Origin: a virus
Taxonomy: Duplodnaviria > Heunggongvirae > Uroviricota > Caudoviricetes
Virus record (IMG/VR): IMGVR_UViG_3300042887_002597
Coordinates: 1-46,233 of that record
Direction: 5' to 3' (one strand)
DNA: 46,233 bases
Shown: one piece after another, positions 1 to 46,233 of the stretch
How the letters are laid out: every line of letters starts with the position of its first letter
Position numbering within the stretch: the stretch's first letter is position 1
Program-made: the position numbers and the translations under genes
Notes under the pieces: generated by a model
Database searches by the model: none
Told to the model about the DNA's origin: nothing
Seen by the model: the letters and a program-made list of their open reading frames with translations, nothing else

Positions 1-59
1 TCTAATGCAAGTACTAATCCATTAGTAACTATTGGAGGTGTATTTTTGTATATAGCCAT
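1..59 (-). CDS. Partial CDS (5' end), probable LamG-associated virion protein
   Basis: ATG at 59 directly after the stop of the upstream fibre gene. Translates MAIYKNTPPIVTNGLVLAL, the IVTxGLVLxLD opening typical of phage LamG-type proteins. Runs off the window. Confidence 0.55.
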   Translation of the reverse strand, partial: MAIYKNTPPIVTNGLVLAL

Positions 60-61
60 AA

Positions 62-3000
62 TTAAGCAAAACTTGAACTTCTATATCTTGTTCCATCATA
101 TATAAATAACAACGATCCACTCCAATAAGCACTTCCTGTTTGTGGAGCAACTGATTGAGATAAAGGTAGTATGAAGCTACCACTCACTCTCATGGTACCG
201 TAAATGTTTACTTGTGTACCAGTCTTCTCAAATACTTTATTTGGGAAGTCGTATATATTAACATCCCAGTTACTTGTAGCCTCTATAATTGGAATACCAG
301 ATACATCATTTACCATGTAAATACTTCCGGATGTAACATCTGTTACTGTTAATTGACTACCAGCACTTGTTGATCCAAAATCAGCTATTATATTTGTTCC
401 GCCCGTTGCTACTGCAGATGATTGTGTAAAGGTTGCTGCTACTCGGAATGCTGTTTCTGTTTGCGATCCTGTTGTTTGGAAGAATGTAGGTGCAATGTTT
501 ACACCGTAGTATTGTCCTCCAACTACGTTACTAGCTGATATAATAGGTGATATACTAAATGCAGATTGTGATGCTGCAAGTGTTATGGTAGGTGAAGTAA
601 ATGATACTTGACCATTGTCTAAAACAGATAATAGGTTTGTTGGTGTACTGTTTTGGAGTAGGAATGTGGTTGTAGCTGATGTTGCGCCTGAGCCACGTAC
701 TTGGAGAAGGGAAGTTGGGGATAAAGTTCCCATTCCTATTCCTACAAGTCCTGTTTCTGAAATACTGATTCTAGTGACATTGGCTGTATTTAATCTAAAA
801 GGATCACTACCATTAGTTCCTATATCCATGTTAGAACCTAAATATCTTACATATCCAGTTAGCCCAGCTGTTGGTCTAACAAGTGTTATTTGTGATCCTG
901 CAGAACCCGAAATTCTTATTGAACCAGTAGTGGTGCTTTGAATGTCTAGAGTATTTGTAGGTGTACTCGTCCCAATCCCTACTCGACCGCTTCCACTTAC
1001 AAATAATATACTTGACGAGGCAGGTGAATCTACTCTTAGTAAAGCAGAGTTTGATGAACCTGAGACGTGTAATGTTGCTGTAGGAGCAATTGTTCCTATA
1101 CCTATACTACCGGTAGGAAAGTTAACACTACCCGTACCTTTTGCTATGATATTCAATGAAACATTACCAAGTACTGTACTTTCTGGTTGGATTCTTGGAT
1201 TACTGCCAGTAACACTGTTGGCTATTAGGACGTAATTAGTAGGGCTATTTGCTACTGAGTTTCCTGACGAAAACGCTAATCCTGTGTTTCCAGTACTGGA
1301 ATCTTTTAATGTTATGCTTGAAAATGGAAATCTCCAGGAATCTGTGTAAATTAATAATGGAGCTGTTCCATTTACTTGTAAACCGACAGCTCCATCTGGG
1401 TTACGGCTTAGACCTGAATTTGTACTTCCTATAAACGAGTATTGTGGTGTTGAGGTGATTGGTGCTAGTATTTGAGATCCCGATACTATCAATGAGCCAG
1501 TTATGGTTAATCCACTTGTAACTCTTGCGTTACCACTTACATCTAATTTATAACCAGAATCTGTTGATGTGTTTATTAAAACATTGCCAGTTGTTGCGGC
1601 TACTGCCAATCTTATAACTCCTGTTTGAAAAAATCTTATTGGAGTGCCTGTACTACTATATAGATCAAAACCCACATCTCCATTGTATGCAAAGCCTTGA
1701 GTTGATGTATTTAGTATTGCCCAGTTTGAATTACTAAAAGTAATTCCAGTACTTGAAGTACTCCCTGATATCGTTAGTAAACCTGTTCTCGTCGTTCCAT
1801 TCACATCCAACCTATAACCTGCGTCTGTTGTTGTGCCAATTAAGAAGTTATTACTACTATTGAGCATTGCTCTCGTAACCCCAGCAAAATCCATTAATCG
1901 CACATTAAAACCAATCAAATCTAATGTAGATGTGTGTGCTGATAATACTCTTGAAAACACCCCATTGTAACGCAACGCAGTTGTGCCTATATTATGTGTT
2001 AAATCTGCTACTGGTACAATGGCTGTTGCTCTAATTGAGCCTGATACGTCTAATGAGATTGAAGATGATGGTGATGCTGTTCCAATCCCCACATTACCAC
2101 TACTGCTAACGTATAGCCAGTTGCTGCCAATCGTAACGCTTCCAGAAGCATCCTCAAATATACCAGAAGAGGTAATATGATCACCTCCCTGTCCTTTCAT
2201 TAAAGCGTTGCTGGTAGTGCCTACTTCGTTGCCTAAGCCACTACTGTTTCTTGGACCTGATATTAGCATACCTCCAGAGTACATGCTACCAGATGCATTT
2301 TGGTATATCCACTTATTGTTTAAAGAATCCCAAAGTAGGGATGCAGTTGCTTCGTGAGAAAAGGACCCCGAGTCATATACTATTAAACCTCCAAATCTTT
2401 CAGCTGGTTCTCCGACGTTTACTGATATGGTATTAGTTCCTACATCTAAAGTCGATGCTGATGTATATGTAATAGATGCTGTTCCAAATACCTCCAAGTT
2501 ACCTATTATGGTAATTGTTTCAGTAGATGGATTTACGGCTATACTTGTTGCATTTGGATTACCTATTGTGTAGGTTGTGTTTTGGAAATCCAAATCCAAC
2601 CCTACGTTTTGTCCAGCATTATAGGTTTTAATTGTAGAGTTGTTGTTGTTAACCTCTAAAGTAACCTCATTACTATTTCCAATATCAACTACGTTTGGTG
2701 AAAACAATTCAACACTTCCTGCTCCATAATCAGATACACGAACTAAGTTTGTACCACCTAATTGGTATAAGTCATTTGCAAAACTCACACCCTGTCCAAC
2801 TATACTTCCGCTAAAAACAGCTGGACCTATGTTGGTAAATGTGCTTGAGCCTGATATAGTAAATGATCCTGATACTTGTATGCTGCTTGTTGTTGTAAAT
2901 GTGTTGGTATCTACTTTGTCAAATGGTAGTGATGGACCAACTGGCCCTTGCTCTCCTGTATCTCCTTTAGGTCCTTGTGGTCCTAATGTGTTGACAGTCA

Positions 3001-3211
3001 CAACCTCATACGATCTATCAGACACTTCAACAATGTTTGGTTGAGAGTCTGTTGTGGTTACATCTACATGTACTTGCGTTGGTGCTACCTCTATCGCTGT
3101 ATCAAGTATTCTCGATACAACAACGGTAGTTCCTTCAGCGTCAGTAACGTGTACTGTGTTGTTAGTGGTATTTATTACCACTATGTTTTGATCAGATGAT
3201 GCTGTAGACAT
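62..3211 (-). CDS. Tail fibre protein (1049 aa)
   Basis: Short collagen run (GPQGPKGDTGEQGPVGPS), about six GxVGIGT...LxVxG fibre repeats, S/T/G-rich, located in the tail gene cluster. Confidence 0.8.
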   Translation of the reverse strand: MSTASSDQNIVVINTTNNTVHVTDAEGTTVVVSRILDTAIEVAPTQVHVDVTTTDSQPNIVEVSDRSYEVVTVNTLGPQGPKGDTGEQGPVGPSLPFDKVDTNTFTTTSSIQVSGSFTISGSSTFTNIGPAVFSGSIVGQGVSFANDLYQLGGTNLVRVSDYGAGSVELFSPNVVDIGNSNEVTLEVNNNNSTIKTYNAGQNVGLDLDFQNTTYTIGNPNATSIAVNPSTETITIIGNLEVFGTASITYTSASTLDVGTNTISVNVGEPAERFGGLIVYDSGSFSHEATASLLWDSLNNKWIYQNASGSMYSGGMLISGPRNSSGLGNEVGTTSNALMKGQGGDHITSSGIFEDASGSVTIGSNWLYVSSSGNVGIGTASPSSSISLDVSGSIRATAIVPVADLTHNIGTTALRYNGVFSRVLSAHTSTLDLIGFNVRLMDFAGVTRAMLNSSNNFLIGTTTDAGYRLDVNGTTRTGLLTISGSTSSTGITFSNSNWAILNTSTQGFAYNGDVGFDLYSSTGTPIRFFQTGVIRLAVAATTGNVLINTSTDSGYKLDVSGNARVTSGLTITGSLIVSGSQILAPITSTPQYSFIGSTNSGLSRNPDGAVGLQVNGTAPLLIYTDSWRFPFSSITLKDSSTGNTGLAFSSGNSVANSPTNYVLIANSVTGSNPRIQPESTVLGNVSLNIIAKGTGSVNFPTGSIGIGTIAPTATLHVSGSSNSALLRVDSPASSSILFVSGSGRVGIGTSTPTNTLDIQSTTTGSIRISGSAGSQITLVRPTAGLTGYVRYLGSNMDIGTNGSDPFRLNTANVTRISISETGLVGIGMGTLSPTSLLQVRGSGATSATTTFLLQNSTPTNLLSVLDNGQVSFTSPTITLAASQSAFSISPIISASNVVGGQYYGVNIAPTFFQTTGSQTETAFRVAATFTQSSAVATGGTNIIADFGSTSAGSQLTVTDVTSGSIYMVNDVSGIPIIEATSNWDVNIYDFPNKVFEKTGTQVNIYGTMRVSGSFILPLSQSVAPQTGSAYWSGSLLFIYDGTRYRSSSFA
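2148..2503. repeat. Dispersed ~356-bp repeat, copy A (module shared by two fibre genes)
   Basis: Aligns with 8825..9180, including identical stretches tcaaatataccagaagaggtaatatg (26 nt) and gcattttggtatatccactt (20 nt). The encoded peptides are near-identical. Confidence 0.85.
2930..2983 (-). repeat. Collagen-like Gly-X-Y run (6 triplets)
   Basis: GPQ GPK GDT GEQ GPV GPS. Confidence 0.85.
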
Positions 3212-3222
3212 TGTTTGTTATT

Positions 3223-6015
3223 TTAGAAGAATATCATTTGTCTCCAGAATGGTGTGTCGTTATGACGCATAACATACAAGTAATCTAAACCATCCTCAGT
3301 TTTCTTAATCCACATTCTTCGACCTTGACGAGCTGTAGACATACCTGCTGGTATTAAACCTGCTACTTCTGAGCGATCGTTATCAGTATCGATGTATATT
3401 ATACGAGCAGTTGCATTGGGTTGTATGTATATTCTTCCTTTTCCATTGTATGCATACATTGTTCCTGTCGTTAAGTTTTCTCCAGTCATGTGATTAAACG
3501 GCATAACAAATGGAGTCTCATACTGCATTGTACCAATGTTATACTTTTGGAAACGCATTGTTGAACCTGCCTCAAAGCAATATATGTACTTTCCTAAAGT
3601 CTGTCTTGGTGTTAGTGTTTCGTTTGCTGTTCCATATACCCACTTTAAATCAGCACCACCAGCACCTGATGTGGTTGATGTTGTGTTTCTTGGTTGGATT
3701 GGTAATATGCTGTAAACAGTTGTTGTATCAGGTGCGGTTGTTACTGCTGTAAACGTTAGTGTAGTAGCGGTGTTGGCTGTGATAGGCGTTTCTTGTCCAG
3801 CTCCATTTCCTGCTACAAACTTTAAACGAGCACCTGCCCAGAAGTTGCTTGGCCAGCTCTTATTTATGTCTGTTAATGTGGTTGTGGTACCTGCAGTTGT
3901 TGGCACTCCATGTCCCCACGTCAAGCTCGTATCAAATGATGCTGTAAAGTTTGTTGTTGTTGCTGCAGCGTTTGCACTAAGTGACAGCGTTACAAAAGAT
4001 GGATTGGTAGTACTATCGTAAGAGCGATAGAATGTATTTGCTGGTATAGGTTGTGTGCCAGTACTAATTGTTCCACTAATAGGAGCTCCAATTGGAATTT
4101 GTGCAAGAATACTTCCTGTCCGGCTTGCTGATACAAATAGATATGGTTGTCCCGATATGGTACTTCCTGTGATGGCGTAGCTGCTAGTTCCTGTAGCGTA
4201 GCTGGTGTCTAATCCGTAGCTTGCTCCAAATGAAGCTGATTTGCATATGTTGTATCCCCAAATGTTTGAAGTTATGGCTGAGTATGCTAGTCCTACTGTG
4301 ATTGACTGTGATGTGTTCGCTGTAATCCTTCGAAGAGCTGTTGTTGGTGCAGTTGGTGATGATGATATTATTTGTAATACTTGACCTACAAACTCATTCT
4401 CCTTCCAGTTTTTAGAAGCATCATACATCGTTACGGTTGAATGTGCATTAAATGTTGCGTTTGCAGACGGTGTTCCAGACATCCAATAGGTAAATTGTGT
4501 TGGTTGTGTAGTACCAGTCAACGTAGCACTTAGTGGATATGAACTTGTCACGGTAAACATTCCATTATAGTATTGTGAATCTGATCCTAGTGCTCCTGAA
4601 ACATATATTCTATCTCCAGTTATAAAAGGATGTCCAGTGATAGTCGTTACCGTTGCAACTTGTCCAGTTCTTGTGATTGTTGATAGTGGATGCATAGCCT
4701 CATAGCTACTTGAAAACCTAGCGTATGCTACATTTACCACTCCATCATCATATCGTTGAGATGGTAGCCATGTGTTAGTTCTTGTAGAAAATTGCGTCAT
4801 TGTGGAGAAGTTTCCACCGTTCATATACATTTTATCGCTATCTGCTACAATCTCATAATCATTGCCTGCGGTTGGCACAAAGTCTAAATCCCCCTTGAAG
4901 TATAGTGTTGTTGTGTCATTAGATACAATATGTTTCTCATATCCGTTTGCTTTATTAACAAGTCTGTAGTTTGCCCACTGATTTGTGCTCCAAGTCTTTG
5001 TGTTATCGCTAAATGAGCGTGTAGTAGCTGCTGTAGCGGATCCTGTCTCCAAAGCTCCAATCAACGATCCATCAATACTTTCTACTTGCAACTCCGTGCT
5101 TGCTAAGTATTGTGGTAAGTGACCGGTAGCGACGTGTCCTGCTAACCAGCTTGCGTATAGTGGATCGTATATGTAGTGTGTGTATAATGCGTTTGAAGAT
5201 ATATTTGCGATATGATGCAGCATTCCAGTTTGTATCTCAAATCTTGACGAGTAGTCCATGTCTACAGGCCATGGTTGGTCCACCGTAATGGTGTCGGCTT
5301 GGATCACAGCTCTTGATGCATATGATGTACCTGGTGAGAGTATGTTGGCATCGAATACCTGATTGTATGCTAAGTTTGGGTCAATTGCATGCCATTCCGC
5401 ATTTGCAAAATACAAAGTATCGTTGTTGTTGTATAATATTCGTCTAACAAAGAATTGCTGGCTGGTTCCTAGGTATACTCTCAACTGATAACCTCTCCAT
5501 TGATTTGGAATCCACTTTTTAGATGAGTCTGTGATGTAGGTTGTTGTGGTAGCTGAGTTTGCGAAGCCAGTTACTGTTAGGTACTCAATATCTACGGGTC
5601 TTGATGACGATACTATTGTTCTTACAGCACCTCTTCCAGGTCCAGTTACTACTTTTATTTTTAATCCTACTACAGCACTTTCGTTAATAAACGATCCTGT
5701 TGCCACAAGACTACCGCCTGTAGCACTAATAAACCTTCCTGCGTGACCATCGTCTGTTTTCCAAGCTGCAGTTACTGTACTTGTTACTCCGACTGGGACT
5801 GTGGCTCCATAATATGACCATGCATCTGAGTACATGTCGTATCTCCAGAAGTCTTGGCCGTTTATTGCGTATGCGTATCTATGCTGCCAGCTACCAGTAT
5901 CTCCAGCTGGAGTTGTTATTACTACGTTTGTAGCTGCTGTTGTGAATGGCGAGTATCTCATCCACTCCCATACAGGTTGATCTACTATCTTTCTAAGTCT
6001 ATTTACTAATGCCAT
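3223..6015 (-). CDS. Large virion/receptor-binding protein with beta-propeller-like ends and internal repeats (930 aa)
   Basis: Kelch-like blades at both ends (FWRYDMYSDAW; FQKYNIGTMQY), four TxxxD.xKxWxxNxW repeats, and an FCCH-like segment (ITRTGQVATVTTITGHPFITGDRIYVSGA). Sits among fibre genes. Confidence 0.6.
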   Translation of the reverse strand: MALVNRLRKIVDQPVWEWMRYSPFTTAATNVVITTPAGDTGSWQHRYAYAINGQDFWRYDMYSDAWSYYGATVPVGVTSTVTAAWKTDDGHAGRFISATGGSLVATGSFINESAVVGLKIKVVTGPGRGAVRTIVSSSRPVDIEYLTVTGFANSATTTTYITDSSKKWIPNQWRGYQLRVYLGTSQQFFVRRILYNNNDTLYFANAEWHAIDPNLAYNQVFDANILSPGTSYASRAVIQADTITVDQPWPVDMDYSSRFEIQTGMLHHIANISSNALYTHYIYDPLYASWLAGHVATGHLPQYLASTELQVESIDGSLIGALETGSATAATTRSFSDNTKTWSTNQWANYRLVNKANGYEKHIVSNDTTTLYFKGDLDFVPTAGNDYEIVADSDKMYMNGGNFSTMTQFSTRTNTWLPSQRYDDGVVNVAYARFSSSYEAMHPLSTITRTGQVATVTTITGHPFITGDRIYVSGALGSDSQYYNGMFTVTSSYPLSATLTGTTQPTQFTYWMSGTPSANATFNAHSTVTMYDASKNWKENEFVGQVLQIISSSPTAPTTALRRITANTSQSITVGLAYSAITSNIWGYNICKSASFGASYGLDTSYATGTSSYAITGSTISGQPYLFVSASRTGSILAQIPIGAPISGTISTGTQPIPANTFYRSYDSTTNPSFVTLSLSANAAATTTNFTASFDTSLTWGHGVPTTAGTTTTLTDINKSWPSNFWAGARLKFVAGNGAGQETPITANTATTLTFTAVTTAPDTTTVYSILPIQPRNTTSTTSGAGGADLKWVYGTANETLTPRQTLGKYIYCFEAGSTMRFQKYNIGTMQYETPFVMPFNHMTGENLTTGTMYAYNGKGRIYIQPNATARIIYIDTDNDRSEVAGLIPAGMSTARQGRRMWIKKTEDGLDYLYVMRHNDTPFWRQMIFF

Positions 6016-6018
6016 ATA

Positions 6019-6537
6019 TTAACTAAATTCTAAGTTTCTTCTTATCATTGCGTATGATTGTCTTGATTGGGGAAAAAGAGTTGTTTCTGCTGCAGTTACA
6101 GTATTATTTTGTCCTCCCCCCATGTAAGTTTGATTGTGGTTACTAACTACAGCGGGAACCATAGAACTAATTTCTACTCTTTGTTGTCCTGTTGAGTTTG
6201 CGTTTGCAGATGGCTCCAATAATTTTATCATACGTCTTAATAGCTCTGTCTGCTCGTTAATTAGCTGTAGTGACTCGTCTGATGCCGGTGTTGCAATGTT
6301 ATCAAAGAAAATTTGCAGCTTGTCTGTGCTTGACATTGAGGTCGTGTCGTAATCTAATGTTAGCACATTGCTAGCAATATTTCCTCCTGCATTAGGATCT
6401 GCGAAGTTGTATACAATTTGGTTTGTTGTGACATTGGTGATTATCAACAACTGCTCCAATGTGATGGTATCTGTTGTGTTAAATGTAACTGTTTTAGCAG
6501 TTGCATCAAAACTGTAGTTCTCGAATAATACCTTCAT
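6019..6537 (-). CDS. Tail-fibre-associated adaptor-like protein (172 aa; start revised to MKVLFENY)
   Basis: The ATG at 6537 is 9 nt downstream of the conserved motif (6547..6554). The ORF track's 6567 start has no such support. Beta-rich N-domain followed by a short coiled coil. Confidence 0.6.
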   Translation of the reverse strand: MKVLFENYSFDATAKTVTFNTTDTITLEQLLIITNVTTNQIVYNFADPNAGGNIASNVLTLDYDTTSMSSTDKLQIFFDNIATPASDESLQLINEQTELLRRMIKLLEPSANANSTGQQRVEISSMVPAVVSNHNQTYMGGGQNNTVTAAETTLFPQSRQSYAMIRRNLEFS

Positions 6538-6567
6538 GATTTTTCTAATAAATATACAACAAAACAA

Positions 6568-9500
6568 TTAACCTAGCGCTATTGCATAAGCAATAGATAG
6601 TGCTTGTAGACTGACTCCGTTTTGCTTTACATCACCTTGTACGTCTAATGATCCGGTTACTTGTACACTATCTGTAAACCTTCCACTACCGCTTACGTCC
6701 AAAGTAAATTGCTGTTGCACTCCAGCTGAACTATCCACTCCTATAAAAGTAGGACGTTGAATGTAGTTAGCATCGTATCTAAAATTTACGAGGCTATTGC
6801 TTGAACCACTTACTAATCTTAAAAATGATGAGGATTCTGAAGACAATGTACTGAATATGCTAAATCCATCATTTCCTGAGTTTAGGTTGAGGCTTATAGT
6901 TTTACCGTCGTTATCTCTTTTTGTGAGATACAATGATCCTTCTTCAGTAGTTAGAACTTTACCAAGCCCAATAATATATTCATTTTTTCCATAGCTACCG
7001 CTAAATACACCATTTTGATTAGTCGCTAAAGATGGAGATCCCCCAATAGCAGCTGCGTTCGTATATTGAGTACCTATGGTTACAAAATCCGAACCTGTAG
7101 CTATAATTTGGGAGTTTCCTTTATATGGGAAACTCAATCCAAATGCTGGTATGTATAGGTTTCCTTCGTTAAGACCATTTATGTAAGTACCATCAGTGTC
7201 TGATCTAAATGCAGTTTGAGATCCTGAGAAGGCGATTGAGTTCCAACCAATCCCACTTGCATAAAATGATCCAACTGAGAAGCTTGATGATGTGTTAGAT
7301 TGTATTTTTACAGACGTGGAATCTAGTACATTAGTAAAACTTCCTGTAATCGTCAATCCATTAGTAAAGTTTCCACTACCACTTACATTTAACCTATATC
7401 CCGGATCTGTTGTTGTGCCTATAAGAACATTGCTAGTTGTGCTAATAGCTAAAGCAGGGGTAGTAAATGTCGTTCCGCCGTCTACTGTTGAAGGAGTTAT
7501 ACTAAAGTTTTGTCCACGTAATCCTACACTTAATTCCCAGTTTTTAAAAGAGCTATTATATCCAAGCATTTTAAATGTAGCTCCATAGTTACCCGACGGG
7601 GAAGGACCTAATTGTAAGTTTGAGACAGCTGTTGTGTTACCTACAATTAAATCACTTACAAATCTACCTGAGCCACTTACGTCTAATTTATATCCCGCAT
7701 CCGTTGTTGTGCCTATAGCTACATTACCATTAGCAAAGATTCTTGCGCGTTCAGTATTGTTTGTGCCCAAAATTAAATCACCTGCATTGAATGTTCCAAT
7801 GGCAAGTTTTTTAGTTGCGTCAGATGTTGCTTGCGCGAATAAAGCGTGTAAATTAGTTCTATTAACTCCAAACAAAGTACCACTGGCAGCAGAGCCATAA
7901 GAGTTAATAGCAAGATAATCATTTTGATCGTTACGCGCCATTAATCGAACTTGTCCTGCGTTGTTAAAATTCTTAAAATCTAACCCCGAAATCAAAGAAC
8001 TATTTGCGGCAATACCCACAGCCATATCAAAATTAATAGTATCAATTTGGCTGTAAACTTGATTACTTTGTTGTATTGTAAATTTTACAGCAGGTGTAGT
8101 TGTACCAATACCTACATTACCACTTCCACTCACGAATAAGGCAGGACCTGCAGAAGAGCTTACTACCAACAATGCTTGTGAGGTTGAGCCACTTATATGT
8201 AATCTTGCTGTAGGCACTCTAGTTCCAATACCTATACTTCCAGAAACTGATAAGCCATATGCCGGTGGTGATCCGGTTGTTCCTCCAATAGTAAATCCAC
8301 CGATAGACATACCATTGTTTGGGGAAAACACAAAGTTATCACTTAGAGAACTCGAAGGGCTAATTAAAATTTCCCCGTTTAGATAGTTATAACTTCCATA
8401 AATTCTGCCGCCTCCATAACCGTTAATGTCGTATAAAAACATTCCACCGCCTCGTTGAGTTATACTACCGGATATGAGTGTATTACCTACTACTTCTAAA
8501 GGTGCAGATGGTGCTATTGTTCCTATACCTACTCTCCCAGATCCATTTACAACAAATTTAGGAGTTGTGGAGTCAGCTACGTGTACTTGAAATTGTTTAA
8601 AAGAATCTGCGGTACCACCTTCAAATTTAAATCCAAATCTACCAAAGAAGTCGGCTGATGCTGCTGCGTTTGTGTAAAAATTCCATACACCTCTGTTTTG
8701 ATTAGCATTAGCTGAGCTTATATCGTATCGAGCTATTTCTCCTTGAGCTTGGTATTGATGATAGGTACCGTATAAATCTAAGGCGTAAGCAGGGGTATTG
8801 GTTCCAATACCGACATTACCACTAGCATCTTCAAATATACCAGAAGAGGTAATATGGTCTCCACCTTGCCCCTTCATTAAAGCATTTGTAGTAGTACCCT
8901 GCTCGTTGCCCATTGATCCTGTGTTTCTAGGACCGGATATTAGCATACCTCCTGAGTAGGTACTGCCACTAGCATTTTGGTATATCCACTTGTTGTTTAG
9001 CGAATCCCAAGATAGGCTTGCAGTTGCTAGATGCGATAAGGATCCAGAGTCGTAAACTTTTAATCCACCAAATCTCTCTCCTGGTTCTGCTACGTTCACT
9101 GAGATGTAGCTTGTTCCAACGTCTAGTTGAGATGCTGTTGTGTATGTGTAAGATGCTGTTCCAAACACATTAAGATTGCCAACTATGGTTACGTTTTGAT
9201 TGAGTTGGTTTACTGCATTAGCAGTTCCTGCTGTTGTTGCGTAGCTGGCTGTGTTTGCTTGTAAAGCGTAGGATGCTGTTGCTGCGTAGCTTGCTGTACT
9301 TGCACTCAACACCGTCATTGATCCGGTATTTGCGCTTATTATAATAGGCGATCCGGATACTTGGATGCTGCTTGTTGTGTTCCAAATACCATTTCCTAAA
9401 TCTACAAAAGGTGCTGATGATCCTGATAACCCTTGTATACCCTGAGGTCCAGTTGAACCTGATGGTCCTATAGAGCCAGAAGGACCTTGTGGACCTACTG

Positions 9501-9579
9501 AGCCTGATGGTCCCTGTAGACCTTGAGGGCCTACAGCTCCCTGGGGGCCTGCTGTATTTACAATTATGACCCTAGACAT
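6568..9579 (-). CDS. Tail fibre protein with collagen-like N-terminus (1003 aa)
   Basis: 14 Gly-X-Y triplets, six GxVGIGT-type repeats, C-terminal ALSIAYAIALG motif common at phage fibre C-termini. Confidence 0.8.
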   Translation of the reverse strand: MSRVIIVNTAGPQGAVGPQGLQGPSGSVGPQGPSGSIGPSGSTGPQGIQGLSGSSAPFVDLGNGIWNTTSSIQVSGSPIIISANTGSMTVLSASTASYAATASYALQANTASYATTAGTANAVNQLNQNVTIVGNLNVFGTASYTYTTASQLDVGTSYISVNVAEPGERFGGLKVYDSGSLSHLATASLSWDSLNNKWIYQNASGSTYSGGMLISGPRNTGSMGNEQGTTTNALMKGQGGDHITSSGIFEDASGNVGIGTNTPAYALDLYGTYHQYQAQGEIARYDISSANANQNRGVWNFYTNAAASADFFGRFGFKFEGGTADSFKQFQVHVADSTTPKFVVNGSGRVGIGTIAPSAPLEVVGNTLISGSITQRGGGMFLYDINGYGGGRIYGSYNYLNGEILISPSSSLSDNFVFSPNNGMSIGGFTIGGTTGSPPAYGLSVSGSIGIGTRVPTARLHISGSTSQALLVVSSSAGPALFVSGSGNVGIGTTTPAVKFTIQQSNQVYSQIDTINFDMAVGIAANSSLISGLDFKNFNNAGQVRLMARNDQNDYLAINSYGSAASGTLFGVNRTNLHALFAQATSDATKKLAIGTFNAGDLILGTNNTERARIFANGNVAIGTTTDAGYKLDVSGSGRFVSDLIVGNTTAVSNLQLGPSPSGNYGATFKMLGYNSSFKNWELSVGLRGQNFSITPSTVDGGTTFTTPALAISTTSNVLIGTTTDPGYRLNVSGSGNFTNGLTITGSFTNVLDSTSVKIQSNTSSSFSVGSFYASGIGWNSIAFSGSQTAFRSDTDGTYINGLNEGNLYIPAFGLSFPYKGNSQIIATGSDFVTIGTQYTNAAAIGGSPSLATNQNGVFSGSYGKNEYIIGLGKVLTTEEGSLYLTKRDNDGKTISLNLNSGNDGFSIFSTLSSESSSFLRLVSGSSNSLVNFRYDANYIQRPTFIGVDSSAGVQQQFTLDVSGSGRFTDSVQVTGSLDVQGDVKQNGVSLQALSIAYAIALG
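8825..9180. repeat. Dispersed ~356-bp repeat, copy B
   Basis: Homologous to 2148..2503 (encodes ...ERFGGLxVYDSGS...WDSLNNKWIYQNASGS...MKGQGGDHITSSGIFEDASG). Confidence 0.85.
9421..9549 (-). repeat. Collagen-like Gly-X-Y run (14 triplets)
   Basis: GPQGAVGPQGLQGPSGSVGPQGPSGSIGPSGSTGPQGIQGLSG. Confidence 0.9.
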
Positions 9580-9582
9580 TTA

Positions 9583-9963
9583 TTAACGGGTTACTTCTCT
9601 ACTCAATTTAACTCTTCCCTCTAACAACCTTGTTACGTAGCTTCCTGATTGTATTTCTATGTCATATACACCCTCATTGAAGGTGAATTGTGACGATGAT
9701 GCAGCTGAGATGTAGATTCCAATTGATCCTGATGTCGGTGGTGTTATACCATTGCTACCACTAAAGTTCAATCCAGTGCCATCTGCATCTCTTGAGCTGC
9801 TTAGGCTTACTATAGCAGTTGTACTTCCTACAGCCTCTCTTATTTGCATTCTACCTTGGTACAGGGTTAAATCGATAGGAGCATTTGCACTATCTTTGTA
9901 TTGTAGTTCTAATTGAAAGGTTGAACCTTGTTCTATTGTAAATGAGTATTTACCAGCTGCCAT
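9583..9963 (-). CDS. BppU-N-like fibre attachment/adaptor protein (126 aa)
   Basis: IEQGSTF...PIDLT..GRMQIR...GVYDIEI...RLLEGRV pattern, typical of Ig-like phage baseplate/fibre adaptor domains. Confidence 0.6.
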   Translation of the reverse strand: MAAGKYSFTIEQGSTFQLELQYKDSANAPIDLTLYQGRMQIREAVGSTTAIVSLSSSRDADGTGLNFSGSNGITPPTSGSIGIYISAASSSQFTFNEGVYDIEIQSGSYVTRLLEGRVKLSREVTR

Positions 9964-9964
9964 G

Positions 9965-11023
9965 TTAGTTTATGTATTTTCCTGTTACTGTTATGTTATC
10001 ACTTGGTATTATAGTATACCCCAATTGCTCCACGTTAAATCCTATTGTCACGGTGTTATTTGGCGTTTGAGTAATGCTTTCGATAGCTGACCCCAAAACT
10101 TGTTGTCCGTTGATTTCTACGTAAAAGTCTTGTGGACTTACGTTTGGATTAGTTAGCATCATTTCAAATATAGCTGTTTGTGATGTTGAGCTAATTGCTG
10201 TTTTTGTTGCCCCAGTTGTGCTTATGTTAGGAACAACAGTGTCTACAACAATCTCTCTTGGGCTATAAGTAACTTCACTAAGCTTATCGCTAAGTTGTTT
10301 AACTCTTACGTCTGGTACTATATATCCAAATAAAGTCAACGTGAAGTTGGTCCTTACAATACGCTCATTATCTTGTAATAAGTCTGTTGTGTTTGTAAAG
10401 CTATCTATCTTTGTTCTAAACTTAAATCTCTCCTCTTCTCCCCAGAAGCTTCCTTCTGAGTACAGAATAGACTCTACGATTTCGTTCATGTGCTCAACAT
10501 AATCAGTCCATATAATAACCTCATATGTCAAGTCTACGTAATCAGCCATTACTGAGTTTACAAAAGTTTTAATTGGCTTTTGGTTTGTCAGTCTGCTAAA
10601 TTGATCATATCTGTTTTGTTGAGTGTATTTAACTTGCTGCGTGTAATATACTTGTGGATGGTTTGCATCTACTTTATTACCCAACATTCTATTTTTTGCT
10701 ACTGCTGAGCGTTTATATGCTATAATTGGGGCTAATATCTTATCTTCCCTATCACGAATATATCCATCAGCTTGGAAGTTTTTCCATTTTTCTGGTGATC
10801 CGTAGTAAATTGGTACTGATCTAATTGTCCCGTTATCGTTTATAGTAGGTTGTATTACGTTTTCAAGATAGTACTTGATAGCGTAGTCTAGGTCTTTTAA
10901 ACCAATATTAAGTTCACGAGGTACACCACTCTCTATCTGGACATCGTTTGCTCTGTTGTAAACAGGGTTAGTTTGTCCAGTTAGAATTTCTCTTTGGGTT
11001 GCTGGTGTAGGTTTGTCGCTCAT
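9965..11023 (-). CDS. Tail terminator/sheath stabiliser, T4 gp15-like (352 aa)
   Basis: VPIYYGSPEKW motif resembling the gp15 family; follows gp13/gp14-like genes. Confidence 0.6.
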   Translation of the reverse strand: MSDKPTPATQREILTGQTNPVYNRANDVQIESGVPRELNIGLKDLDYAIKYYLENVIQPTINDNGTIRSVPIYYGSPEKWKNFQADGYIRDREDKILAPIIAYKRSAVAKNRMLGNKVDANHPQVYYTQQVKYTQQNRYDQFSRLTNQKPIKTFVNSVMADYVDLTYEVIIWTDYVEHMNEIVESILYSEGSFWGEEERFKFRTKIDSFTNTTDLLQDNERIVRTNFTLTLFGYIVPDVRVKQLSDKLSEVTYSPREIVVDTVVPNISTTGATKTAISSTSQTAIFEMMLTNPNVSPQDFYVEINGQQVLGSAIESITQTPNNTVTIGFNVEQLGYTIIPSDNITVTGKYIN

Positions 11024-11517
11024 TATGGTCTACCTTTTTCTATTTGCAATCTTGTTACTCGTGCATAGTGTCCTATGCATATCTCACTCCAATTACTACC
11101 AAACTCAGAACCTACGCTCTTACCGTAGTCATCATCTTTACCTAATACAAACTGATTCTCGTTAATTTGATCTAGCTCATAATAAAGACCTCTTACTTCA
11201 ACAATATCACCAGCTTTTGGCAATATATTAACCTCTCTCATTTTTGGTCTGAGGAACTTGAACGTCATTTGTTGAGTTACATCCATACCAAATTGATCGT
11301 CTGCTACGTAAGTTTGATCTCCTCTCTCTAAGAGACAAGTTAAACGTACTGGTTTATAGTATGATTTACCTTGGGAAGCTTCACCATACATGTTAGCTTG
11401 TGTGTTTTGTAGAGAAAGCACATAGTACTCAACTTCTTGTTGGATTACATCTTCCAACAGCTCATTGTTTACCTTTCTAAACATGCTAATATCTCTACTG
11501 CTTCCAAATAATGCCAT
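11023..11517 (-). CDS. Neck/head-closure protein, T4 gp14-like (164 aa)
   Basis: Position between gp13-like and gp15-like genes; beta-rich head-closure pattern (GDIVEVRGLYYEL). Confidence 0.55.
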   Translation of the reverse strand: MALFGSSRDISMFRKVNNELLEDVIQQEVEYYVLSLQNTQANMYGEASQGKSYYKPVRLTCLLERGDQTYVADDQFGMDVTQQMTFKFLRPKMREVNILPKAGDIVEVRGLYYELDQINENQFVLGKDDDYGKSVGSEFGSNWSEICIGHYARVTRLQIEKGRP

Positions 11518-11518
11518 C

Positions 11519-12661
11519 TTACTTAATGTATATTGGTAGTGGTACTTTTCCTAATTGGTAGTTCATTGCAGTAGCAACTGCTTGCTCTTGCTCAAACTGT
11601 CCTTGTCTTGTCAACGATTGTAGTAATTCTTTTAGGTCTGTTATTAAGGCTAACTTATCCTCTCTTCCCTGCACTACTAAGTCAGCACCATTAAGAGTTG
11701 TCTCTGCTCCTGGAATTGGTATTGTTGTGTACTTTCCTCTAACCAAACCTAGCATCTCCTTTGCGAGAGCTAATGCATACTTGTATATCCACTGTTTTCC
11801 CATTGGATTGATGTACTCGTAAGTTAGGTTATCAAAAGGCACGTTGCTAATGTCTGTTATTTTACCACTTGCATTAGCTTTAATAGGATTATTTCTATCC
11901 TCAACAACCAAATACTCAAACCACATATTTAAACTCACTGTTGGAATTGGAAATATGTTTAGCTTGTTATTACGCAACTCAAAAGTGTACGATGACTTTC
12001 TAATCTGATCATTCATTTCAATTGCTTGTATACGTAGTAAATCCGCATATAAAGGCATAACTAAGAATGATACTGCTGGTGAATATGATCCCCAACCGAA
12101 GCTATCTAACATTTGTTGTGTTCCTGCCCCAGTTCCTACGTATGGATCAAAGTATCGTGCGATTGCTGGTGCAAAGTCGTGGTACACTCTTTTTATTTCT
12201 ATTAAGCTTCCTGATTCGTTTGCGTTTGCCCAGTCGTTTAAGTCGTAGGTTTGTACATTAGGTTGTAGTGTAATGTATCCTTTTTTCCAATCCACATCAC
12301 CTCCACTACCTACTTCAGTTCCATAATTGTGTGCCAAGTTGATAGTTCTGCCCATGTTAGGGGTTATAACATTGTTTGTCAATATAGAACTTGTAGGTGA
12401 GCCTACTAAACTCAGCATATAGTCTTTTGCACTGTACATATTAATTAACGTACCAAACTCAGTAATGGCCTCCTCTGCAGCTGCATAGAAGTTTAAATCT
12501 TGCAATTCTACTTCCATAATAGGATATCCTAAGCGCTTTGCACACCAGTCTGCTATTCTATCAACGTCTTGTTGGAACTGGTAATCGTAGTCGTAATAGC
12601 CAAACGGAGTCATTCCAGGAAAGAACGAACTCGAGCCAGGCCAAATAGGTATGTTTGCCAT
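11519..12661 (-). CDS. gp13: Neck/head-tail adaptor protein, T4 gp13-like (380 aa)
   Basis: RLGYPIMEVEL and WIYKYALALAKEMLGLVRGKY motifs typical of gp13-family adaptors. Confidence 0.7.
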   Translation of the reverse strand: MANIPIWPGSSSFFPGMTPFGYYDYDYQFQQDVDRIADWCAKRLGYPIMEVELQDLNFYAAAEEAITEFGTLINMYSAKDYMLSLVGSPTSSILTNNVITPNMGRTINLAHNYGTEVGSGGDVDWKKGYITLQPNVQTYDLNDWANANESGSLIEIKRVYHDFAPAIARYFDPYVGTGAGTQQMLDSFGWGSYSPAVSFLVMPLYADLLRIQAIEMNDQIRKSSYTFELRNNKLNIFPIPTVSLNMWFEYLVVEDRNNPIKANASGKITDISNVPFDNLTYEYINPMGKQWIYKYALALAKEMLGLVRGKYTTIPIPGAETTLNGADLVVQGREDKLALITDLKELLQSLTRQGQFEQEQAVATAMNYQLGKVPLPIYIK

Positions 12662-12675
12662 TTATTGAGGTTTCT

Positions 12676-12683
12676 TATAAATA
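12676..12683 (-). promoter_or_regulatory. Conserved TATTTATA motif (putative late promoter) for the neck operon
   Basis: Exact motif 14 nt upstream of the ATG at 12661. Confidence 0.7.
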
Positions 12684-12688
12684 TCGCC

Positions 12689-13360
12689 TTAGTCGCGATA
12701 TTCGTTGTAAACGCTCAAGATAGGTTCTACAATTTCGTGTCTGTGGTTTGTCTTTAGAGTGATTACTCCAAATCCTGGAATTGTTGTCAGTCTCTTTACT
12801 ACAAAGTCAAATCCAGATTGCTTTTTATCTCTCAAGTCAATTTGAGCTACGTCACCACAAAGGATCATCTTAGCTCCATGGCATAAACGTCCTAAAAGCA
12901 ACTCCATTTGTCTATGAGTAATGTTTTGTGCCTCATCAACTACAACAAGGCAGTCTGATAAGTTACGACCTCTCATAAACGCTAAAGGAATTACCTCGAT
13001 GTTACCATCTGCAATGTGTTTGTCTATGATTTCCTTTTTGTACAGGCGATACATGTTGTCGTATATTGCAGCGGTGTATGGTGCTAGTTTTGCATCCTTA
13101 TCACCGGGCAAAAATCCAATATCTTCACCTGAGGTGACTGCTGGCCTAGTTAGTACGATCTTTTGAACATCACGGCGGAAAAGAAGGTCTAATGCCACTT
13201 GTGCGGCTACCATGGATTTTCCACTTCCTGCTGATCCTTTTAAGACTGAGATTGTGTTCTCAAGGATTTGTGATTTTGCTTGTTTCTGTTCCTCACTAAG
13301 AGTAATTTGAAACTTAATAGGGCCCTTTGGCTTTCTCTTCGCTGAAGTAACTTCTTCCAT
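12689..13360 (-). CDS. phoH: PhoH-family ATPase
   Basis: Walker A GSAGSGKS, LTRPAV, GFLPGD, PLAFMRGR, DEAQN and GDVAQID are all PhoH signatures. Confidence 0.95.
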   Translation of the reverse strand: MEEVTSAKRKPKGPIKFQITLSEEQKQAKSQILENTISVLKGSAGSGKSMVAAQVALDLLFRRDVQKIVLTRPAVTSGEDIGFLPGDKDAKLAPYTAAIYDNMYRLYKKEIIDKHIADGNIEVIPLAFMRGRNLSDCLVVVDEAQNITHRQMELLLGRLCHGAKMILCGDVAQIDLRDKKQSGFDFVVKRLTTIPGFGVITLKTNHRHEIVEPILSVYNEYRD

Positions 13361-13374
13361 GTTAGGTTGTTTCC

Positions 13375-13382
13375 TATAAGTA
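13375..13382 (-). promoter_or_regulatory. Variant motif TACTTATA upstream of phoH
   Basis: One mismatch to the consensus, 14 nt upstream of the ATG and just downstream of the capsid terminator. Confidence 0.55.
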
Positions 13383-13390
13383 GTTTGGTA

Positions 13391-13421
13391 AAAACAAAAA
13401 ACCCCTCCGAAGAGGGGCTTT
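13391..13421 (-). terminator. Intrinsic terminator after the major capsid gene
   Basis: Minus strand GCCCCTC-TTCG-GAGGGGT followed by a T-tract (C-UUCG-G tetraloop). Confidence 0.9.
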
Positions 13422-13442
13422 TTAAAAATCTAATTTGTTAGA

Positions 13443-15095
13443 TTAAAGCACGTTTAAGTCACCTACGTACACTTTACCGTAGAACTCAGGACGAGTTACA
13501 AGCTTAGCGTAGCGAGTCATCACACCACGACGTGGGATGAAGTTGTTCGGATCGTAAACAAGCGGAGTAAGCATCAACGGAATGTATGGTGCGTACACAG
13601 CTCCTGTCTCAAGGAATTGTGATCCACGGAATCCCATCAATACAGTGTTCTCTTGCATGTAAGGGTTCTTATACACAGTGTAGCGGCTAGTTAAAGCACC
13701 TACCTTTTGTACACCCATTGCATACTTCACTTTAGAACCATCACCATCTGCAGCATATCCTGGGATAGACTCAAGAATAGTTGATACGTCTGGAGAGCAT
13801 ACTAAGAAGTTAGCTCCACCACGTAAAGTCTTAGCGTGAATTTGGTTAGAAACTTTTTGAAGTTTTGTACCCAAAGTTGCATACCAAGTACCTTGGATGT
13901 AAGCTTGTCCAGAGAACTGGCTAGTTGTAAAGGTGTTAGTAGCGCTGTTCCACTCTTGACCTACTTTAGCTGACCAGTAATCGGTTGTTGCAGCAGCTGA
14001 AATCAACATGTCTAAGATTTCTAAGTCAATTTCCATAGAAACGTACTCAGACAACATAGCAGTCAATTCTGCTTCAGCATCGATTGAGTGGTAAGCGTTC
14101 AAGTCTTGAGCAAATTCTGGAGTCCAGCTTGCCTTTAACTTACGAGTCTTAGCAGTCACAGGAATAGAACGCATTTGCAATTCAATCTCTGGGATTCTCA
14201 AGTCGGTGTCAAGGTTGTTTGCAACGTCAGTTGTACGAGGAGTTACAACTTCAAAGTCACCACGAGTATCGTTAGTAGGTTGCAAGCTATAAGACATTGC
14301 AGTTGTAAACGATGCGTTAGTTACAGCTGAAGCTGCGATTACGAATTGGATAGATGATCCAGTCACTACAGTGAATGCTGGTAAGTACTGTCCAGTTGCT
14401 GCATTAAGAGTTGTAGAAGCTGACACAGGAATGAAAGAACGTACAGCTGTAAGGTCAGCGTTTGCTGGGATACCTACACGAAGGGTCTTCCAAGTAGTAC
14501 CAGCAGTTGCACCAGTAGCAGTTGTTCCTAAAGAAGCAGTGTAGTTTCCATCTTGGAATACGTCAATTGAAACTGCAGATGCAGTAGTGATTGAAGTTGT
14601 AGATGAGCTAACTAGGAAGTTAGTTGAATAACCAAAACGACCAGCTCCATAAAGACCGTCTGATGCAGCAGTGGATGCAGAAGTGATACCCATCAAAGTA
14701 CCAGTTTGGTTCTTACCTACTGGAGAGAATCCAAATGGGTTCTTTTGGTTACCATATTTGAAATCCAAATAGAACACAAGACCTGATGGTAAGTTCATTG
14801 GTTGAACGCTAACGAATTCTTTAGCTGAAATCTCAGCAAAGATACGACGGATCAACGGAAGAGCTACGCCAGTCCATTGTTCAAATCCAGTACCAGCAGA
14901 GGTACCAGAACCACCTGAGTTAGCTGATCCTTCTTTGATCAACTGCTTAGCTTGGTTTTCTAAAAGAACAGACACGGTTGCTTTCTCGTGCTCGCTCTTC
15001 AAGCCTTCCAAAAGACCTGATTTACCCCACTTGCTAACAAGTTGACGGTTTTCAGCTCCTCTATTTGGCTCTTGCATGTTTTCGAATAAATTCAT
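13443..15095 (-). CDS. gp23: Major capsid protein, T4 gp23-like (550 aa)
   Basis: VQPMNLPSGLVF, TAKTRKLKASWTPEFAQDLNAYH, YAPYIPL and RRGVMTRYAK motifs; candidate maturation site LIKE|G. Confidence 0.95.
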   Translation of the reverse strand: MNLFENMQEPNRGAENRQLVSKWGKSGLLEGLKSEHEKATVSVLLENQAKQLIKEGSANSGGSGTSAGTGFEQWTGVALPLIRRIFAEISAKEFVSVQPMNLPSGLVFYLDFKYGNQKNPFGFSPVGKNQTGTLMGITSASTAASDGLYGAGRFGYSTNFLVSSSTTSITTASAVSIDVFQDGNYTASLGTTATGATAGTTWKTLRVGIPANADLTAVRSFIPVSASTTLNAATGQYLPAFTVVTGSSIQFVIAASAVTNASFTTAMSYSLQPTNDTRGDFEVVTPRTTDVANNLDTDLRIPEIELQMRSIPVTAKTRKLKASWTPEFAQDLNAYHSIDAEAELTAMLSEYVSMEIDLEILDMLISAAATTDYWSAKVGQEWNSATNTFTTSQFSGQAYIQGTWYATLGTKLQKVSNQIHAKTLRGGANFLVCSPDVSTILESIPGYAADGDGSKVKYAMGVQKVGALTSRYTVYKNPYMQENTVLMGFRGSQFLETGAVYAPYIPLMLTPLVYDPNNFIPRRGVMTRYAKLVTRPEFYGKVYVGDLNVL

Positions 15096-15120
15096 TTTTT
15101 TAAGAGTTTAGAGTTTTTAA

Positions 15121-16182
15121 TTAAATAATTCCTGCCAATTTTTTGAATCTGTTGGCTTGGTCGTTTCCTTCAGTAAGAACTGATTTAGTTTTAGCAGTTG
15201 CTTTTGAAGCGAATCCTTCCATTACAGATTTTTTAGTTGCTGTAGCTTTGTTGTTTGTAGAACCTTTTGCTGCAGTGATAGACTCAGACAAAGTAGCATA
15301 AACAAGTTTAGCTTCTCTTACTGTCTTAGCACGATCAAAAGTTTCAATAATTTTAACCTTTTGAGTTTCGGTTAAGTTGTTACGGAACAATTTGTTCACG
15401 TACAATAGTTTAGCGTTAAGAAGGTTTACTTCTGAAAGTTTAGTACGCAAGAATTTAACAGCGCTATAAGCTTCGTTAATCTCTTCTTCCATCTTCTTCA
15501 TTTTCATCTTCATCTTCTTAGCTTCATCCATCTTCTCCTCTTCCTCCTCTTCTTTTTCCTCTCCTTCTTCTTCGTTTAGAGAATTCAAAAGTTCTTGAAG
15601 ATCAACTTCTTCTTCAGATTCCTCAGACTCCTCTTCGCCTTCTTCTTCACGAAGTGCGTTGATGATTTCATCAAGGTCCATCTCAGGCTCTTCATCAGCA
15701 GCCATTTCTTCTTCTCCTTCTTCAGCATCAAGTTCACGAAGGATTTCTTCTAGGTCTTCATCAGACTCGTCAGAAAAATCTTCTTCACTTTCTCCTTCGT
15801 CAGAGAATTCTTCTTCACTTGAAAACTCTTCCTCTCCACCTTCGTCTGAGAAATCCTCTTCAGATTCGTCAGAAAAATCTTCTTCAGATTCTTCCTCTCC
15901 CTCTTCTTCAGAAATACCAGCCAAAGACTTAAAGCGAGCTTCCATGTTCACATCGTCAGCGTGGTCTCCATGACCTACATCACGACGATCAGCATTTGGA
16001 TCAGTTTCGTTCTCATACTCCTCATTTTCCATCTCGTCATCCATTTCCTCACGGATCTTAGAAGACAACATAGATTGAAGTTTTGGTGCGAACGCTTCTT
16101 CCAATGCCAACTTTGCGTTTGCTAGTGCTGTCTCACGGACTGCTTTAGCATCAGCGATTGCATCTTTCAATAGCTTGTTCAT
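15121..16182 (-). CDS. Prohead scaffolding/core protein, gp22-equivalent (353 aa)
   Basis: Directly upstream of the capsid gene; very acidic centre, helical ends, many (L/I)xE sites, C-terminal RFKKLAGII. Confidence 0.8.
   Translation of the reverse strand: MNKLLKDAIADAKAVRETALANAKLALEEAFAPKLQSMLSSKIREEMDDEMENEEYENETDPNADRRDVGHGDHADDVNMEARFKSLAGISEEEGEEESEEDFSDESEEDFSDEGGEEEFSSEEEFSDEGESEEDFSDESDEDLEEILRELDAEEGEEEMAADEEPEMDLDEIINALREEEGEEESEESEEEVDLQELLNSLNEEEGEEKEEEEEEKMDEAKKMKMKMKKMEEEINEAYSAVKFLRTKLSEVNLLNAKLLYVNKLFRNNLTETQKVKIIETFDRAKTVREAKLVYATLSESITAAKGSTNNKATATKKSVMEGFASKATAKTKSVLTEGNDQANRFKKLAGII
15764..15895 (-). repeat. Imperfect tandem EE(D/E)FS(D/S)E repeats in the scaffold gene
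   Basis: SEEDFSDESEEDFSDEGGEEEFSSEEEFSDEGESEEDFSDES; the DNA unit tcgtcagaaaaatcttcttca occurs twice. Confidence 0.8.
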
Positions 16183-16207
16183 TTTTTAAAAAAATTTGGT
16201 TTGTTTG

Positions 16208-16277
16208 TGCGACTATTACGAGAGTCACAATTAGGTTATAATAGGGTGACGCCATATAGACTGATGGCGTATTCCCT
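16208..16277 (-). promoter_or_regulatory. Structured 5' leader (two hairpins) of the scaffold-capsid operon
   Basis: On the minus-strand RNA: ACGCCAU/AUGGCGU stem with outer AGGG/CCCU, and UGUGACU/AGUCGCA stem with one G-U pair. Both have 8-nt loops. Confidence 0.6.
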
Positions 16278-16322
16278 TATAGGTAGTCCACAAAACTACC
16301 AAACAATAAAATTTACTACAAA

Positions 16323-16976
16323 TTATGCAGCTTTTAGGCCTAATTTTCCTGCAAATTCTGCTACTTCTGAGGATTTGATTGACGCCATTGCAGCTTCAAA
16401 GGCTGCTAATGAAAAGCTTCCACCGTTTGCTGCTCCGGCAGCTGCGCTTTTGAAGGCACTTACTGCTCCTACTCCGCTATACACTGCTAGTGATGCAATC
16501 AATACATAGTATATTGCTTCAGCTGCTTTTAGCTGCTGAGCTTCATCCTTAATACCTACTTTTTTAAACAGGCCTGATACCTTTAGTATCCATTTTAGAC
16601 CTTTAATGTAACTCTTATGCCACTTGTGGGTAAACTCAATTATCGTGTTTGCCATCTGCTCTTGGTCATCTGGCGACTTTGCTTGACCTGGTTTGAATAG
16701 TTTTTTAAAGAGATTAGTTACTCCTTGAAAAGACTTTACTATCAGTTCGACTACCTTTGGTGCTGCTAATAATGCTCCTACAATAGCTACTGCACCCAAA
16801 GCCTCATTAAGCTCTGGGCTTGATTGATCTACATCTTGTTGTAATTCCTCCTGACTTCTCTCAAGCTCAGCGCCCATTGTCTTGAATGATGCAGCCATTG
16901 CTTGATCTAAAGCGCTTATTGCTTTCTTATCTTCTTCTTCTCGAATTACACTTTCTAGTAGGACTTTCAGTTTCAT
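16323..16976 (-). CDS. Hypothetical protein with hydrophobic helices, candidate internal head/ejection protein (217 aa)
   Basis: MKLKVLLE leader, internal LNE site followed by a hydrophobic helix, and a second hydrophobic helix near the C-terminus. Confidence 0.6.
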   Translation of the reverse strand: MKLKVLLESVIREEEDKKAISALDQAMAASFKTMGAELERSQEELQQDVDQSSPELNEALGAVAIVGALLAAPKVVELIVKSFQGVTNLFKKLFKPGQAKSPDDQEQMANTIIEFTHKWHKSYIKGLKWILKVSGLFKKVGIKDEAQQLKAAEAIYYVLIASLAVYSGVGAVSAFKSAAAGAANGGSFSLAAFEAAMASIKSSEVAEFAGKLGLKAA

Positions 16977-16978
16977 AG

Positions 16979-17347
16979 TTAGTCTATTATATCGCTAAAG
17001 TTTACAAACACATCAACTTCATCTGGTTTAACGGTTACAACCATTCCCTTGCTGTTGATGCTCTTTAATTCTCCTTGGCTGCTAATGAAGTCTGCATTGT
17101 TGTATTTCTTCACTCTTCCAATGTTAAATTTGATAGGGTACTTGAGGTCTGCTTGTGGCTTTGCATCGCCTTTTTCTTCCTCACCACCCTCTTCACCAGC
17201 TGCAGGCTCCTCCGCTGCTGCGTCGTCTGCTCCCGCTTCTTCTCCACCAGCAGCTGCAAATGGATTCTCTCCACCTGCTTCTTCCTCATCTCCTTCTGCT
17301 TCACGCAAAGGCATAAGGTCTTTGAGTTTTATTGTCTTAAAGCTCAT
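16979..17347 (-). CDS. Hypothetical protein, candidate internal head protein (122 aa)
   Basis: IKLKDLMPLRE leader, acidic linker, small beta-rich C-domain. Confidence 0.6.
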   Translation of the reverse strand: MSFKTIKLKDLMPLREAEGDEEEAGGENPFAAAGGEEAGADDAAAEEPAAGEEGGEEEKGDAKPQADLKYPIKFNIGRVKKYNNADFISSQGELKSINSKGMVVTVKPDEVDVFVNFSDIID

Positions 17348-17702
17348 AATATCTTCCTAAGTTGTGACCCATTTCTTCATACAAAGACTCTAAGCGTTGT
17401 TGTAGTTTGGAAATCTCTTTCACAGTTTGTCCAAACTGCTTATTGCCTTCACGCAATGTTTTAAGGTTACGCTTTACTGTAATCTCATCAAACCAGTCTT
17501 GGGTCTCTTGTAGAGTAACTGCTTCTGCTTTAGTCACAAGCTCGTTAATTTCCTCAGCTACACGACGTAAGTCTTCAGTACGATAGATTACTGAACCGTA
17601 TTCGTTGAACTTCTTTACCTCTTCTAGGAAAGCAGCTTTTTCGTTTGTGGTCTTTTTTGGAGAATCTCCTTCAAATCCTTCTAATAATTTCTTTAGTTTC
17701 AT
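17337..17702 (-). CDS. Hypothetical helical protein, candidate prohead core protein (121 aa)
   Basis: MKLKKLLE leader; start overlaps the protease stop (TAATG). Confidence 0.65.
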   Translation of the reverse strand: MKLKKLLEGFEGDSPKKTTNEKAAFLEEVKKFNEYGSVIYRTEDLRRVAEEINELVTKAEAVTLQETQDWFDEITVKRNLKTLREGNKQFGQTVKEISKLQQRLESLYEEMGHNLGRYYEL

Positions 17703-18301
17703 TACATTACTGAGATTATGTCGTTTATCAATGAGTGTACTTTTGAGTACTTGTTTTGTTTATTGTCGTGTGTTACGGATTCGTTAAGTGGTGACATAAA
17801 CGCTCCTTGAGTTGATGGGTTGCTTACTAAGTCCCAGCAAACGATTTCAAAGTCATCTTGTACCTCTACTTTTCCTTCTCCAATGTTTTTAACACTACCC
17901 ATACCTCTTGAGCTGATCCCCAAACGTATGCCTGATCTCAAAAGTTCTTTTGCAATGTTTCCTGATGGAGTTCCTAAGATTTCAATCTTACCCATTAGGT
18001 CATTACCATCCCACCATAGATCAACTACGTTGTGAGATACGTTTTGCAAGTTCACTACTCCAGAATCTGGGTGATCTAGTTCTCCCAATGCTCTACGTTC
18101 TGCTACAAATACTTGCTTGTATTTATCAGCTTCACGACGTAGAATGTCATCTGGATATTGTCTACCGTTTTGGTTAGTAGCATTCGCTCTCTGCATTACT
18201 CCTGATAAGATTACCTTACCATTGTTTTGCTGCATAGACTCGTTGATCTGCTCTGGTGTTACAGAGAGACAACCGATTGAATCTATTAATAGTTTTTTCA
18301 T
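17702..18301 (-). CDS. gp21: Prohead protease, T4 gp21-like
   Basis: NQNGRQYP, ALGELDHP (catalytic His), GISSRGMGS (catalytic Ser) and DLVSNPS motifs. Confidence 0.95.
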   Translation of the reverse strand: MKKLLIDSIGCLSVTPEQINESMQQNNGKVILSGVMQRANATNQNGRQYPDDILRREADKYKQVFVAERRALGELDHPDSGVVNLQNVSHNVVDLWWDGNDLMGKIEILGTPSGNIAKELLRSGIRLGISSRGMGSVKNIGEGKVEVQDDFEIVCWDLVSNPSTQGAFMSPLNESVTHDNKQNKYSKVHSLINDIISVM

Positions 18302-18304
18302 GTA

Positions 18305-18312
18305 TATAAATA
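18305..18312 (-). promoter_or_regulatory. TATTTATA motif upstream of the protease gene
   Basis: Exact motif only 3 nt upstream of the ATG. Confidence 0.65.
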
Positions 18313-19074
18313 TTAAAAAATCTTTTTCAGATTGTTTACTATGTCTTGTTCTCTGTTAATGTTTCCAAGCTCAACGTCTTTGTCAAACCCCTGATACACC
18401 AACATGTCGTTTTCGAGATCAAATGCACTTGGCTCTCCGTTAATAGTAACATCAATATTGTGAACATTCCCTCTTTTGATTACATCTATATCTTCAATTG
18501 GGACATTTAGGCCAGCTGCCATTAGCATCTTACCCATTTTATCTTTTACACTATTTGATTCGATCTCTTTCAAGTTTGCAATTGACTTTGTGCGCTTAGT
18601 GGCTTCACTTAATCTCTTGTGTATTTTTAACAAAGCCTCATTAGTACGCTTCCATAATTTATTATCGCTAACCTGGGATTCGTTTTTTAGCTTTATTGAG
18701 TGCTCAAGGATTTTATTAATTTCAGATATCTTACGATTAATTTCTAAAATAGCTTCGTTAATCTTTTTGTGATTAGGCATGCTTGCATCTTCCTTAAACT
18801 GCTTGTAGTTGGCTTCGTTTATGTTTGGTAAATGCTTTCCTTGATCCTGGTAGCCTACGAAGAAGCGCTTTTCTTTTTTAGGTTTCACTATATAAGTGGT
18901 TCCGTTTGCTCCAGTAGCTTTAGAACTACCTTCGTCATTCGGATTTCCAGTAAAAGCTTTTGGTGTAGCGTAAGCTCCTACTGCAGAGCTATCACTTCCC
19001 TCTTTCTTAATTTTTCTTAGCTTAGCTAATTTTTTTACGAACTTCTTGGCTTCGTTTAAATCACTTTGTTGCAT
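18313..19074 (-). CDS. Hypothetical head-module protein (253 aa)
   Basis: Between portal and protease; LNE/INE sites; basic region and coiled coil. Confidence 0.65.
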   Translation of the reverse strand: MQQSDLNEAKKFVKKLAKLRKIKKEGSDSSAVGAYATPKAFTGNPNDEGSSKATGANGTTYIVKPKKEKRFFVGYQDQGKHLPNINEANYKQFKEDASMPNHKKINEAILEINRKISEINKILEHSIKLKNESQVSDNKLWKRTNEALLKIHKRLSEATKRTKSIANLKEIESNSVKDKMGKMLMAAGLNVPIEDIDVIKRGNVHNIDVTINGEPSAFDLENDMLVYQGFDKDVELGNINREQDIVNNLKKIF

Positions 19075-19921
19075 GCTTTAACTCTTTTAATAGTTCGTGA
19101 TATAGTAATAGAGAAAGGACATTCTCTTCTTTTATTGTCTTTGTCTTTTCGTACTTTTTCATTAGTACGATTGCTTCTGCTAATTTTATTTTAATGACCT
19201 TGTCACTAACACGCTTTGCAGTTTTTTGCAATTCCAACTTCAGAGCGTATGCCTCCTTCAAAACAAAGTCTCTCAACGACTCTGTGTTTGATACGTTGTA
19301 TATGTACTCCTTTAATATATTGCGTTGCTTTGGTGATAGGTTTGCATACTTGCTATTAAACTTATCTACCATAAGTTGGTAGGCCAATAAACGCACATCC
19401 TCATCTTGCTTTCTGTATTCGTTCAGCAAGTTGGCCATTTTATCTTGGCTCACCTTCTTCTTAGTGCGAGTAATATTTTCAAGCACTGTAAAGCGACTAT
19501 CTACCAACTCTGTTGCTTTTGCTACCGATACACCCTCAAACAATCTATACACTGATGCAAATAGTTTATAGTTTTGTATCTTTGTGTTGAAAAAGGCAGT
19601 TAAATCGTAGTGCTTTTTGATTTCTTTTATCAACTCGTACTTTGCTTTTTTAAGCTCCTCTGCCTTAAGCTTTTTTCTAACTCCCAATACGGTGTTAATT
19701 AGCATATTGGCTTTAGCCTCACTTTTATAACTCTCATTTACGAGAGTTTGATACATAACCAACTCTTTTCCTAGGGATGTAGTTGGCTTAAAGTGATTTT
19801 TAAGAATAGCGAGTGCTGGTGATTTATCTACACCTTTCATAGTGTCTGATGTTACCTGTCTCGTAAGTAACTCGAACAAAATGATTGTGTTCTTAATCTT
19901 ATTGTGGCTCGACTTTTTCAT
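19061..19921 (-). CDS. Hypothetical basic helical head-module protein (286 aa)
   Basis: Long ORF directly after the portal gene, with its own upstream motif (19927..19934). Confidence 0.7.
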   Translation of the reverse strand: MKKSSHNKIKNTIILFELLTRQVTSDTMKGVDKSPALAILKNHFKPTTSLGKELVMYQTLVNESYKSEAKANMLINTVLGVRKKLKAEELKKAKYELIKEIKKHYDLTAFFNTKIQNYKLFASVYRLFEGVSVAKATELVDSRFTVLENITRTKKKVSQDKMANLLNEYRKQDEDVRLLAYQLMVDKFNSKYANLSPKQRNILKEYIYNVSNTESLRDFVLKEAYALKLELQKTAKRVSDKVIKIKLAEAIVLMKKYEKTKTIKEENVLSLLLYHELLKELKHATK

Positions 19922-19926
19922 CTAAG

Positions 19927-19934
19927 TATAAATA
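19927..19934 (-). promoter_or_regulatory. TATTTATA motif
   Basis: Exact motif 5 nt upstream of the ATG at 19921. Confidence 0.65.
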
Positions 19935-19947
19935 TGTATTTATTCGG

Positions 19948-21771
19948 TTAATCGTTTAAAATGTTGGCTTCTGATAACAAATTTGGTTCGTCGCTGTCTT
20001 TTTCCTTTATTGTCTCTTTCAATGCTGCTTCTTTCAAGGACTTTATTAACGTCCCATACTCTTTAACCTTTTTGCTCTCAGTAACATTTCTAACCGCTTT
20101 AGTGCCTAATGGATCCCATCCAAGTGGATCAATGTGCTTTCCGTAGGTTCCTGGTTCTTCTGGACGTCCAGCTCCTGGCCAACCTCCGTTAGGCATTTTT
20201 TCATTATAACCACCTGGAACTCCTCCGTTACCTTTATATAATGATGCAAGATCGTGTGCAGTACCAAACGACATACCTGTCTTAACTGGGTCGTTACCTT
20301 CTGTTTTAATTTGCTCAAGACGGAATTGTATTTTGTAGTCTTGTACCATACGCTCTTGCTCTTTTAGGAACTCGTCGTCAGACATCTGGAATAGGTTTTC
20401 GTATATCCATTGTCTGCTAAATAACTTCTTTTCGATCATATCGCCAGCAAGGGTTACTTTGCTAGTCCATATCTCCACTTTCTCTTTTTCGTATACAGAA
20501 GACCCTACTGTTAAATTAAGCTCAAAGTCTACTAACTCTTCGTCAGTAAATCCTTGTGAGTATAAGTGTACAATCGCTATCTTATACAACTCACTACATA
20601 TGATACGCTGAATTCTCTCAATAGTTCTAGCAAAACGAAAATCTTGTGATGCTAATGTAGCTTTACCTGAGATATCTTCTTCAAATCCTAAGAAGGCTTT
20701 TGGTATTTTAAGACCTCCTAATAAACGAGCTTTCAAATACTCGATATCAGGAATGCTATCATATTGTATGCCAGCTAATGGCTCTACTGATGTTGCACTA
20801 TCTCCTCCACGAACTGGGAAGTAGAAGTCTTCAAGTAGGTTCATCATGTTATACTTCAAGTTGTATTGTCCTGTGTCAGGATCCACAAATGGAATCTTTT
20901 TGATACGGCTAATCATTCCTTCCATATAAGCATCTACTTCGTTTGGTGGAATGTTTCCAATATCAATTTTGAACACACGCTTGTCCGGAGCACGCATGAT
21001 TCGGTGAATCAACATTGCATCCTCCATTAAAGTGATTTGCTTCCAAACTTTACGTACTGGTTCAATAATGGAGCGACCGTATGGTAGGAAGTTTGTATCT
21101 GTTAGGAGACGAAAGTGGGCAATCTCCCAGTTTTCAAACTCCTCTGTTTGTGTATTGACTACGTGCGATCTTGCAGCTAAGGCTGAGAAGTCTCTTTTGA
21201 ATCGTACTCGTGATGGGTTTTCTGGATCGAATTCCTCTTCACGAATCATTTCGTAAGCTGCGATTGGTTCAACACCAATAACACCATACTTCTCTGCTAC
21301 ATTAAGCTTTAGGAAAAAATCACCATACTTTAGTAGGTTTCTAGTCCAAGGCCATAGGTTAAATTCTACGTTGAGGATGTCGTAAAATAAATTATGTAAT
21401 ACTCTTTGTACTTTTTCGTTAGGTGACTTAATAACGAGAATATTTCCAGTCTCATCTTTAGTAGTACATTCGTCAGCATATACGTCTAGTGCAGAAGAAA
21501 TGATACTATCTGTATCCATTGCTTCGTAATCCTTAAATAATTCTAAACGAGTTGCTAAGTGTAACTGTCCGTGATAATAAGAAAATCCCGGCATGTTTTG
21601 ATACATACGGGAGAATCTATCGACTCTTCGATTTTGTTCAATATTACCGCTGGATTGTACGCGGTCTACGTCAATTACTTTAAGCTGGTTTCCTCCTACG
21701 TTACGTATAATAACGTCAGTGGAAAACAATCTCTGTAATCTCTGAAATAGAGAAGGATTGTTCTCTGCCAT
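19948..21771 (-). CDS. gp20: Portal protein, T4 gp20-like (607 aa)
   Basis: YEAMDTDSIISSALD, PYGRSII, LMEDAMLIHRIMRAPDKRVFKIDIGNIPP and EDFYFPVRGG motifs. Confidence 0.95.
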   Translation of the reverse strand: MAENNPSLFQRLQRLFSTDVIIRNVGGNQLKVIDVDRVQSSGNIEQNRRVDRFSRMYQNMPGFSYYHGQLHLATRLELFKDYEAMDTDSIISSALDVYADECTTKDETGNILVIKSPNEKVQRVLHNLFYDILNVEFNLWPWTRNLLKYGDFFLKLNVAEKYGVIGVEPIAAYEMIREEEFDPENPSRVRFKRDFSALAARSHVVNTQTEEFENWEIAHFRLLTDTNFLPYGRSIIEPVRKVWKQITLMEDAMLIHRIMRAPDKRVFKIDIGNIPPNEVDAYMEGMISRIKKIPFVDPDTGQYNLKYNMMNLLEDFYFPVRGGDSATSVEPLAGIQYDSIPDIEYLKARLLGGLKIPKAFLGFEEDISGKATLASQDFRFARTIERIQRIICSELYKIAIVHLYSQGFTDEELVDFELNLTVGSSVYEKEKVEIWTSKVTLAGDMIEKKLFSRQWIYENLFQMSDDEFLKEQERMVQDYKIQFRLEQIKTEGNDPVKTGMSFGTAHDLASLYKGNGGVPGGYNEKMPNGGWPGAGRPEEPGTYGKHIDPLGWDPLGTKAVRNVTESKKVKEYGTLIKSLKEAALKETIKEKDSDEPNLLSEANILND

Positions 21772-21787
21772 ATTTTAAGCGCTTTTA

Positions 21788-21795
21788 GATAAATA
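21788..21795 (-). promoter_or_regulatory. Variant motif TATTTATC upstream of the portal gene
   Basis: One mismatch, 16 nt upstream of the ATG. Confidence 0.55.
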
Positions 21796-21803
21796 TCTCA
21801 TGT

Positions 21804-23375
21804 TTATAATAACCACGTTAAATCTTCGCTCTTACCTCCCACATCATGCCTCCAACTTTCGTTTCTTTGCATAGCTCCTGTGTAAATGGTAGCGTTATTT
21901 CTGGTAGCGTTTAGTGCAGCTTTTGTGATATCAATTCCAGCTTGTCTTAATCTTAAAGCTGTATCTCTAACCCAAATACCCTGACACATGCACAATACCA
22001 AGTCATCGTTATAGCCATTCGCTGCCTGAGCTTTTCCTTCTTTCCAAATGAAAGTAGATAACTCGTCCATGAATCGCTTACTTCTGAATATAAGACTTTT
22101 CTCGCGGGTAAGCAAATCAAATTTACTAATCGCTAGTGGTCGTATTTTATGAGACATTGTAAATCCAGCAACCATATCCGTCTTATTAACTAAGTCGTAT
22201 CCTTTTGCTAAAAATACATCAGAATCTAAAACATCGCTCTTGTATGTATAATATAGGTTTTTATAACCTCTGTCTAAAATTTGTTGAATAGTTGCCCAAC
22301 CTACGTTGTTGTTTTCTACTACAAGTAAGGCATCATTCCACTCTGTAGCAACGCTAACAAGCATGTTACCAAAGTCTTTTGTAGTTAGTTGTCCTTTGTA
22401 CTCAGCTACTTGAGTTAGGTTCTCAGCATCAAGAACATGGAATGCTGAGTAGTCACTTCCGTCACCACGAGCAACGTCAGCTGTTACAATGTAAGTCTTT
22501 CTGTAATCTGGTAGTTCCCAAACCCAATAGCCATTATCGAAGCCTCTCTTTTCAATAGGTTCCATTGCTGTTGTTTGTAGGTACCATTGTATAAGGTTTG
22601 GATCCACAAGGGTGTTACCCGAACTACTAAAGTCACAATCACATTCCTGTGCTGCAAGTCTCATTCCAAGCTCAGCATCCTGTCTATCTCTCCATTCCTG
22701 GTTTCTCTCTGGATGCACTTGCCAGGGTAATCGAATGGTCTTAAACTTGTTCTCACCAGCTTCTGCTCTAATCCAAATCTTATGAAAAAAGTTACCAGTA
22801 CCGTTTGGAGTTGATAACAATATACCCTGTCCTCCAGTAGATAACGTTTGTTGTAGTGATGCCCATAATTCCTCTGCACCATCTACGAAAGCTGCCTCGT
22901 CAATAATAACTAACGATAACGCTTCTGAACGTCCAGATGTTCCTGTACTTGCTACTGCTTTAATTTGAGAACCGTTTGATAGACGCATTGAAAGTTTATT
23001 ACTCTCAACACATTTCATCTTTAACCAACTTGGTAGGTTATCAAACATAACTCGTACCTTTGTTACAAGGTTCTTAGATGTGTTCTGATCAATCGCTACT
23101 ACAAGTACGTTCTTATCTGTGTGGAATAGAATTAACCATAAGCTGTATGCAGCAATAAGTGTACTAATACCTAACTGACGAGACTTTAAGATGATCGCTC
23201 TATCGTATTCTAGGAAATGGTCTAGCGTTTCTTTTTGGTATGGATATAAGTGGAACGGAATCTTACCCCTTGTAGGGTGTTGAATCATACAATACTTATT
23301 TGTAAAGTATGAAGGATCGGTGGCGCACTTAACGTACTCCTCTTTGATTATCTCTTTGAGAGTCTTTTCTGACAT
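21804..23375 (-). CDS. gp17: Terminase large subunit, T4 gp17-like
   Basis: KSRQLGIS (Walker A), IIDEAAF (Walker B), STPNG coupling motif, RNase H-fold ADVARGDGSDYSA and DDLV. Confidence 0.95.
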   Translation of the reverse strand: MSEKTLKEIIKEEYVKCATDPSYFTNKYCMIQHPTRGKIPFHLYPYQKETLDHFLEYDRAIILKSRQLGISTLIAAYSLWLILFHTDKNVLVVAIDQNTSKNLVTKVRVMFDNLPSWLKMKCVESNKLSMRLSNGSQIKAVASTGTSGRSEALSLVIIDEAAFVDGAEELWASLQQTLSTGGQGILLSTPNGTGNFFHKIWIRAEAGENKFKTIRLPWQVHPERNQEWRDRQDAELGMRLAAQECDCDFSSSGNTLVDPNLIQWYLQTTAMEPIEKRGFDNGYWVWELPDYRKTYIVTADVARGDGSDYSAFHVLDAENLTQVAEYKGQLTTKDFGNMLVSVATEWNDALLVVENNNVGWATIQQILDRGYKNLYYTYKSDVLDSDVFLAKGYDLVNKTDMVAGFTMSHKIRPLAISKFDLLTREKSLIFRSKRFMDELSTFIWKEGKAQAANGYNDDLVLCMCQGIWVRDTALRLRQAGIDITKAALNATRNNATIYTGAMQRNESWRHDVGGKSEDLTWLL

Positions 23376-23409
23376 ACGTAACTATTGTTTTTTATCAGCT
23401 CCTAGTAAT

Positions 23410-23745
23410 TTAACGGATTCCTCCAGGAGTTAGTTGGTGTTGCATTTGCTCCCCCATTCCTACTTTTTCAAGTATGTATTGCATTGTTTCGCCATCTATG
23501 TCAATATCCTGTAAGGTCTTAATTACCATCTCAACTTTAGCTGCTACAGCAGGATCTCCCATAAGCATGGTATTTTCTTCAACCTTAGCTGTGTAGTTCT
23601 TATCGATGTAGTTGAAGAATTCTTTCTTCTTGTCGCCACTTAAATCTCCAATAGAGTTGATGCCAAACTTATCCATAGCCTTCTTAAAGAATTCTTGATA
23701 AGCTGTGTCTTCTTGTAGACGCTTAATTATGTGTGAAGTTTTCAT
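23410..23745 (-). CDS. Hypothetical protein, candidate internal head protein (111 aa)
   Basis: MKTSHIIKRLQE leader; start overlaps the upstream stop (TAATG). Confidence 0.6.
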   Translation of the reverse strand: MKTSHIIKRLQEDTAYQEFFKKAMDKFGINSIGDLSGDKKKEFFNYIDKNYTAKVEENTMLMGDPAVAAKVEMVIKTLQDIDIDGETMQYILEKVGMGEQMQHQLTPGGIR

Positions 23746-24062
23746 TATCGTACAGTTTCAGTCTTAACGTTTCTAAGAACTTGTAGCTTTGTTTCGTTGC
23801 TGAATCCCATTGATTCCATAAACACAACGAACATATCAGTAATTGACTCAGCTGACGTAAGCTCACTGTCTTGTTTGATTCTCTCTACAAGCTTTTGGGC
23901 CATTCTGGTTGCTTTGCTAACCTCTTCTTGTTCTGGCTCTTCTTTAGGCTGTTCTTCTGGTGCTGTACCGCCCATTTGAGGATTTTGCTCTTCCTCTTCT
24001 TTCAAAATTGCAGCAATTTCACGACGAACTGCTTTTCTTAATTGTGATTCTGTAATACGCAT
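23745..24062 (-). CDS. Hypothetical protein (105 aa; start revised to MRITESQ)
   Basis: The ATG at 24062 is 14 nt downstream of motif variant 24077..24084. Leader MRITESQLRKAVRREIAAILKE. Confidence 0.6.
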   Translation of the reverse strand: MRITESQLRKAVRREIAAILKEEEEQNPQMGGTAPEEQPKEEPEQEEVSKATRMAQKLVERIKQDSELTSAESITDMFVVFMESMGFSNETKLQVLRNVKTETVR

Positions 24063-24084
24063 TGGTGTAGTTTTTAAATAAATA

Positions 24085-24750
24085 TCAGTAAACTTTCTTA
24101 TACGATAACATTTTTGGCTCATGTAGGTAATCTAGCTTATCAAATCCAAAGTATTTTGCTTTAAATTGTGCTTGAGCGTACTCATCGTAGTCATATTCTC
24201 CGTCAAAAAACGGTTTTAAGTCTCTATAAGCTTTATTCCAGTTTGTTTCTGATATGAACACTTCGCAGAAAGCTATGTGGCTTTTGTATTGATTGAAGTC
24301 ATGAAAGTCGTGTTCGATGTGAATCAACTCGACTACTTTATCCTCAGTAATGTAATCCACACAAAAATCAACCATGTATTTTGGTTTTATGTTTAGTACT
24401 TTTACTAATCGTGGATATTTCTTACTTAAACGCTTAAGTTGCTCTAAGGCTTCTCCTTCGTAAGCATATCTCGTGTTGAGATGGCAGTGATCCAAAAAGA
24501 TATGTGGATGCTGTTCCTCTTGCACCATCCAATCTTGGATACATGCTGCTGCATCTGTTGGACTTCCTGGAACTAGAACGTGTCCTGCAACGTTGTTGTG
24601 TTGGTGATATAGACTCTCTATGTAAGTGAGCTCGTATCCAAATCTATCAAAAAACTCAGGAGCCACTAACCTTTCGAACACAGATTCGTCTGGTAGTGGC
24701 TCACTAATATACGGGTGCTGTACTAACTTATAATCTAGTACTCTAAACAT
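24085..24750 (-). CDS. Hypothetical protein (221 aa)
   Basis: Long aromatic-rich globular ORF; start overlaps the upstream stop. Confidence 0.7.
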   Translation of the reverse strand: MFRVLDYKLVQHPYISEPLPDESVFERLVAPEFFDRFGYELTYIESLYHQHNNVAGHVLVPGSPTDAAACIQDWMVQEEQHPHIFLDHCHLNTRYAYEGEALEQLKRLSKKYPRLVKVLNIKPKYMVDFCVDYITEDKVVELIHIEHDFHDFNQYKSHIAFCEVFISETNWNKAYRDLKPFFDGEYDYDEYAQAQFKAKYFGFDKLDYLHEPKMLSYKKVY

Positions 24751-25160
24751 TACTTCTGGTCTTCAATGACTTTTAAAAAGTTCGTTTGTGCTGCTCCAAA
24801 GTTTTTCTTGTCTTTGTTGTCAAATGTAATTTTTTCAATTACACCATCCTTCTGCTTCATTGCACAAACTGTTGCATCGAAACGCTCTAATCCAGTTAGA
24901 GTGTAGACGATGCCGAAGATAGCAGTCTTTTCTGTTACCTTAGCAATCAACTTAGCATCGCTGATAATTAAATCAAGCATACCAAAGTCTTCTACATCGG
25001 CTTCAAAAATCATTTCTTCTCCTTTCATGCCCAAGAACTTGAACATTGGTTTGTATCCGTGTGCTGTTTGAAATTCACGGAAATATGGAAGTCCTACCAG
25101 TTCTGGTGTTGACTTATCTTCTTCCACTTCTCGGAGTGGTATGAGGTTCATTAGTTTCAT
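24750..25160 (-). CDS. Hypothetical protein, candidate internal head protein (136 aa)
   Basis: MKLMNLIPLRE leader; TATTTATA 3 nt upstream. Confidence 0.65.
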   Translation of the reverse strand: MKLMNLIPLREVEEDKSTPELVGLPYFREFQTAHGYKPMFKFLGMKGEEMIFEADVEDFGMLDLIISDAKLIAKVTEKTAIFGIVYTLTGLERFDATVCAMKQKDGVIEKITFDNKDKKNFGAAQTNFLKVIEDQK

Positions 25161-25163
25161 GTC

Positions 25164-25171
25164 TATAAATA
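25164..25171 (-). promoter_or_regulatory. TATTTATA motif
   Basis: Exact motif 3 nt upstream of the ATG at 25160. Confidence 0.65.
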
Positions 25172-25172
25172 G

Positions 25173-25385
25173 TTACTTTTTAGAATAAAAGCGAAATAAG
25201 ATGGATAGACCAAAAAACAATCCCGCTACACAATACAAAGCGAAATTGGCGCCCCATAGACTGCCAGTTGCCTGCATTAGCCAATACTGCACTATATCGA
25301 ATCCAAGAGGATTGAAGAACAGAGCTGCCATCATGCACCATGTTGCTATGGTCTGATTTGATATTTTCTTGTTGCCTACTATCAC
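25173..25385 (-). CDS. Small membrane protein (70 aa)
   Basis: Two hydrophobic segments and basic termini; fills the gap in operon orientation. Confidence 0.55.
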   Translation of the reverse strand: MIVGNKKISNQTIATWCMMAALFFNPLGFDIVQYWLMQATGSLWGANFALYCVAGLFFGLSILFRFYSKK

Positions 25386-25413
25386 CTTCCATTTAAGTGG
25401 GGTTTGGTTAAAC

Positions 25414-25605
25414 TTATTTTCCTAGAATTTTACGAACTTGACTTCGGATTATCTCACGAATCGTATTTTCCTTTGCGTTGATATGCAAAGCTGCCATGTA
25501 CTTACGCAGAGCTTCTTTGTTGCCGTCAGTGCATCCAACTTTATCTCCTCCGTCTTTTTTGTAGACGCAGTATTGATCTCCTACTTTTCTTGCTGTGTAC
25601 GGCAT
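25414..25605 (-). CDS. Small hypothetical protein (63 aa)
   Basis: In-operon ORF with tight spacing to its neighbours. Confidence 0.6.
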   Translation of the reverse strand: MPYTARKVGDQYCVYKKDGGDKVGCTDGNKEALRKYMAALHINAKENTIREIIRSQVRKILGK

Positions 25606-25609
25606 AGCT

Positions 25610-26203
25610 TTACCACTTTCTGCAAGACCAGTATCTAGCTTTCCATCTTGGACCTGGTGTGTCGCAACGATGGCGAGCTCTAAATGATTTACGTCTTGCT
25701 GGGTTTGATTTCTTTATCTTCATGTTAGGGTCACCAAAGTTTACTTTAACAACTTTGTCACCCTTCTTAACATATACTTTGAATTTCTTTACGTCACCTC
25801 TCATTGGTTTTCCCAATGGAACTTTGCGTCCTTGGTACTCTGCTTCCGTGATTGGAAACTTGCCTGATTTAATGTCTTCTAGTAAAGCTATTGCACAACG
25901 ATTACATACAGTGGTTTCGTAAAAACCCATTGGCATTGCTCTTGTGGATCCAGTAGTTGTTGTTTGAGCTGGCTCATCTTCGTACCTAGAATCTTGGGCC
26001 ATAGCTATCATTACTTTATGGTAATCCATGTCGCTTGAAGGTGTTTTGTTATCCATAACATCTTCATTTTGCGCATTTATTTTCTTAGCAGCTGCTACTG
26101 CTTTTTTATGAGCCTCAGAACCTTTACGAGCAGGCTTTTCACCACGAGCTCTCTTTGCTCTGATGTTTGCCCATAATCCTTTTGATTCTTCAGATAGTCC
26201 CAT
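25610..26203 (-). CDS. Basic two-module hypothetical protein (197 aa)
   Basis: Basic N-module GLWANIRAKRARGEKPA and basic C-module KVNFGDPNMKIKKSNPARRKSFRARHRC...YWSCRKW, preceded by an ITE site. Confidence 0.65.
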   Translation of the reverse strand: MGLSEESKGLWANIRAKRARGEKPARKGSEAHKKAVAAAKKINAQNEDVMDNKTPSSDMDYHKVMIAMAQDSRYEDEPAQTTTTGSTRAMPMGFYETTVCNRCAIALLEDIKSGKFPITEAEYQGRKVPLGKPMRGDVKKFKVYVKKGDKVVKVNFGDPNMKIKKSNPARRKSFRARHRCDTPGPRWKARYWSCRKW

Positions 26204-26207
26204 GATA

Positions 26208-26696
26208 TTAAATATCTTCTATTCTCTCTTTTAGAGCTTCTAATTCTCTCTTTCCTATCTCCTCAATCATTTTACCTGATGTGTCGTCCCAAGTTTCTTT
26301 TGTACCATCTCCTGTTACAATACTTGTTGTTTCTTTTGAGTAGTCTTTTATAAACTGCTCTAGATCATCGTAGAAGGATTCCATGTTTGCTTTGTACAAA
26401 GCTTTTATGTAATCCTCCATCTTTCCTGCTTTTTGTATCTCATGTTCCATATCCACAACGCAGTTAAAACACATTCTATATGTGTTCCATGCCCATTTAT
26501 GTACTGGGCTTTGTAGCTTCATACTGCACTTAGGACATGCTATTGGGGTAATAACCTGCTTTCGAAAAGCATCCATTTTTGTCACAGTCTTCTTAATGCC
26601 ATTTTTGAGAGTCCAAGTCTTTCCAGACTCCTCCCAAACGTCTCCTTCTTTGTGGTCAGTAAATGATTTCTTTTCTGTCGTAACGTAATAACTCAT
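26208..26696 (-). CDS. Zn-finger-containing hypothetical protein (162 aa)
   Basis: CPKC...CFNC Cys4 pattern. Confidence 0.65.
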   Translation of the reverse strand: MSYYVTTEKKSFTDHKEGDVWEESGKTWTLKNGIKKTVTKMDAFRKQVITPIACPKCSMKLQSPVHKWAWNTYRMCFNCVVDMEHEIQKAGKMEDYIKALYKANMESFYDDLEQFIKDYSKETTSIVTGDGTKETWDDTSGKMIEEIGKRELEALKERIEDI

Positions 26697-26998
26697 CGTG
26701 AGTGAAATTTGTATTTATCTAAAATATATTGTACATGCTTATCAAACTTACGCAAAGCTCTGCGTAATTCCAACTTTACACCTTCATTTATTTTATCCGC
26801 TTCTGCTTGGTCACCTACTCCTCTAAAGAAATCCTTTCCACCAGAACTGCTAATGCTGATAGAGAATGATGCTTCTGGGGTTCCTTCTTCACCTACAGCT
26901 TGGAAATCTTTTTCAAAGTGTAGTGTTAAGTTGGTTGTTGGTGATGAAGCAATTGCTTCTTTTTTTTCCGTTAAAGGAACTAGTGGTTTTAGTTTCAT
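26693..26998 (-). CDS. Hypothetical protein, candidate internal head protein (101 aa)
   Basis: MKLKPLVPLTE leader. Confidence 0.6.
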   Translation of the reverse strand: MKLKPLVPLTEKKEAIASSPTTNLTLHFEKDFQAVGEEGTPEASFSISISSSGGKDFFRGVGDQAEADKINEGVKLELRRALRKFDKHVQYILDKYKFHSR

Positions 26999-27002
26999 TA
27001 TA

Positions 27003-29213
27003 TTAAAATCTTAAATATCCTAGAATTTGATTTACTGGTGCGAAGGCTCCGGTTAGCTTGTATAGCTTACCTTTATATCTAAATACTACACCCTCTGTTG
27101 GAACAATAGCTTCAAAGCCTCCAATATCTTTCAATCTTAGCAATTGTCTTCTTAAAAACTTCATTGCAGCATCACTATCTGCGATAGATCCACTATCAAC
27201 AGCTGCTTGAATGTTCTTTATGGCTGCTGCTACGTCTTGTTTAATCTTTTTAGTAGCATCATTTGGGTTGACGGTTGTTAGGTTTTCTATATTCTTTAAT
27301 ATACGCACACCCAACTTCAAAAACAACCTTTCTACCGGTTCCAATACCTCTTTCTTTGTTGTCTCAACTTCTGATGACTTGTCAAATTGATCAAACCAGT
27401 TTTTAAACTCTTCGTTAGCAATCTTTCCTTTAATTGCTGGTGATGGTACAGATTTGTCTGTGAATGCCCAACGATTAACAATAAGCTCTCGTACTTCTTT
27501 AGGTATGTTGTACCCTAACTCCTTTGCCTTTTTCTTAACAAACACATTCCACCACTTACCAACATAATCCTTTACAGTATCACTTTCTTGCATCTTGTAT
27601 TTCTGTCTTACAGCATCTGCCATAGCTAAAAATTCCTTTTCTTGCGCTTCGTAATCTGCATCTTGCTTTATTGTTGCTGGGTTAGTTACTCCAACCTCAA
27701 AGGTCTTTTCATCATTTCCTCCTTGAACTGCATTAAAAGCAGATTGTAGCAGCTGTACACCTTCAACGTCGTCTCCAATAGGATTCCCAGCTTGGTCGTA
27801 TTCTTTAAAATGATGCATTCTTAAAAGCGATGCTCCATACGGAATTACGTTTTGAGTTTCTGGGAATAGGATTTCTAGGTTAATGAATCTTTTTCCATCT
27901 TGGAAAAACTCCTCCTTTTGCTTTGGAGTTAGTTTATTTATTGCGTTCTCTAAGTCACGCATAGTTTCAACAAAGGCTGTCTTGATTGGACCTCTATTTG
28001 CAAATTTCTCAGCTACTTGGTCTATTGTTTTACTCTCTTGGCCAAAATTCTTAAGCTCAGTTTTATTTCTAGCTGATCTTACTTTGCCGTCCTTGTAAGT
28101 TACCATTAGGTTCTGACCGTCTAACTTTTCTTGTGCATATTCTAACTTGCCCGAAAGAGCAGCCTTTATCATATCTTTAATATCTGTGAAGGATAAGTCT
28201 AAGTCTTCGTATGGGTGAGCTAAGTGTCCAGCTCCTCCTCCTTCGTTCAATTCTACTTTTTCTGCTATAAATGATGATGGCATTGTGTATTTTTCTAGTT
28301 TTAATAATTTTATTAGTGTAAAGTAAATCACTCCTCCTGGCAGGACTGATGCAGCTCCTAAGCCCATCGTCTTTATTACATCTCCTAATTGCTCTCCAAC
28401 TGCCTTCTTCTCTGCTGGTGTTAGTTTCTTTTTTCCTTGTGCTGCTTGCACAAGTATGGTGAACGCTTCTTTCGTTTCACCACCTTCCTGCTGCACTTTT
28501 TTTATAAAGTCTTTAAAGCGCATCTTTAACTTTGAAAAAAAATCACTTGGAAGTATTTCTTCTTGTAGATTCTTTTTTAAAATACCATATACCTTATCTA
28601 CTACAGCTTTATCAGCTATGTTTGGATAATTTGTTGCAAAAGCCTCCTCATCATTATTTTTTAAATCAGCTCTAAGCACACTAGCACTGACTCCTTTTCC
28701 ATTCTCACTCTTGCCTGGTACGTACTTTTGTGCTTTTGGTGTTCTGTTTTGATAAGGTAGTGGTTTTACATCTAATGGTAATTCTACTACATTTACACCT
28801 TCTCTGGCATATTTGCCTCCCGGTTGGTGTCCTGCTACAAATTGCTGTACTCGCTTGTAATCGTCTCCTTTTGAACTAGCAGCAAGTGCATAACTTCCTG
28901 GTTTAGCAGTTTCGATGTACTTGTATGCAGCTGCAAGTGGGCTTGTTACCTCTGTTTTTTGTATAAGAATTTTGTTGTTAGCTTTTGTTAGCTCCCTCCA
29001 AATTGCAATACTCTGCTCTCTGGTGACACCATCCCTTGGCTCAGGTCCTATCAATATGATAACCTGACTTACTCCTGGTTGCTCGGCATAGCGTGTTGCT
29101 AACTCAAGGTGCCCTCCATGTGGAGGTTTGAATCCACCAGGAAATAGAACAATTGTTTGTTCATCTAGTTCTCTTAATAGAGACTCTGCTAAATAGTTAC
29201 TTAATAAGCTCAT
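27003..29213 (-). CDS. Multidomain protein: HxGH-family nucleotidyltransferase + LETM1-like helical domain + ligase-like (KxDG) domain (736 aa)
   Basis: FPGGFKPPHGGH and VSASVLR (class I NTase); EKLDGQN, EGVVF and YKLTG (ligase motifs I, IV, V); central GEQLGDVIKTMGLGAASVLPGG segment. Confidence 0.7.
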   Translation of the reverse strand: MSLLSNYLAESLLRELDEQTIVLFPGGFKPPHGGHLELATRYAEQPGVSQVIILIGPEPRDGVTREQSIAIWRELTKANNKILIQKTEVTSPLAAAYKYIETAKPGSYALAASSKGDDYKRVQQFVAGHQPGGKYAREGVNVVELPLDVKPLPYQNRTPKAQKYVPGKSENGKGVSASVLRADLKNNDEEAFATNYPNIADKAVVDKVYGILKKNLQEEILPSDFFSKLKMRFKDFIKKVQQEGGETKEAFTILVQAAQGKKKLTPAEKKAVGEQLGDVIKTMGLGAASVLPGGVIYFTLIKLLKLEKYTMPSSFIAEKVELNEGGGAGHLAHPYEDLDLSFTDIKDMIKAALSGKLEYAQEKLDGQNLMVTYKDGKVRSARNKTELKNFGQESKTIDQVAEKFANRGPIKTAFVETMRDLENAINKLTPKQKEEFFQDGKRFINLEILFPETQNVIPYGASLLRMHHFKEYDQAGNPIGDDVEGVQLLQSAFNAVQGGNDEKTFEVGVTNPATIKQDADYEAQEKEFLAMADAVRQKYKMQESDTVKDYVGKWWNVFVKKKAKELGYNIPKEVRELIVNRWAFTDKSVPSPAIKGKIANEEFKNWFDQFDKSSEVETTKKEVLEPVERLFLKLGVRILKNIENLTTVNPNDATKKIKQDVAAAIKNIQAAVDSGSIADSDAAMKFLRRQLLRLKDIGGFEAIVPTEGVVFRYKGKLYKLTGAFAPVNQILGYLRF

Positions 29214-29733
29214 TACTACTATAAATAGTTTGTGTATTTGTTTGCCTAGCTATTTTTGCAATTTCTGCCTGCATGTGACGCATTTGCTGCTCTAAGCTCC
29301 TTATCTTGTCCACCAAAGACTCTTTTGTGTGTAAAAATAATATGTCTGATGCTACTACGTTTCCATTTACAAACAGTCTATAATTCTTATGTACTACTTC
29401 ATCAACTGTCTGCTCTCCTATGTATACTTTTTTTACAAACCTTCCCTCAATCAAATTCCTCGACTCTATTTCCTTTGATGTAGGGTTGTATGCCATGTAC
29501 TTTGATATAAAAAACACTTTGTCGCTTGCCATAGATTCATCCATCGATGGCGTTCCTATTCTTAAAACAAAGGGATTATGATCACTTTTTGCTATAATTT
29601 CAGGTACACTCTCTCCACTCCACTGTGGATGAATTGTCCTTATGTACGCCTTATCCATATAAGGTCCGTCTGCTAGTAAGTTTAACAGAGGAGCTTGTAT
29701 GGTCAGAGCTTTGTAATGTTTAGTTGGTATCAT
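29197..29733 (-). CDS. Hypothetical protein (178 aa)
   Basis: ATG 1 nt after the upstream stop; C-terminal coiled coil. Confidence 0.6.
   Translation of the reverse strand: MIPTKHYKALTIQAPLLNLLADGPYMDKAYIRTIHPQWSGESVPEIIAKSDHNPFVLRIGTPSMDESMASDKVFFISKYMAYNPTSKEIESRNLIEGRFVKKVYIGEQTVDEVVHKNYRLFVNGNVVASDILFLHTKESLVDKIRSLEQQMRHMQAEIAKIARQTNTQTIYSSNELIK
29220..29227 (-). promoter_or_regulatory. TATTTATA motif
   Basis: Exact motif 6 nt upstream of the ATG at 29213, inside the end of the upstream ORF. Confidence 0.65.
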
Positions 29734-29734
29734 G

Positions 29735-32700
29735 TTACGCTGATGGCGGTTTTATGTAGTAGGGGTCTGTTGTTGTTCCGATTTTACAAAACTCAACATC
29801 GTCTATTGCACATCCAAAGTATGATCCAGGATTTCCTGATGGTTCAAATACAAGCTGGCCTGGTGTTCCGTATTGTATAAGGTTTATTTCATATTCGTCG
29901 TATAGATAACCTGATGCACTGTCAAAAAATTGAATTGGTGGTATATTGTATCCATTGGTTGTAATTTGATTACCAATCTTTATTATGTTTTGTGCTGGAG
30001 GATAATAACCTGGTTGGCCTTCTACTGTAGTGCCATTAAATGGTGTAGATACATCAAAAATGTAAACCATTAAGTAGGATCCTGTGTCTGGTGTGTACCA
30101 GTTAGATGAGTTTGATCCTGATTGATACTTCTTTAGTCTAAACTTAACATTGTATATGCCTCCATTTTCAGTAAACACACTTCCTGTTAAGGGTCCACTA
30201 AACGGAAAATAAAATCTTCTTTGTTTATATGCTATTGCTTTTTGTGTTGTTGTAAAGCCTACGCCACTTGTTGTTGCATATGATTGCGATACATCAAATC
30301 TAGTAATACCAGCTGCACCTGAGTTAATGGGCGCTTGCAAGTCTATTGACGATGTTCCTAATCGCTGAGTTGTTGAGCCAGATCCTGGGGTATATGATGC
30401 GCTTATTACTGCTCTGTTAAAGGATGCTGTTACAAGAGATGCAGATGCGTTAATTCCAGGATTGGCACTACCTAACATTCCTCCAAGACCAACTAATGCC
30501 GCTAATCCAAAACTTTGTGAGTAGTTTTCTGAGAATTCATCAAAGAACTTCCAAGATGCTGTTACAGTAGTGGCTTTTATTACAGGTCTACTTGCACCAG
30601 GACCGCCTGTTACTCCTGCACTTGGTACGGATGTTGGTGCAATACTACTATTATTTCTTACGGGCTGTCCTAATCCTGGGTGGATTTCCCAAGATGATGT
30701 GTATATAAATTTTCCATTGTATATAGCACCTAAGCTTTGTGAAGGTAAGCTTGTAGAGCTTGGAATGCCTAAACCTGTAAGGTCTGTCTTATTTAACCAT
30801 CTATGTGCAAATATAGGTTTCCATGGACGCAATGCATTCCATCCCGACCATGTGTGCTGTGTTGTAGTTGTTCCTGTAAAGGCTGATCCTACGCCATAGC
30901 TATATACACGAGTGGATGTGGCTGGTGTACTCGGGTGAGTTACTGGTGTCCCGTATGCATTGGCAAAGCTAAGTTGTGCATGCATTTGGTCGTATGCAGG
31001 GAAGTACCTTCTCTTATGCCGATTAGATCCTGTTAGTATTAGGGCTGTGTCTCCGGACAAGATTTGTCCCCATCCTGTTAAATTTGCCCCCACTCCTCCT
31101 ACATAATTTGCTACATTAGGTTCTGAGTTTGGTACGTTTGCATCGGTAAGACTGCCAATTTGTGCAAATGAGTGGGTTTGGTAGTAGGAGTTGTTAATGT
31201 TGGATGTTGGTTGACTTTGGCCTCCGTATAGTGAATTTGGATTCCCTTTATAAGGTGCTATAAATGTGTTTCTATATGTTGCGCTTTCAGAAACAATAGA
31301 CCAGTGTGTAGGATTAAATACAAACTTATAGTTTTCTACTTGACATACGTTACTCTGCACTTCTGAGCTTAGTGCTAGTTTTATATCATTTAAGTAGGTT
31401 ACATATTCTGATTGCTTTCCTGTGTGGTCGTAGTACTCAAATTTAAAGTCTACACTTTCTGACACCAGTGATTGGAATCCGTTAGGTGCGTAAATAGAGT
31501 ATTGATATATTTCTGGGGTGTATCCGTTTCTTTCGAGCGGTGTTACACTAATCTCACTTATGTAAGCACCTGCTGAGTTTATCTGATCGATTGACTTTAC
31601 TCTAAATAACGGTCTTCCGTACCCATCATTGTCAGCCAGTAAGTCAAAAACAACTCTTCCATAATCCTTTAACTCTCCACTGTCGTTTGTAATAGTACCT
31701 ATGTACTTTCCAAATCTATTTTCTGTTTGTGGGTATCTTGCTTTTTCGTTATTTTTGGATGTAGTGTACGCTTGAGCAAATGGATTCGAATCGTATAATT
31801 GTGTAGATATTGCCTTGCTGTTTGCATACACTTCTAAAATTGTATTAGGTTGCAGTACACAGATAAAGCTAAAACTAAATGCCTGGTCTTTTTGGTATAG
31901 TTGGTAGGCAAGTGTAGTGAATATTGTTGTAGATGTTGGGGTCGTTACCGGTAGGTATGCTGAGTCTATTAGGGTTGCTGCGTCGCGACTTATTGATAGT
32001 GTGTCTATTGTCGTTCTTGTCTCCGTGTATCCCTTCCAGTATGTGTTAATAATGTCTTGTAGTCGAAAATGTCCATAAAGCAAAAACGGAGATACTTCTT
32101 TTGCATACGATAATTGGTTTGGCTCCTTTGCCTCGGTTAGGTATTCTGTGCTACCTACACGTTGATCGTTTAATAACTGATAATCTCCTGTAAAGCTATT
32201 TTGGCGGTAGTATGATTTTATCCTATATACACTACCTCCAATTGGTTTGAGATCTTGAAAAGTAAATTGTAAATAAGATTGACTTACCGCTGTGCTTAGT
32301 ATTGGAATAAGTGGATCTGCGTACTTCACTATTAATCCCAAGTTTTTTGCAGATCTAAAAGTGTGCGTAGCTGTTCGTGTAAGTGAGTTTTTTCTTGTGC
32401 TGTTAAAGCTATCAACATTTACTTGCAGTGGAGTGTCAATAAGGTAGGATGATGAGTTTAATACTCGTATTACTGTACCTGTGTACTGTTGCAATTGCGT
32501 TGCCAGCGATTGCGTCTGTCCTAATAGATTTAAGTCGTTATATGGATTTGTTTTTGCAAAAACGGCTGTAGGAGATAGGGATCTAGTGACGTTGTTGAAT
32601 GTGTTATTATTACTTAATGTGATTACAGCTCCTTTATCATTACTTGATGCAATATAGGATGAGGAGAGTTGAACTATTGTTCTAAATCTATTTGTGTCCG

Positions 32701-33442
32701 TTAACAGTTGTCCTCCTTGTATACTGTAATCATTTTGCCTTACCGTCGTTATAACTTGATTTGTAGTTGACGATTCTCCTCGATTTTTTACACTAAAATC
32801 TCTTATGTTAGAGTCTTGAATGTTTTTACTTGTTGCCGATACTTTGTCAAATCCTTCAACATTTGCAGTTATGAAAGAGGCTGTTACGCTTCTTACATTT
32901 GCGTCAATCGAACCAGGTCGTATTGACTCTGCTGTTACTACAGTTTTTACAGGAGCTATGATTTGAGCAACGTTTACCAATGGTGGTCTATCGAAAACTA
33001 AAGGACTGTCGTTTCGCTCAAAAGGTTGTATTAATAATGGCTTGGCTATTATTAGGTTATATCCTTGGCTATTTACATCGTCGTATTCAATATACTCACC
33101 TTCTGGCGTTGCGTTTGCAACTCCTACAAACGATATACTGCCATATCCCTCTGCCGTTGAATCTTGTACGTAAATTGACACGTAATAATTACCAAATCTA
33201 TCTCTGAAGTCTGGTATCTCTGTTCGAACTGCATTTCCAGCTGCATCTAGTACTTCAACTTCAAATGGTGCGAAGGTGTGTAGATTTACAGTAGATGGAT
33301 AAAATTTAACAATGCTAACACCACCTCCAATGTAGGTAGGCATATCCACAAACTCTACGTACGGTGAGTTACTCGAAGTATCGTGTACTCGATAGGTTTG
33401 CTTTATAAAATCTTTCTTGTAGAAAGGTTGTAGAAAATCCAT
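29735..33442 (-). CDS. Large virion structural protein, probably baseplate/tail (1235 aa)
   Basis: Beta/S/T-rich composition, own late-type motif, similar in character to the neighbouring baseplate genes. Confidence 0.55.
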   Translation of the reverse strand: MDFLQPFYKKDFIKQTYRVHDTSSNSPYVEFVDMPTYIGGGVSIVKFYPSTVNLHTFAPFEVEVLDAAGNAVRTEIPDFRDRFGNYYVSIYVQDSTAEGYGSISFVGVANATPEGEYIEYDDVNSQGYNLIIAKPLLIQPFERNDSPLVFDRPPLVNVAQIIAPVKTVVTAESIRPGSIDANVRSVTASFITANVEGFDKVSATSKNIQDSNIRDFSVKNRGESSTTNQVITTVRQNDYSIQGGQLLTDTNRFRTIVQLSSSYIASSNDKGAVITLSNNNTFNNVTRSLSPTAVFAKTNPYNDLNLLGQTQSLATQLQQYTGTVIRVLNSSSYLIDTPLQVNVDSFNSTRKNSLTRTATHTFRSAKNLGLIVKYADPLIPILSTAVSQSYLQFTFQDLKPIGGSVYRIKSYYRQNSFTGDYQLLNDQRVGSTEYLTEAKEPNQLSYAKEVSPFLLYGHFRLQDIINTYWKGYTETRTTIDTLSISRDAATLIDSAYLPVTTPTSTTIFTTLAYQLYQKDQAFSFSFICVLQPNTILEVYANSKAISTQLYDSNPFAQAYTTSKNNEKARYPQTENRFGKYIGTITNDSGELKDYGRVVFDLLADNDGYGRPLFRVKSIDQINSAGAYISEISVTPLERNGYTPEIYQYSIYAPNGFQSLVSESVDFKFEYYDHTGKQSEYVTYLNDIKLALSSEVQSNVCQVENYKFVFNPTHWSIVSESATYRNTFIAPYKGNPNSLYGGQSQPTSNINNSYYQTHSFAQIGSLTDANVPNSEPNVANYVGGVGANLTGWGQILSGDTALILTGSNRHKRRYFPAYDQMHAQLSFANAYGTPVTHPSTPATSTRVYSYGVGSAFTGTTTTQHTWSGWNALRPWKPIFAHRWLNKTDLTGLGIPSSTSLPSQSLGAIYNGKFIYTSSWEIHPGLGQPVRNNSSIAPTSVPSAGVTGGPGASRPVIKATTVTASWKFFDEFSENYSQSFGLAALVGLGGMLGSANPGINASASLVTASFNRAVISASYTPGSGSTTQRLGTSSIDLQAPINSGAAGITRFDVSQSYATTSGVGFTTTQKAIAYKQRRFYFPFSGPLTGSVFTENGGIYNVKFRLKKYQSGSNSSNWYTPDTGSYLMVYIFDVSTPFNGTTVEGQPGYYPPAQNIIKIGNQITTNGYNIPPIQFFDSASGYLYDEYEINLIQYGTPGQLVFEPSGNPGSYFGCAIDDVEFCKIGTTTDPYYIKPPSA

Positions 33443-33458
33443 TTACAACTGCTTTTAG

Positions 33459-33466
33459 TATAAATA
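33459..33466 (-). promoter_or_regulatory. TATTTATA motif
   Basis: Exact motif 16 nt upstream of the ATG at 33442. Confidence 0.65.
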
Positions 33467-33470
33467 GTTG

Positions 33471-36400
33471 CTAATGCTTAATATAGCTTAAATCATCCTT
33501 GCGATCAATTGTAAGTATTACGTCAACCATGTCTCGTACTACGTCAATGTGACTAATGATTAAGCTAAATTTAAATGTGTCTTTAAGATAATTAAAGAAC
33601 ATATGCATTGAGTTTAAGTTGGAGCTATCAAGTACCCCAAGCCCTTCATCAATTGCAATAAAGTTTGGTTTAGGTAAGTTGGTAATCTTGATCAAAGCTA
33701 CACGAATTGCTAACGAACTTACGAATCTTTCCATCCCAGACGCTAACTCTAATGGCCACTTGTTGTCATCATAAGCAATGTAAACGTTGATGTTCTTGCC
33801 ATCTGTCTCAATCTCTACCGTAAAGTCGGTTACTTGAGCTAGTATGTTGTTGACGTATGACTGGATATATGGTATCGCTTTGCTGATAAGTGAGTACGGT
33901 ATCCCGTCTCTACCAACAGCTTTAAGGTAATAGTCATATGCTATCTGCTTTTCAGATAACTCCTGCATGTGTTTAATGTTTTTCTCACATTCCGCTATAG
34001 TCTTCTCACTTACCTTTATCTTTCCGTGAAAGTTTTGAACCTCTTGGTTGGCTTTATCTGCTTGTGCCTTAACTTTGGTAGCCTCTTCTCGCAATTCTTT
34101 AATAGACTCGTTTAAAACCTCGTTCGCTTGGATGGTAGCTAAGTTATCGTTGTAGGTCTTGATATTCGATTCTACCCGCTCTAACTTAGTTTTATACGTT
34201 TGTATTTGGCTTTCAATTGACTCCACTTTAGAATCCATGACGTTTAGTCCATTTGTCAATCTTTGCTTCTCTGTTGCAATTCCTTCGAAGTACTTATACT
34301 GAGCTTCTATATCTTTATGGTTCTCCAAGTAATCCTCCACCTCTCTTCTGGATGCTAGGAACTCAGCAACATGCTTTTTATCGTCTTCTAGCTCTTGTTT
34401 TGTCTTAATTGCATCTTTTACAAAAACATTCTCAACACAGTACTTGCAGTTTGGATCATACTCATGCTCTTCCAATCTTTTTAACTTGTCTAGCTTTGTT
34501 GAGATAGTGACTTTATAGTGCTGTAACTTGGTATCTAGCTCTGTTTTTTGGGATAGCATCATACAATAGTCAGCGTAGTCGGAATGGATTGCTCCAACAT
34601 CTGTCTTGCTAAACTCATCGGTAAGTCTACTAATCTCAGCCTGTACCAATTCTACCTTATCTTGTATGGTCTTTAGGTCTGCTACCTTGCTCTCTACCTC
34701 CTTAAGCAATCCTGCTTGTTGTGACTGTAAGGTATCTAAATCAAGTCCATCTGCCTCAGTTAGTTTAATTTGCTCAGATAGTGAGATAATTTGCTCGTTT
34801 AGCTCGCTTAATTGCTCTTGAATTGCATTGTACTCTGTCAACTTTGTTTCGTACAACTCTTGGTTTTGATCCAAAGACCTCTCTGCGTCACCAAGTGCTT
34901 GCTCGAAGTCTTGCTTCTCATACTCCTCCAATAACACAGTGGTTGTTCTTATCTCTTTACTCGCTAATTCATTAAGGTTGTCAAATATTTTCAAATCGAG
35001 AAAGTTTGCAAGCAAGTCCTTTCTCTCCCCTTGAGTCTTCTCTATAAAGTTGGAATTATTTCCTTGCAACGATAATGCTGTAAGTATGAAGTCATCAAAG
35101 GTTCCTACGTATGATTGTATGATTTTGTCTGTGTCACGTCTCTGCTCTCCATTGAGTATAATCTTCTCTCCATCATCGTTTACATACCAAAAATCAATGT
35201 CTACACGCAACTTTCCAGCCAATGGACCTTTTTGATACTTTGCAGCTCTTTTTTCGATGAAATAGTCCAGTCCACTAAGTTCAAAGTTAAACTTGCACCA
35301 GAAGCTATCTTTCTTTCTATTAAGGACTTGATCAGCTTTGCTTGCTCTAAAGGAGTGGTCAAATAGACAAAAACACAATGCATCCAAGGTTGCTGACTTA
35401 CCAGCGTGATTAGGTGCAAATAGGCCACATATACCATTTAGGTTATCAAAGCTAATTACATTCCCTTCTCCATAGCTAAACATATTATCAAACTCAAACT
35501 TCTTTGGAGTCCATACTACATTACGAACAAGCTCTCCTGCTATAAGTGACTGATTAAATCCTTTGTTTATCTCTAAAATCTTAGCCTCAAGCTCGTCGTC
35601 TATTCCATATGGTTCTAGGTATTCTTTTATTAGAGTCGTTTGATAATCTACACTTCGAACATCTAAACCCTGTAAACTATCATCTATATTTAATCCGTTC
35701 TGAGTCGTTATTTTATCCATGTTGGATACGATTACTTCCCCATTCTTATACTTCTTTCTAATACCGGCTAATGCTTTTTTAAGCTGTGCTGGTGATGTGT
35801 TGTATACCTTTGCGCGCACACTTGTCTTGGGAGTTATGGGAAGGTCGTCTGGAACGACTCCATTGATTATGTCAAATGTAAAGTATCCATAATCGTTTGG
35901 AATGTCGAAGTGCTCAACAGTTCTAGTAGGAACGTCAACAATGGCATAACCATGTCCTTCAAACGACTCACCAAAGTTTTGTTGTACAGTGCTTCCTGGG
36001 TAGAAGATTAGTGGATTATCCTTTGAAAGGATTTGTCTTTTGTGAATATCGCCTAATAAAACAATATCATATCCAGCAAACGTATCCCAATCCAAACCAT
36101 GAGCAATGTTCAATCCACTATCAACTTTACTGTTAGCAATAGTTCCGTGGTACATTGCAATTAAAGTATCAGCTTTTCCTTCTAAAACGTCTGCTGTTGC
36201 ATATTCGCTTGGTGCGTCTAGCAAAGACATAATTGCTATCATTGTATTGCCTACCTTGTAGGTTCCACTATCTCGGAGGTAGAATAGGTTAGGATGGCTG
36301 TGGGCTTCTACGATTGGCGTAAGAGCATCTAATCTATGGTTATTATTTAGATTTGTATCGTGATTTCCACAAATCACAATCGTAGGTCTAATGTCAGCTA

Positions 36401-36638
36401 GATTATTAAACAAGTAAGAAACCATGTGAATCAACTCAGGGCTCATATCAGTTTTAGCATGTACAATGTCTCCTCCAATAGTGATGATACTATCTTCAGG
36501 TAACTGCTTTGCTGCGTCAAAAAGCTTATCAAATACCAACTTATACTCCTTGTGACGTTTCCAGTTTCTAATATGCACATCAGCAATGTGCAAAATCTTA
36601 TCTACCTTCTTTAGGTTTATCTCAACTTTGTTTATCAT
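33471..36638 (-). CDS. Fused SbcD/Mre11 (gp47-like) nuclease - SbcC/Rad50 (gp46-like) ATPase (1055 aa)
   Basis: Metallophosphoesterase motifs DVH, GD, GNHD, H, GDIH, then Walker A APNHAGKS, coiled coil with CKYC hook, signature LASGMERF, Walker B IAIDEG and H-loop IISH, all in one frame. Confidence 0.9.
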   Translation of the reverse strand: MINKVEINLKKVDKILHIADVHIRNWKRHKEYKLVFDKLFDAAKQLPEDSIITIGGDIVHAKTDMSPELIHMVSYLFNNLADIRPTIVICGNHDTNLNNNHRLDALTPIVEAHSHPNLFYLRDSGTYKVGNTMIAIMSLLDAPSEYATADVLEGKADTLIAMYHGTIANSKVDSGLNIAHGLDWDTFAGYDIVLLGDIHKRQILSKDNPLIFYPGSTVQQNFGESFEGHGYAIVDVPTRTVEHFDIPNDYGYFTFDIINGVVPDDLPITPKTSVRAKVYNTSPAQLKKALAGIRKKYKNGEVIVSNMDKITTQNGLNIDDSLQGLDVRSVDYQTTLIKEYLEPYGIDDELEAKILEINKGFNQSLIAGELVRNVVWTPKKFEFDNMFSYGEGNVISFDNLNGICGLFAPNHAGKSATLDALCFCLFDHSFRASKADQVLNRKKDSFWCKFNFELSGLDYFIEKRAAKYQKGPLAGKLRVDIDFWYVNDDGEKIILNGEQRRDTDKIIQSYVGTFDDFILTALSLQGNNSNFIEKTQGERKDLLANFLDLKIFDNLNELASKEIRTTTVLLEEYEKQDFEQALGDAERSLDQNQELYETKLTEYNAIQEQLSELNEQIISLSEQIKLTEADGLDLDTLQSQQAGLLKEVESKVADLKTIQDKVELVQAEISRLTDEFSKTDVGAIHSDYADYCMMLSQKTELDTKLQHYKVTISTKLDKLKRLEEHEYDPNCKYCVENVFVKDAIKTKQELEDDKKHVAEFLASRREVEDYLENHKDIEAQYKYFEGIATEKQRLTNGLNVMDSKVESIESQIQTYKTKLERVESNIKTYNDNLATIQANEVLNESIKELREEATKVKAQADKANQEVQNFHGKIKVSEKTIAECEKNIKHMQELSEKQIAYDYYLKAVGRDGIPYSLISKAIPYIQSYVNNILAQVTDFTVEIETDGKNINVYIAYDDNKWPLELASGMERFVSSLAIRVALIKITNLPKPNFIAIDEGLGVLDSSNLNSMHMFFNYLKDTFKFSLIISHIDVVRDMVDVILTIDRKDDLSYIKH

Positions 36639-37558
36639 ATAGCCATTTTAAGGGTTACCAAGTCGAATAAATCCACACTTGATGTATTTTCTATTAGTTT
36701 TCTCATACCGACGAAACCAGTATCGTTTGGATCTTTTTCCAAATGAACTAGTTTTACGTCCACTCCATTATTAATAAACATCTCTATAGCCTCAACTGAC
36801 TTAGATAGTGCATCTGGGTCTAGTGCTATGTTGATTTCCTTCACTCTTTCTTCAATAATCTTAATTTGCAATTTGCTTAAGATAATCTTTCCAAATAAAG
36901 GAATTGCGTTTCGTTTAGTTGATATTGCGTCAAATGCCCCTTCTACCAAAGTAATAGGCTGTGTCCAGTCTATTAGGTTTTCAAAACCTACAAAATCTTT
37001 TGATACGTCGGGATTGTTGTGCTTACGTCCAGCTTCTGAGTAGAAGCTTCGTCCAGTGAAGAAGTTTAAAATTCCATGTGCATCATAACTCGGTATAATA
37101 ACCATTCCACCATACTCACCACTCTCACAGTACCCTATCTGATACTTTAGTATATCATACTTAGTTAAACCTCTCTTCTCTAAAAGGTAATGTAATGCAT
37201 TCTTAAAGTGTGGACTATTTGGATTACCTTTCCATATTGGAATGTACTCGTCTGGTAAAGTGACTTGAACTGCTTGGGTATCTTGGGTTGGGGTGTACTG
37301 TTTTCTAGTACCAAGCTCAATGGCTTTCTGTATTAGATGCTTGGCAGCATTACTCTTCTTTAAAAGGTTTGCTATCGAATTACCTTTTGTATTACAAACC
37401 CAACAATGAAACTTTTCGAGTAGATAGTTTACTTGCAGCTTCTTTTTATGGTGATTGCAAAATGGACAAAAGTACGCAGTTTCTCCTTTATTTCCAGGAG
37501 TACCGGTACCTAAATGACTATCTACAATATTTTTAAGTTGCGATTGGTTTATATCCAT
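36635..37558 (-). CDS. DNA primase (DnaG/T4 gp61-like); ATG start at 37558 preferred
   Basis: Zn finger CPFC...CWVC, Toprim LVEGAFD and LDPD. Confidence 0.88.
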   Translation of the reverse strand: MDINQSQLKNIVDSHLGTGTPGNKGETAYFCPFCNHHKKKLQVNYLLEKFHCWVCNTKGNSIANLLKKSNAAKHLIQKAIELGTRKQYTPTQDTQAVQVTLPDEYIPIWKGNPNSPHFKNALHYLLEKRGLTKYDILKYQIGYCESGEYGGMVIIPSYDAHGILNFFTGRSFYSEAGRKHNNPDVSKDFVGFENLIDWTQPITLVEGAFDAISTKRNAIPLFGKIILSKLQIKIIEERVKEINIALDPDALSKSVEAIEMFINNGVDVKLVHLEKDPNDTGFVGMRKLIENTSSVDLFDLVTLKMAI

Positions 37559-37581
37559 AGTAACCAATATACGCTAATCTA

Positions 37582-37983
37582 CTACAAATCCAACCACTCT
37601 TGTGGAATAGTTTTATCAGCGTACTTAAAGCCGTGTTTAATGCACCAATCAGCATAAGTCGTCGGTGATCCTTTCCTAATCTTATTTTTAGAATTTTGGA
37701 ATACAAATCGGATATCTAACTCAGGATGTTGCTTTTTTATAAGCACATGCTTCTTTCTATCCTCAGTCACAAACCTTCCTTTAGTCTCTACGAAGATTCC
37801 ATTTGGAAGACGAAAATCCGGTGTGTAGGTGTGGTCTGTTGCTGGTATAGTGTACTTAATTTTGTGCTTCTCGTACTCACCATCAATATTATGTTGTTTG
37901 AGTGCGCTATCTACTACCTCTTCAAGACCACTTCTATAACCATTTTTAACTGCTGCTTGTCTTTTCGTAACCTTTCTTGCCAT
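37582..37983 (-). CDS. Holliday junction resolvase, T7 endonuclease I family
   Basis: YRSGLEE, YTPDFRLPNGIFVETKGRF, HPELDIRFVF and TTYADWC match T7 gp3 motifs. Confidence 0.92.
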   Translation of the reverse strand: MARKVTKRQAAVKNGYRSGLEEVVDSALKQHNIDGEYEKHKIKYTIPATDHTYTPDFRLPNGIFVETKGRFVTEDRKKHVLIKKQHPELDIRFVFQNSKNKIRKGSPTTYADWCIKHGFKYADKTIPQEWLDL

Positions 37984-39584
37984 TACATGTCGTATCTTAT
38001 TATAAATGTTGTATCTACGTTTTGTGGTGGTTGTATTGGATGACTTAAAGTTCCTATTACTAATAGATCATTACTGTCATTATATAACCCCACCCTTGAT
38101 ACATATGGTCTAAAATCTGAACCAGTTGCAAAGTCTTGTAGTTCGAATCGATTTCTTTCTGAATTATAGTAATGTAGTGTTGGGTTATTGCTAAATCCAA
38201 ACTCTCCTGGTGAGATTGTGCAGCTAACTTCGTTTTCGTATATTGTGGTTGTTCCACGATACTCTATGTTAGTTATTGTTGCACCTCCGTTATTTAAGTC
38301 ATACCCTGTCTCTGGGTGATCGATTATGATTAATCCCTGCTTTCTAGCTACTATTCCGTAAGTGTTGTGAAGGTTGGAGTTCATCAAGCTTAGGTTCATT
38401 GATTCGCTAATGTTAAATGATGTGTTAAAAAACGCAGCATTATTAACAATAACATTAGAACCACTGTTTCCAAATTGATCCGATCCTATGTAGATGTTGC
38501 TTTTGTTTGTGCAGTATCGATCACTGCTATAAAGAGTGTCAGCAAAGCTATTTGTCTGCAACAAACTCATATCTCCTTGAGCTATTATGTAGGTCGATCC
38601 AGTGCGCATTAAAGTCAAAGCAAGTTGGTTATTGTATGCAAAGGATGATGTATAACTTAGTGTAGTATAACCATCGCTTTTCTGGAAGAGTATTTTGTTA
38701 CTTCCACTAAGGTGCGTTAGACTATATGGATATCTAAAAATAGGTTGGTTGTATGTGTTGCCGTTCTCATCTACTTTAATAATTTCTTCAGTTGATTTTT
38801 TCTGAAGGAGTATGCTCGAGGTTCCATTGCTGCTTGTACTAAAAGCAAGTGTTATTGCAAAATCTCTATTTTGAAAATTAAAAAGATCGTTTACAACATC
38901 TCCCTTTGGTTCAATTACAATAGAACTTGTGTCGTAGAGTGTGTTGTTTAGTTTTAAACTGGTTTGTTGCCCTAAGAAAGGGTAGCTAATCTCTACGTTG
39001 TTAAACTGTACGGTTGATTGATACTTATCGTAATCGTATTGATAGGTGTTGTTCAGCACATCTCCAAACTGTCTTGTGTAGTTTGTAGGTTTAAGTGAAA
39101 AAACTAAATTTTCAATAGGTAATCCTTCCGTTCCTGCTAAATAACGACTACCGCTTAGTAGAACAAGATTTCCATAAGCATCATCAACCAGAAGCAGGTT
39201 ACCATCTACATCTATCTGCAGACTTAGAGGCTCTATACCCTCCCCAAAACTACTTTGTGGTATGCTTATTATGTGAGCATCTCTATGTAAGAGGCGAGGT
39301 TGATAGGTATGGTTTATTTGCCCAAACGATGCTTTTGCGTTTGAGTAATAATAACGATAGAACTGACTGTCGATGCTATGCCATACTGAACTCTTTAGCT
39401 TGTAGTTGGTAGTAAAGTCTGATCCTGATACCGGTACTAATGGGTTATTTCCTAAGTCCTCTGGATTTGTGTCTAATGTAGCGGAGTATGTTACAAATGC
39501 ATCTGTACCACTAAAGCGCTTGTATGCTCTAAATGGGGTCAGTCTTACGTCCGATTGATCTAGGTTTCTAAATATTCCTGCCAT
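37983..39584 (-). CDS. Virion/baseplate protein with LamG-like middle and tail-collar-like C-terminus (533 aa)
   Basis: C-terminal YVSRVGLYNDSNDLLVIGTLSHP is paralogous to the adjacent gene; central beta-sandwich with IYIG. Confidence 0.55.
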   Translation of the reverse strand: MAGIFRNLDQSDVRLTPFRAYKRFSGTDAFVTYSATLDTNPEDLGNNPLVPVSGSDFTTNYKLKSSVWHSIDSQFYRYYYSNAKASFGQINHTYQPRLLHRDAHIISIPQSSFGEGIEPLSLQIDVDGNLLLVDDAYGNLVLLSGSRYLAGTEGLPIENLVFSLKPTNYTRQFGDVLNNTYQYDYDKYQSTVQFNNVEISYPFLGQQTSLKLNNTLYDTSSIVIEPKGDVVNDLFNFQNRDFAITLAFSTSSNGTSSILLQKKSTEEIIKVDENGNTYNQPIFRYPYSLTHLSGSNKILFQKSDGYTTLSYTSSFAYNNQLALTLMRTGSTYIIAQGDMSLLQTNSFADTLYSSDRYCTNKSNIYIGSDQFGNSGSNVIVNNAAFFNTSFNISESMNLSLMNSNLHNTYGIVARKQGLIIIDHPETGYDLNNGGATITNIEYRGTTTIYENEVSCTISPGEFGFSNNPTLHYYNSERNRFELQDFATGSDFRPYVSRVGLYNDSNDLLVIGTLSHPIQPPQNVDTTFIIRYDM

Positions 39585-39588
39585 TGCA

Positions 39589-39596
39589 TATAAATA
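39589..39596 (-). promoter_or_regulatory. TATTTATA motif
   Basis: Exact motif 4 nt upstream of the ATG at 39584, just downstream of a terminator. Confidence 0.65.
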
Positions 39597-39603
39597 TGGT
39601 CAT

Positions 39604-39631
39604 AAAAAGAAACCCTCCATATTTGGAGGGT
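39604..39631 (-). terminator. Intrinsic terminator
   Basis: Minus strand ACCCTCCA-AATA-TGGAGGGT followed by TTCTTTTT. Confidence 0.85.
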
Positions 39632-39659
39632 CTGTCCTTGAATGCTATTCAAAGAGGGG

Positions 39660-40727
39660 TTAGTAGTCTAATTTTACTTTAACCAACACTTCACGGTTGA
39701 AAGTCTTCAACAATGGTTGACTCAACTTAGCAACTGCTAATAAACGGTTTTGATCATCATACATCCCTATTGACGTTACGTATACGCTTGGGTTACGCAA
39801 CATAGATGAGTGTACAAAAGATCCATTAGATCCCGTTACAAATGTTGGGTTGTTTGAGAAGTTAAATTGCTTATTTGTAATTCTAACAAAGTAGTGTGTA
39901 GAGTTTACTTTCTCTTCGCTTCTTGCTGCAAAGTAGCTTGATGCACTTATACGAGAGTAAAGTGATACTGCATTTTTAACTGTGTTTGAAGTTGCAGCTC
40001 TGTTGAACTCCGTAGTCGATACCATACCTAGTGACGATGATAGTAAAGATGCGTTGAATACCATCACACCAGCATCTGGGTAGAAGAGTCCGTACACAGT
40101 ACTTCCTGTAGTAATTCCTCCCGATCCTGAGAGAATGTTAAACACTCGACCTGCACTACCTACTGATGGGTCTGTGTCAGCTCCACTGTTGTCAATTAAG
40201 CTAATAAAGCTGGCTGCTGACTGTGATAGGGCACCACTACCGCTTGCTATTCGAAGTTCCCAGTTTCCTGGATCAATCTTCTGGCGATAACGTGCTCTGT
40301 TGATGTTTATTACAAAGATATCGTTAGGAGTTGTAGCACTAACACCGCTTCCAAAGGTAAACGCTGTATCTGTTGGTGGTAGCAAGAGATTACGATACTG
40401 GCTGTATACAGCTCTTGTTGGTGTATCGTTTGCGTTTTGTCCAACTGTGTTTGGATCACCTACAGAGCCACTTCCATTTCTATTTCCATACGCTACTGCA
40501 AACTGAACCGCTGCATTTGTTGCTGTTTGTGGATTTCTGTGATAAACATCTGTGTAGTATGTGCCTGCTACAGTCTGTTGTGTAGATGATGTAAAGAAGC
40601 CAATTCCTGCAGAGTATCCACCCGATAGTGGGTTTACGTTTTCTGACCAAAGAGGGCTACTAACTACTTGAACATCACCAACTATAATGTCGTCTGCTGC
40701 GTTGAAATTTTTATATATTTCTGCCAT
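39660..40727 (-). CDS. Virion/baseplate protein (355 aa)
   Basis: C-terminal YVTSIGMYDDQNRLLAVAKLSQP (tail-collar/gpH-like strand pattern); followed by a strong terminator. Confidence 0.55.
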   Translation of the reverse strand: MAEIYKNFNAADDIIVGDVQVVSSPLWSENVNPLSGGYSAGIGFFTSSTQQTVAGTYYTDVYHRNPQTATNAAVQFAVAYGNRNGSGSVGDPNTVGQNANDTPTRAVYSQYRNLLLPPTDTAFTFGSGVSATTPNDIFVININRARYRQKIDPGNWELRIASGSGALSQSAASFISLIDNSGADTDPSVGSAGRVFNILSGSGGITTGSTVYGLFYPDAGVMVFNASLLSSSLGMVSTTEFNRAATSNTVKNAVSLYSRISASSYFAARSEEKVNSTHYFVRITNKQFNFSNNPTFVTGSNGSFVHSSMLRNPSVYVTSIGMYDDQNRLLAVAKLSQPLLKTFNREVLVKVKLDY

Positions 40728-40738
40728 TTTATTTTATA

Positions 40739-41449
40739 TTATCTTGTTGCTTGTATGTCTGCGAAATCAGAGCTTAAGTTAATTGCTACACTAATGCTAA
40801 CAGTCTTGAATCCACCAGTTTCGTTTCCTATGATAGTTAACAACGCACTCTTTGCTGTTGTAGTTGGTTTTGCTCTCACAACAAACTTAGTACCAACTCG
40901 GGTTACTGTTGAACCAACTGTTGATATTCCATTAACCTCATCATCCAAGAAGCTTGTTGCACTTGTTGTACCAGCTCCTGCAAGTAGTGAGTTGGATACT
41001 CCTTTAATAACTCCATCAGGTGCTACTTCTAAAGTACCTACTGTATCATCTGATAAAATCGCTGTGTATCCTAGAGCGCTGTTTCCGCCAGCCAAGTTTA
41101 GTGTACTTGGTGTTACTGTTACAGATTCTTGTAAGCTTGTTAAGCTAATTGATCCAGGATTAATGCTGATTACTGGTATACCTAATACATCTTTTGGTAA
41201 GGTTACCAACTTATAACGCATCATTTGCGCTTCGTCTGGGTTAGCTTCTACTACTGGCATAGCTTCAATTACAGCTCCGTAGTAGTTAGAACCTAAAGTA
41301 TGCGATGGATTCCATAGCGTGTAGTCAATCTCATCATCGCTAAGGGCAAACTTTGTAATGTTTAATCTACCTCCAGCAGCTAAGATTTGTCTGCCTTTGT
41401 TTGTCAGTATTGCGTCTACTGTGACGGTTGAGTTATCTAAATATCCCAT
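40739..41449 (-). CDS. Virion/baseplate protein (236 aa)
   Basis: N-terminal AILTNKGRQILAAG...ITKFALSD resembles the start of tail-collar fibre domains. Confidence 0.55.
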   Translation of the reverse strand: MGYLDNSTVTVDAILTNKGRQILAAGGRLNITKFALSDDEIDYTLWNPSHTLGSNYYGAVIEAMPVVEANPDEAQMMRYKLVTLPKDVLGIPVISINPGSISLTSLQESVTVTPSTLNLAGGNSALGYTAILSDDTVGTLEVAPDGVIKGVSNSLLAGAGTTSATSFLDDEVNGISTVGSTVTRVGTKFVVRAKPTTTAKSALLTIIGNETGGFKTVSISVAINLSSDFADIQATR

Positions 41450-41467
41450 TGGTACTTATTATTTTGA

Positions 41468-41475
41468 TATAAATA
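41468..41475 (-). promoter_or_regulatory. TATTTATA motif
   Basis: Exact motif 18 nt upstream of the ATG at 41449. Confidence 0.65.
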
Positions 41476-41500
41476 TGTTGTGTTAAGTAAATTCTTTACG

Positions 41501-44500
41501 TTATCTTTGTAGTGGTGTATTTCTAGGTGTTGTTCCTGGGTTACTTATTGTTATTCCTCCACCACCTCTTTGTACCGGTGTTTGGTTGTTAGTAGGACTT
41601 ACCGATATGTTAGAGCCTGGGCCTGTAATTACTTCAATTACTGGACCTCCATCTATTGTGTCAGGACTGTCTACGTTTACGTCTGTAGCTGTCAGCTTAC
41701 ATCCATCGTATTTTTGATTACGTTGTCCTATGCTTGCTAGTGGTCCTACTTGATAATCTTGTACTGCTGTTTGAATGTATGGAGTAACAACTAGATTGTC
41801 TATTGTTAAACTCACACTTCCCACAAAAGAACTCTGACTAGATTGCATTTGTACATATAGATACGGTCCATCTGCTCTTGACAAATAATTGTATGCTGTT
41901 TGTGTGCTTGCGATTGGTAATGTGTAAGTGTACGCTGATGCACTGCTTCCAAATGCAATAGACATTGATGGGTTGCCTGGTGTGCTACCAGCGAAGTATC
42001 TTACATCAAATGATACGTTGTATAGTGTGTTAGGGTAGCTTTGTGTATAAAAACAAGGTACTGTAAATGATGCTGTTGCTATTGAGCCTCCTCCTATATT
42101 TGCCGTTAGTCTGTTAGCAGATTGAACCCAATAAGCGCCGGAAGATGTTGCAATAAATCTAAATCCAAATCTACCTAACGCTGTACCAAAATAACTTCCT
42201 GTGTATATAGTGTCTGCTGCATCTTTATCAAAGGATCCAGTCCCATTAAAGAAGTCGTATACATTATATGGAACTTCTGTTGGACTAAATACTTCTGATG
42301 GTCTTGCTCTTGTTGCATCTAATGCTAACGGATCAGAATAGTCATCTCCTACACTATTAAGGTAAGCAAATCCAGCTGAGTTGGTTGTTATTCCAGAATA
42401 AGCTATACTTCCAGTTCTATACCAAGATGGGAAGATGTACTGACTTCCTTCTATCTTATCTCTGCCGTAGGACGTTACGTTTAGTTCAATAGTATCCTCT
42501 AATGAAAATTTTCTAAACAATACATCTTCGTAACTTGCCGTAGAGTTTAATCTTGCTGATTGTCTTCCTTGTGCTGGTACCTGTAGTCTGTTATACTCGT
42601 TTTGCTTCGCCGATATGTTTATTATATCAGTACCAACCGATCCTTCTGGTATTTCGGTATTATCTCCTACGATGATTAGTTCTGGAGCTTCTATTGATCC
42701 AGTTAAATTAGATAAATCTCCTATTGGTTCACCTACAGATGGCATATCGATTAATGTCTCATAGTACTCATCCTCAGCAATAGGTCGGCTTGCTGTTTTT
42801 ACTTTACTTCTATCTAATAAGTGCGGCTCTAATACCAAACCAGTTTGCAAATTAGCACGATATGGTACCATTTGCTTTATTATAGAAAACAAAGAACCAT
42901 TAAAGTGCTGTAGTAATCTTACATAGTTTTGAGTCTTGTGTGGTATTACGTTTTTCTTCAAGTACTCTTGGCGTATGTGTGCTAAATCTTCGTAGTTGTT
43001 TGAATATACCTCCCCATAACTTCCAATGTAGTCATCCAAACTTAACCCAGCAAACTGCTCTGCTATGTCTTTGTTGATTTCATCAACTGGTGATAGATAT
43101 ATTCCTAATCTTGGACTGTCAATTGGTTGATCGTCTTGTAACGATAGTTGTGTCTTTTTATTGCGATAAAGTTCACGGCTAGTGTTCACCGTTTGCTCTA
43201 ACCTTACTTTATTGCTAATCGATCTATTGCCACTAATATCCGGCCATGGCATATAGTTAGTCTCTATAATAGGTTGCCAGTAAGATGATGTGTTTGCGCT
43301 ATAATTAAAGAAGCTGCCTGAGCGTCCTATGTAATTGTAGTTGGGTTGTGAGCCACTTAAACTGCTTGTTGTGTTTAAGTTTGGTTTCTTATTATCAGTT
43401 CCAAGTGGAAGCCTAAACGTAAGGTCAGCAAAGCTACTTGTTGCTCCTGTCCATGATGGGTCTTCGTAGTTTGTACCTACGATAGTAGTTGGTGAAATTA
43501 TGTGAGCATAGAAAGGACTTTGTTGCAAATTTAATCCTCCGGTTACGCACAGTCCAATTGAGCTATTATAGACATCGCTTAACACACCTCCCCATAATCT
43601 AATTTCTTGAAGACTGCCACTAATGCTCGATGTAACTCTTCCAGCAAACGAGGATCCAGTACCAAATTCAAGATCAGATGCAGCATACCAGCCATATTTC
43701 TCATTAGTAATGTATGATGAGCTTGTACTCACTGCCGCTTGCCATCCTATACTCGCACTTGCTATAATAGGTGTTTCTGAGTAGTTGGATTTTTGTCCTG
43801 CGAATAGCGTGTAAGATGCTGTGCTGTATGCGAGTAGGTCTGTAGTACCACTGTACTGCACTAGCACGTTTACCCAATTGCCATCAAACAATTTAGAACC
43901 AAGGCTGCTTGGTATGTAAGCCTTTGCACTACTGTTGCTTGGACTTGAAGCGTAGCTTCTGGACATTAGTAACTGCACATAATCTCCTCCAGCATCGCGA
44001 CCAGTATTTATCTGTATTAATTGCGGTGATGTTTGGGTTAAGTTATTTAAGTGCGCAATACGGTAGATTGCGTTACTACTTGTGATAATGTTATCTGACT
44101 TAAACCTAAGTTCTAGAGCTTTAGGTCCAAAACTTCCTGTTGCATTCTGCCCCATCCACTTTACTTGGCCATAGCTGCTACCTGATCCTATAGCTAATGC
44201 ATAGTAGAATCTATCGTGATCGTATGTTGACTGCTTGTCTAAGTCAACTTCAGGCCCTCCGTACTCCTTAATGCGAAGTATTGTTGATGGTATACCATAG
44301 CAGTTTATTAAAGCACGGATACCTCTCTCAGTCCCTTTTGTTTTGAGTAAATAAGGAAGATTGTTAATAATACGCTTCCAGGTTTCTCTTGTTCGATCTT
44401 CGCCTGATAGCTTTAGTTGGTTATCATAGCTTCCTGATGCGTCTAATCCAAGGGTGTATGACCATAAGTCTTTGAAGTTATCTCCATTACTAAAATCAAC

Positions 44501-46030
44501 ACCTAATCCTTGTGCTACGTGGAATACTAATTCCTTTGCAAAACCCTCTGTTAAGCTCTCTTGCCTATCGTAGACTTTTGGTATTTGATTAATATACTCG
44601 TACTGAACGTCGAAGTAGTGTCCTAGCATACTAATGAAGGAGTCTACTACCTGGCTCTCCTCCTGCTGCATATGCTCTGGTACTAACTTTCGTAATGAGT
44701 ACGAGTTGTTATTATCGTATAGACTCGCTGACTCTAGTATGCCTTCTAGCCAATTATTAACTTGCGTTGTATTTGATCCGTATAGCGTATATGGCTTATT
44801 TGATGTACTTTTTGGCCATGCAACATCCAAAAACTCACCAAAGCTATTTGATACGTAGCTCGACGATTCGAAATACATATACTTTTCAAAGCCATCAAAT
44901 GCCCCTACTATGTTATCAATTTTATTTAACGTTGTAGTTAACTGCGTTTGTACGTAGAAGCTCTCAGATGCTGTTGATGTTGCTAAACTTGCTGATACGC
45001 TTTGATAATTTTCGATTAACTTTATCTTGTACTCAAAGTTCTTTATCCTTTCGTAAACACTACCAAACTTAACAAAGTTCTCAAATCTAGTATAATCAAC
45101 GTTTAGAGCAATTCCCTCTACAAGAGATTGACTAAACACTGTTTGGGTAACTTGTCTAGTGTTATTTGATAGTATCTCATCCCAGCTCTGATATTCTGTA
45201 TTTGTCGATAGTGTCTTTTTTCTTAGAACATCAAAATTTGGACCTTTAATTTTTGTAAATTGATCAGTAGTCTTTGTTGGATAGACAATTACGTTTTCGG
45301 TAACAGGAGGGTTTGTTTCTTGTGATACCCAAATAGAAGTACCCACTCCCACCGATAATGGTAAAGCTTGTTGTAGTTTAAAGATTATACTATACGGATA
45401 CGATTGTACTGTGTACTTATCTTGTATATAGTCAGTAACTTCAATTGAAGTAATGTTATCCAAAAACACATATAGACTAGATAAAACAGCTTGCTTATCT
45501 AAGCCAAAGAAATCTTCTCCAAAAAATCTAAAGAATGCTGCGTTAATGTCTGTTGCACTCGCTTCTCCTTCTGCTGTACCGTCTCCTGCTAATTGTGCTG
45601 GTATTACCCTTAGCTCTAGTCTATCTGCTGATATCTCTTGTACTAAGAGTTTTAGTGTAGATGCCGATCCAAGATAGTTTCTAAGCAGTCTTGTGCGTAC
45701 TCTGAAGTCCCCTGATTCGTATCCAGCTTTTACTAACTCTTTTTCTAGGTCAATTAAAACATCAGTTCCCTCAATAGTGTACTCGGTAGCTGCTGTTATA
45801 GACTCGTAATAGTAGTCTTGATCGTTGTAAATATCCAACTGCACACCATCGTTTGGGAATGTGTATATGCCACCACGATAGTTTCCAAAAGGAAGAGGAG
45901 TTGAGATTAAAAAATCGCTTGGTAGATTAGACGATGTCACTGCCGCTTCAGGTTTAGCCACTACTGGCTTAGCTAGCTTACTCGTGCTTATGTCGTTAAA
46001 TGACTTTTGTTGATCCTGACTTGGCTTCAC
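41501..46030 (-). CDS. Very large baseplate wedge-like protein (1509 aa, GTG start)
   Basis: LPYLLKTKGTERGIRALINCYG motif (P2 gpI/wedge-like KGT motif) and LamG-like inserted domain (WVNVLVQY; LQEIRLW). Confidence 0.6.
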   Translation of the reverse strand: MKPSQDQQKSFNDISTSKLAKPVVAKPEAAVTSSNLPSDFLISTPLPFGNYRGGIYTFPNDGVQLDIYNDQDYYYESITAATEYTIEGTDVLIDLEKELVKAGYESGDFRVRTRLLRNYLGSASTLKLLVQEISADRLELRVIPAQLAGDGTAEGEASATDINAAFFRFFGEDFFGLDKQAVLSSLYVFLDNITSIEVTDYIQDKYTVQSYPYSIIFKLQQALPLSVGVGTSIWVSQETNPPVTENVIVYPTKTTDQFTKIKGPNFDVLRKKTLSTNTEYQSWDEILSNNTRQVTQTVFSQSLVEGIALNVDYTRFENFVKFGSVYERIKNFEYKIKLIENYQSVSASLATSTASESFYVQTQLTTTLNKIDNIVGAFDGFEKYMYFESSSYVSNSFGEFLDVAWPKSTSNKPYTLYGSNTTQVNNWLEGILESASLYDNNNSYSLRKLVPEHMQQEESQVVDSFISMLGHYFDVQYEYINQIPKVYDRQESLTEGFAKELVFHVAQGLGVDFSNGDNFKDLWSYTLGLDASGSYDNQLKLSGEDRTRETWKRIINNLPYLLKTKGTERGIRALINCYGIPSTILRIKEYGGPEVDLDKQSTYDHDRFYYALAIGSGSSYGQVKWMGQNATGSFGPKALELRFKSDNIITSSNAIYRIAHLNNLTQTSPQLIQINTGRDAGGDYVQLLMSRSYASSPSNSSAKAYIPSSLGSKLFDGNWVNVLVQYSGTTDLLAYSTASYTLFAGQKSNYSETPIIASASIGWQAAVSTSSSYITNEKYGWYAASDLEFGTGSSFAGRVTSSISGSLQEIRLWGGVLSDVYNSSIGLCVTGGLNLQQSPFYAHIISPTTIVGTNYEDPSWTGATSSFADLTFRLPLGTDNKKPNLNTTSSLSGSQPNYNYIGRSGSFFNYSANTSSYWQPIIETNYMPWPDISGNRSISNKVRLEQTVNTSRELYRNKKTQLSLQDDQPIDSPRLGIYLSPVDEINKDIAEQFAGLSLDDYIGSYGEVYSNNYEDLAHIRQEYLKKNVIPHKTQNYVRLLQHFNGSLFSIIKQMVPYRANLQTGLVLEPHLLDRSKVKTASRPIAEDEYYETLIDMPSVGEPIGDLSNLTGSIEAPELIIVGDNTEIPEGSVGTDIINISAKQNEYNRLQVPAQGRQSARLNSTASYEDVLFRKFSLEDTIELNVTSYGRDKIEGSQYIFPSWYRTGSIAYSGITTNSAGFAYLNSVGDDYSDPLALDATRARPSEVFSPTEVPYNVYDFFNGTGSFDKDAADTIYTGSYFGTALGRFGFRFIATSSGAYWVQSANRLTANIGGGSIATASFTVPCFYTQSYPNTLYNVSFDVRYFAGSTPGNPSMSIAFGSSASAYTYTLPIASTQTAYNYLSRADGPYLYVQMQSSQSSFVGSVSLTIDNLVVTPYIQTAVQDYQVGPLASIGQRNQKYDGCKLTATDVNVDSPDTIDGGPVIEVITGPGSNISVSPTNNQTPVQRGGGGITISNPGTTPRNTPLQR

Positions 46031-46041
46031 TGCGTTTTTTA

Positions 46042-46049
46042 TATAAATA
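46042..46049 (-). promoter_or_regulatory. TATTTATA motif
   Basis: Exact motif 11 nt upstream of the GTG at 46030. Confidence 0.65.
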
Positions 46050-46070
46050 CACTAGTTTTCTATTTTCAGC

Positions 46071-46232
46071 CTAGCGTACTCCGTTTTGTAGCTGTTGTGT
46101 TAGCGATGCGTCTGTCGGTTCTTGCGGACGAGGGTCAGATGACGGCTCGTTCTTTTGAATTACTACAGGTGCTGCTAGACTTTCTCTTGTCGGTTGAATA
46201 TACACAAAATTTTGCCAATCCTCCGCATTTAT
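46071..46232 (-). CDS. Partial CDS (3' end of an upstream gene)
   Basis: Open frame from the window edge, INAEDWQNFVYIQ...LQNGVR, ending in TAG at 46071. Confidence 0.5.
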   Translation of the reverse strand: MNAEDWQNFVYIQPTRESLAAPVVIQKNEPSSDPRPQEPTDASLTQQLQNGVR

Positions 46233-46233
46233 A

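Follow-up and report, generated by a model that had tools for sequence, protein, structure and literature searches.

A conserved N-terminal leader on unrelated head-module proteins of an uncultured T4-like phage, probably a capsid-targeting propeptide

Five proteins encoded in the head module of an uncultured T4-like phage share an N-terminal leader of the form M(x)KLKxL…[LI]xE (the KLK leader), which is probably a propeptide of the same type as the capsid-targeting sequence (CTS) of phage T4, cleaved in the prohead. The KLK-tagged proteins would be built into the prohead core, where a gp21-type S77 protease acting inside the prohead would cut after the leader Glu, freeing the mature protein inside the capsid. 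By analogy with T4, the MKLKxL half may supply the affinity for the core, and we infer that the cut would be made by the S77 protease rather than by autoprocessing. A wider proposal is offered only tentatively, as somewhat short of an even chance: that a large uncultured T4-like clade uses the KLK leader and related flavours as a capsid-loading code that can be read from sequence, and that the prohead protease unmasks the Cys of a packaged Ntn hydrolase, which would make this enzyme active only in the finished capsid. Delivery of the tagged proteins to the host and a role in anti-defence are conjecture.

The DNA analysed, here called the window, is a stretch of 46,233 nucleotides (positions 1 to 46,233 of IMG/VR record IMGVR_UViG_3300042887_002597). 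The full record of 131 kb has an estimated completeness of about 75%, so that "genome-wide" refers to the 131 kb present. By scoring the pattern ^M.{0,5}KL[KM].{1,6}L.E in all 162 genes of the record, the leader was found at the N-terminus of five, against a mean of 0.04 and a maximum of 2 in 2000 shuffles of residues 2-31 and no match among 494 decoy ORFs. The enrichment over shuffled and decoy controls expected from an earlier sequence-only reading is thus borne out, as are the five tight leaders that it had placed at 16976, 17347, 17702, 25160 and 26998. All five lie on the minus strand within 16.3-27.0 kb, which is the head module, measure 8-16 residues and end in LLE, LRE, LLE, LRE and LTE. 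A looser criterion, [LI]xE in the first 12 residues, gave no genome-wide enrichment (18 observed, 13.4 ± 3.2 expected), and the five looser cases proposed in that reading therefore cannot be counted by it. In AT-rich genomes, protein starts with MK or rich in K and L are common, which counts against a CTS-type interpretation. The cargo parts after the Glu are unrelated, as had been claimed, the best non-self BLASTP hit in a 5-sequence database having E = 0.016 over 26 residues. The leader is likewise lacking, as claimed, in the terminase (TerL) and in the 221-aa, 70-aa and Zn-finger proteins; the TLKE of TerL is not conserved in its orthologues.

Three of the carriers are encoded directly between the protease and scaffold genes. 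The 121-aa helical protein (17337..17702, minus strand; leader MKLKKLLE, 17679-17702) directly follows the protease gene at 50 of 50 loci, and its homologue in Microcystis phage Mel-JY01 also adjoins the protease gene. With 6.6 [LIV]xE sites per 100 aa, this protein ranks first in the genome for the density of such sites, and it probably belongs to the prohead core and is degraded by the protease. The 122-aa protein (16979..17347, minus strand; leader MSFKTIKLKDLMPLRE, 17300-17347, ATG at 17347) carries the KLK motif from residue 7, behind an MSFKx extension kept in orthologues, and continues after the leader with an acidic Gly/Ala/Glu-rich linker and a small C-terminal domain; its family was found at 49 of 50 loci. 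The 217-aa protein (16323..16976, minus strand; leader MKLKVLLE, codons 16953-16976) has two hydrophobic segments in its mature part, with an apparent transmembrane segment, and its family was found by BLAST at 25 of 50 loci, with diverged versions in the others, in the position between the protease and scaffold genes. Since these three are near-universal and fixed in this position, they look like conserved prohead-core or internal head proteins rather than variable effectors.

The variable effector cassette envisaged in the sequence-only reading fits only two firm carriers, those of 136 and 101 aa, whose genes lie within a hypervariable cassette upstream of TerL and would encode accessory cargo. 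The 136-aa protein (24750..25160, minus strand; leader MKLMNLIPLRE, 25128-25160) combines a variable linker after the leader with a confident alpha+beta domain (AF2 pLDDT 82.8), residues 1-15 having pLDDT below 50; comparison of this fold gave no clear match. For the 101-aa protein (26693..26998, minus strand; leader MKLKPLVPLTE, 26966-26998), the leaders of 12 orthologues differ, for instance MKLKKLLE and MKLKKLLENQRLEE, and [LI]xE always precedes KKEAIA. The mature parts of the five carriers are mostly acidic (pI 6.7, 4.1, 5.2, 4.9 and 8.2), and sequence, family and fold searches with the tagged cargo in the window returned no recognisable function.

The machinery expected for such a propeptide is encoded alongside. 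The prohead protease of the T4 gp21/Peptidase S77 family (17702..18301, minus strand; Pfam PF03420, E = 1.3e-29), the only S77 gene in the record, reached a profile score of 103.5 bits against a cut-off of 27 and aligned to the T4 gp21 structure 5JBL with E = 2.3e-17. Its His77 and Ser130 are present and align to the catalytic positions of T4 gp21 that are mutated in 5JBL, and its own N-terminus is leader-like (MKKLLID...TPEQINE, then S). Downstream of the three core-like carriers lies an acidic scaffold (core) protein, a gp22 analogue by position and composition (15121..16182, minus strand), with 18 [LIV]xE sites against 12.4 ± 2.8 in shuffles, a number reached by 78 of 2000 shuffles. Its [LIV]xE density is the second highest in the genome, after the 121-aa protein, as expected of degraded core proteins. 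The gp23-type major capsid protein (13443..15095, minus strand; Pfam Gp23 PF07068, E = 5.6e-76) has a predicted maturation site at QLIKE55, followed by GS, with propeptide codons at 14931-15095; in an alignment to mature T4 gp23*, the site of cleavage in T4 falls at about residues 47-56 of the query, and QL[IVL]KEGS is conserved in relatives. A gp20 portal homologue was also found in the record (PF07230, E = 4.3e-66).

The portability of the leader was followed in 80 related loci or contigs collected via the protease gene, a route by which the tag and S77 co-occur there by construction. Across these loci the KLK leader heads at least 9 unrelated families. In the cassette upstream of TerL it is found on more than 12 others, HAD/NT5C-like enzymes among them, giving more than 20 unrelated families altogether. 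The cassette is hypervariable, and its content of leader genes differs between close relatives. Among the contigs found instead through cargo, S77 was located within 10 kb on one of three, the remaining two being covered only in part; on this contig (L083) gp23 also lies within 10 kb, and four leader genes follow one another. The claim of a portable N-terminal tag is thus upheld, in that proteins unrelated to one another carry it, in a phage whose head is of T4 type, and it ends in a gp21-type [LI]xE. Across unrelated cargo, M, K2, L3 and L6 are as conserved as P3 and P1. Where the [LIV]xE site is lost it is made good nearby: L061, L067 and L070 have no PLRE at the usual place and instead show a new INE or LQE 3-4 residues further on. 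The leaders are detached and disordered in both predicted models and are followed by variable linkers. In Flavobacterium phage immuto, two adjacent genes upstream of TerL clearly share xNF[DN]LxxFL..LKE and the gene after the protease begins similarly, and in Mel-JY01 the leader reads MKIKKIIFE; both may be lineage-specific tags of the same logic. The clade probably infects Bacteroidota, as suggested in part by the absence of Shine-Dalgarno sequences ahead of KLK-leader genes.

The clearest, though indirect, indication that the leader is removed comes from a cargo of relatives that is absent from the window's own genome. In relative L062, the residue directly after the leader MKLKNILTSIQTINE is Cys16 of the cargo. 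An AF2 model of this cargo (pLDDT 84) matches Cys-Ntn hydrolases with Z scores of 15-19 and the hydrolase IAT with a Foldseek E = 1.6e-9; a Pfam AAT match reached 21 bits, below the cut-off of 23.2. Residue 16, an invariant Cys, aligns to Cys103 of mature IAT, Cys2 of BSH and Cys1 of PVA, as well as to Cys126/128/131 of NAAA and Cys143 of acid ceramidase. The model thus points to a Cys-Ntn hydrolase (C45/C59-like) of alpha-beta-beta-alpha fold, with the nucleophile Cys predicted to be first in the mature chain. In about 110 homologues, P1 is Glu with one exception (Asp) and most have Leu, Ile or Val at P3, and both preferences hold with 5, 13 or about 100 residues ahead of the Cys. Since the leader stops exactly where the Cys that has to be N-terminal in the active enzyme begins, the tag would have to be cleaved off behind [LIV]xE in these relatives. 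Ntn hydrolases are normally self-processing, so that the Cys junction speaks for removal of the leader and does not show which enzyme cuts; the only pointers to S77 as the cutter are the strict P1 Glu and the P3 Leu/Ile/Val.

This case, which speaks for removal and not for targeting, would also suit a reading in which the leader is a removable pro-segment only (a zymogen lock or cleavage site), with the proteins entering the prohead by another route, or the leader being cut off by the cargo or by a host protease. The capacity of Ntn enzymes for self-processing fits such a reading, as do the long Ntn forms that keep the [LIV]xE-Cys junction behind an extra N-terminal domain of ~90 residues. However, a bare cleavage site needs no conserved M, K2, L3 and L6, the corresponding N-terminal residues of T4 are targeting determinants (PMC9026906), and S77 cleavage would itself imply location in the prohead; a pro-segment without targeting is therefore judged unlikely. 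The short, amphipathic and Lys/Leu-rich character of the leaders, together with a longer helix (type B, described below) that occurs also internally and at a C-terminus, would suit an uncleaved functional helix for partner binding, oligomerisation or membrane association, spread by duplication and domain shuffling. Yet a Cys-Ntn hydrolase would be unable to work with the leader left on, [LIV]xE is kept even by displacement, both models place the leader apart from the folded part of the protein, and the cargo domains to which it is joined are unrelated, all of which makes an uncleaved helix quite improbable.

Conservation at the level of nucleic acid was weighed as well, either as an mRNA or translation-initiation signal (ATG AAA CTA AAA...) or as a recombination linker for cassette exchange. 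A-rich codons after the ATG favour initiation, Shine-Dalgarno sequences are lacking and the cassette is hypervariable. Nevertheless, the leader codons vary freely between copies (Leu as CTA, CTC, CTG, CTT, TTA or TTG; Arg as CGA or CGT; Pro as CCA or CCT), from which it follows that the leader is conserved at the protein level, and the DNA upstream of KLK-leader genes showed no sequence in common between copies. Moreover, conservation reaches the Glu 8-16 codons downstream, and the 122-aa protein has the motif only from residue 7, so a nucleic acid signal is very improbable. Recognition by a modifying enzyme (a RiPP-like maturase) is hardly credible, as no radical-SAM gene was detected in the 131-kb record by a search whose control was positive in each of 14 genomes, and the enzyme gene adjoining the tagged genes is the S77 protease.

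The CTS-type propeptide, as the preferred reading, has its nearest counterpart in T4. As the sequence-only reading had stated and the literature documents, T4 internal proteins carry a CTS of roughly 10 aa that ends in E and is removed by gp21, and IPI* inhibits GmrSD (PMC9026906, PMC3012670, PMC13326640). As far as Mullaney and Black (1996) is reported in PMC9026906 and PMC5694885, the CTS is found on IPI, IPII, IPIII and Alt and is removed by gp21; its residues 4 and 7 serve targeting, and processing is directed by residues 8 and 10 (PMC9026906). In both systems unrelated proteins carry a short peptide at the N-terminus that ends in (L/I)-x-E and measures 8-16 residues here and 10-20 in T4, and the phage encodes a gp21/S77 protease together with an acidic scaffold resembling gp22 and a gp23 capsid protein; in both, too, the carriers comprise non-conserved accessory genes and core proteins. 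In comparison with T4, the KLK tag differs in wording (MKLKxL..LxE, with at least two more leader flavours in the same phage) and its cargo set is most likely wider; relatives here would load recognisable enzymes (Cys-Ntn hydrolase, HAD/NT5C-like). Whereas IPI-III of T4 are small, basic and DNA-associated, the cargo here is mostly acidic and gave no sequence or family match, which suggests CTS-like cargo in working, not IP homologues. The internal-protein genes of T-even phages are diverse, with the conserved CTS as the sole common part (PMC3012670; PMC9026906); the present cassette is similarly hypervariable, with the leader alone in common and content that differs between close relatives, but it lies upstream of the terminase gene and in an uncultured clade.

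Another comparison is offered by the giant phages phiKZ, 201phi2-1 and SPN3US, whose ejection or inner-body propeptides are cut by gp21-like proteases at (S/A/G)-x-E (PMC5694885, PMC7411985). They share with the present system a homologous protease cutting after Glu, paralogues with conserved N-termini and some mature products with a transmembrane segment, as the 217-aa protein appears to have; in contrast, their propeptides mostly exceed 100 residues and have a small P3, while here the length is T4-like and P3 is Leu, Ile or Val. Encapsulins also send unrelated enzymes into an HK97-fold shell by a short portable peptide, although their cargo-loading peptides are usually C-terminal, bind the shell directly and remain uncleaved, unlike the N-terminal KLK leader. 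If the CTS-type reading is true, the head-carried proteome of abundant uncultured freshwater and marine phages would become predictable from sequence, furnishing a list of proteins that may be injected or act early in infection, among them enzymes, membrane-active proteins and possible inhibitors. The T4 CTS principle would reach a distant clade with other tag wordings, which bears on the co-evolution of tag, scaffold core and protease, and new short tags would become available for loading foreign proteins into phage capsids. The modelled Ntn hydrolase suggests, in addition, a simple way to hold a packaged hydrolase inactive until capsid maturation.

The sequence-only reading had counted about ten leaders, which is too high: only five candidates are firm, three more are plausible, one is ambiguous and one is rejected. 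Among its five looser cases, the 197-aa protein (25610..26203, minus strand) is not a carrier, MGLSEE having been rejected because the Leu is absent in orthologues, which begin MNEES or MTNEES. The 253-aa conserved head-module protein (18313..19074, minus strand) begins MQQSDLNE, of which the LNE is only semi-conserved, and has a conserved K[LI]KKEGS[TD] at about residue 25 that resembles the capsid protein site; as a putative leader carrier it is ambiguous. The three remaining starts, MRITE..ILKE, MKTSHIIKRLQE and MSLLSNYLAESLLRE, are each conserved among orthologues and end in [LIV]xE, but belong to other flavours without the KLK motif. The 736-aa HxGH nucleotidyltransferase and ligase-like enzyme (27003..29213, minus strand) has a conserved 15-residue N-terminal extension (29169-29213) with two [LIV]xE sites, which in about 100 homologues reads M[NS]xL[ST]K[YF]LVE[SG][IL]LxE ahead of beta-1, and it is possibly a packaged enzyme. 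In the 111-aa protein (23410..23745, minus strand), which starts MKTSHIIKRLQE and continues DTAYQEFF, the KRLxE junction is conserved and travels with the module even inside larger proteins of relatives, making it a plausible candidate protease site. The 105-aa protein (23745..24062, minus strand) carries a leader of the second type, in which the amphipathic helix ..LRKAVRREIAAILKE (23997-24062) leads into an acidic linker. Orthologues begin MRIKE, which sets the true start at MRITE (24062) rather than at the ATG further upstream (24122). This helix-type leader also heads at least 7 other families in the related loci. Type B is a longer helix, found also internally and at one C-terminus.

Five proteins encoded in the window open with a common N-terminal leader, M(x)KLKxL…[LI]xE, namely those of 217 aa (MKLKVLLE, 16976), 122 aa (17347), 121 aa (MKLKKLLE, 17702), 136 aa (MKLMNLIPLRE, 25160) and 101 aa (MKLKPLVPLTE, 26998), and each was recovered at exactly the start proposed by the sequence-only reading. 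By using the pattern ^M.{0,5}KL[KM].{1,6}L.E, carriers were found in 5 of the 162 genes of the record, compared with a mean of 0.04 and a maximum of 2 in 2000 shuffles of residues 2-31 and with 0 of 494 decoy ORFs, so that the enrichment over shuffled controls holds; no gene of the record carries the tight pattern outside 16.3-27.0 kb. The codons used for the conserved leader residues vary between copies (six Leu codons, CGA/CGT, CCA/CCT) and the DNA 5' of the five genes has nothing in common, thus the leader is conserved at the protein level, not as a DNA repeat. Beyond the Glu the five proteins are mutually unrelated, as had been claimed. Searches of PHROGs and Pfam for cargo function gave no significant match for any of the five, and in the protein atlas the 136-aa protein had no usable match, while the 217-aa protein matched unnamed viral clusters only.

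These genes lie in a T4-type head module. The window covers the opening 46 kb of a single viral record of 131,354 bp, with an estimated CheckV completeness of about 75%, and essentially every gene is encoded on the minus strand. In transcription order, small genes come first as a cassette (29.2 to 23.4 kb), followed by the large terminase, TerL (21804-23375), a gp20-type portal (19948-21771), a conserved 286-aa and a conserved 253-aa protein, and the Peptidase S77, a prohead protease of the T4 gp21 type (17702-18301; Pfam 1.3e-29). The three small genes for the 121-, 122- and 217-aa proteins come directly after the protease, and then a very acidic scaffold protein (15121-16182) and the gp23-type major capsid protein (13443-15095; Pfam 5.6e-76). 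Likeness to known phages at the DNA level consists of a single 139-bp stretch of the capsid gene, with 77% identity to Flavobacterium phage immuto. The motif TATTTATA stands 3-25 nt 5' of many virion-gene starts (e.g., 41449, 39584, 33442, 29213, 25160, 21771, 19921, 18301 and 12661), and Shine-Dalgarno sequences are not visible.

The portability of the tag was examined in 80 IMG/VR loci retrieved via the protease (68-100% identical), in which M(x)KLKx[LI][LI]xE starts at least nine unrelated families. Gene by gene, the region upstream of TerL yielded more than 12 further leader families, including HAD/NT5C-like enzymes whose catalytic DxDG/DxDD lies about ten residues past the predicted cut. 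The leader-gene content of this region differs between close relatives, and therefore it constitutes a hypervariable cassette. BLAST recovered the three protease-to-scaffold genes in 50/50, 49/50 and 25/50 loci, which makes them near-universal; each always starts with an amphipathic leader that terminates in [LI]xE, although its wording drifts. A 164-kb contig found via a cargo protein, not via the protease (L083), has S77 and gp23 within 10 kb, and its positions 8050-11142 hold four consecutive KLK-leader genes with unrelated cargo: a 411-aa protein with a Gly-rich start, a 240-aa HAD-like protein with DFDDT, a 292-aa Ntn hydrolase and a Cys-rich protein of 88 aa. Glycoside-hydrolase-19 and gp13 neck genes adjoin this run.

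More distant cultured phages follow the same leader logic in a wording of their own. In immuto, two adjacent genes upstream of TerL (L082:2891-4188) have in common a lineage-specific leader, about 24 residues long and ending in LKE at the predicted cut, with a BLASTP E of 2e-8 that is strongest across the leader, and the small gene after the protease has a similar-looking start motif ending FLKE; in Microcystis phage Mel-JY01 the wording is MKIKKIIFE. For one of the immuto leader genes the GenBank annotation is PduO-type cob(I)alamin adenosyltransferase, which Pfam did not confirm at E <= 0.01.

Leader removal is best indicated by a 290-aa protein of a relative, the locus L062, in which a Cys comes immediately after the leader MKLKNILTSIQTINE. 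Of its 722 homologues, 45 went into an AF2 model (pLDDT 84; leader residues 1-14 disordered) that matched Cys-Ntn hydrolases, including isopenicillin-N acyltransferase (IAT), bile-salt hydrolases (BSH), penicillin V acylase (PVA), NAAA and acid ceramidase, with Foldseek E values down to 1.6e-9 and VIA Z of 15-19; sequence search against PDB sequences gave no match, so that a fold search was required. In all these alignments, residue 16 of the model lies opposite the residue that opens the mature catalytic chain, namely Cys103 of IAT, Cys2 of BSH, Cys1 of PVA, Cys126/128/131 of NAAA and Cys143 of acid ceramidase. Since the nucleophile Cys of Cys-Ntn hydrolases must be a free N-terminus, the leader would have to be cut off precisely behind the Glu. 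The Cys motif was located in about 110 homologues; all but one of these have Glu just before the Cys (the exception has Asp), and residue -3 is mostly Leu, Ile or Val, a pattern that stays constant with 5, 13 or about 100 residues ahead of the Cys.

Self-processing Ntn hydrolases carry Gly, Met or a hydrophobic residue before the nucleophile, whereas Glu at P1 with Leu, Ile or Val at -3 is the T4 gp21 motif; this junction argues for, without proving, cutting of the L062 leader by the S77 protease, and the nucleophile is probably unmasked in a protease-dependent manner. The window's own genome lacks a gene for this hydrolase. A rival explanation built on a radical-SAM maturase was rejected, as the record has no such gene.

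The record has only one S77 gene, and its product aligns to the T4 gp21 structure 5JBL (E = 2.3e-17), with His77 and Ser130 opposite Ala in the deposited chain, positions taken to be mutated catalytic residues. The capsid protein has a conserved QL[IVL]KE/GS (slash, predicted cut), and alignment with mature T4 gp23* maps the T4 cut to that region, at about query residues 47-56. The two highest [LIV]xE densities in the genome belong to the scaffold and the 121-aa protein, as would be expected of core proteins that are degraded, the fate in T4 of gp22, gp67 and gp68, which end up as small peptides (PMC5694885). Across 21 aligned sequences of the 136-aa family, the leader hardly changes and the linker after it varies in length and sequence; members without ..PLRE (L061, L067 and L070) have a new INE or LQE 3-4 residues downstream. 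In the 136-aa model the leader (residues 1-15) is detached and of low confidence, and the alpha+beta domain is confidently modelled; no Foldseek match was obtained at E <= 0.001, and the best VIA Z scores were 6.0-6.2 (polo-box PB3 and lysozyme inhibitor Ivy), with Ugi-2 at 5.4, all of them under the stated noise threshold (about 8) and to be taken as leads only.

Among known systems, the nearest is the T4 capsid targeting sequence (CTS), carried by IPI-III and Alt, along with the variable genes for internal proteins in T-even phages, which have only the CTS in common (PMC3012670, PMC9026906), followed by the longer propeptides of giant phages of the phiKZ/SPN3US type (PMC5694885). The logic is the same; however, the tag wording here is different and comes in several flavours in one phage, the cargo is mostly acidic, not basic, relatives carry recognisable enzymes among it, and an Ntn nucleophile is probably unmasked by the protease. 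In T4 IPIII the first 10 residues suffice as the part needed for targeting, and within the CTS residues 4 and 7 serve targeting and 8 and 10 processing, Asp at position 10 blocking cutting but not targeting (PMC9026906). By analogy, the MKLKxL part would give the protein its affinity for the scaffold core as the prohead assembles, the [LIV]xE part would be the S77 cut site, and cutting would free the mature protein within the head. Complex prediction for the scaffold and the 101-aa cargo scored 0.00, with both chains poorly folded, and counts neither for nor against an interaction. The proposal of a portable packaging tag on a cassette of injected, possibly anti-defence, effectors is partly supported: the tag is well backed by comparative and structural logic, but the three conserved core proteins are at odds with the putative cassette of injected anti-defence effectors. 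A limited literature search, which does not prove absence, found no published description of a KLK-type tag in uncultured phages.

The estimate of about ten carriers does not stand as given: five are firm, three plausible, one ambiguous and one rejected. A loose [LI]xE was observed in the first 12 residues of 18 proteins against 13.4 +/- 3.2 expected, and in the first 15 residues of 20 against 17.6 +/- 3.7, and because there is no genome-wide enrichment this rule was dropped as a carrier count. By comparison with orthologues, MGLSEE (197 aa) was rejected, as its Leu is not conserved in orthologues, and MQQSDLNE (253 aa) is semi-conserved; the remaining three, on the 105-, 111- and 736-aa proteins, are conserved but of different flavours. 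A second, longer leader type (M-K-T-x-E-L-K-K-L-I-R-E-E-I-R-K-V-L-K-E type) occurs in at least seven families of related loci and, in the window, on the 105-aa protein, whose true start is 24062. The start MGSTF[ST]GL[ST]E, common to paralogues at 60-65 kb, was set aside as a CTS, since its sharing would be ordinary paralogy.

Several further observations concern individual proteins of the region. The protease N-terminus (18239-18301), MKKLLID...TPEQINE/S, is leader-like with Asp in place of the leader Glu, and its LL[IV]D and QINE[SA] are kept in all orthologues; T4 gp21 has LIE-9 (PMC9026906). The segment may comprise the protease's own core-targeting part and a downstream self-cleavage site. 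The 253-aa conserved head protein (18313-19074) has K[LI](K)KEGS[TD]T at about residue 25 in nearly all orthologues, resembling the capsid site QLIKE/GS, and may carry a propeptide of about 25 residues. The mature 217-aa protein (16323-16976) has two hydrophobic, Ala/Gly/Val-rich, membrane-helix-like segments (about residues 60-82 and 155-176) and could act on membranes as an ejection protein, in the manner of SPN3US gp47 (PMC5694885). In L062 (2225-3412), the helix EKALREAIRRLAIKQLRE occurs at two places in a 395-aa protein, one near the N-terminus and one ahead of the C-terminal domain, which suggests a multi-site, polyprotein-like substrate.

The 111-aa protein (23410-23745) consists of two modules, DTAYQEFF... 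and NTMLMGDP..., which in relatives (L022, L047, L074, L039 and L040) are separate, on other leaders or C-terminal, the larger proteins with C-terminal modules (268-513 aa) starting MxKL[DEN]KLIE; this arrangement points to extensive module shuffling with [LI]xE junctions retained. The 63-aa MPYTARKVGDQY module (25414-25605) adjoins the 197-aa gene (25610-26203) and is fused to the 197-aa protein in the relative L078 (2451-2975), and in other relatives, including L057:2189-3748, proteins of 339-519 aa begin with it. The 736-aa enzyme (27003-29213) combines an HxGH nucleotidyltransferase with a ligase-like part (EKLDG), and its homologues are also found at about 915 and 625 aa, therefore its domain architecture is variable.

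What the first reader, a model, noticed from the sequence alone, without database searches (positions are those of the whole stretch)
27003..29213. Putative virion-packaged enzymatic polyprotein: nucleotidyltransferase | LETM1-like | ligase-like, separated by prohead-protease-type sites
Seen: an N-terminal HxGH nucleotidyltransferase (GGFKPPHGGH, SASVLR), a central helical/hydrophobic segment (about 28251..28556), and a C-terminal domain with ATP-dependent ligase motifs (EKLDGQN, EGVVF, YKLTG). The junctions are exactly NLQE|E (28557..28568) and ELNE|G (28242..28250), and the N-terminus is MSLLSNYLAE..LLRE. Established: T4 gp21 cleaves head proteins after (L/I)xE; T4 uses Pnk/Rnl1 to repair PrrC-cleaved tRNA; phages encode NAD-reconstitution enzymes, including NMNAT, against NAD-depleting defences. 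Inference: the protein is packaged, cut into three proteins and injected as a pre-made counter-defence kit (nucleotide/NAD metabolism plus RNA or DNA joining), possibly ribosome-targeted through the LETM1-like part. The ligase-like part may relate to DUF6267; that and the LETM1 similarity are from memory and unverified.
Basis: partly seen in the sequence, partly recalled or inferred. Interest (0 to 1): 0.85.

Follow-up and report, generated by a model that had tools for sequence, protein, structure and literature searches.

The report
Protease-sited phage enzyme polyprotein, RNA-ligase-like
A distant T4-like phage encodes one 736-residue protein that strings together a targeting-type leader, an NMNAT-like nucleotidyltransferase, a small membrane-helix cassette and a previously unnamed RNA-ligase-like enzyme, with conserved head-protease-type cut sites at every joint, so it is probably loaded into the capsid, cut up and delivered with the DNA.

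Summary

All six [LI]xE triplets lie in the leader or at the two joints. None lies in the folded cores, where 6.0 are expected (P=0.0014). The sites are conserved: E324 in 118 of 120 homologues, and LxE before the ligase motif in 103 of 140 diverse representatives. They fall in segments modelled with pLDDT below 50.

The genome encodes a gp21-type S77 prohead protease and a gp23-type capsid protein. The middle is a cassette bay: absent, or holding HAD, kinase, CCA-adding enzyme or HNH modules, flanked by LxE in the close homologues inspected.

The 10-residue leader has the T4 capsid-targeting pattern. The same leader heads homologous cyanophage 'cytidylyltransferases' (S-CREM2, Syn9, P-SSM2). 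The S-CREM2 protein was found in virions by mass spectrometry, as were NMNAT-like proteins of other cyanophages that I did not compare.

Packaging, cleavage and the counter-defence role remain inferred. LETM1 likeness is sub-threshold, ribosome targeting is unsupported and DUF6267 was not found.

The parts
27003..29213 (-). Whole ORF, 736 aa (P0001), start ATG overlapping the end of the upstream 178-aa ORF
   Evidence: 615 homologues. The position upstream of p162, TerL, portal and the S77 protease is conserved across the 80 IMG/VR loci wherever the contig reaches those genes.
29160..29213 (-). N-terminal leader, residues 1-18, with LxE sites at E10, E15 and E18. The family consensus has L at position 4, Y/F at 7, L/I at 8 and E at 10.
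   Evidence: L4 in 117/120, Y/F7 in 113/120, L/I8 in 117/120, E10 in 110/120. It is modelled as a separate helix 3-17 ahead of strand 1. The same leader heads relatives whose first domain is a kinase, an NTase or the ligase alone, and cyanophage NTases.
28572..29159 (-). HxGH (HIGH) nucleotidyltransferase domain, residues 19-214. GGFKPPHGGH lies at 29109..29138 and SASVLR at residues 176-181.
   Evidence: Pfam CTP_transf_like E 0.011, below cut-off. AF2 gives a Rossmann fold. Foldseek top hits are NadM NMNAT 2qjo and PPAT 5ts2, probability 1.0, TM by target up to 0.68. 29 of 40 long relatives hit PF01467, best 5e-11.
28560..28571 (-). Junction 1, NLQE (residues 215-218), a candidate prohead-protease site
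   Evidence: An LxE at or just after this position occurs in about 93 of 120 homologues. pLDDT is below 50 at residues 217-221.
28269..28559 (-). Variable middle cassette, residues 219-315: helices plus a hydrophobic LPGG-containing helix at about 283-303
   Evidence: Hydropathy and modelled helices 222-306. It is absent in the 625-aa variants and replaced or joined by HAD-like, other helical or HNH modules elsewhere. LETM1_RBD matches are sub-threshold only.
28242..28268 (-). Junction 2, residues 316-324, a double site IAE / LNE immediately before the invariant GG(A/G)AGH motif
   Evidence: E318 in 107/120 and E324 in 118/120. LxE precedes the motif in 62 of 78 IMG/VR loci and 103 of 140 representatives. 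pLDDT is below 50 over 317-330, with no secondary structure in the first 16 residues of the C-domain model.
27006..28241 (-). RNA-ligase-like adenylyltransferase domain, residues 325-736. Its nucleotidyltransferase fold is interrupted by a helical insert of about 180 residues. Motif I EKLDGQN is at 28110..28130, and motifs IV-V EGVVF...YKLTG at 27048..27095.
17702..18301 (-). gp21-type prohead serine protease (Peptidase_S77), the presumed processing enzyme
   Evidence: PF03420 E 1.3e-29; phrog_207 E 5e-58. It is also present in related records, including Mel-JY01.
13443..15095 (-). gp23-type major capsid protein with LxE sites in its N-terminal propeptide (E30, E46, E55)
   Evidence: PF07068 E 5.6e-76, with the match starting at residue 72. 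The site QLIKE|G aligns with QLISE|A in Mel-JY01 and QIVSE|A in immuto.

Best explanation
The gene encodes a modular multi-enzyme precursor of a distant T4-like ('far-T4', probably Bacteroidota-infecting) myovirus.

Shown:
- It consists of an 18-residue leader, a HIGH-motif nucleotidyltransferase nearest to NMN/NaMN adenylyltransferases and PPAT, an optional helical/hydrophobic cassette, and a new, unannotated family of RNA-ligase-like covalent nucleotidyltransferases.
- In relatives the NTase-ligase pair is the constant core. Extra modules (P-loop kinase, CCA-adding enzyme) are fused before or between them, a HAD-type module sits at the joint in closer homologues, and a 2H phosphoesterase was scored in one member.
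- Conserved L/I-x-E triplets sit in disordered linkers at every joint and in the leader, and are depleted inside the domains.
- The genome has a gp21-family protease.

Inferred:
- The leader acts like the T4 capsid-targeting sequence and takes the precursor into the prohead core.
- The S77 protease cuts after the Glu of each LxE. This removes the leader and frees the NTase, the cassette and the ligase, whose new N-terminus would be the invariant GGxAGH motif.
- The pieces are ejected with the DNA.
- There they most likely seal and help to heal broken RNA (tRNA) and supply an adenylylated cofactor at the very start of infection, before phage genes are expressed.
For: Domain identity:
- Structure models and fold matches identify both enzymes.
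- Catalytic motifs are invariant in 66 diverse sequences.
- There is a weak PF09414 hit exactly over motif I.

Cut sites:
- P0001 has 0 LxE in the domain cores against 6.0 expected (P=0.0014).
- Family observed/expected ratios are 0.17 (NTase) and 0.33 (ligase). The controls [LI]xxE, [LI]xQ and [LI]xK run 0.83-1.10, but others range from 0.26 ([LI]xD in the NTase) to 2.33.
- The sites are conserved and fall in segments with pLDDT below 50.
- Among the close homologues, variants with more cassettes carry more junction sites.

Protease and context:
- S77 protease and gp23 capsid protein are in the window. The capsid propeptide carries aligned LxE sites.
- Neighbouring small ORFs carry MKLK...LxE leaders.
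- S77 is present in every related record or locus that reaches far enough.

Leader:
- Positions 4, 7, 8 and 10 match the published T4 rule: targeting by residues 4 and 7, processing by 8 and 10, cleavage after L/I-X-E (PMC9026906).
- The leader is portable across different first domains.

Virion evidence in homologues:
- Cyanophage cytidylyltransferases are homologous to the NTase (hhalign probability 95%, E 3e-8) and start with MKxFSxFLxE.
- 'NMNAT-like' proteins of S-SCSM1, S-CBWM1 and another estuarine phage were also reported in virion proteomes (PMC9602691). I did not compare those sequences.

RNA-repair theme:
- Partner domains are Zeta/AAA_33 kinases, PolyA_pol CCA-adding enzyme, 2H and HAD-like modules, and HNH. 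These match known phage RNA-repair sets (PMC7824862).
Against: - No direct evidence exists that this protein is in virions or is cut.
- A large subgroup of relatives starts directly with the NTase strand (MNKITVLFPGG...) and has no leader.
- 37 of 140 representatives lack LxE before the ligase motif. The commonest replacements are Cys (19) and Met (11), which a Glu-specific protease should not cut.
- Depletion statistics use related sequences, and control motifs range from 0.26 to 2.3.
- The gene lies at the border of the replication module (primase, SbcCD), so its position does not prove late or structural expression.
- In cyanophages the homologues sit among replication genes, and the S-CREM2 detection rests on 3 peptides. 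Its authors allow for carry-over contamination.
- The substrates of both enzymes are unknown.
- The own record has no kinase, phosphatase or Nampt partner.
Confidence: 0.5

Rival explanations
1. An uncleaved, cytoplasmic bifunctional (NTase + RNA ligase) repair enzyme made during infection. The LxE triplets and the amphipathic leader are conserved for folding, oligomerisation or linker reasons, not as protease sites.
For: The fusion recurs in both orders, which suits enzymes that work together. Leaderless relatives exist. Met or Cys replaces Glu before the ligase motif in about a fifth of relatives. Known phage RNA-repair enzymes such as T4 Rnl1 and Pnkp are cytoplasmic (established knowledge; PMC7824862).
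Against: The conserved L and E sit in segments modelled as disordered, with variable residues between them. LxE is depleted inside the domains. The leader is portable and follows the T4 targeting rule. A homologous NTase with the same leader was detected in virions.
Confidence: 0.25
2. The protein is packaged but only trimmed. The leader, and perhaps a tail, is removed as in T4 Alt, while the enzyme domains stay joined and act as one injected protein.
For: In T4 Alt only terminal propeptides are removed (PMC9026906). Variants with Met or Cys at junction 2 would stay joined. The recurrent fusion argues for joint action.
Against: Junction sites are as conserved as leader sites, and are often doubled, as in redundant propeptide sites. 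Stand-alone cyanophage ligase-like proteins begin about five residues before the HLxHP motif, which is where cleavage would put the N-terminus.
Confidence: 0.15
3. The ligase-like domain is the phage's DNA (nick-sealing) ligase for replication or packaging. The NMNAT-like domain would supply or recycle its nucleotide cofactor.
Against: The best fold matches are RNA ligases. The only Pfam signal is RNA_ligase. No OB or DNA-binding domain is present. The fused partners are RNA-end enzymes such as the CCA-adding enzyme. From my recollection, unchecked here, T4-like cyanophages generally lack a DNA ligase. The own record is only 75% complete.
Confidence: 0.1

Closest known systems
T4 internal proteins IPI-III and Alt (capsid-targeting sequence, gp21 processing, ejection)
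   Same: Both have a gp21-family protease in the genome and a 10-residue leader with hydrophobic residues at 4 and 7, L/I at 8 and Glu at 10. Both have L/I-x-E sites. Alt is also an enzyme cargo.
   Different: Here the cargo is a chain of several enzymes with internal, conserved sites at every domain joint and a swappable cassette position. The cargo enzymes are a HIGH NTase and an RNA-ligase-like protein. Packaging and cleavage are not shown.
Polyvalent proteins of phages and conjugative elements (Iyer et al. 2017, PMC5512222)
   Same: Both are large proteins that combine unrelated enzymatic domains, are predicted to enter the host with the DNA, and are predicted to be processed proteolytically.
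   Different: Processing there is ascribed to zincin-like peptidase domains within the protein. Here it would be done by the prohead protease at LxE. That survey did not find RNA ligases associated with the 2H domains of polyvalent proteins.
ATP-dependent RNA ligases Rnl1, Rnl2 and Rnl5 (T4 Rnl1, T4 Rnl2, Naegleria NgrRnl, TbREL1)
   Different: Sequence similarity is below every family threshold. A helical insert of about 180 residues separates motif III from motifs IV and V. An invariant N-terminal GGxAGH(L/M)xHP(F/Y)(D/E)D motif has no described counterpart. None of the usual appended domains is present.
Virion-associated 'NMNAT-like / cytidylyltransferase' proteins of T4-like cyanophages (S-CREM2 ORF154; S-SCSM1 ORF91; Syn9 gp184; P-SSM2_194)
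   Same: The HIGH NTase domain is homologous (hhalign 95%, E 3e-8) and carries the same kind of leader (MKxFSxFLxE) in S-CREM2 ORF154, Syn9 gp184 and P-SSM2_194. In Syn9 and S-PM2 it is adjacent to, or fused with, a ligase-like protein carrying HLEHPED, KYDG and EGFV motifs.
   Different: In cyanophages the parts are mostly separate genes in the replication region, and the ligase-like partner is short (about 320 aa). No one has linked their virion presence to a leader or to protease sites. S-SCSM1 ORF91 is known to me from the literature only and was not compared.
LETM1 ribosome-binding domain (PF07766)
   Same: There is a weak resemblance around the hydrophobic helix and the ...P(S)SF motif, about 55 residues (profile positions 1-53 of 229) in the one member whose match was printed.
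   Different: The best score is 17 bits against a cut-off of 25.3. Nothing suggests ribosome binding. The cassette is dispensable in the family.

Membership tests
Covalent nucleotidyltransferases / ATP-dependent RNA ligases | Motif I KxDG with the adenylylated lysine | tested here: met
   EKLDGQN at residues 362-368. D365 and G366 are invariant and K363 is conserved in at least 90% of 66 diverse sequences.
Covalent nucleotidyltransferases / ATP-dependent RNA ligases | Motifs III, IV and V in order (Glu; EGxxx; K-x-K type) | tested here: met
   E447 is invariant. E707 is near-invariant and G708 invariant in EGVVF. K719 is invariant in YKLTG. The assignment rests on pattern and order, not on a residue-level superposition.
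Covalent nucleotidyltransferases / ATP-dependent RNA ligases | Adenylyltransferase fold | tested here: met
Covalent nucleotidyltransferases / ATP-dependent RNA ligases | Reaches a curated family threshold (Pfam RNA_ligase, RNA_lig_T4_1, DNA_ligase_A_M) | tested here: not met
   PF09414 scores 12.8 bits against a cut-off of 27. PF09511 and PF01068 give no hit. There are no Pfam or NCBIfam hits for the domain.
Covalent nucleotidyltransferases / ATP-dependent RNA ligases | Self-adenylylation and RNA end joining | not testable with these tools
   Needs a biochemical assay.
HIGH (HxGH) nucleotidyltransferases, CTP_transf_like | HxGH motif after strand 1, and the ISxTxxR-type second motif | tested here: met
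   PHGGH at residues 31-35 (H35 in 119/120). SASVLR at 176-181, with S176, A177 and R181 invariant.
HIGH (HxGH) nucleotidyltransferases, CTP_transf_like | Rossmann-type fold of NMNAT/PPAT | tested here: met
   Foldseek probability 1.0 to NadM 2qjo and PPAT 5ts2, TM by target 0.64-0.68.
HIGH (HxGH) nucleotidyltransferases, CTP_transf_like | Pfam gathering score | tested here: inconclusive
   P0001 scores 16.3 bits against 21, but 29 of 40 long relatives match, with best E 5e-11.
NMN/NaMN adenylyltransferase (NCBIfam equivalogs) | Score above the curated equivalog cut-off | tested here: not met
   The best score is 22-36 bits against cut-offs of 127-449. Only the first 60 or so residues align.
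LETM1_RBD (PF07766) | Pfam gathering score over most of the 229-position profile | tested here: not met
   The best score is 17 bits against 25.3, over profile positions 1-53 in the one member printed. 7 of 38 members matched at E up to 1, and P0001 itself gave no hit.
T4-type capsid-targeted, gp21-processed internal proteins | A gp21-family protease in the same genome | tested here: met
   PF03420 E 1.3e-29 at 17702..18301.
T4-type capsid-targeted, gp21-processed internal proteins | An N-terminal leader of about 10 residues, with targeting residues at 4 and 7 and L/I-x-E at 8-10 | tested here: met
   L4, Y7, L8 and E10, conserved in 110-117 of 120 homologues. The rule is taken from PMC9026906.
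T4-type capsid-targeted, gp21-processed internal proteins | Presence in virions and cleavage after the Glu | not testable with these tools
   There is only indirect support: a homologous cyanophage NTase with the same leader was detected in virions.
Polyvalent proteins (Iyer et al. 2017) | Several unrelated enzymatic domains in one phage polypeptide, in a context suggesting delivery with the DNA | tested here: met
   NTase plus ligase here, with added kinase, CCA-adding enzyme, HAD and ART domains in relatives, next to the packaging genes.
Polyvalent proteins (Iyer et al. 2017) | A processing peptidase domain within the protein (zincin-like) | tested here: not met
   None in P0001. One relative has a weak DUF6782 metallopeptidase hit.

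The most novel reading that the evidence does not exclude
A widespread lineage of aquatic T4-like phages uses its prohead protease as a polyprotein processor. A portable 10-residue leader and L-x-E 'cut here' joints would form a plug-in rack on which enzymes can be swapped: a new RNA-ligase family, an NMNAT-like NTase, kinases, CCA-adding enzyme, phosphatases and an ADP-ribosyltransferase. The enzymes would be released inside the head and injected, so a ready-made tRNA/RNA repair and cofactor kit reaches the cell before any phage gene is expressed. As far as I know, this would be the first virion-delivered RNA-repair system.
Probability: 0.4. Interest if true: 0.85.

Novelty: new variant of a known kind. 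Interest (0 to 1): 0.7.

Why it matters
If true, the T4 capsid-targeting and processing system becomes a general, evolvable delivery platform for multi-enzyme cargo in very abundant uncultured aquatic phages. The ligase domain alone defines 1846 clusters at 50% identity.

It would explain why NMNAT-like proteins keep appearing in cyanophage virion proteomes. It would name a large unannotated RNA-ligase-like family that has a distinctive N-terminal motif and a helical insert. It would also suggest that RNA repair can be delivered pre-made, as a counter to tRNA-cutting defences.

In addition, it gives a sequence rule (leader plus LxE joints plus LxE depletion) for predicting packaged cargo from genomes alone.

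Tried and rejected
- Sequence searches of P0001 and of the C-domain profile against PDB chains gave nothing meaningful.
- PHROGs gave only weak hits: 'cytidyltransferase' and an unknown family.
- DUF6267 was not among the Pfam hits at E up to 1, and no paper mentions it.
- No paper on Mel-JY01 was found.
- Nampt (PF04095) and AAA_33 kinase are absent from the own 131-kb record, so a NARP2-type NAD pathway or a Pnk partner could not be shown.
- The A1 profile finds nothing in S-PM2 by sequence. Profile-to-sequence comparisons of the ligase domain with S-PM2 p141/p142 and Syn9 gp183 are not significant (E 0.05-0.2). Only the motif pattern and a BFVD structural hit (E 7.5e-4) link them.
- I considered that the 915-aa relatives were fusions with the upstream 178-aa gene and rejected it. 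The extra 180 residues are a HAD-like module inserted at junction 1.
- I considered that Met at junction 2 marks an internal start. No stand-alone protein beginning MGG... was seen among those inspected, so this is left open.
- No complex prediction was run.
Full report
**The object.** Window 27003..29213 (minus strand) is a single 736-codon ORF, P0001. The window is a phage. It encodes a gp23-type major capsid protein (PF07068, E 5.6e-76), a gp21-type prohead serine protease (Peptidase_S77, E 1.3e-29), portal, large terminase, primase and a fused SbcCD-like nuclease, all on the minus strand. By capsid protein, the nearest cultured relatives are Flavobacterium phage immuto, Microcystis phage Mel-JY01 and, further off, Rhodothermus phage RM378. 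The window is therefore a distant T4-like myovirus. The whole record is 131 kb and is estimated 75% complete.

**N-terminal domain.** Sequence evidence for P0001 alone is weak: CTP_transf_like E 0.011, and PPAT in PDB at E 0.07. A model built on 43 homologues (pLDDT 83.7) gives a Rossmann fold for residues 20-216. Foldseek places NadM-type NMNAT, PPAT, NadD and ATP sulfurylase at the top, with probability 1.0 and TM by target up to 0.68. The HxGH and SASxLR motifs are invariant or nearly so. NCBIfam finds only NMN/NaMN adenylyltransferase and PPAT models, all far below their cut-offs and covering only the first 60 or so residues. It is a HIGH-motif nucleotidyltransferase. 'NMNAT' is a lead, not a finding.

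**C-terminal domain.** A search of 1.84 billion cluster representatives with residues 316-736 found 1846 clusters (E up to 0.001), none with a name. The domain occurs alone (about 415 aa) or at the C-terminus, N-terminus or middle of proteins up to 1985 aa.
- A model on 66 diverse sequences has pLDDT 94.9.
- The first 35 Foldseek PDB matches are all RNA or DNA ligases, though with weak E-values of about 3e-3.
- The aligned residues span model positions 12-417, so the adenylyltransferase fold is interrupted by a helical insert of roughly 180 residues.
- Invariant or near-invariant residues fit ligase motifs I (K363, D365, G366), III (E447), IV (E707, G708) and V (K719). There is also an invariant N-terminal GGxAGH(L/M)xHP motif with no described counterpart.
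- Pfam RNA_ligase gives the only hit in the whole genome exactly over motif I, below threshold (E 0.008, 12.8 bits).

I file it as a new, divergent family of the ligase superfamily, most like RNA ligases.

**The middle.** Residues 219-315 form helices with one hydrophobic LPGG-containing helix. Across homologues this is a variable slot.
- It is absent in 625-aa variants.
- It is joined or replaced by a HAD-type module (FDFDDT motif; DUF2608 E 3e-4), other helical modules, or a module containing a MucR-type zinc finger and, by motif inspection, an HNH nuclease signature.
- LETM1_RBD is the most frequent Pfam match of this cassette, but always below threshold: 7 of 38 members, best E 0.004, over profile positions 1-53 in the one member printed. 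A language-model search lists a 'Letm1 RBD' cluster at 0.81.

This is a faint resemblance. Nothing supports ribosome targeting.

**The cut-site pattern.** This is the striking part.
- P0001 has six [LI]xE triplets, all in the leader (E10, E15, E18), at junction 1 (E218) or at junction 2 (E318, E324). The two folded cores have none, against 6.0 expected (P=0.0014).
- In 120 homologues the same positions are kept: E10 in 110, E15 in 117, junction 1 in about 93, E318 in 107 and E324 in 118. The residue between L and E varies freely.
- Among these close homologues, variants with more cassettes carry more junction sites, generally one or two at each module boundary.
- In wider samples LxE precedes the ligase motif in 62 of 78 IMG/VR loci and 103 of 140 representatives.
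- Within domains the triplet is depleted: observed/expected 0.17 for the NTase, 0.33 for the ligase, and 0.49 in the most diverse set. [LI]xxE, [LI]xQ and [LI]xK stay near 1, but [LI]xD in the NTase is 0.26 and other controls reach 2.3. The sequences are also related, so this is supportive rather than decisive.
- The only segments of the N-terminal model with pLDDT below 50 are 217-221 and 317-330, which are the two junctions.
- T4 gp21 cleaves after L/I-X-E (PMC9026906).
- This phage's capsid protein has aligned LxE sites in its propeptide, and several small neighbouring ORFs start with MKLK...LxE.

**The leader.** The family consensus has L at position 4, Y/F at 7, L/I at 8 and E at 10. In T4 IPIII, targeting depends on residues 4 and 7 and processing on residues 8 and 10 (PMC9026906). 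The leader is portable. It heads relatives whose first domain is a kinase, an NTase or the ligase alone, for example the 427-aa proteins in L054 and L078. Against this, one large subgroup starts directly with the NTase strand and has no leader.

**Partners and function.**
- Of 40 long relatives, 29 carry CTP_transf_like, 5 Zeta_toxin and 4 AAA_33 kinases.
- Single members carry a CCA-adding enzyme, a 2H phosphoesterase, an intein or an ADP-ribosyltransferase.
- Explicit architectures are kinase-NTase-ligase, CCA-NTase-ligase, NTase-CCA-ligase and ligase-NTase.
- These partners are the known phage RNA-repair set. Published examples also include HNH-ligase fusions (PMC7824862).
- The NTase-ligase pair is the constant core, so the two probably work together. 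How they do so is unknown.

**Synteny.** In 80 IMG/VR loci (ligase identity 37-62%) the gene keeps its place after primase, SbcCD, p1235 and p178, and before p162, TerL, portal and the S77 protease, wherever the contig reaches. S77 is also present in Mel-JY01 and in a distinct lineage.

**Link to experiment.**
- BFVD returned a 591-aa S-PM2 'cytidyltransferase-like' protein as a structural match.
- In cyanophages a ligase-like protein sits next to, or fused with, a HIGH NTase. Syn9 gp183 has HLEHPED, KYDG and EGFV motifs.
- The cyanophage NTases are homologous to this one (hhalign 95%, E 3e-8). Those I translated, from S-CREM2, Syn9 and P-SSM2, begin MKxFSxFLxE, the same leader pattern.
- S-CREM2 ORF154 was found in CsCl-purified virions by mass spectrometry, with 3 peptides (PMC10665884).
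- 'NMNAT-like' proteins were reported in virion proteomes of S-SCSM1, S-CBWM1 and another estuarine phage. The authors noted the frequency of these detections but also possible carry-over (PMC9602691). I did not compare those three sequences with this family.
- The papers I read do not connect this to a leader, to protease sites or to the ligase-like neighbour.

**Verdict.** The anatomy is shown. Packaging, cleavage into three proteins, ejection and the counter-defence role are inferred. I put them at about 0.5 together. The rivals are an uncleaved cytoplasmic enzyme (0.25), a packaged but only end-trimmed protein (0.15), and a DNA ligase with cofactor supply (0.1). The last is kept alive by the lack of any other ligase in the record.

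The concept is closest to T4 internal proteins and Alt, and to polyvalent proteins (PMC5512222). It differs in using the prohead protease at inter-domain joints and in its cargo.

That is a repeat of the idea, not independent evidence.

Noticed in passing
P0101, P0122, P0128, P0134, P0138, P0146 (relatives); Relatives with an HNH-type nuclease signature (read by eye) just upstream of the ligase mostly have LL(L/Q/T)C, not LxE, immediately before the GGxAGH motif. In all, 19 of 140 representatives have Cys there. What replaces the Glu site in these is unexplained.
   Followed up: partly
L026, L027, L030-L032, L040, L041 and others; 14 of 78 IMG/VR relatives have the conserved peptide (K/R)ELLLM before GG, so Met replaces Glu at junction 2. 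This could be an uncut joint or an internal start. No stand-alone MGG... protein was seen.
   Followed up: partly
window 24750-25160 and 26693-26998 (-), also 16323-17702: Small ORFs flanking the target and in the head operon start with MKLMNLIPLRE, MKLKPLVPLTE, MKLKVLLE or MKLKKLLE. These are leader-like peptides ending in LxE. In the whole record, 14 of the 28 ORFs with an LxE in the first 20 residues lie between 6 and 29 kb.
   Followed up: partly
G000:C1:60329-65209 (beyond the window): Three tandem paralogues start MGSTFSGLSE, MGSTFTGLSE and MSSVFKGLTE, so they too have a conserved LxE at residue 10.
   Followed up: no
L085 (S-PM2 NC_006820) 5026-6805: S-PM2p141 and p142 lie in different frames, yet together they look like one ligase-like + NTase protein. 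BFVD holds a 591-aa version. A frameshift or sequencing error in the old record is likely.
   Followed up: partly
L087 (Syn9) 432-1394, gp183: This unannotated 320-aa protein has HLEHPED, KYDG and EGFVIV...KIVNR motifs. It is probably a short ligase-like relative next to the cytidyltransferase gp184.
   Followed up: partly
L089 (Pelagibacter phage HTVC008M) 836-1498 and 1495-3285: A P-loop kinase-like protein starting MIPFILKE lies directly upstream of a 596-aa protein with an N-terminal HIGH NTase that starts MKTLKE. Both have an early LxE.
   Followed up: no
whole record G000 (131 kb, 75% complete): No ATP- or NAD-dependent DNA ligase, Nampt or AAA_33 kinase was detected. There are four tRNA genes (2 Met, Glu, Thr) at about 98.6-99.4 kb.
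   Followed up: partly
window 12689-13360 (-): A PhoH-like gene (phrog_170, E 4e-61) sits between the capsid protein gene and the neck/adaptor genes.
   Followed up: no
A3 members: Single long relatives of the family carry an intein (Intein_splicing/Hint), a Tox-ART-HYD1 ADP-ribosyltransferase or a DUF6782 metallopeptidase. Three carry DUF5661 and three a ROS/MucR zinc finger.
   Followed up: no
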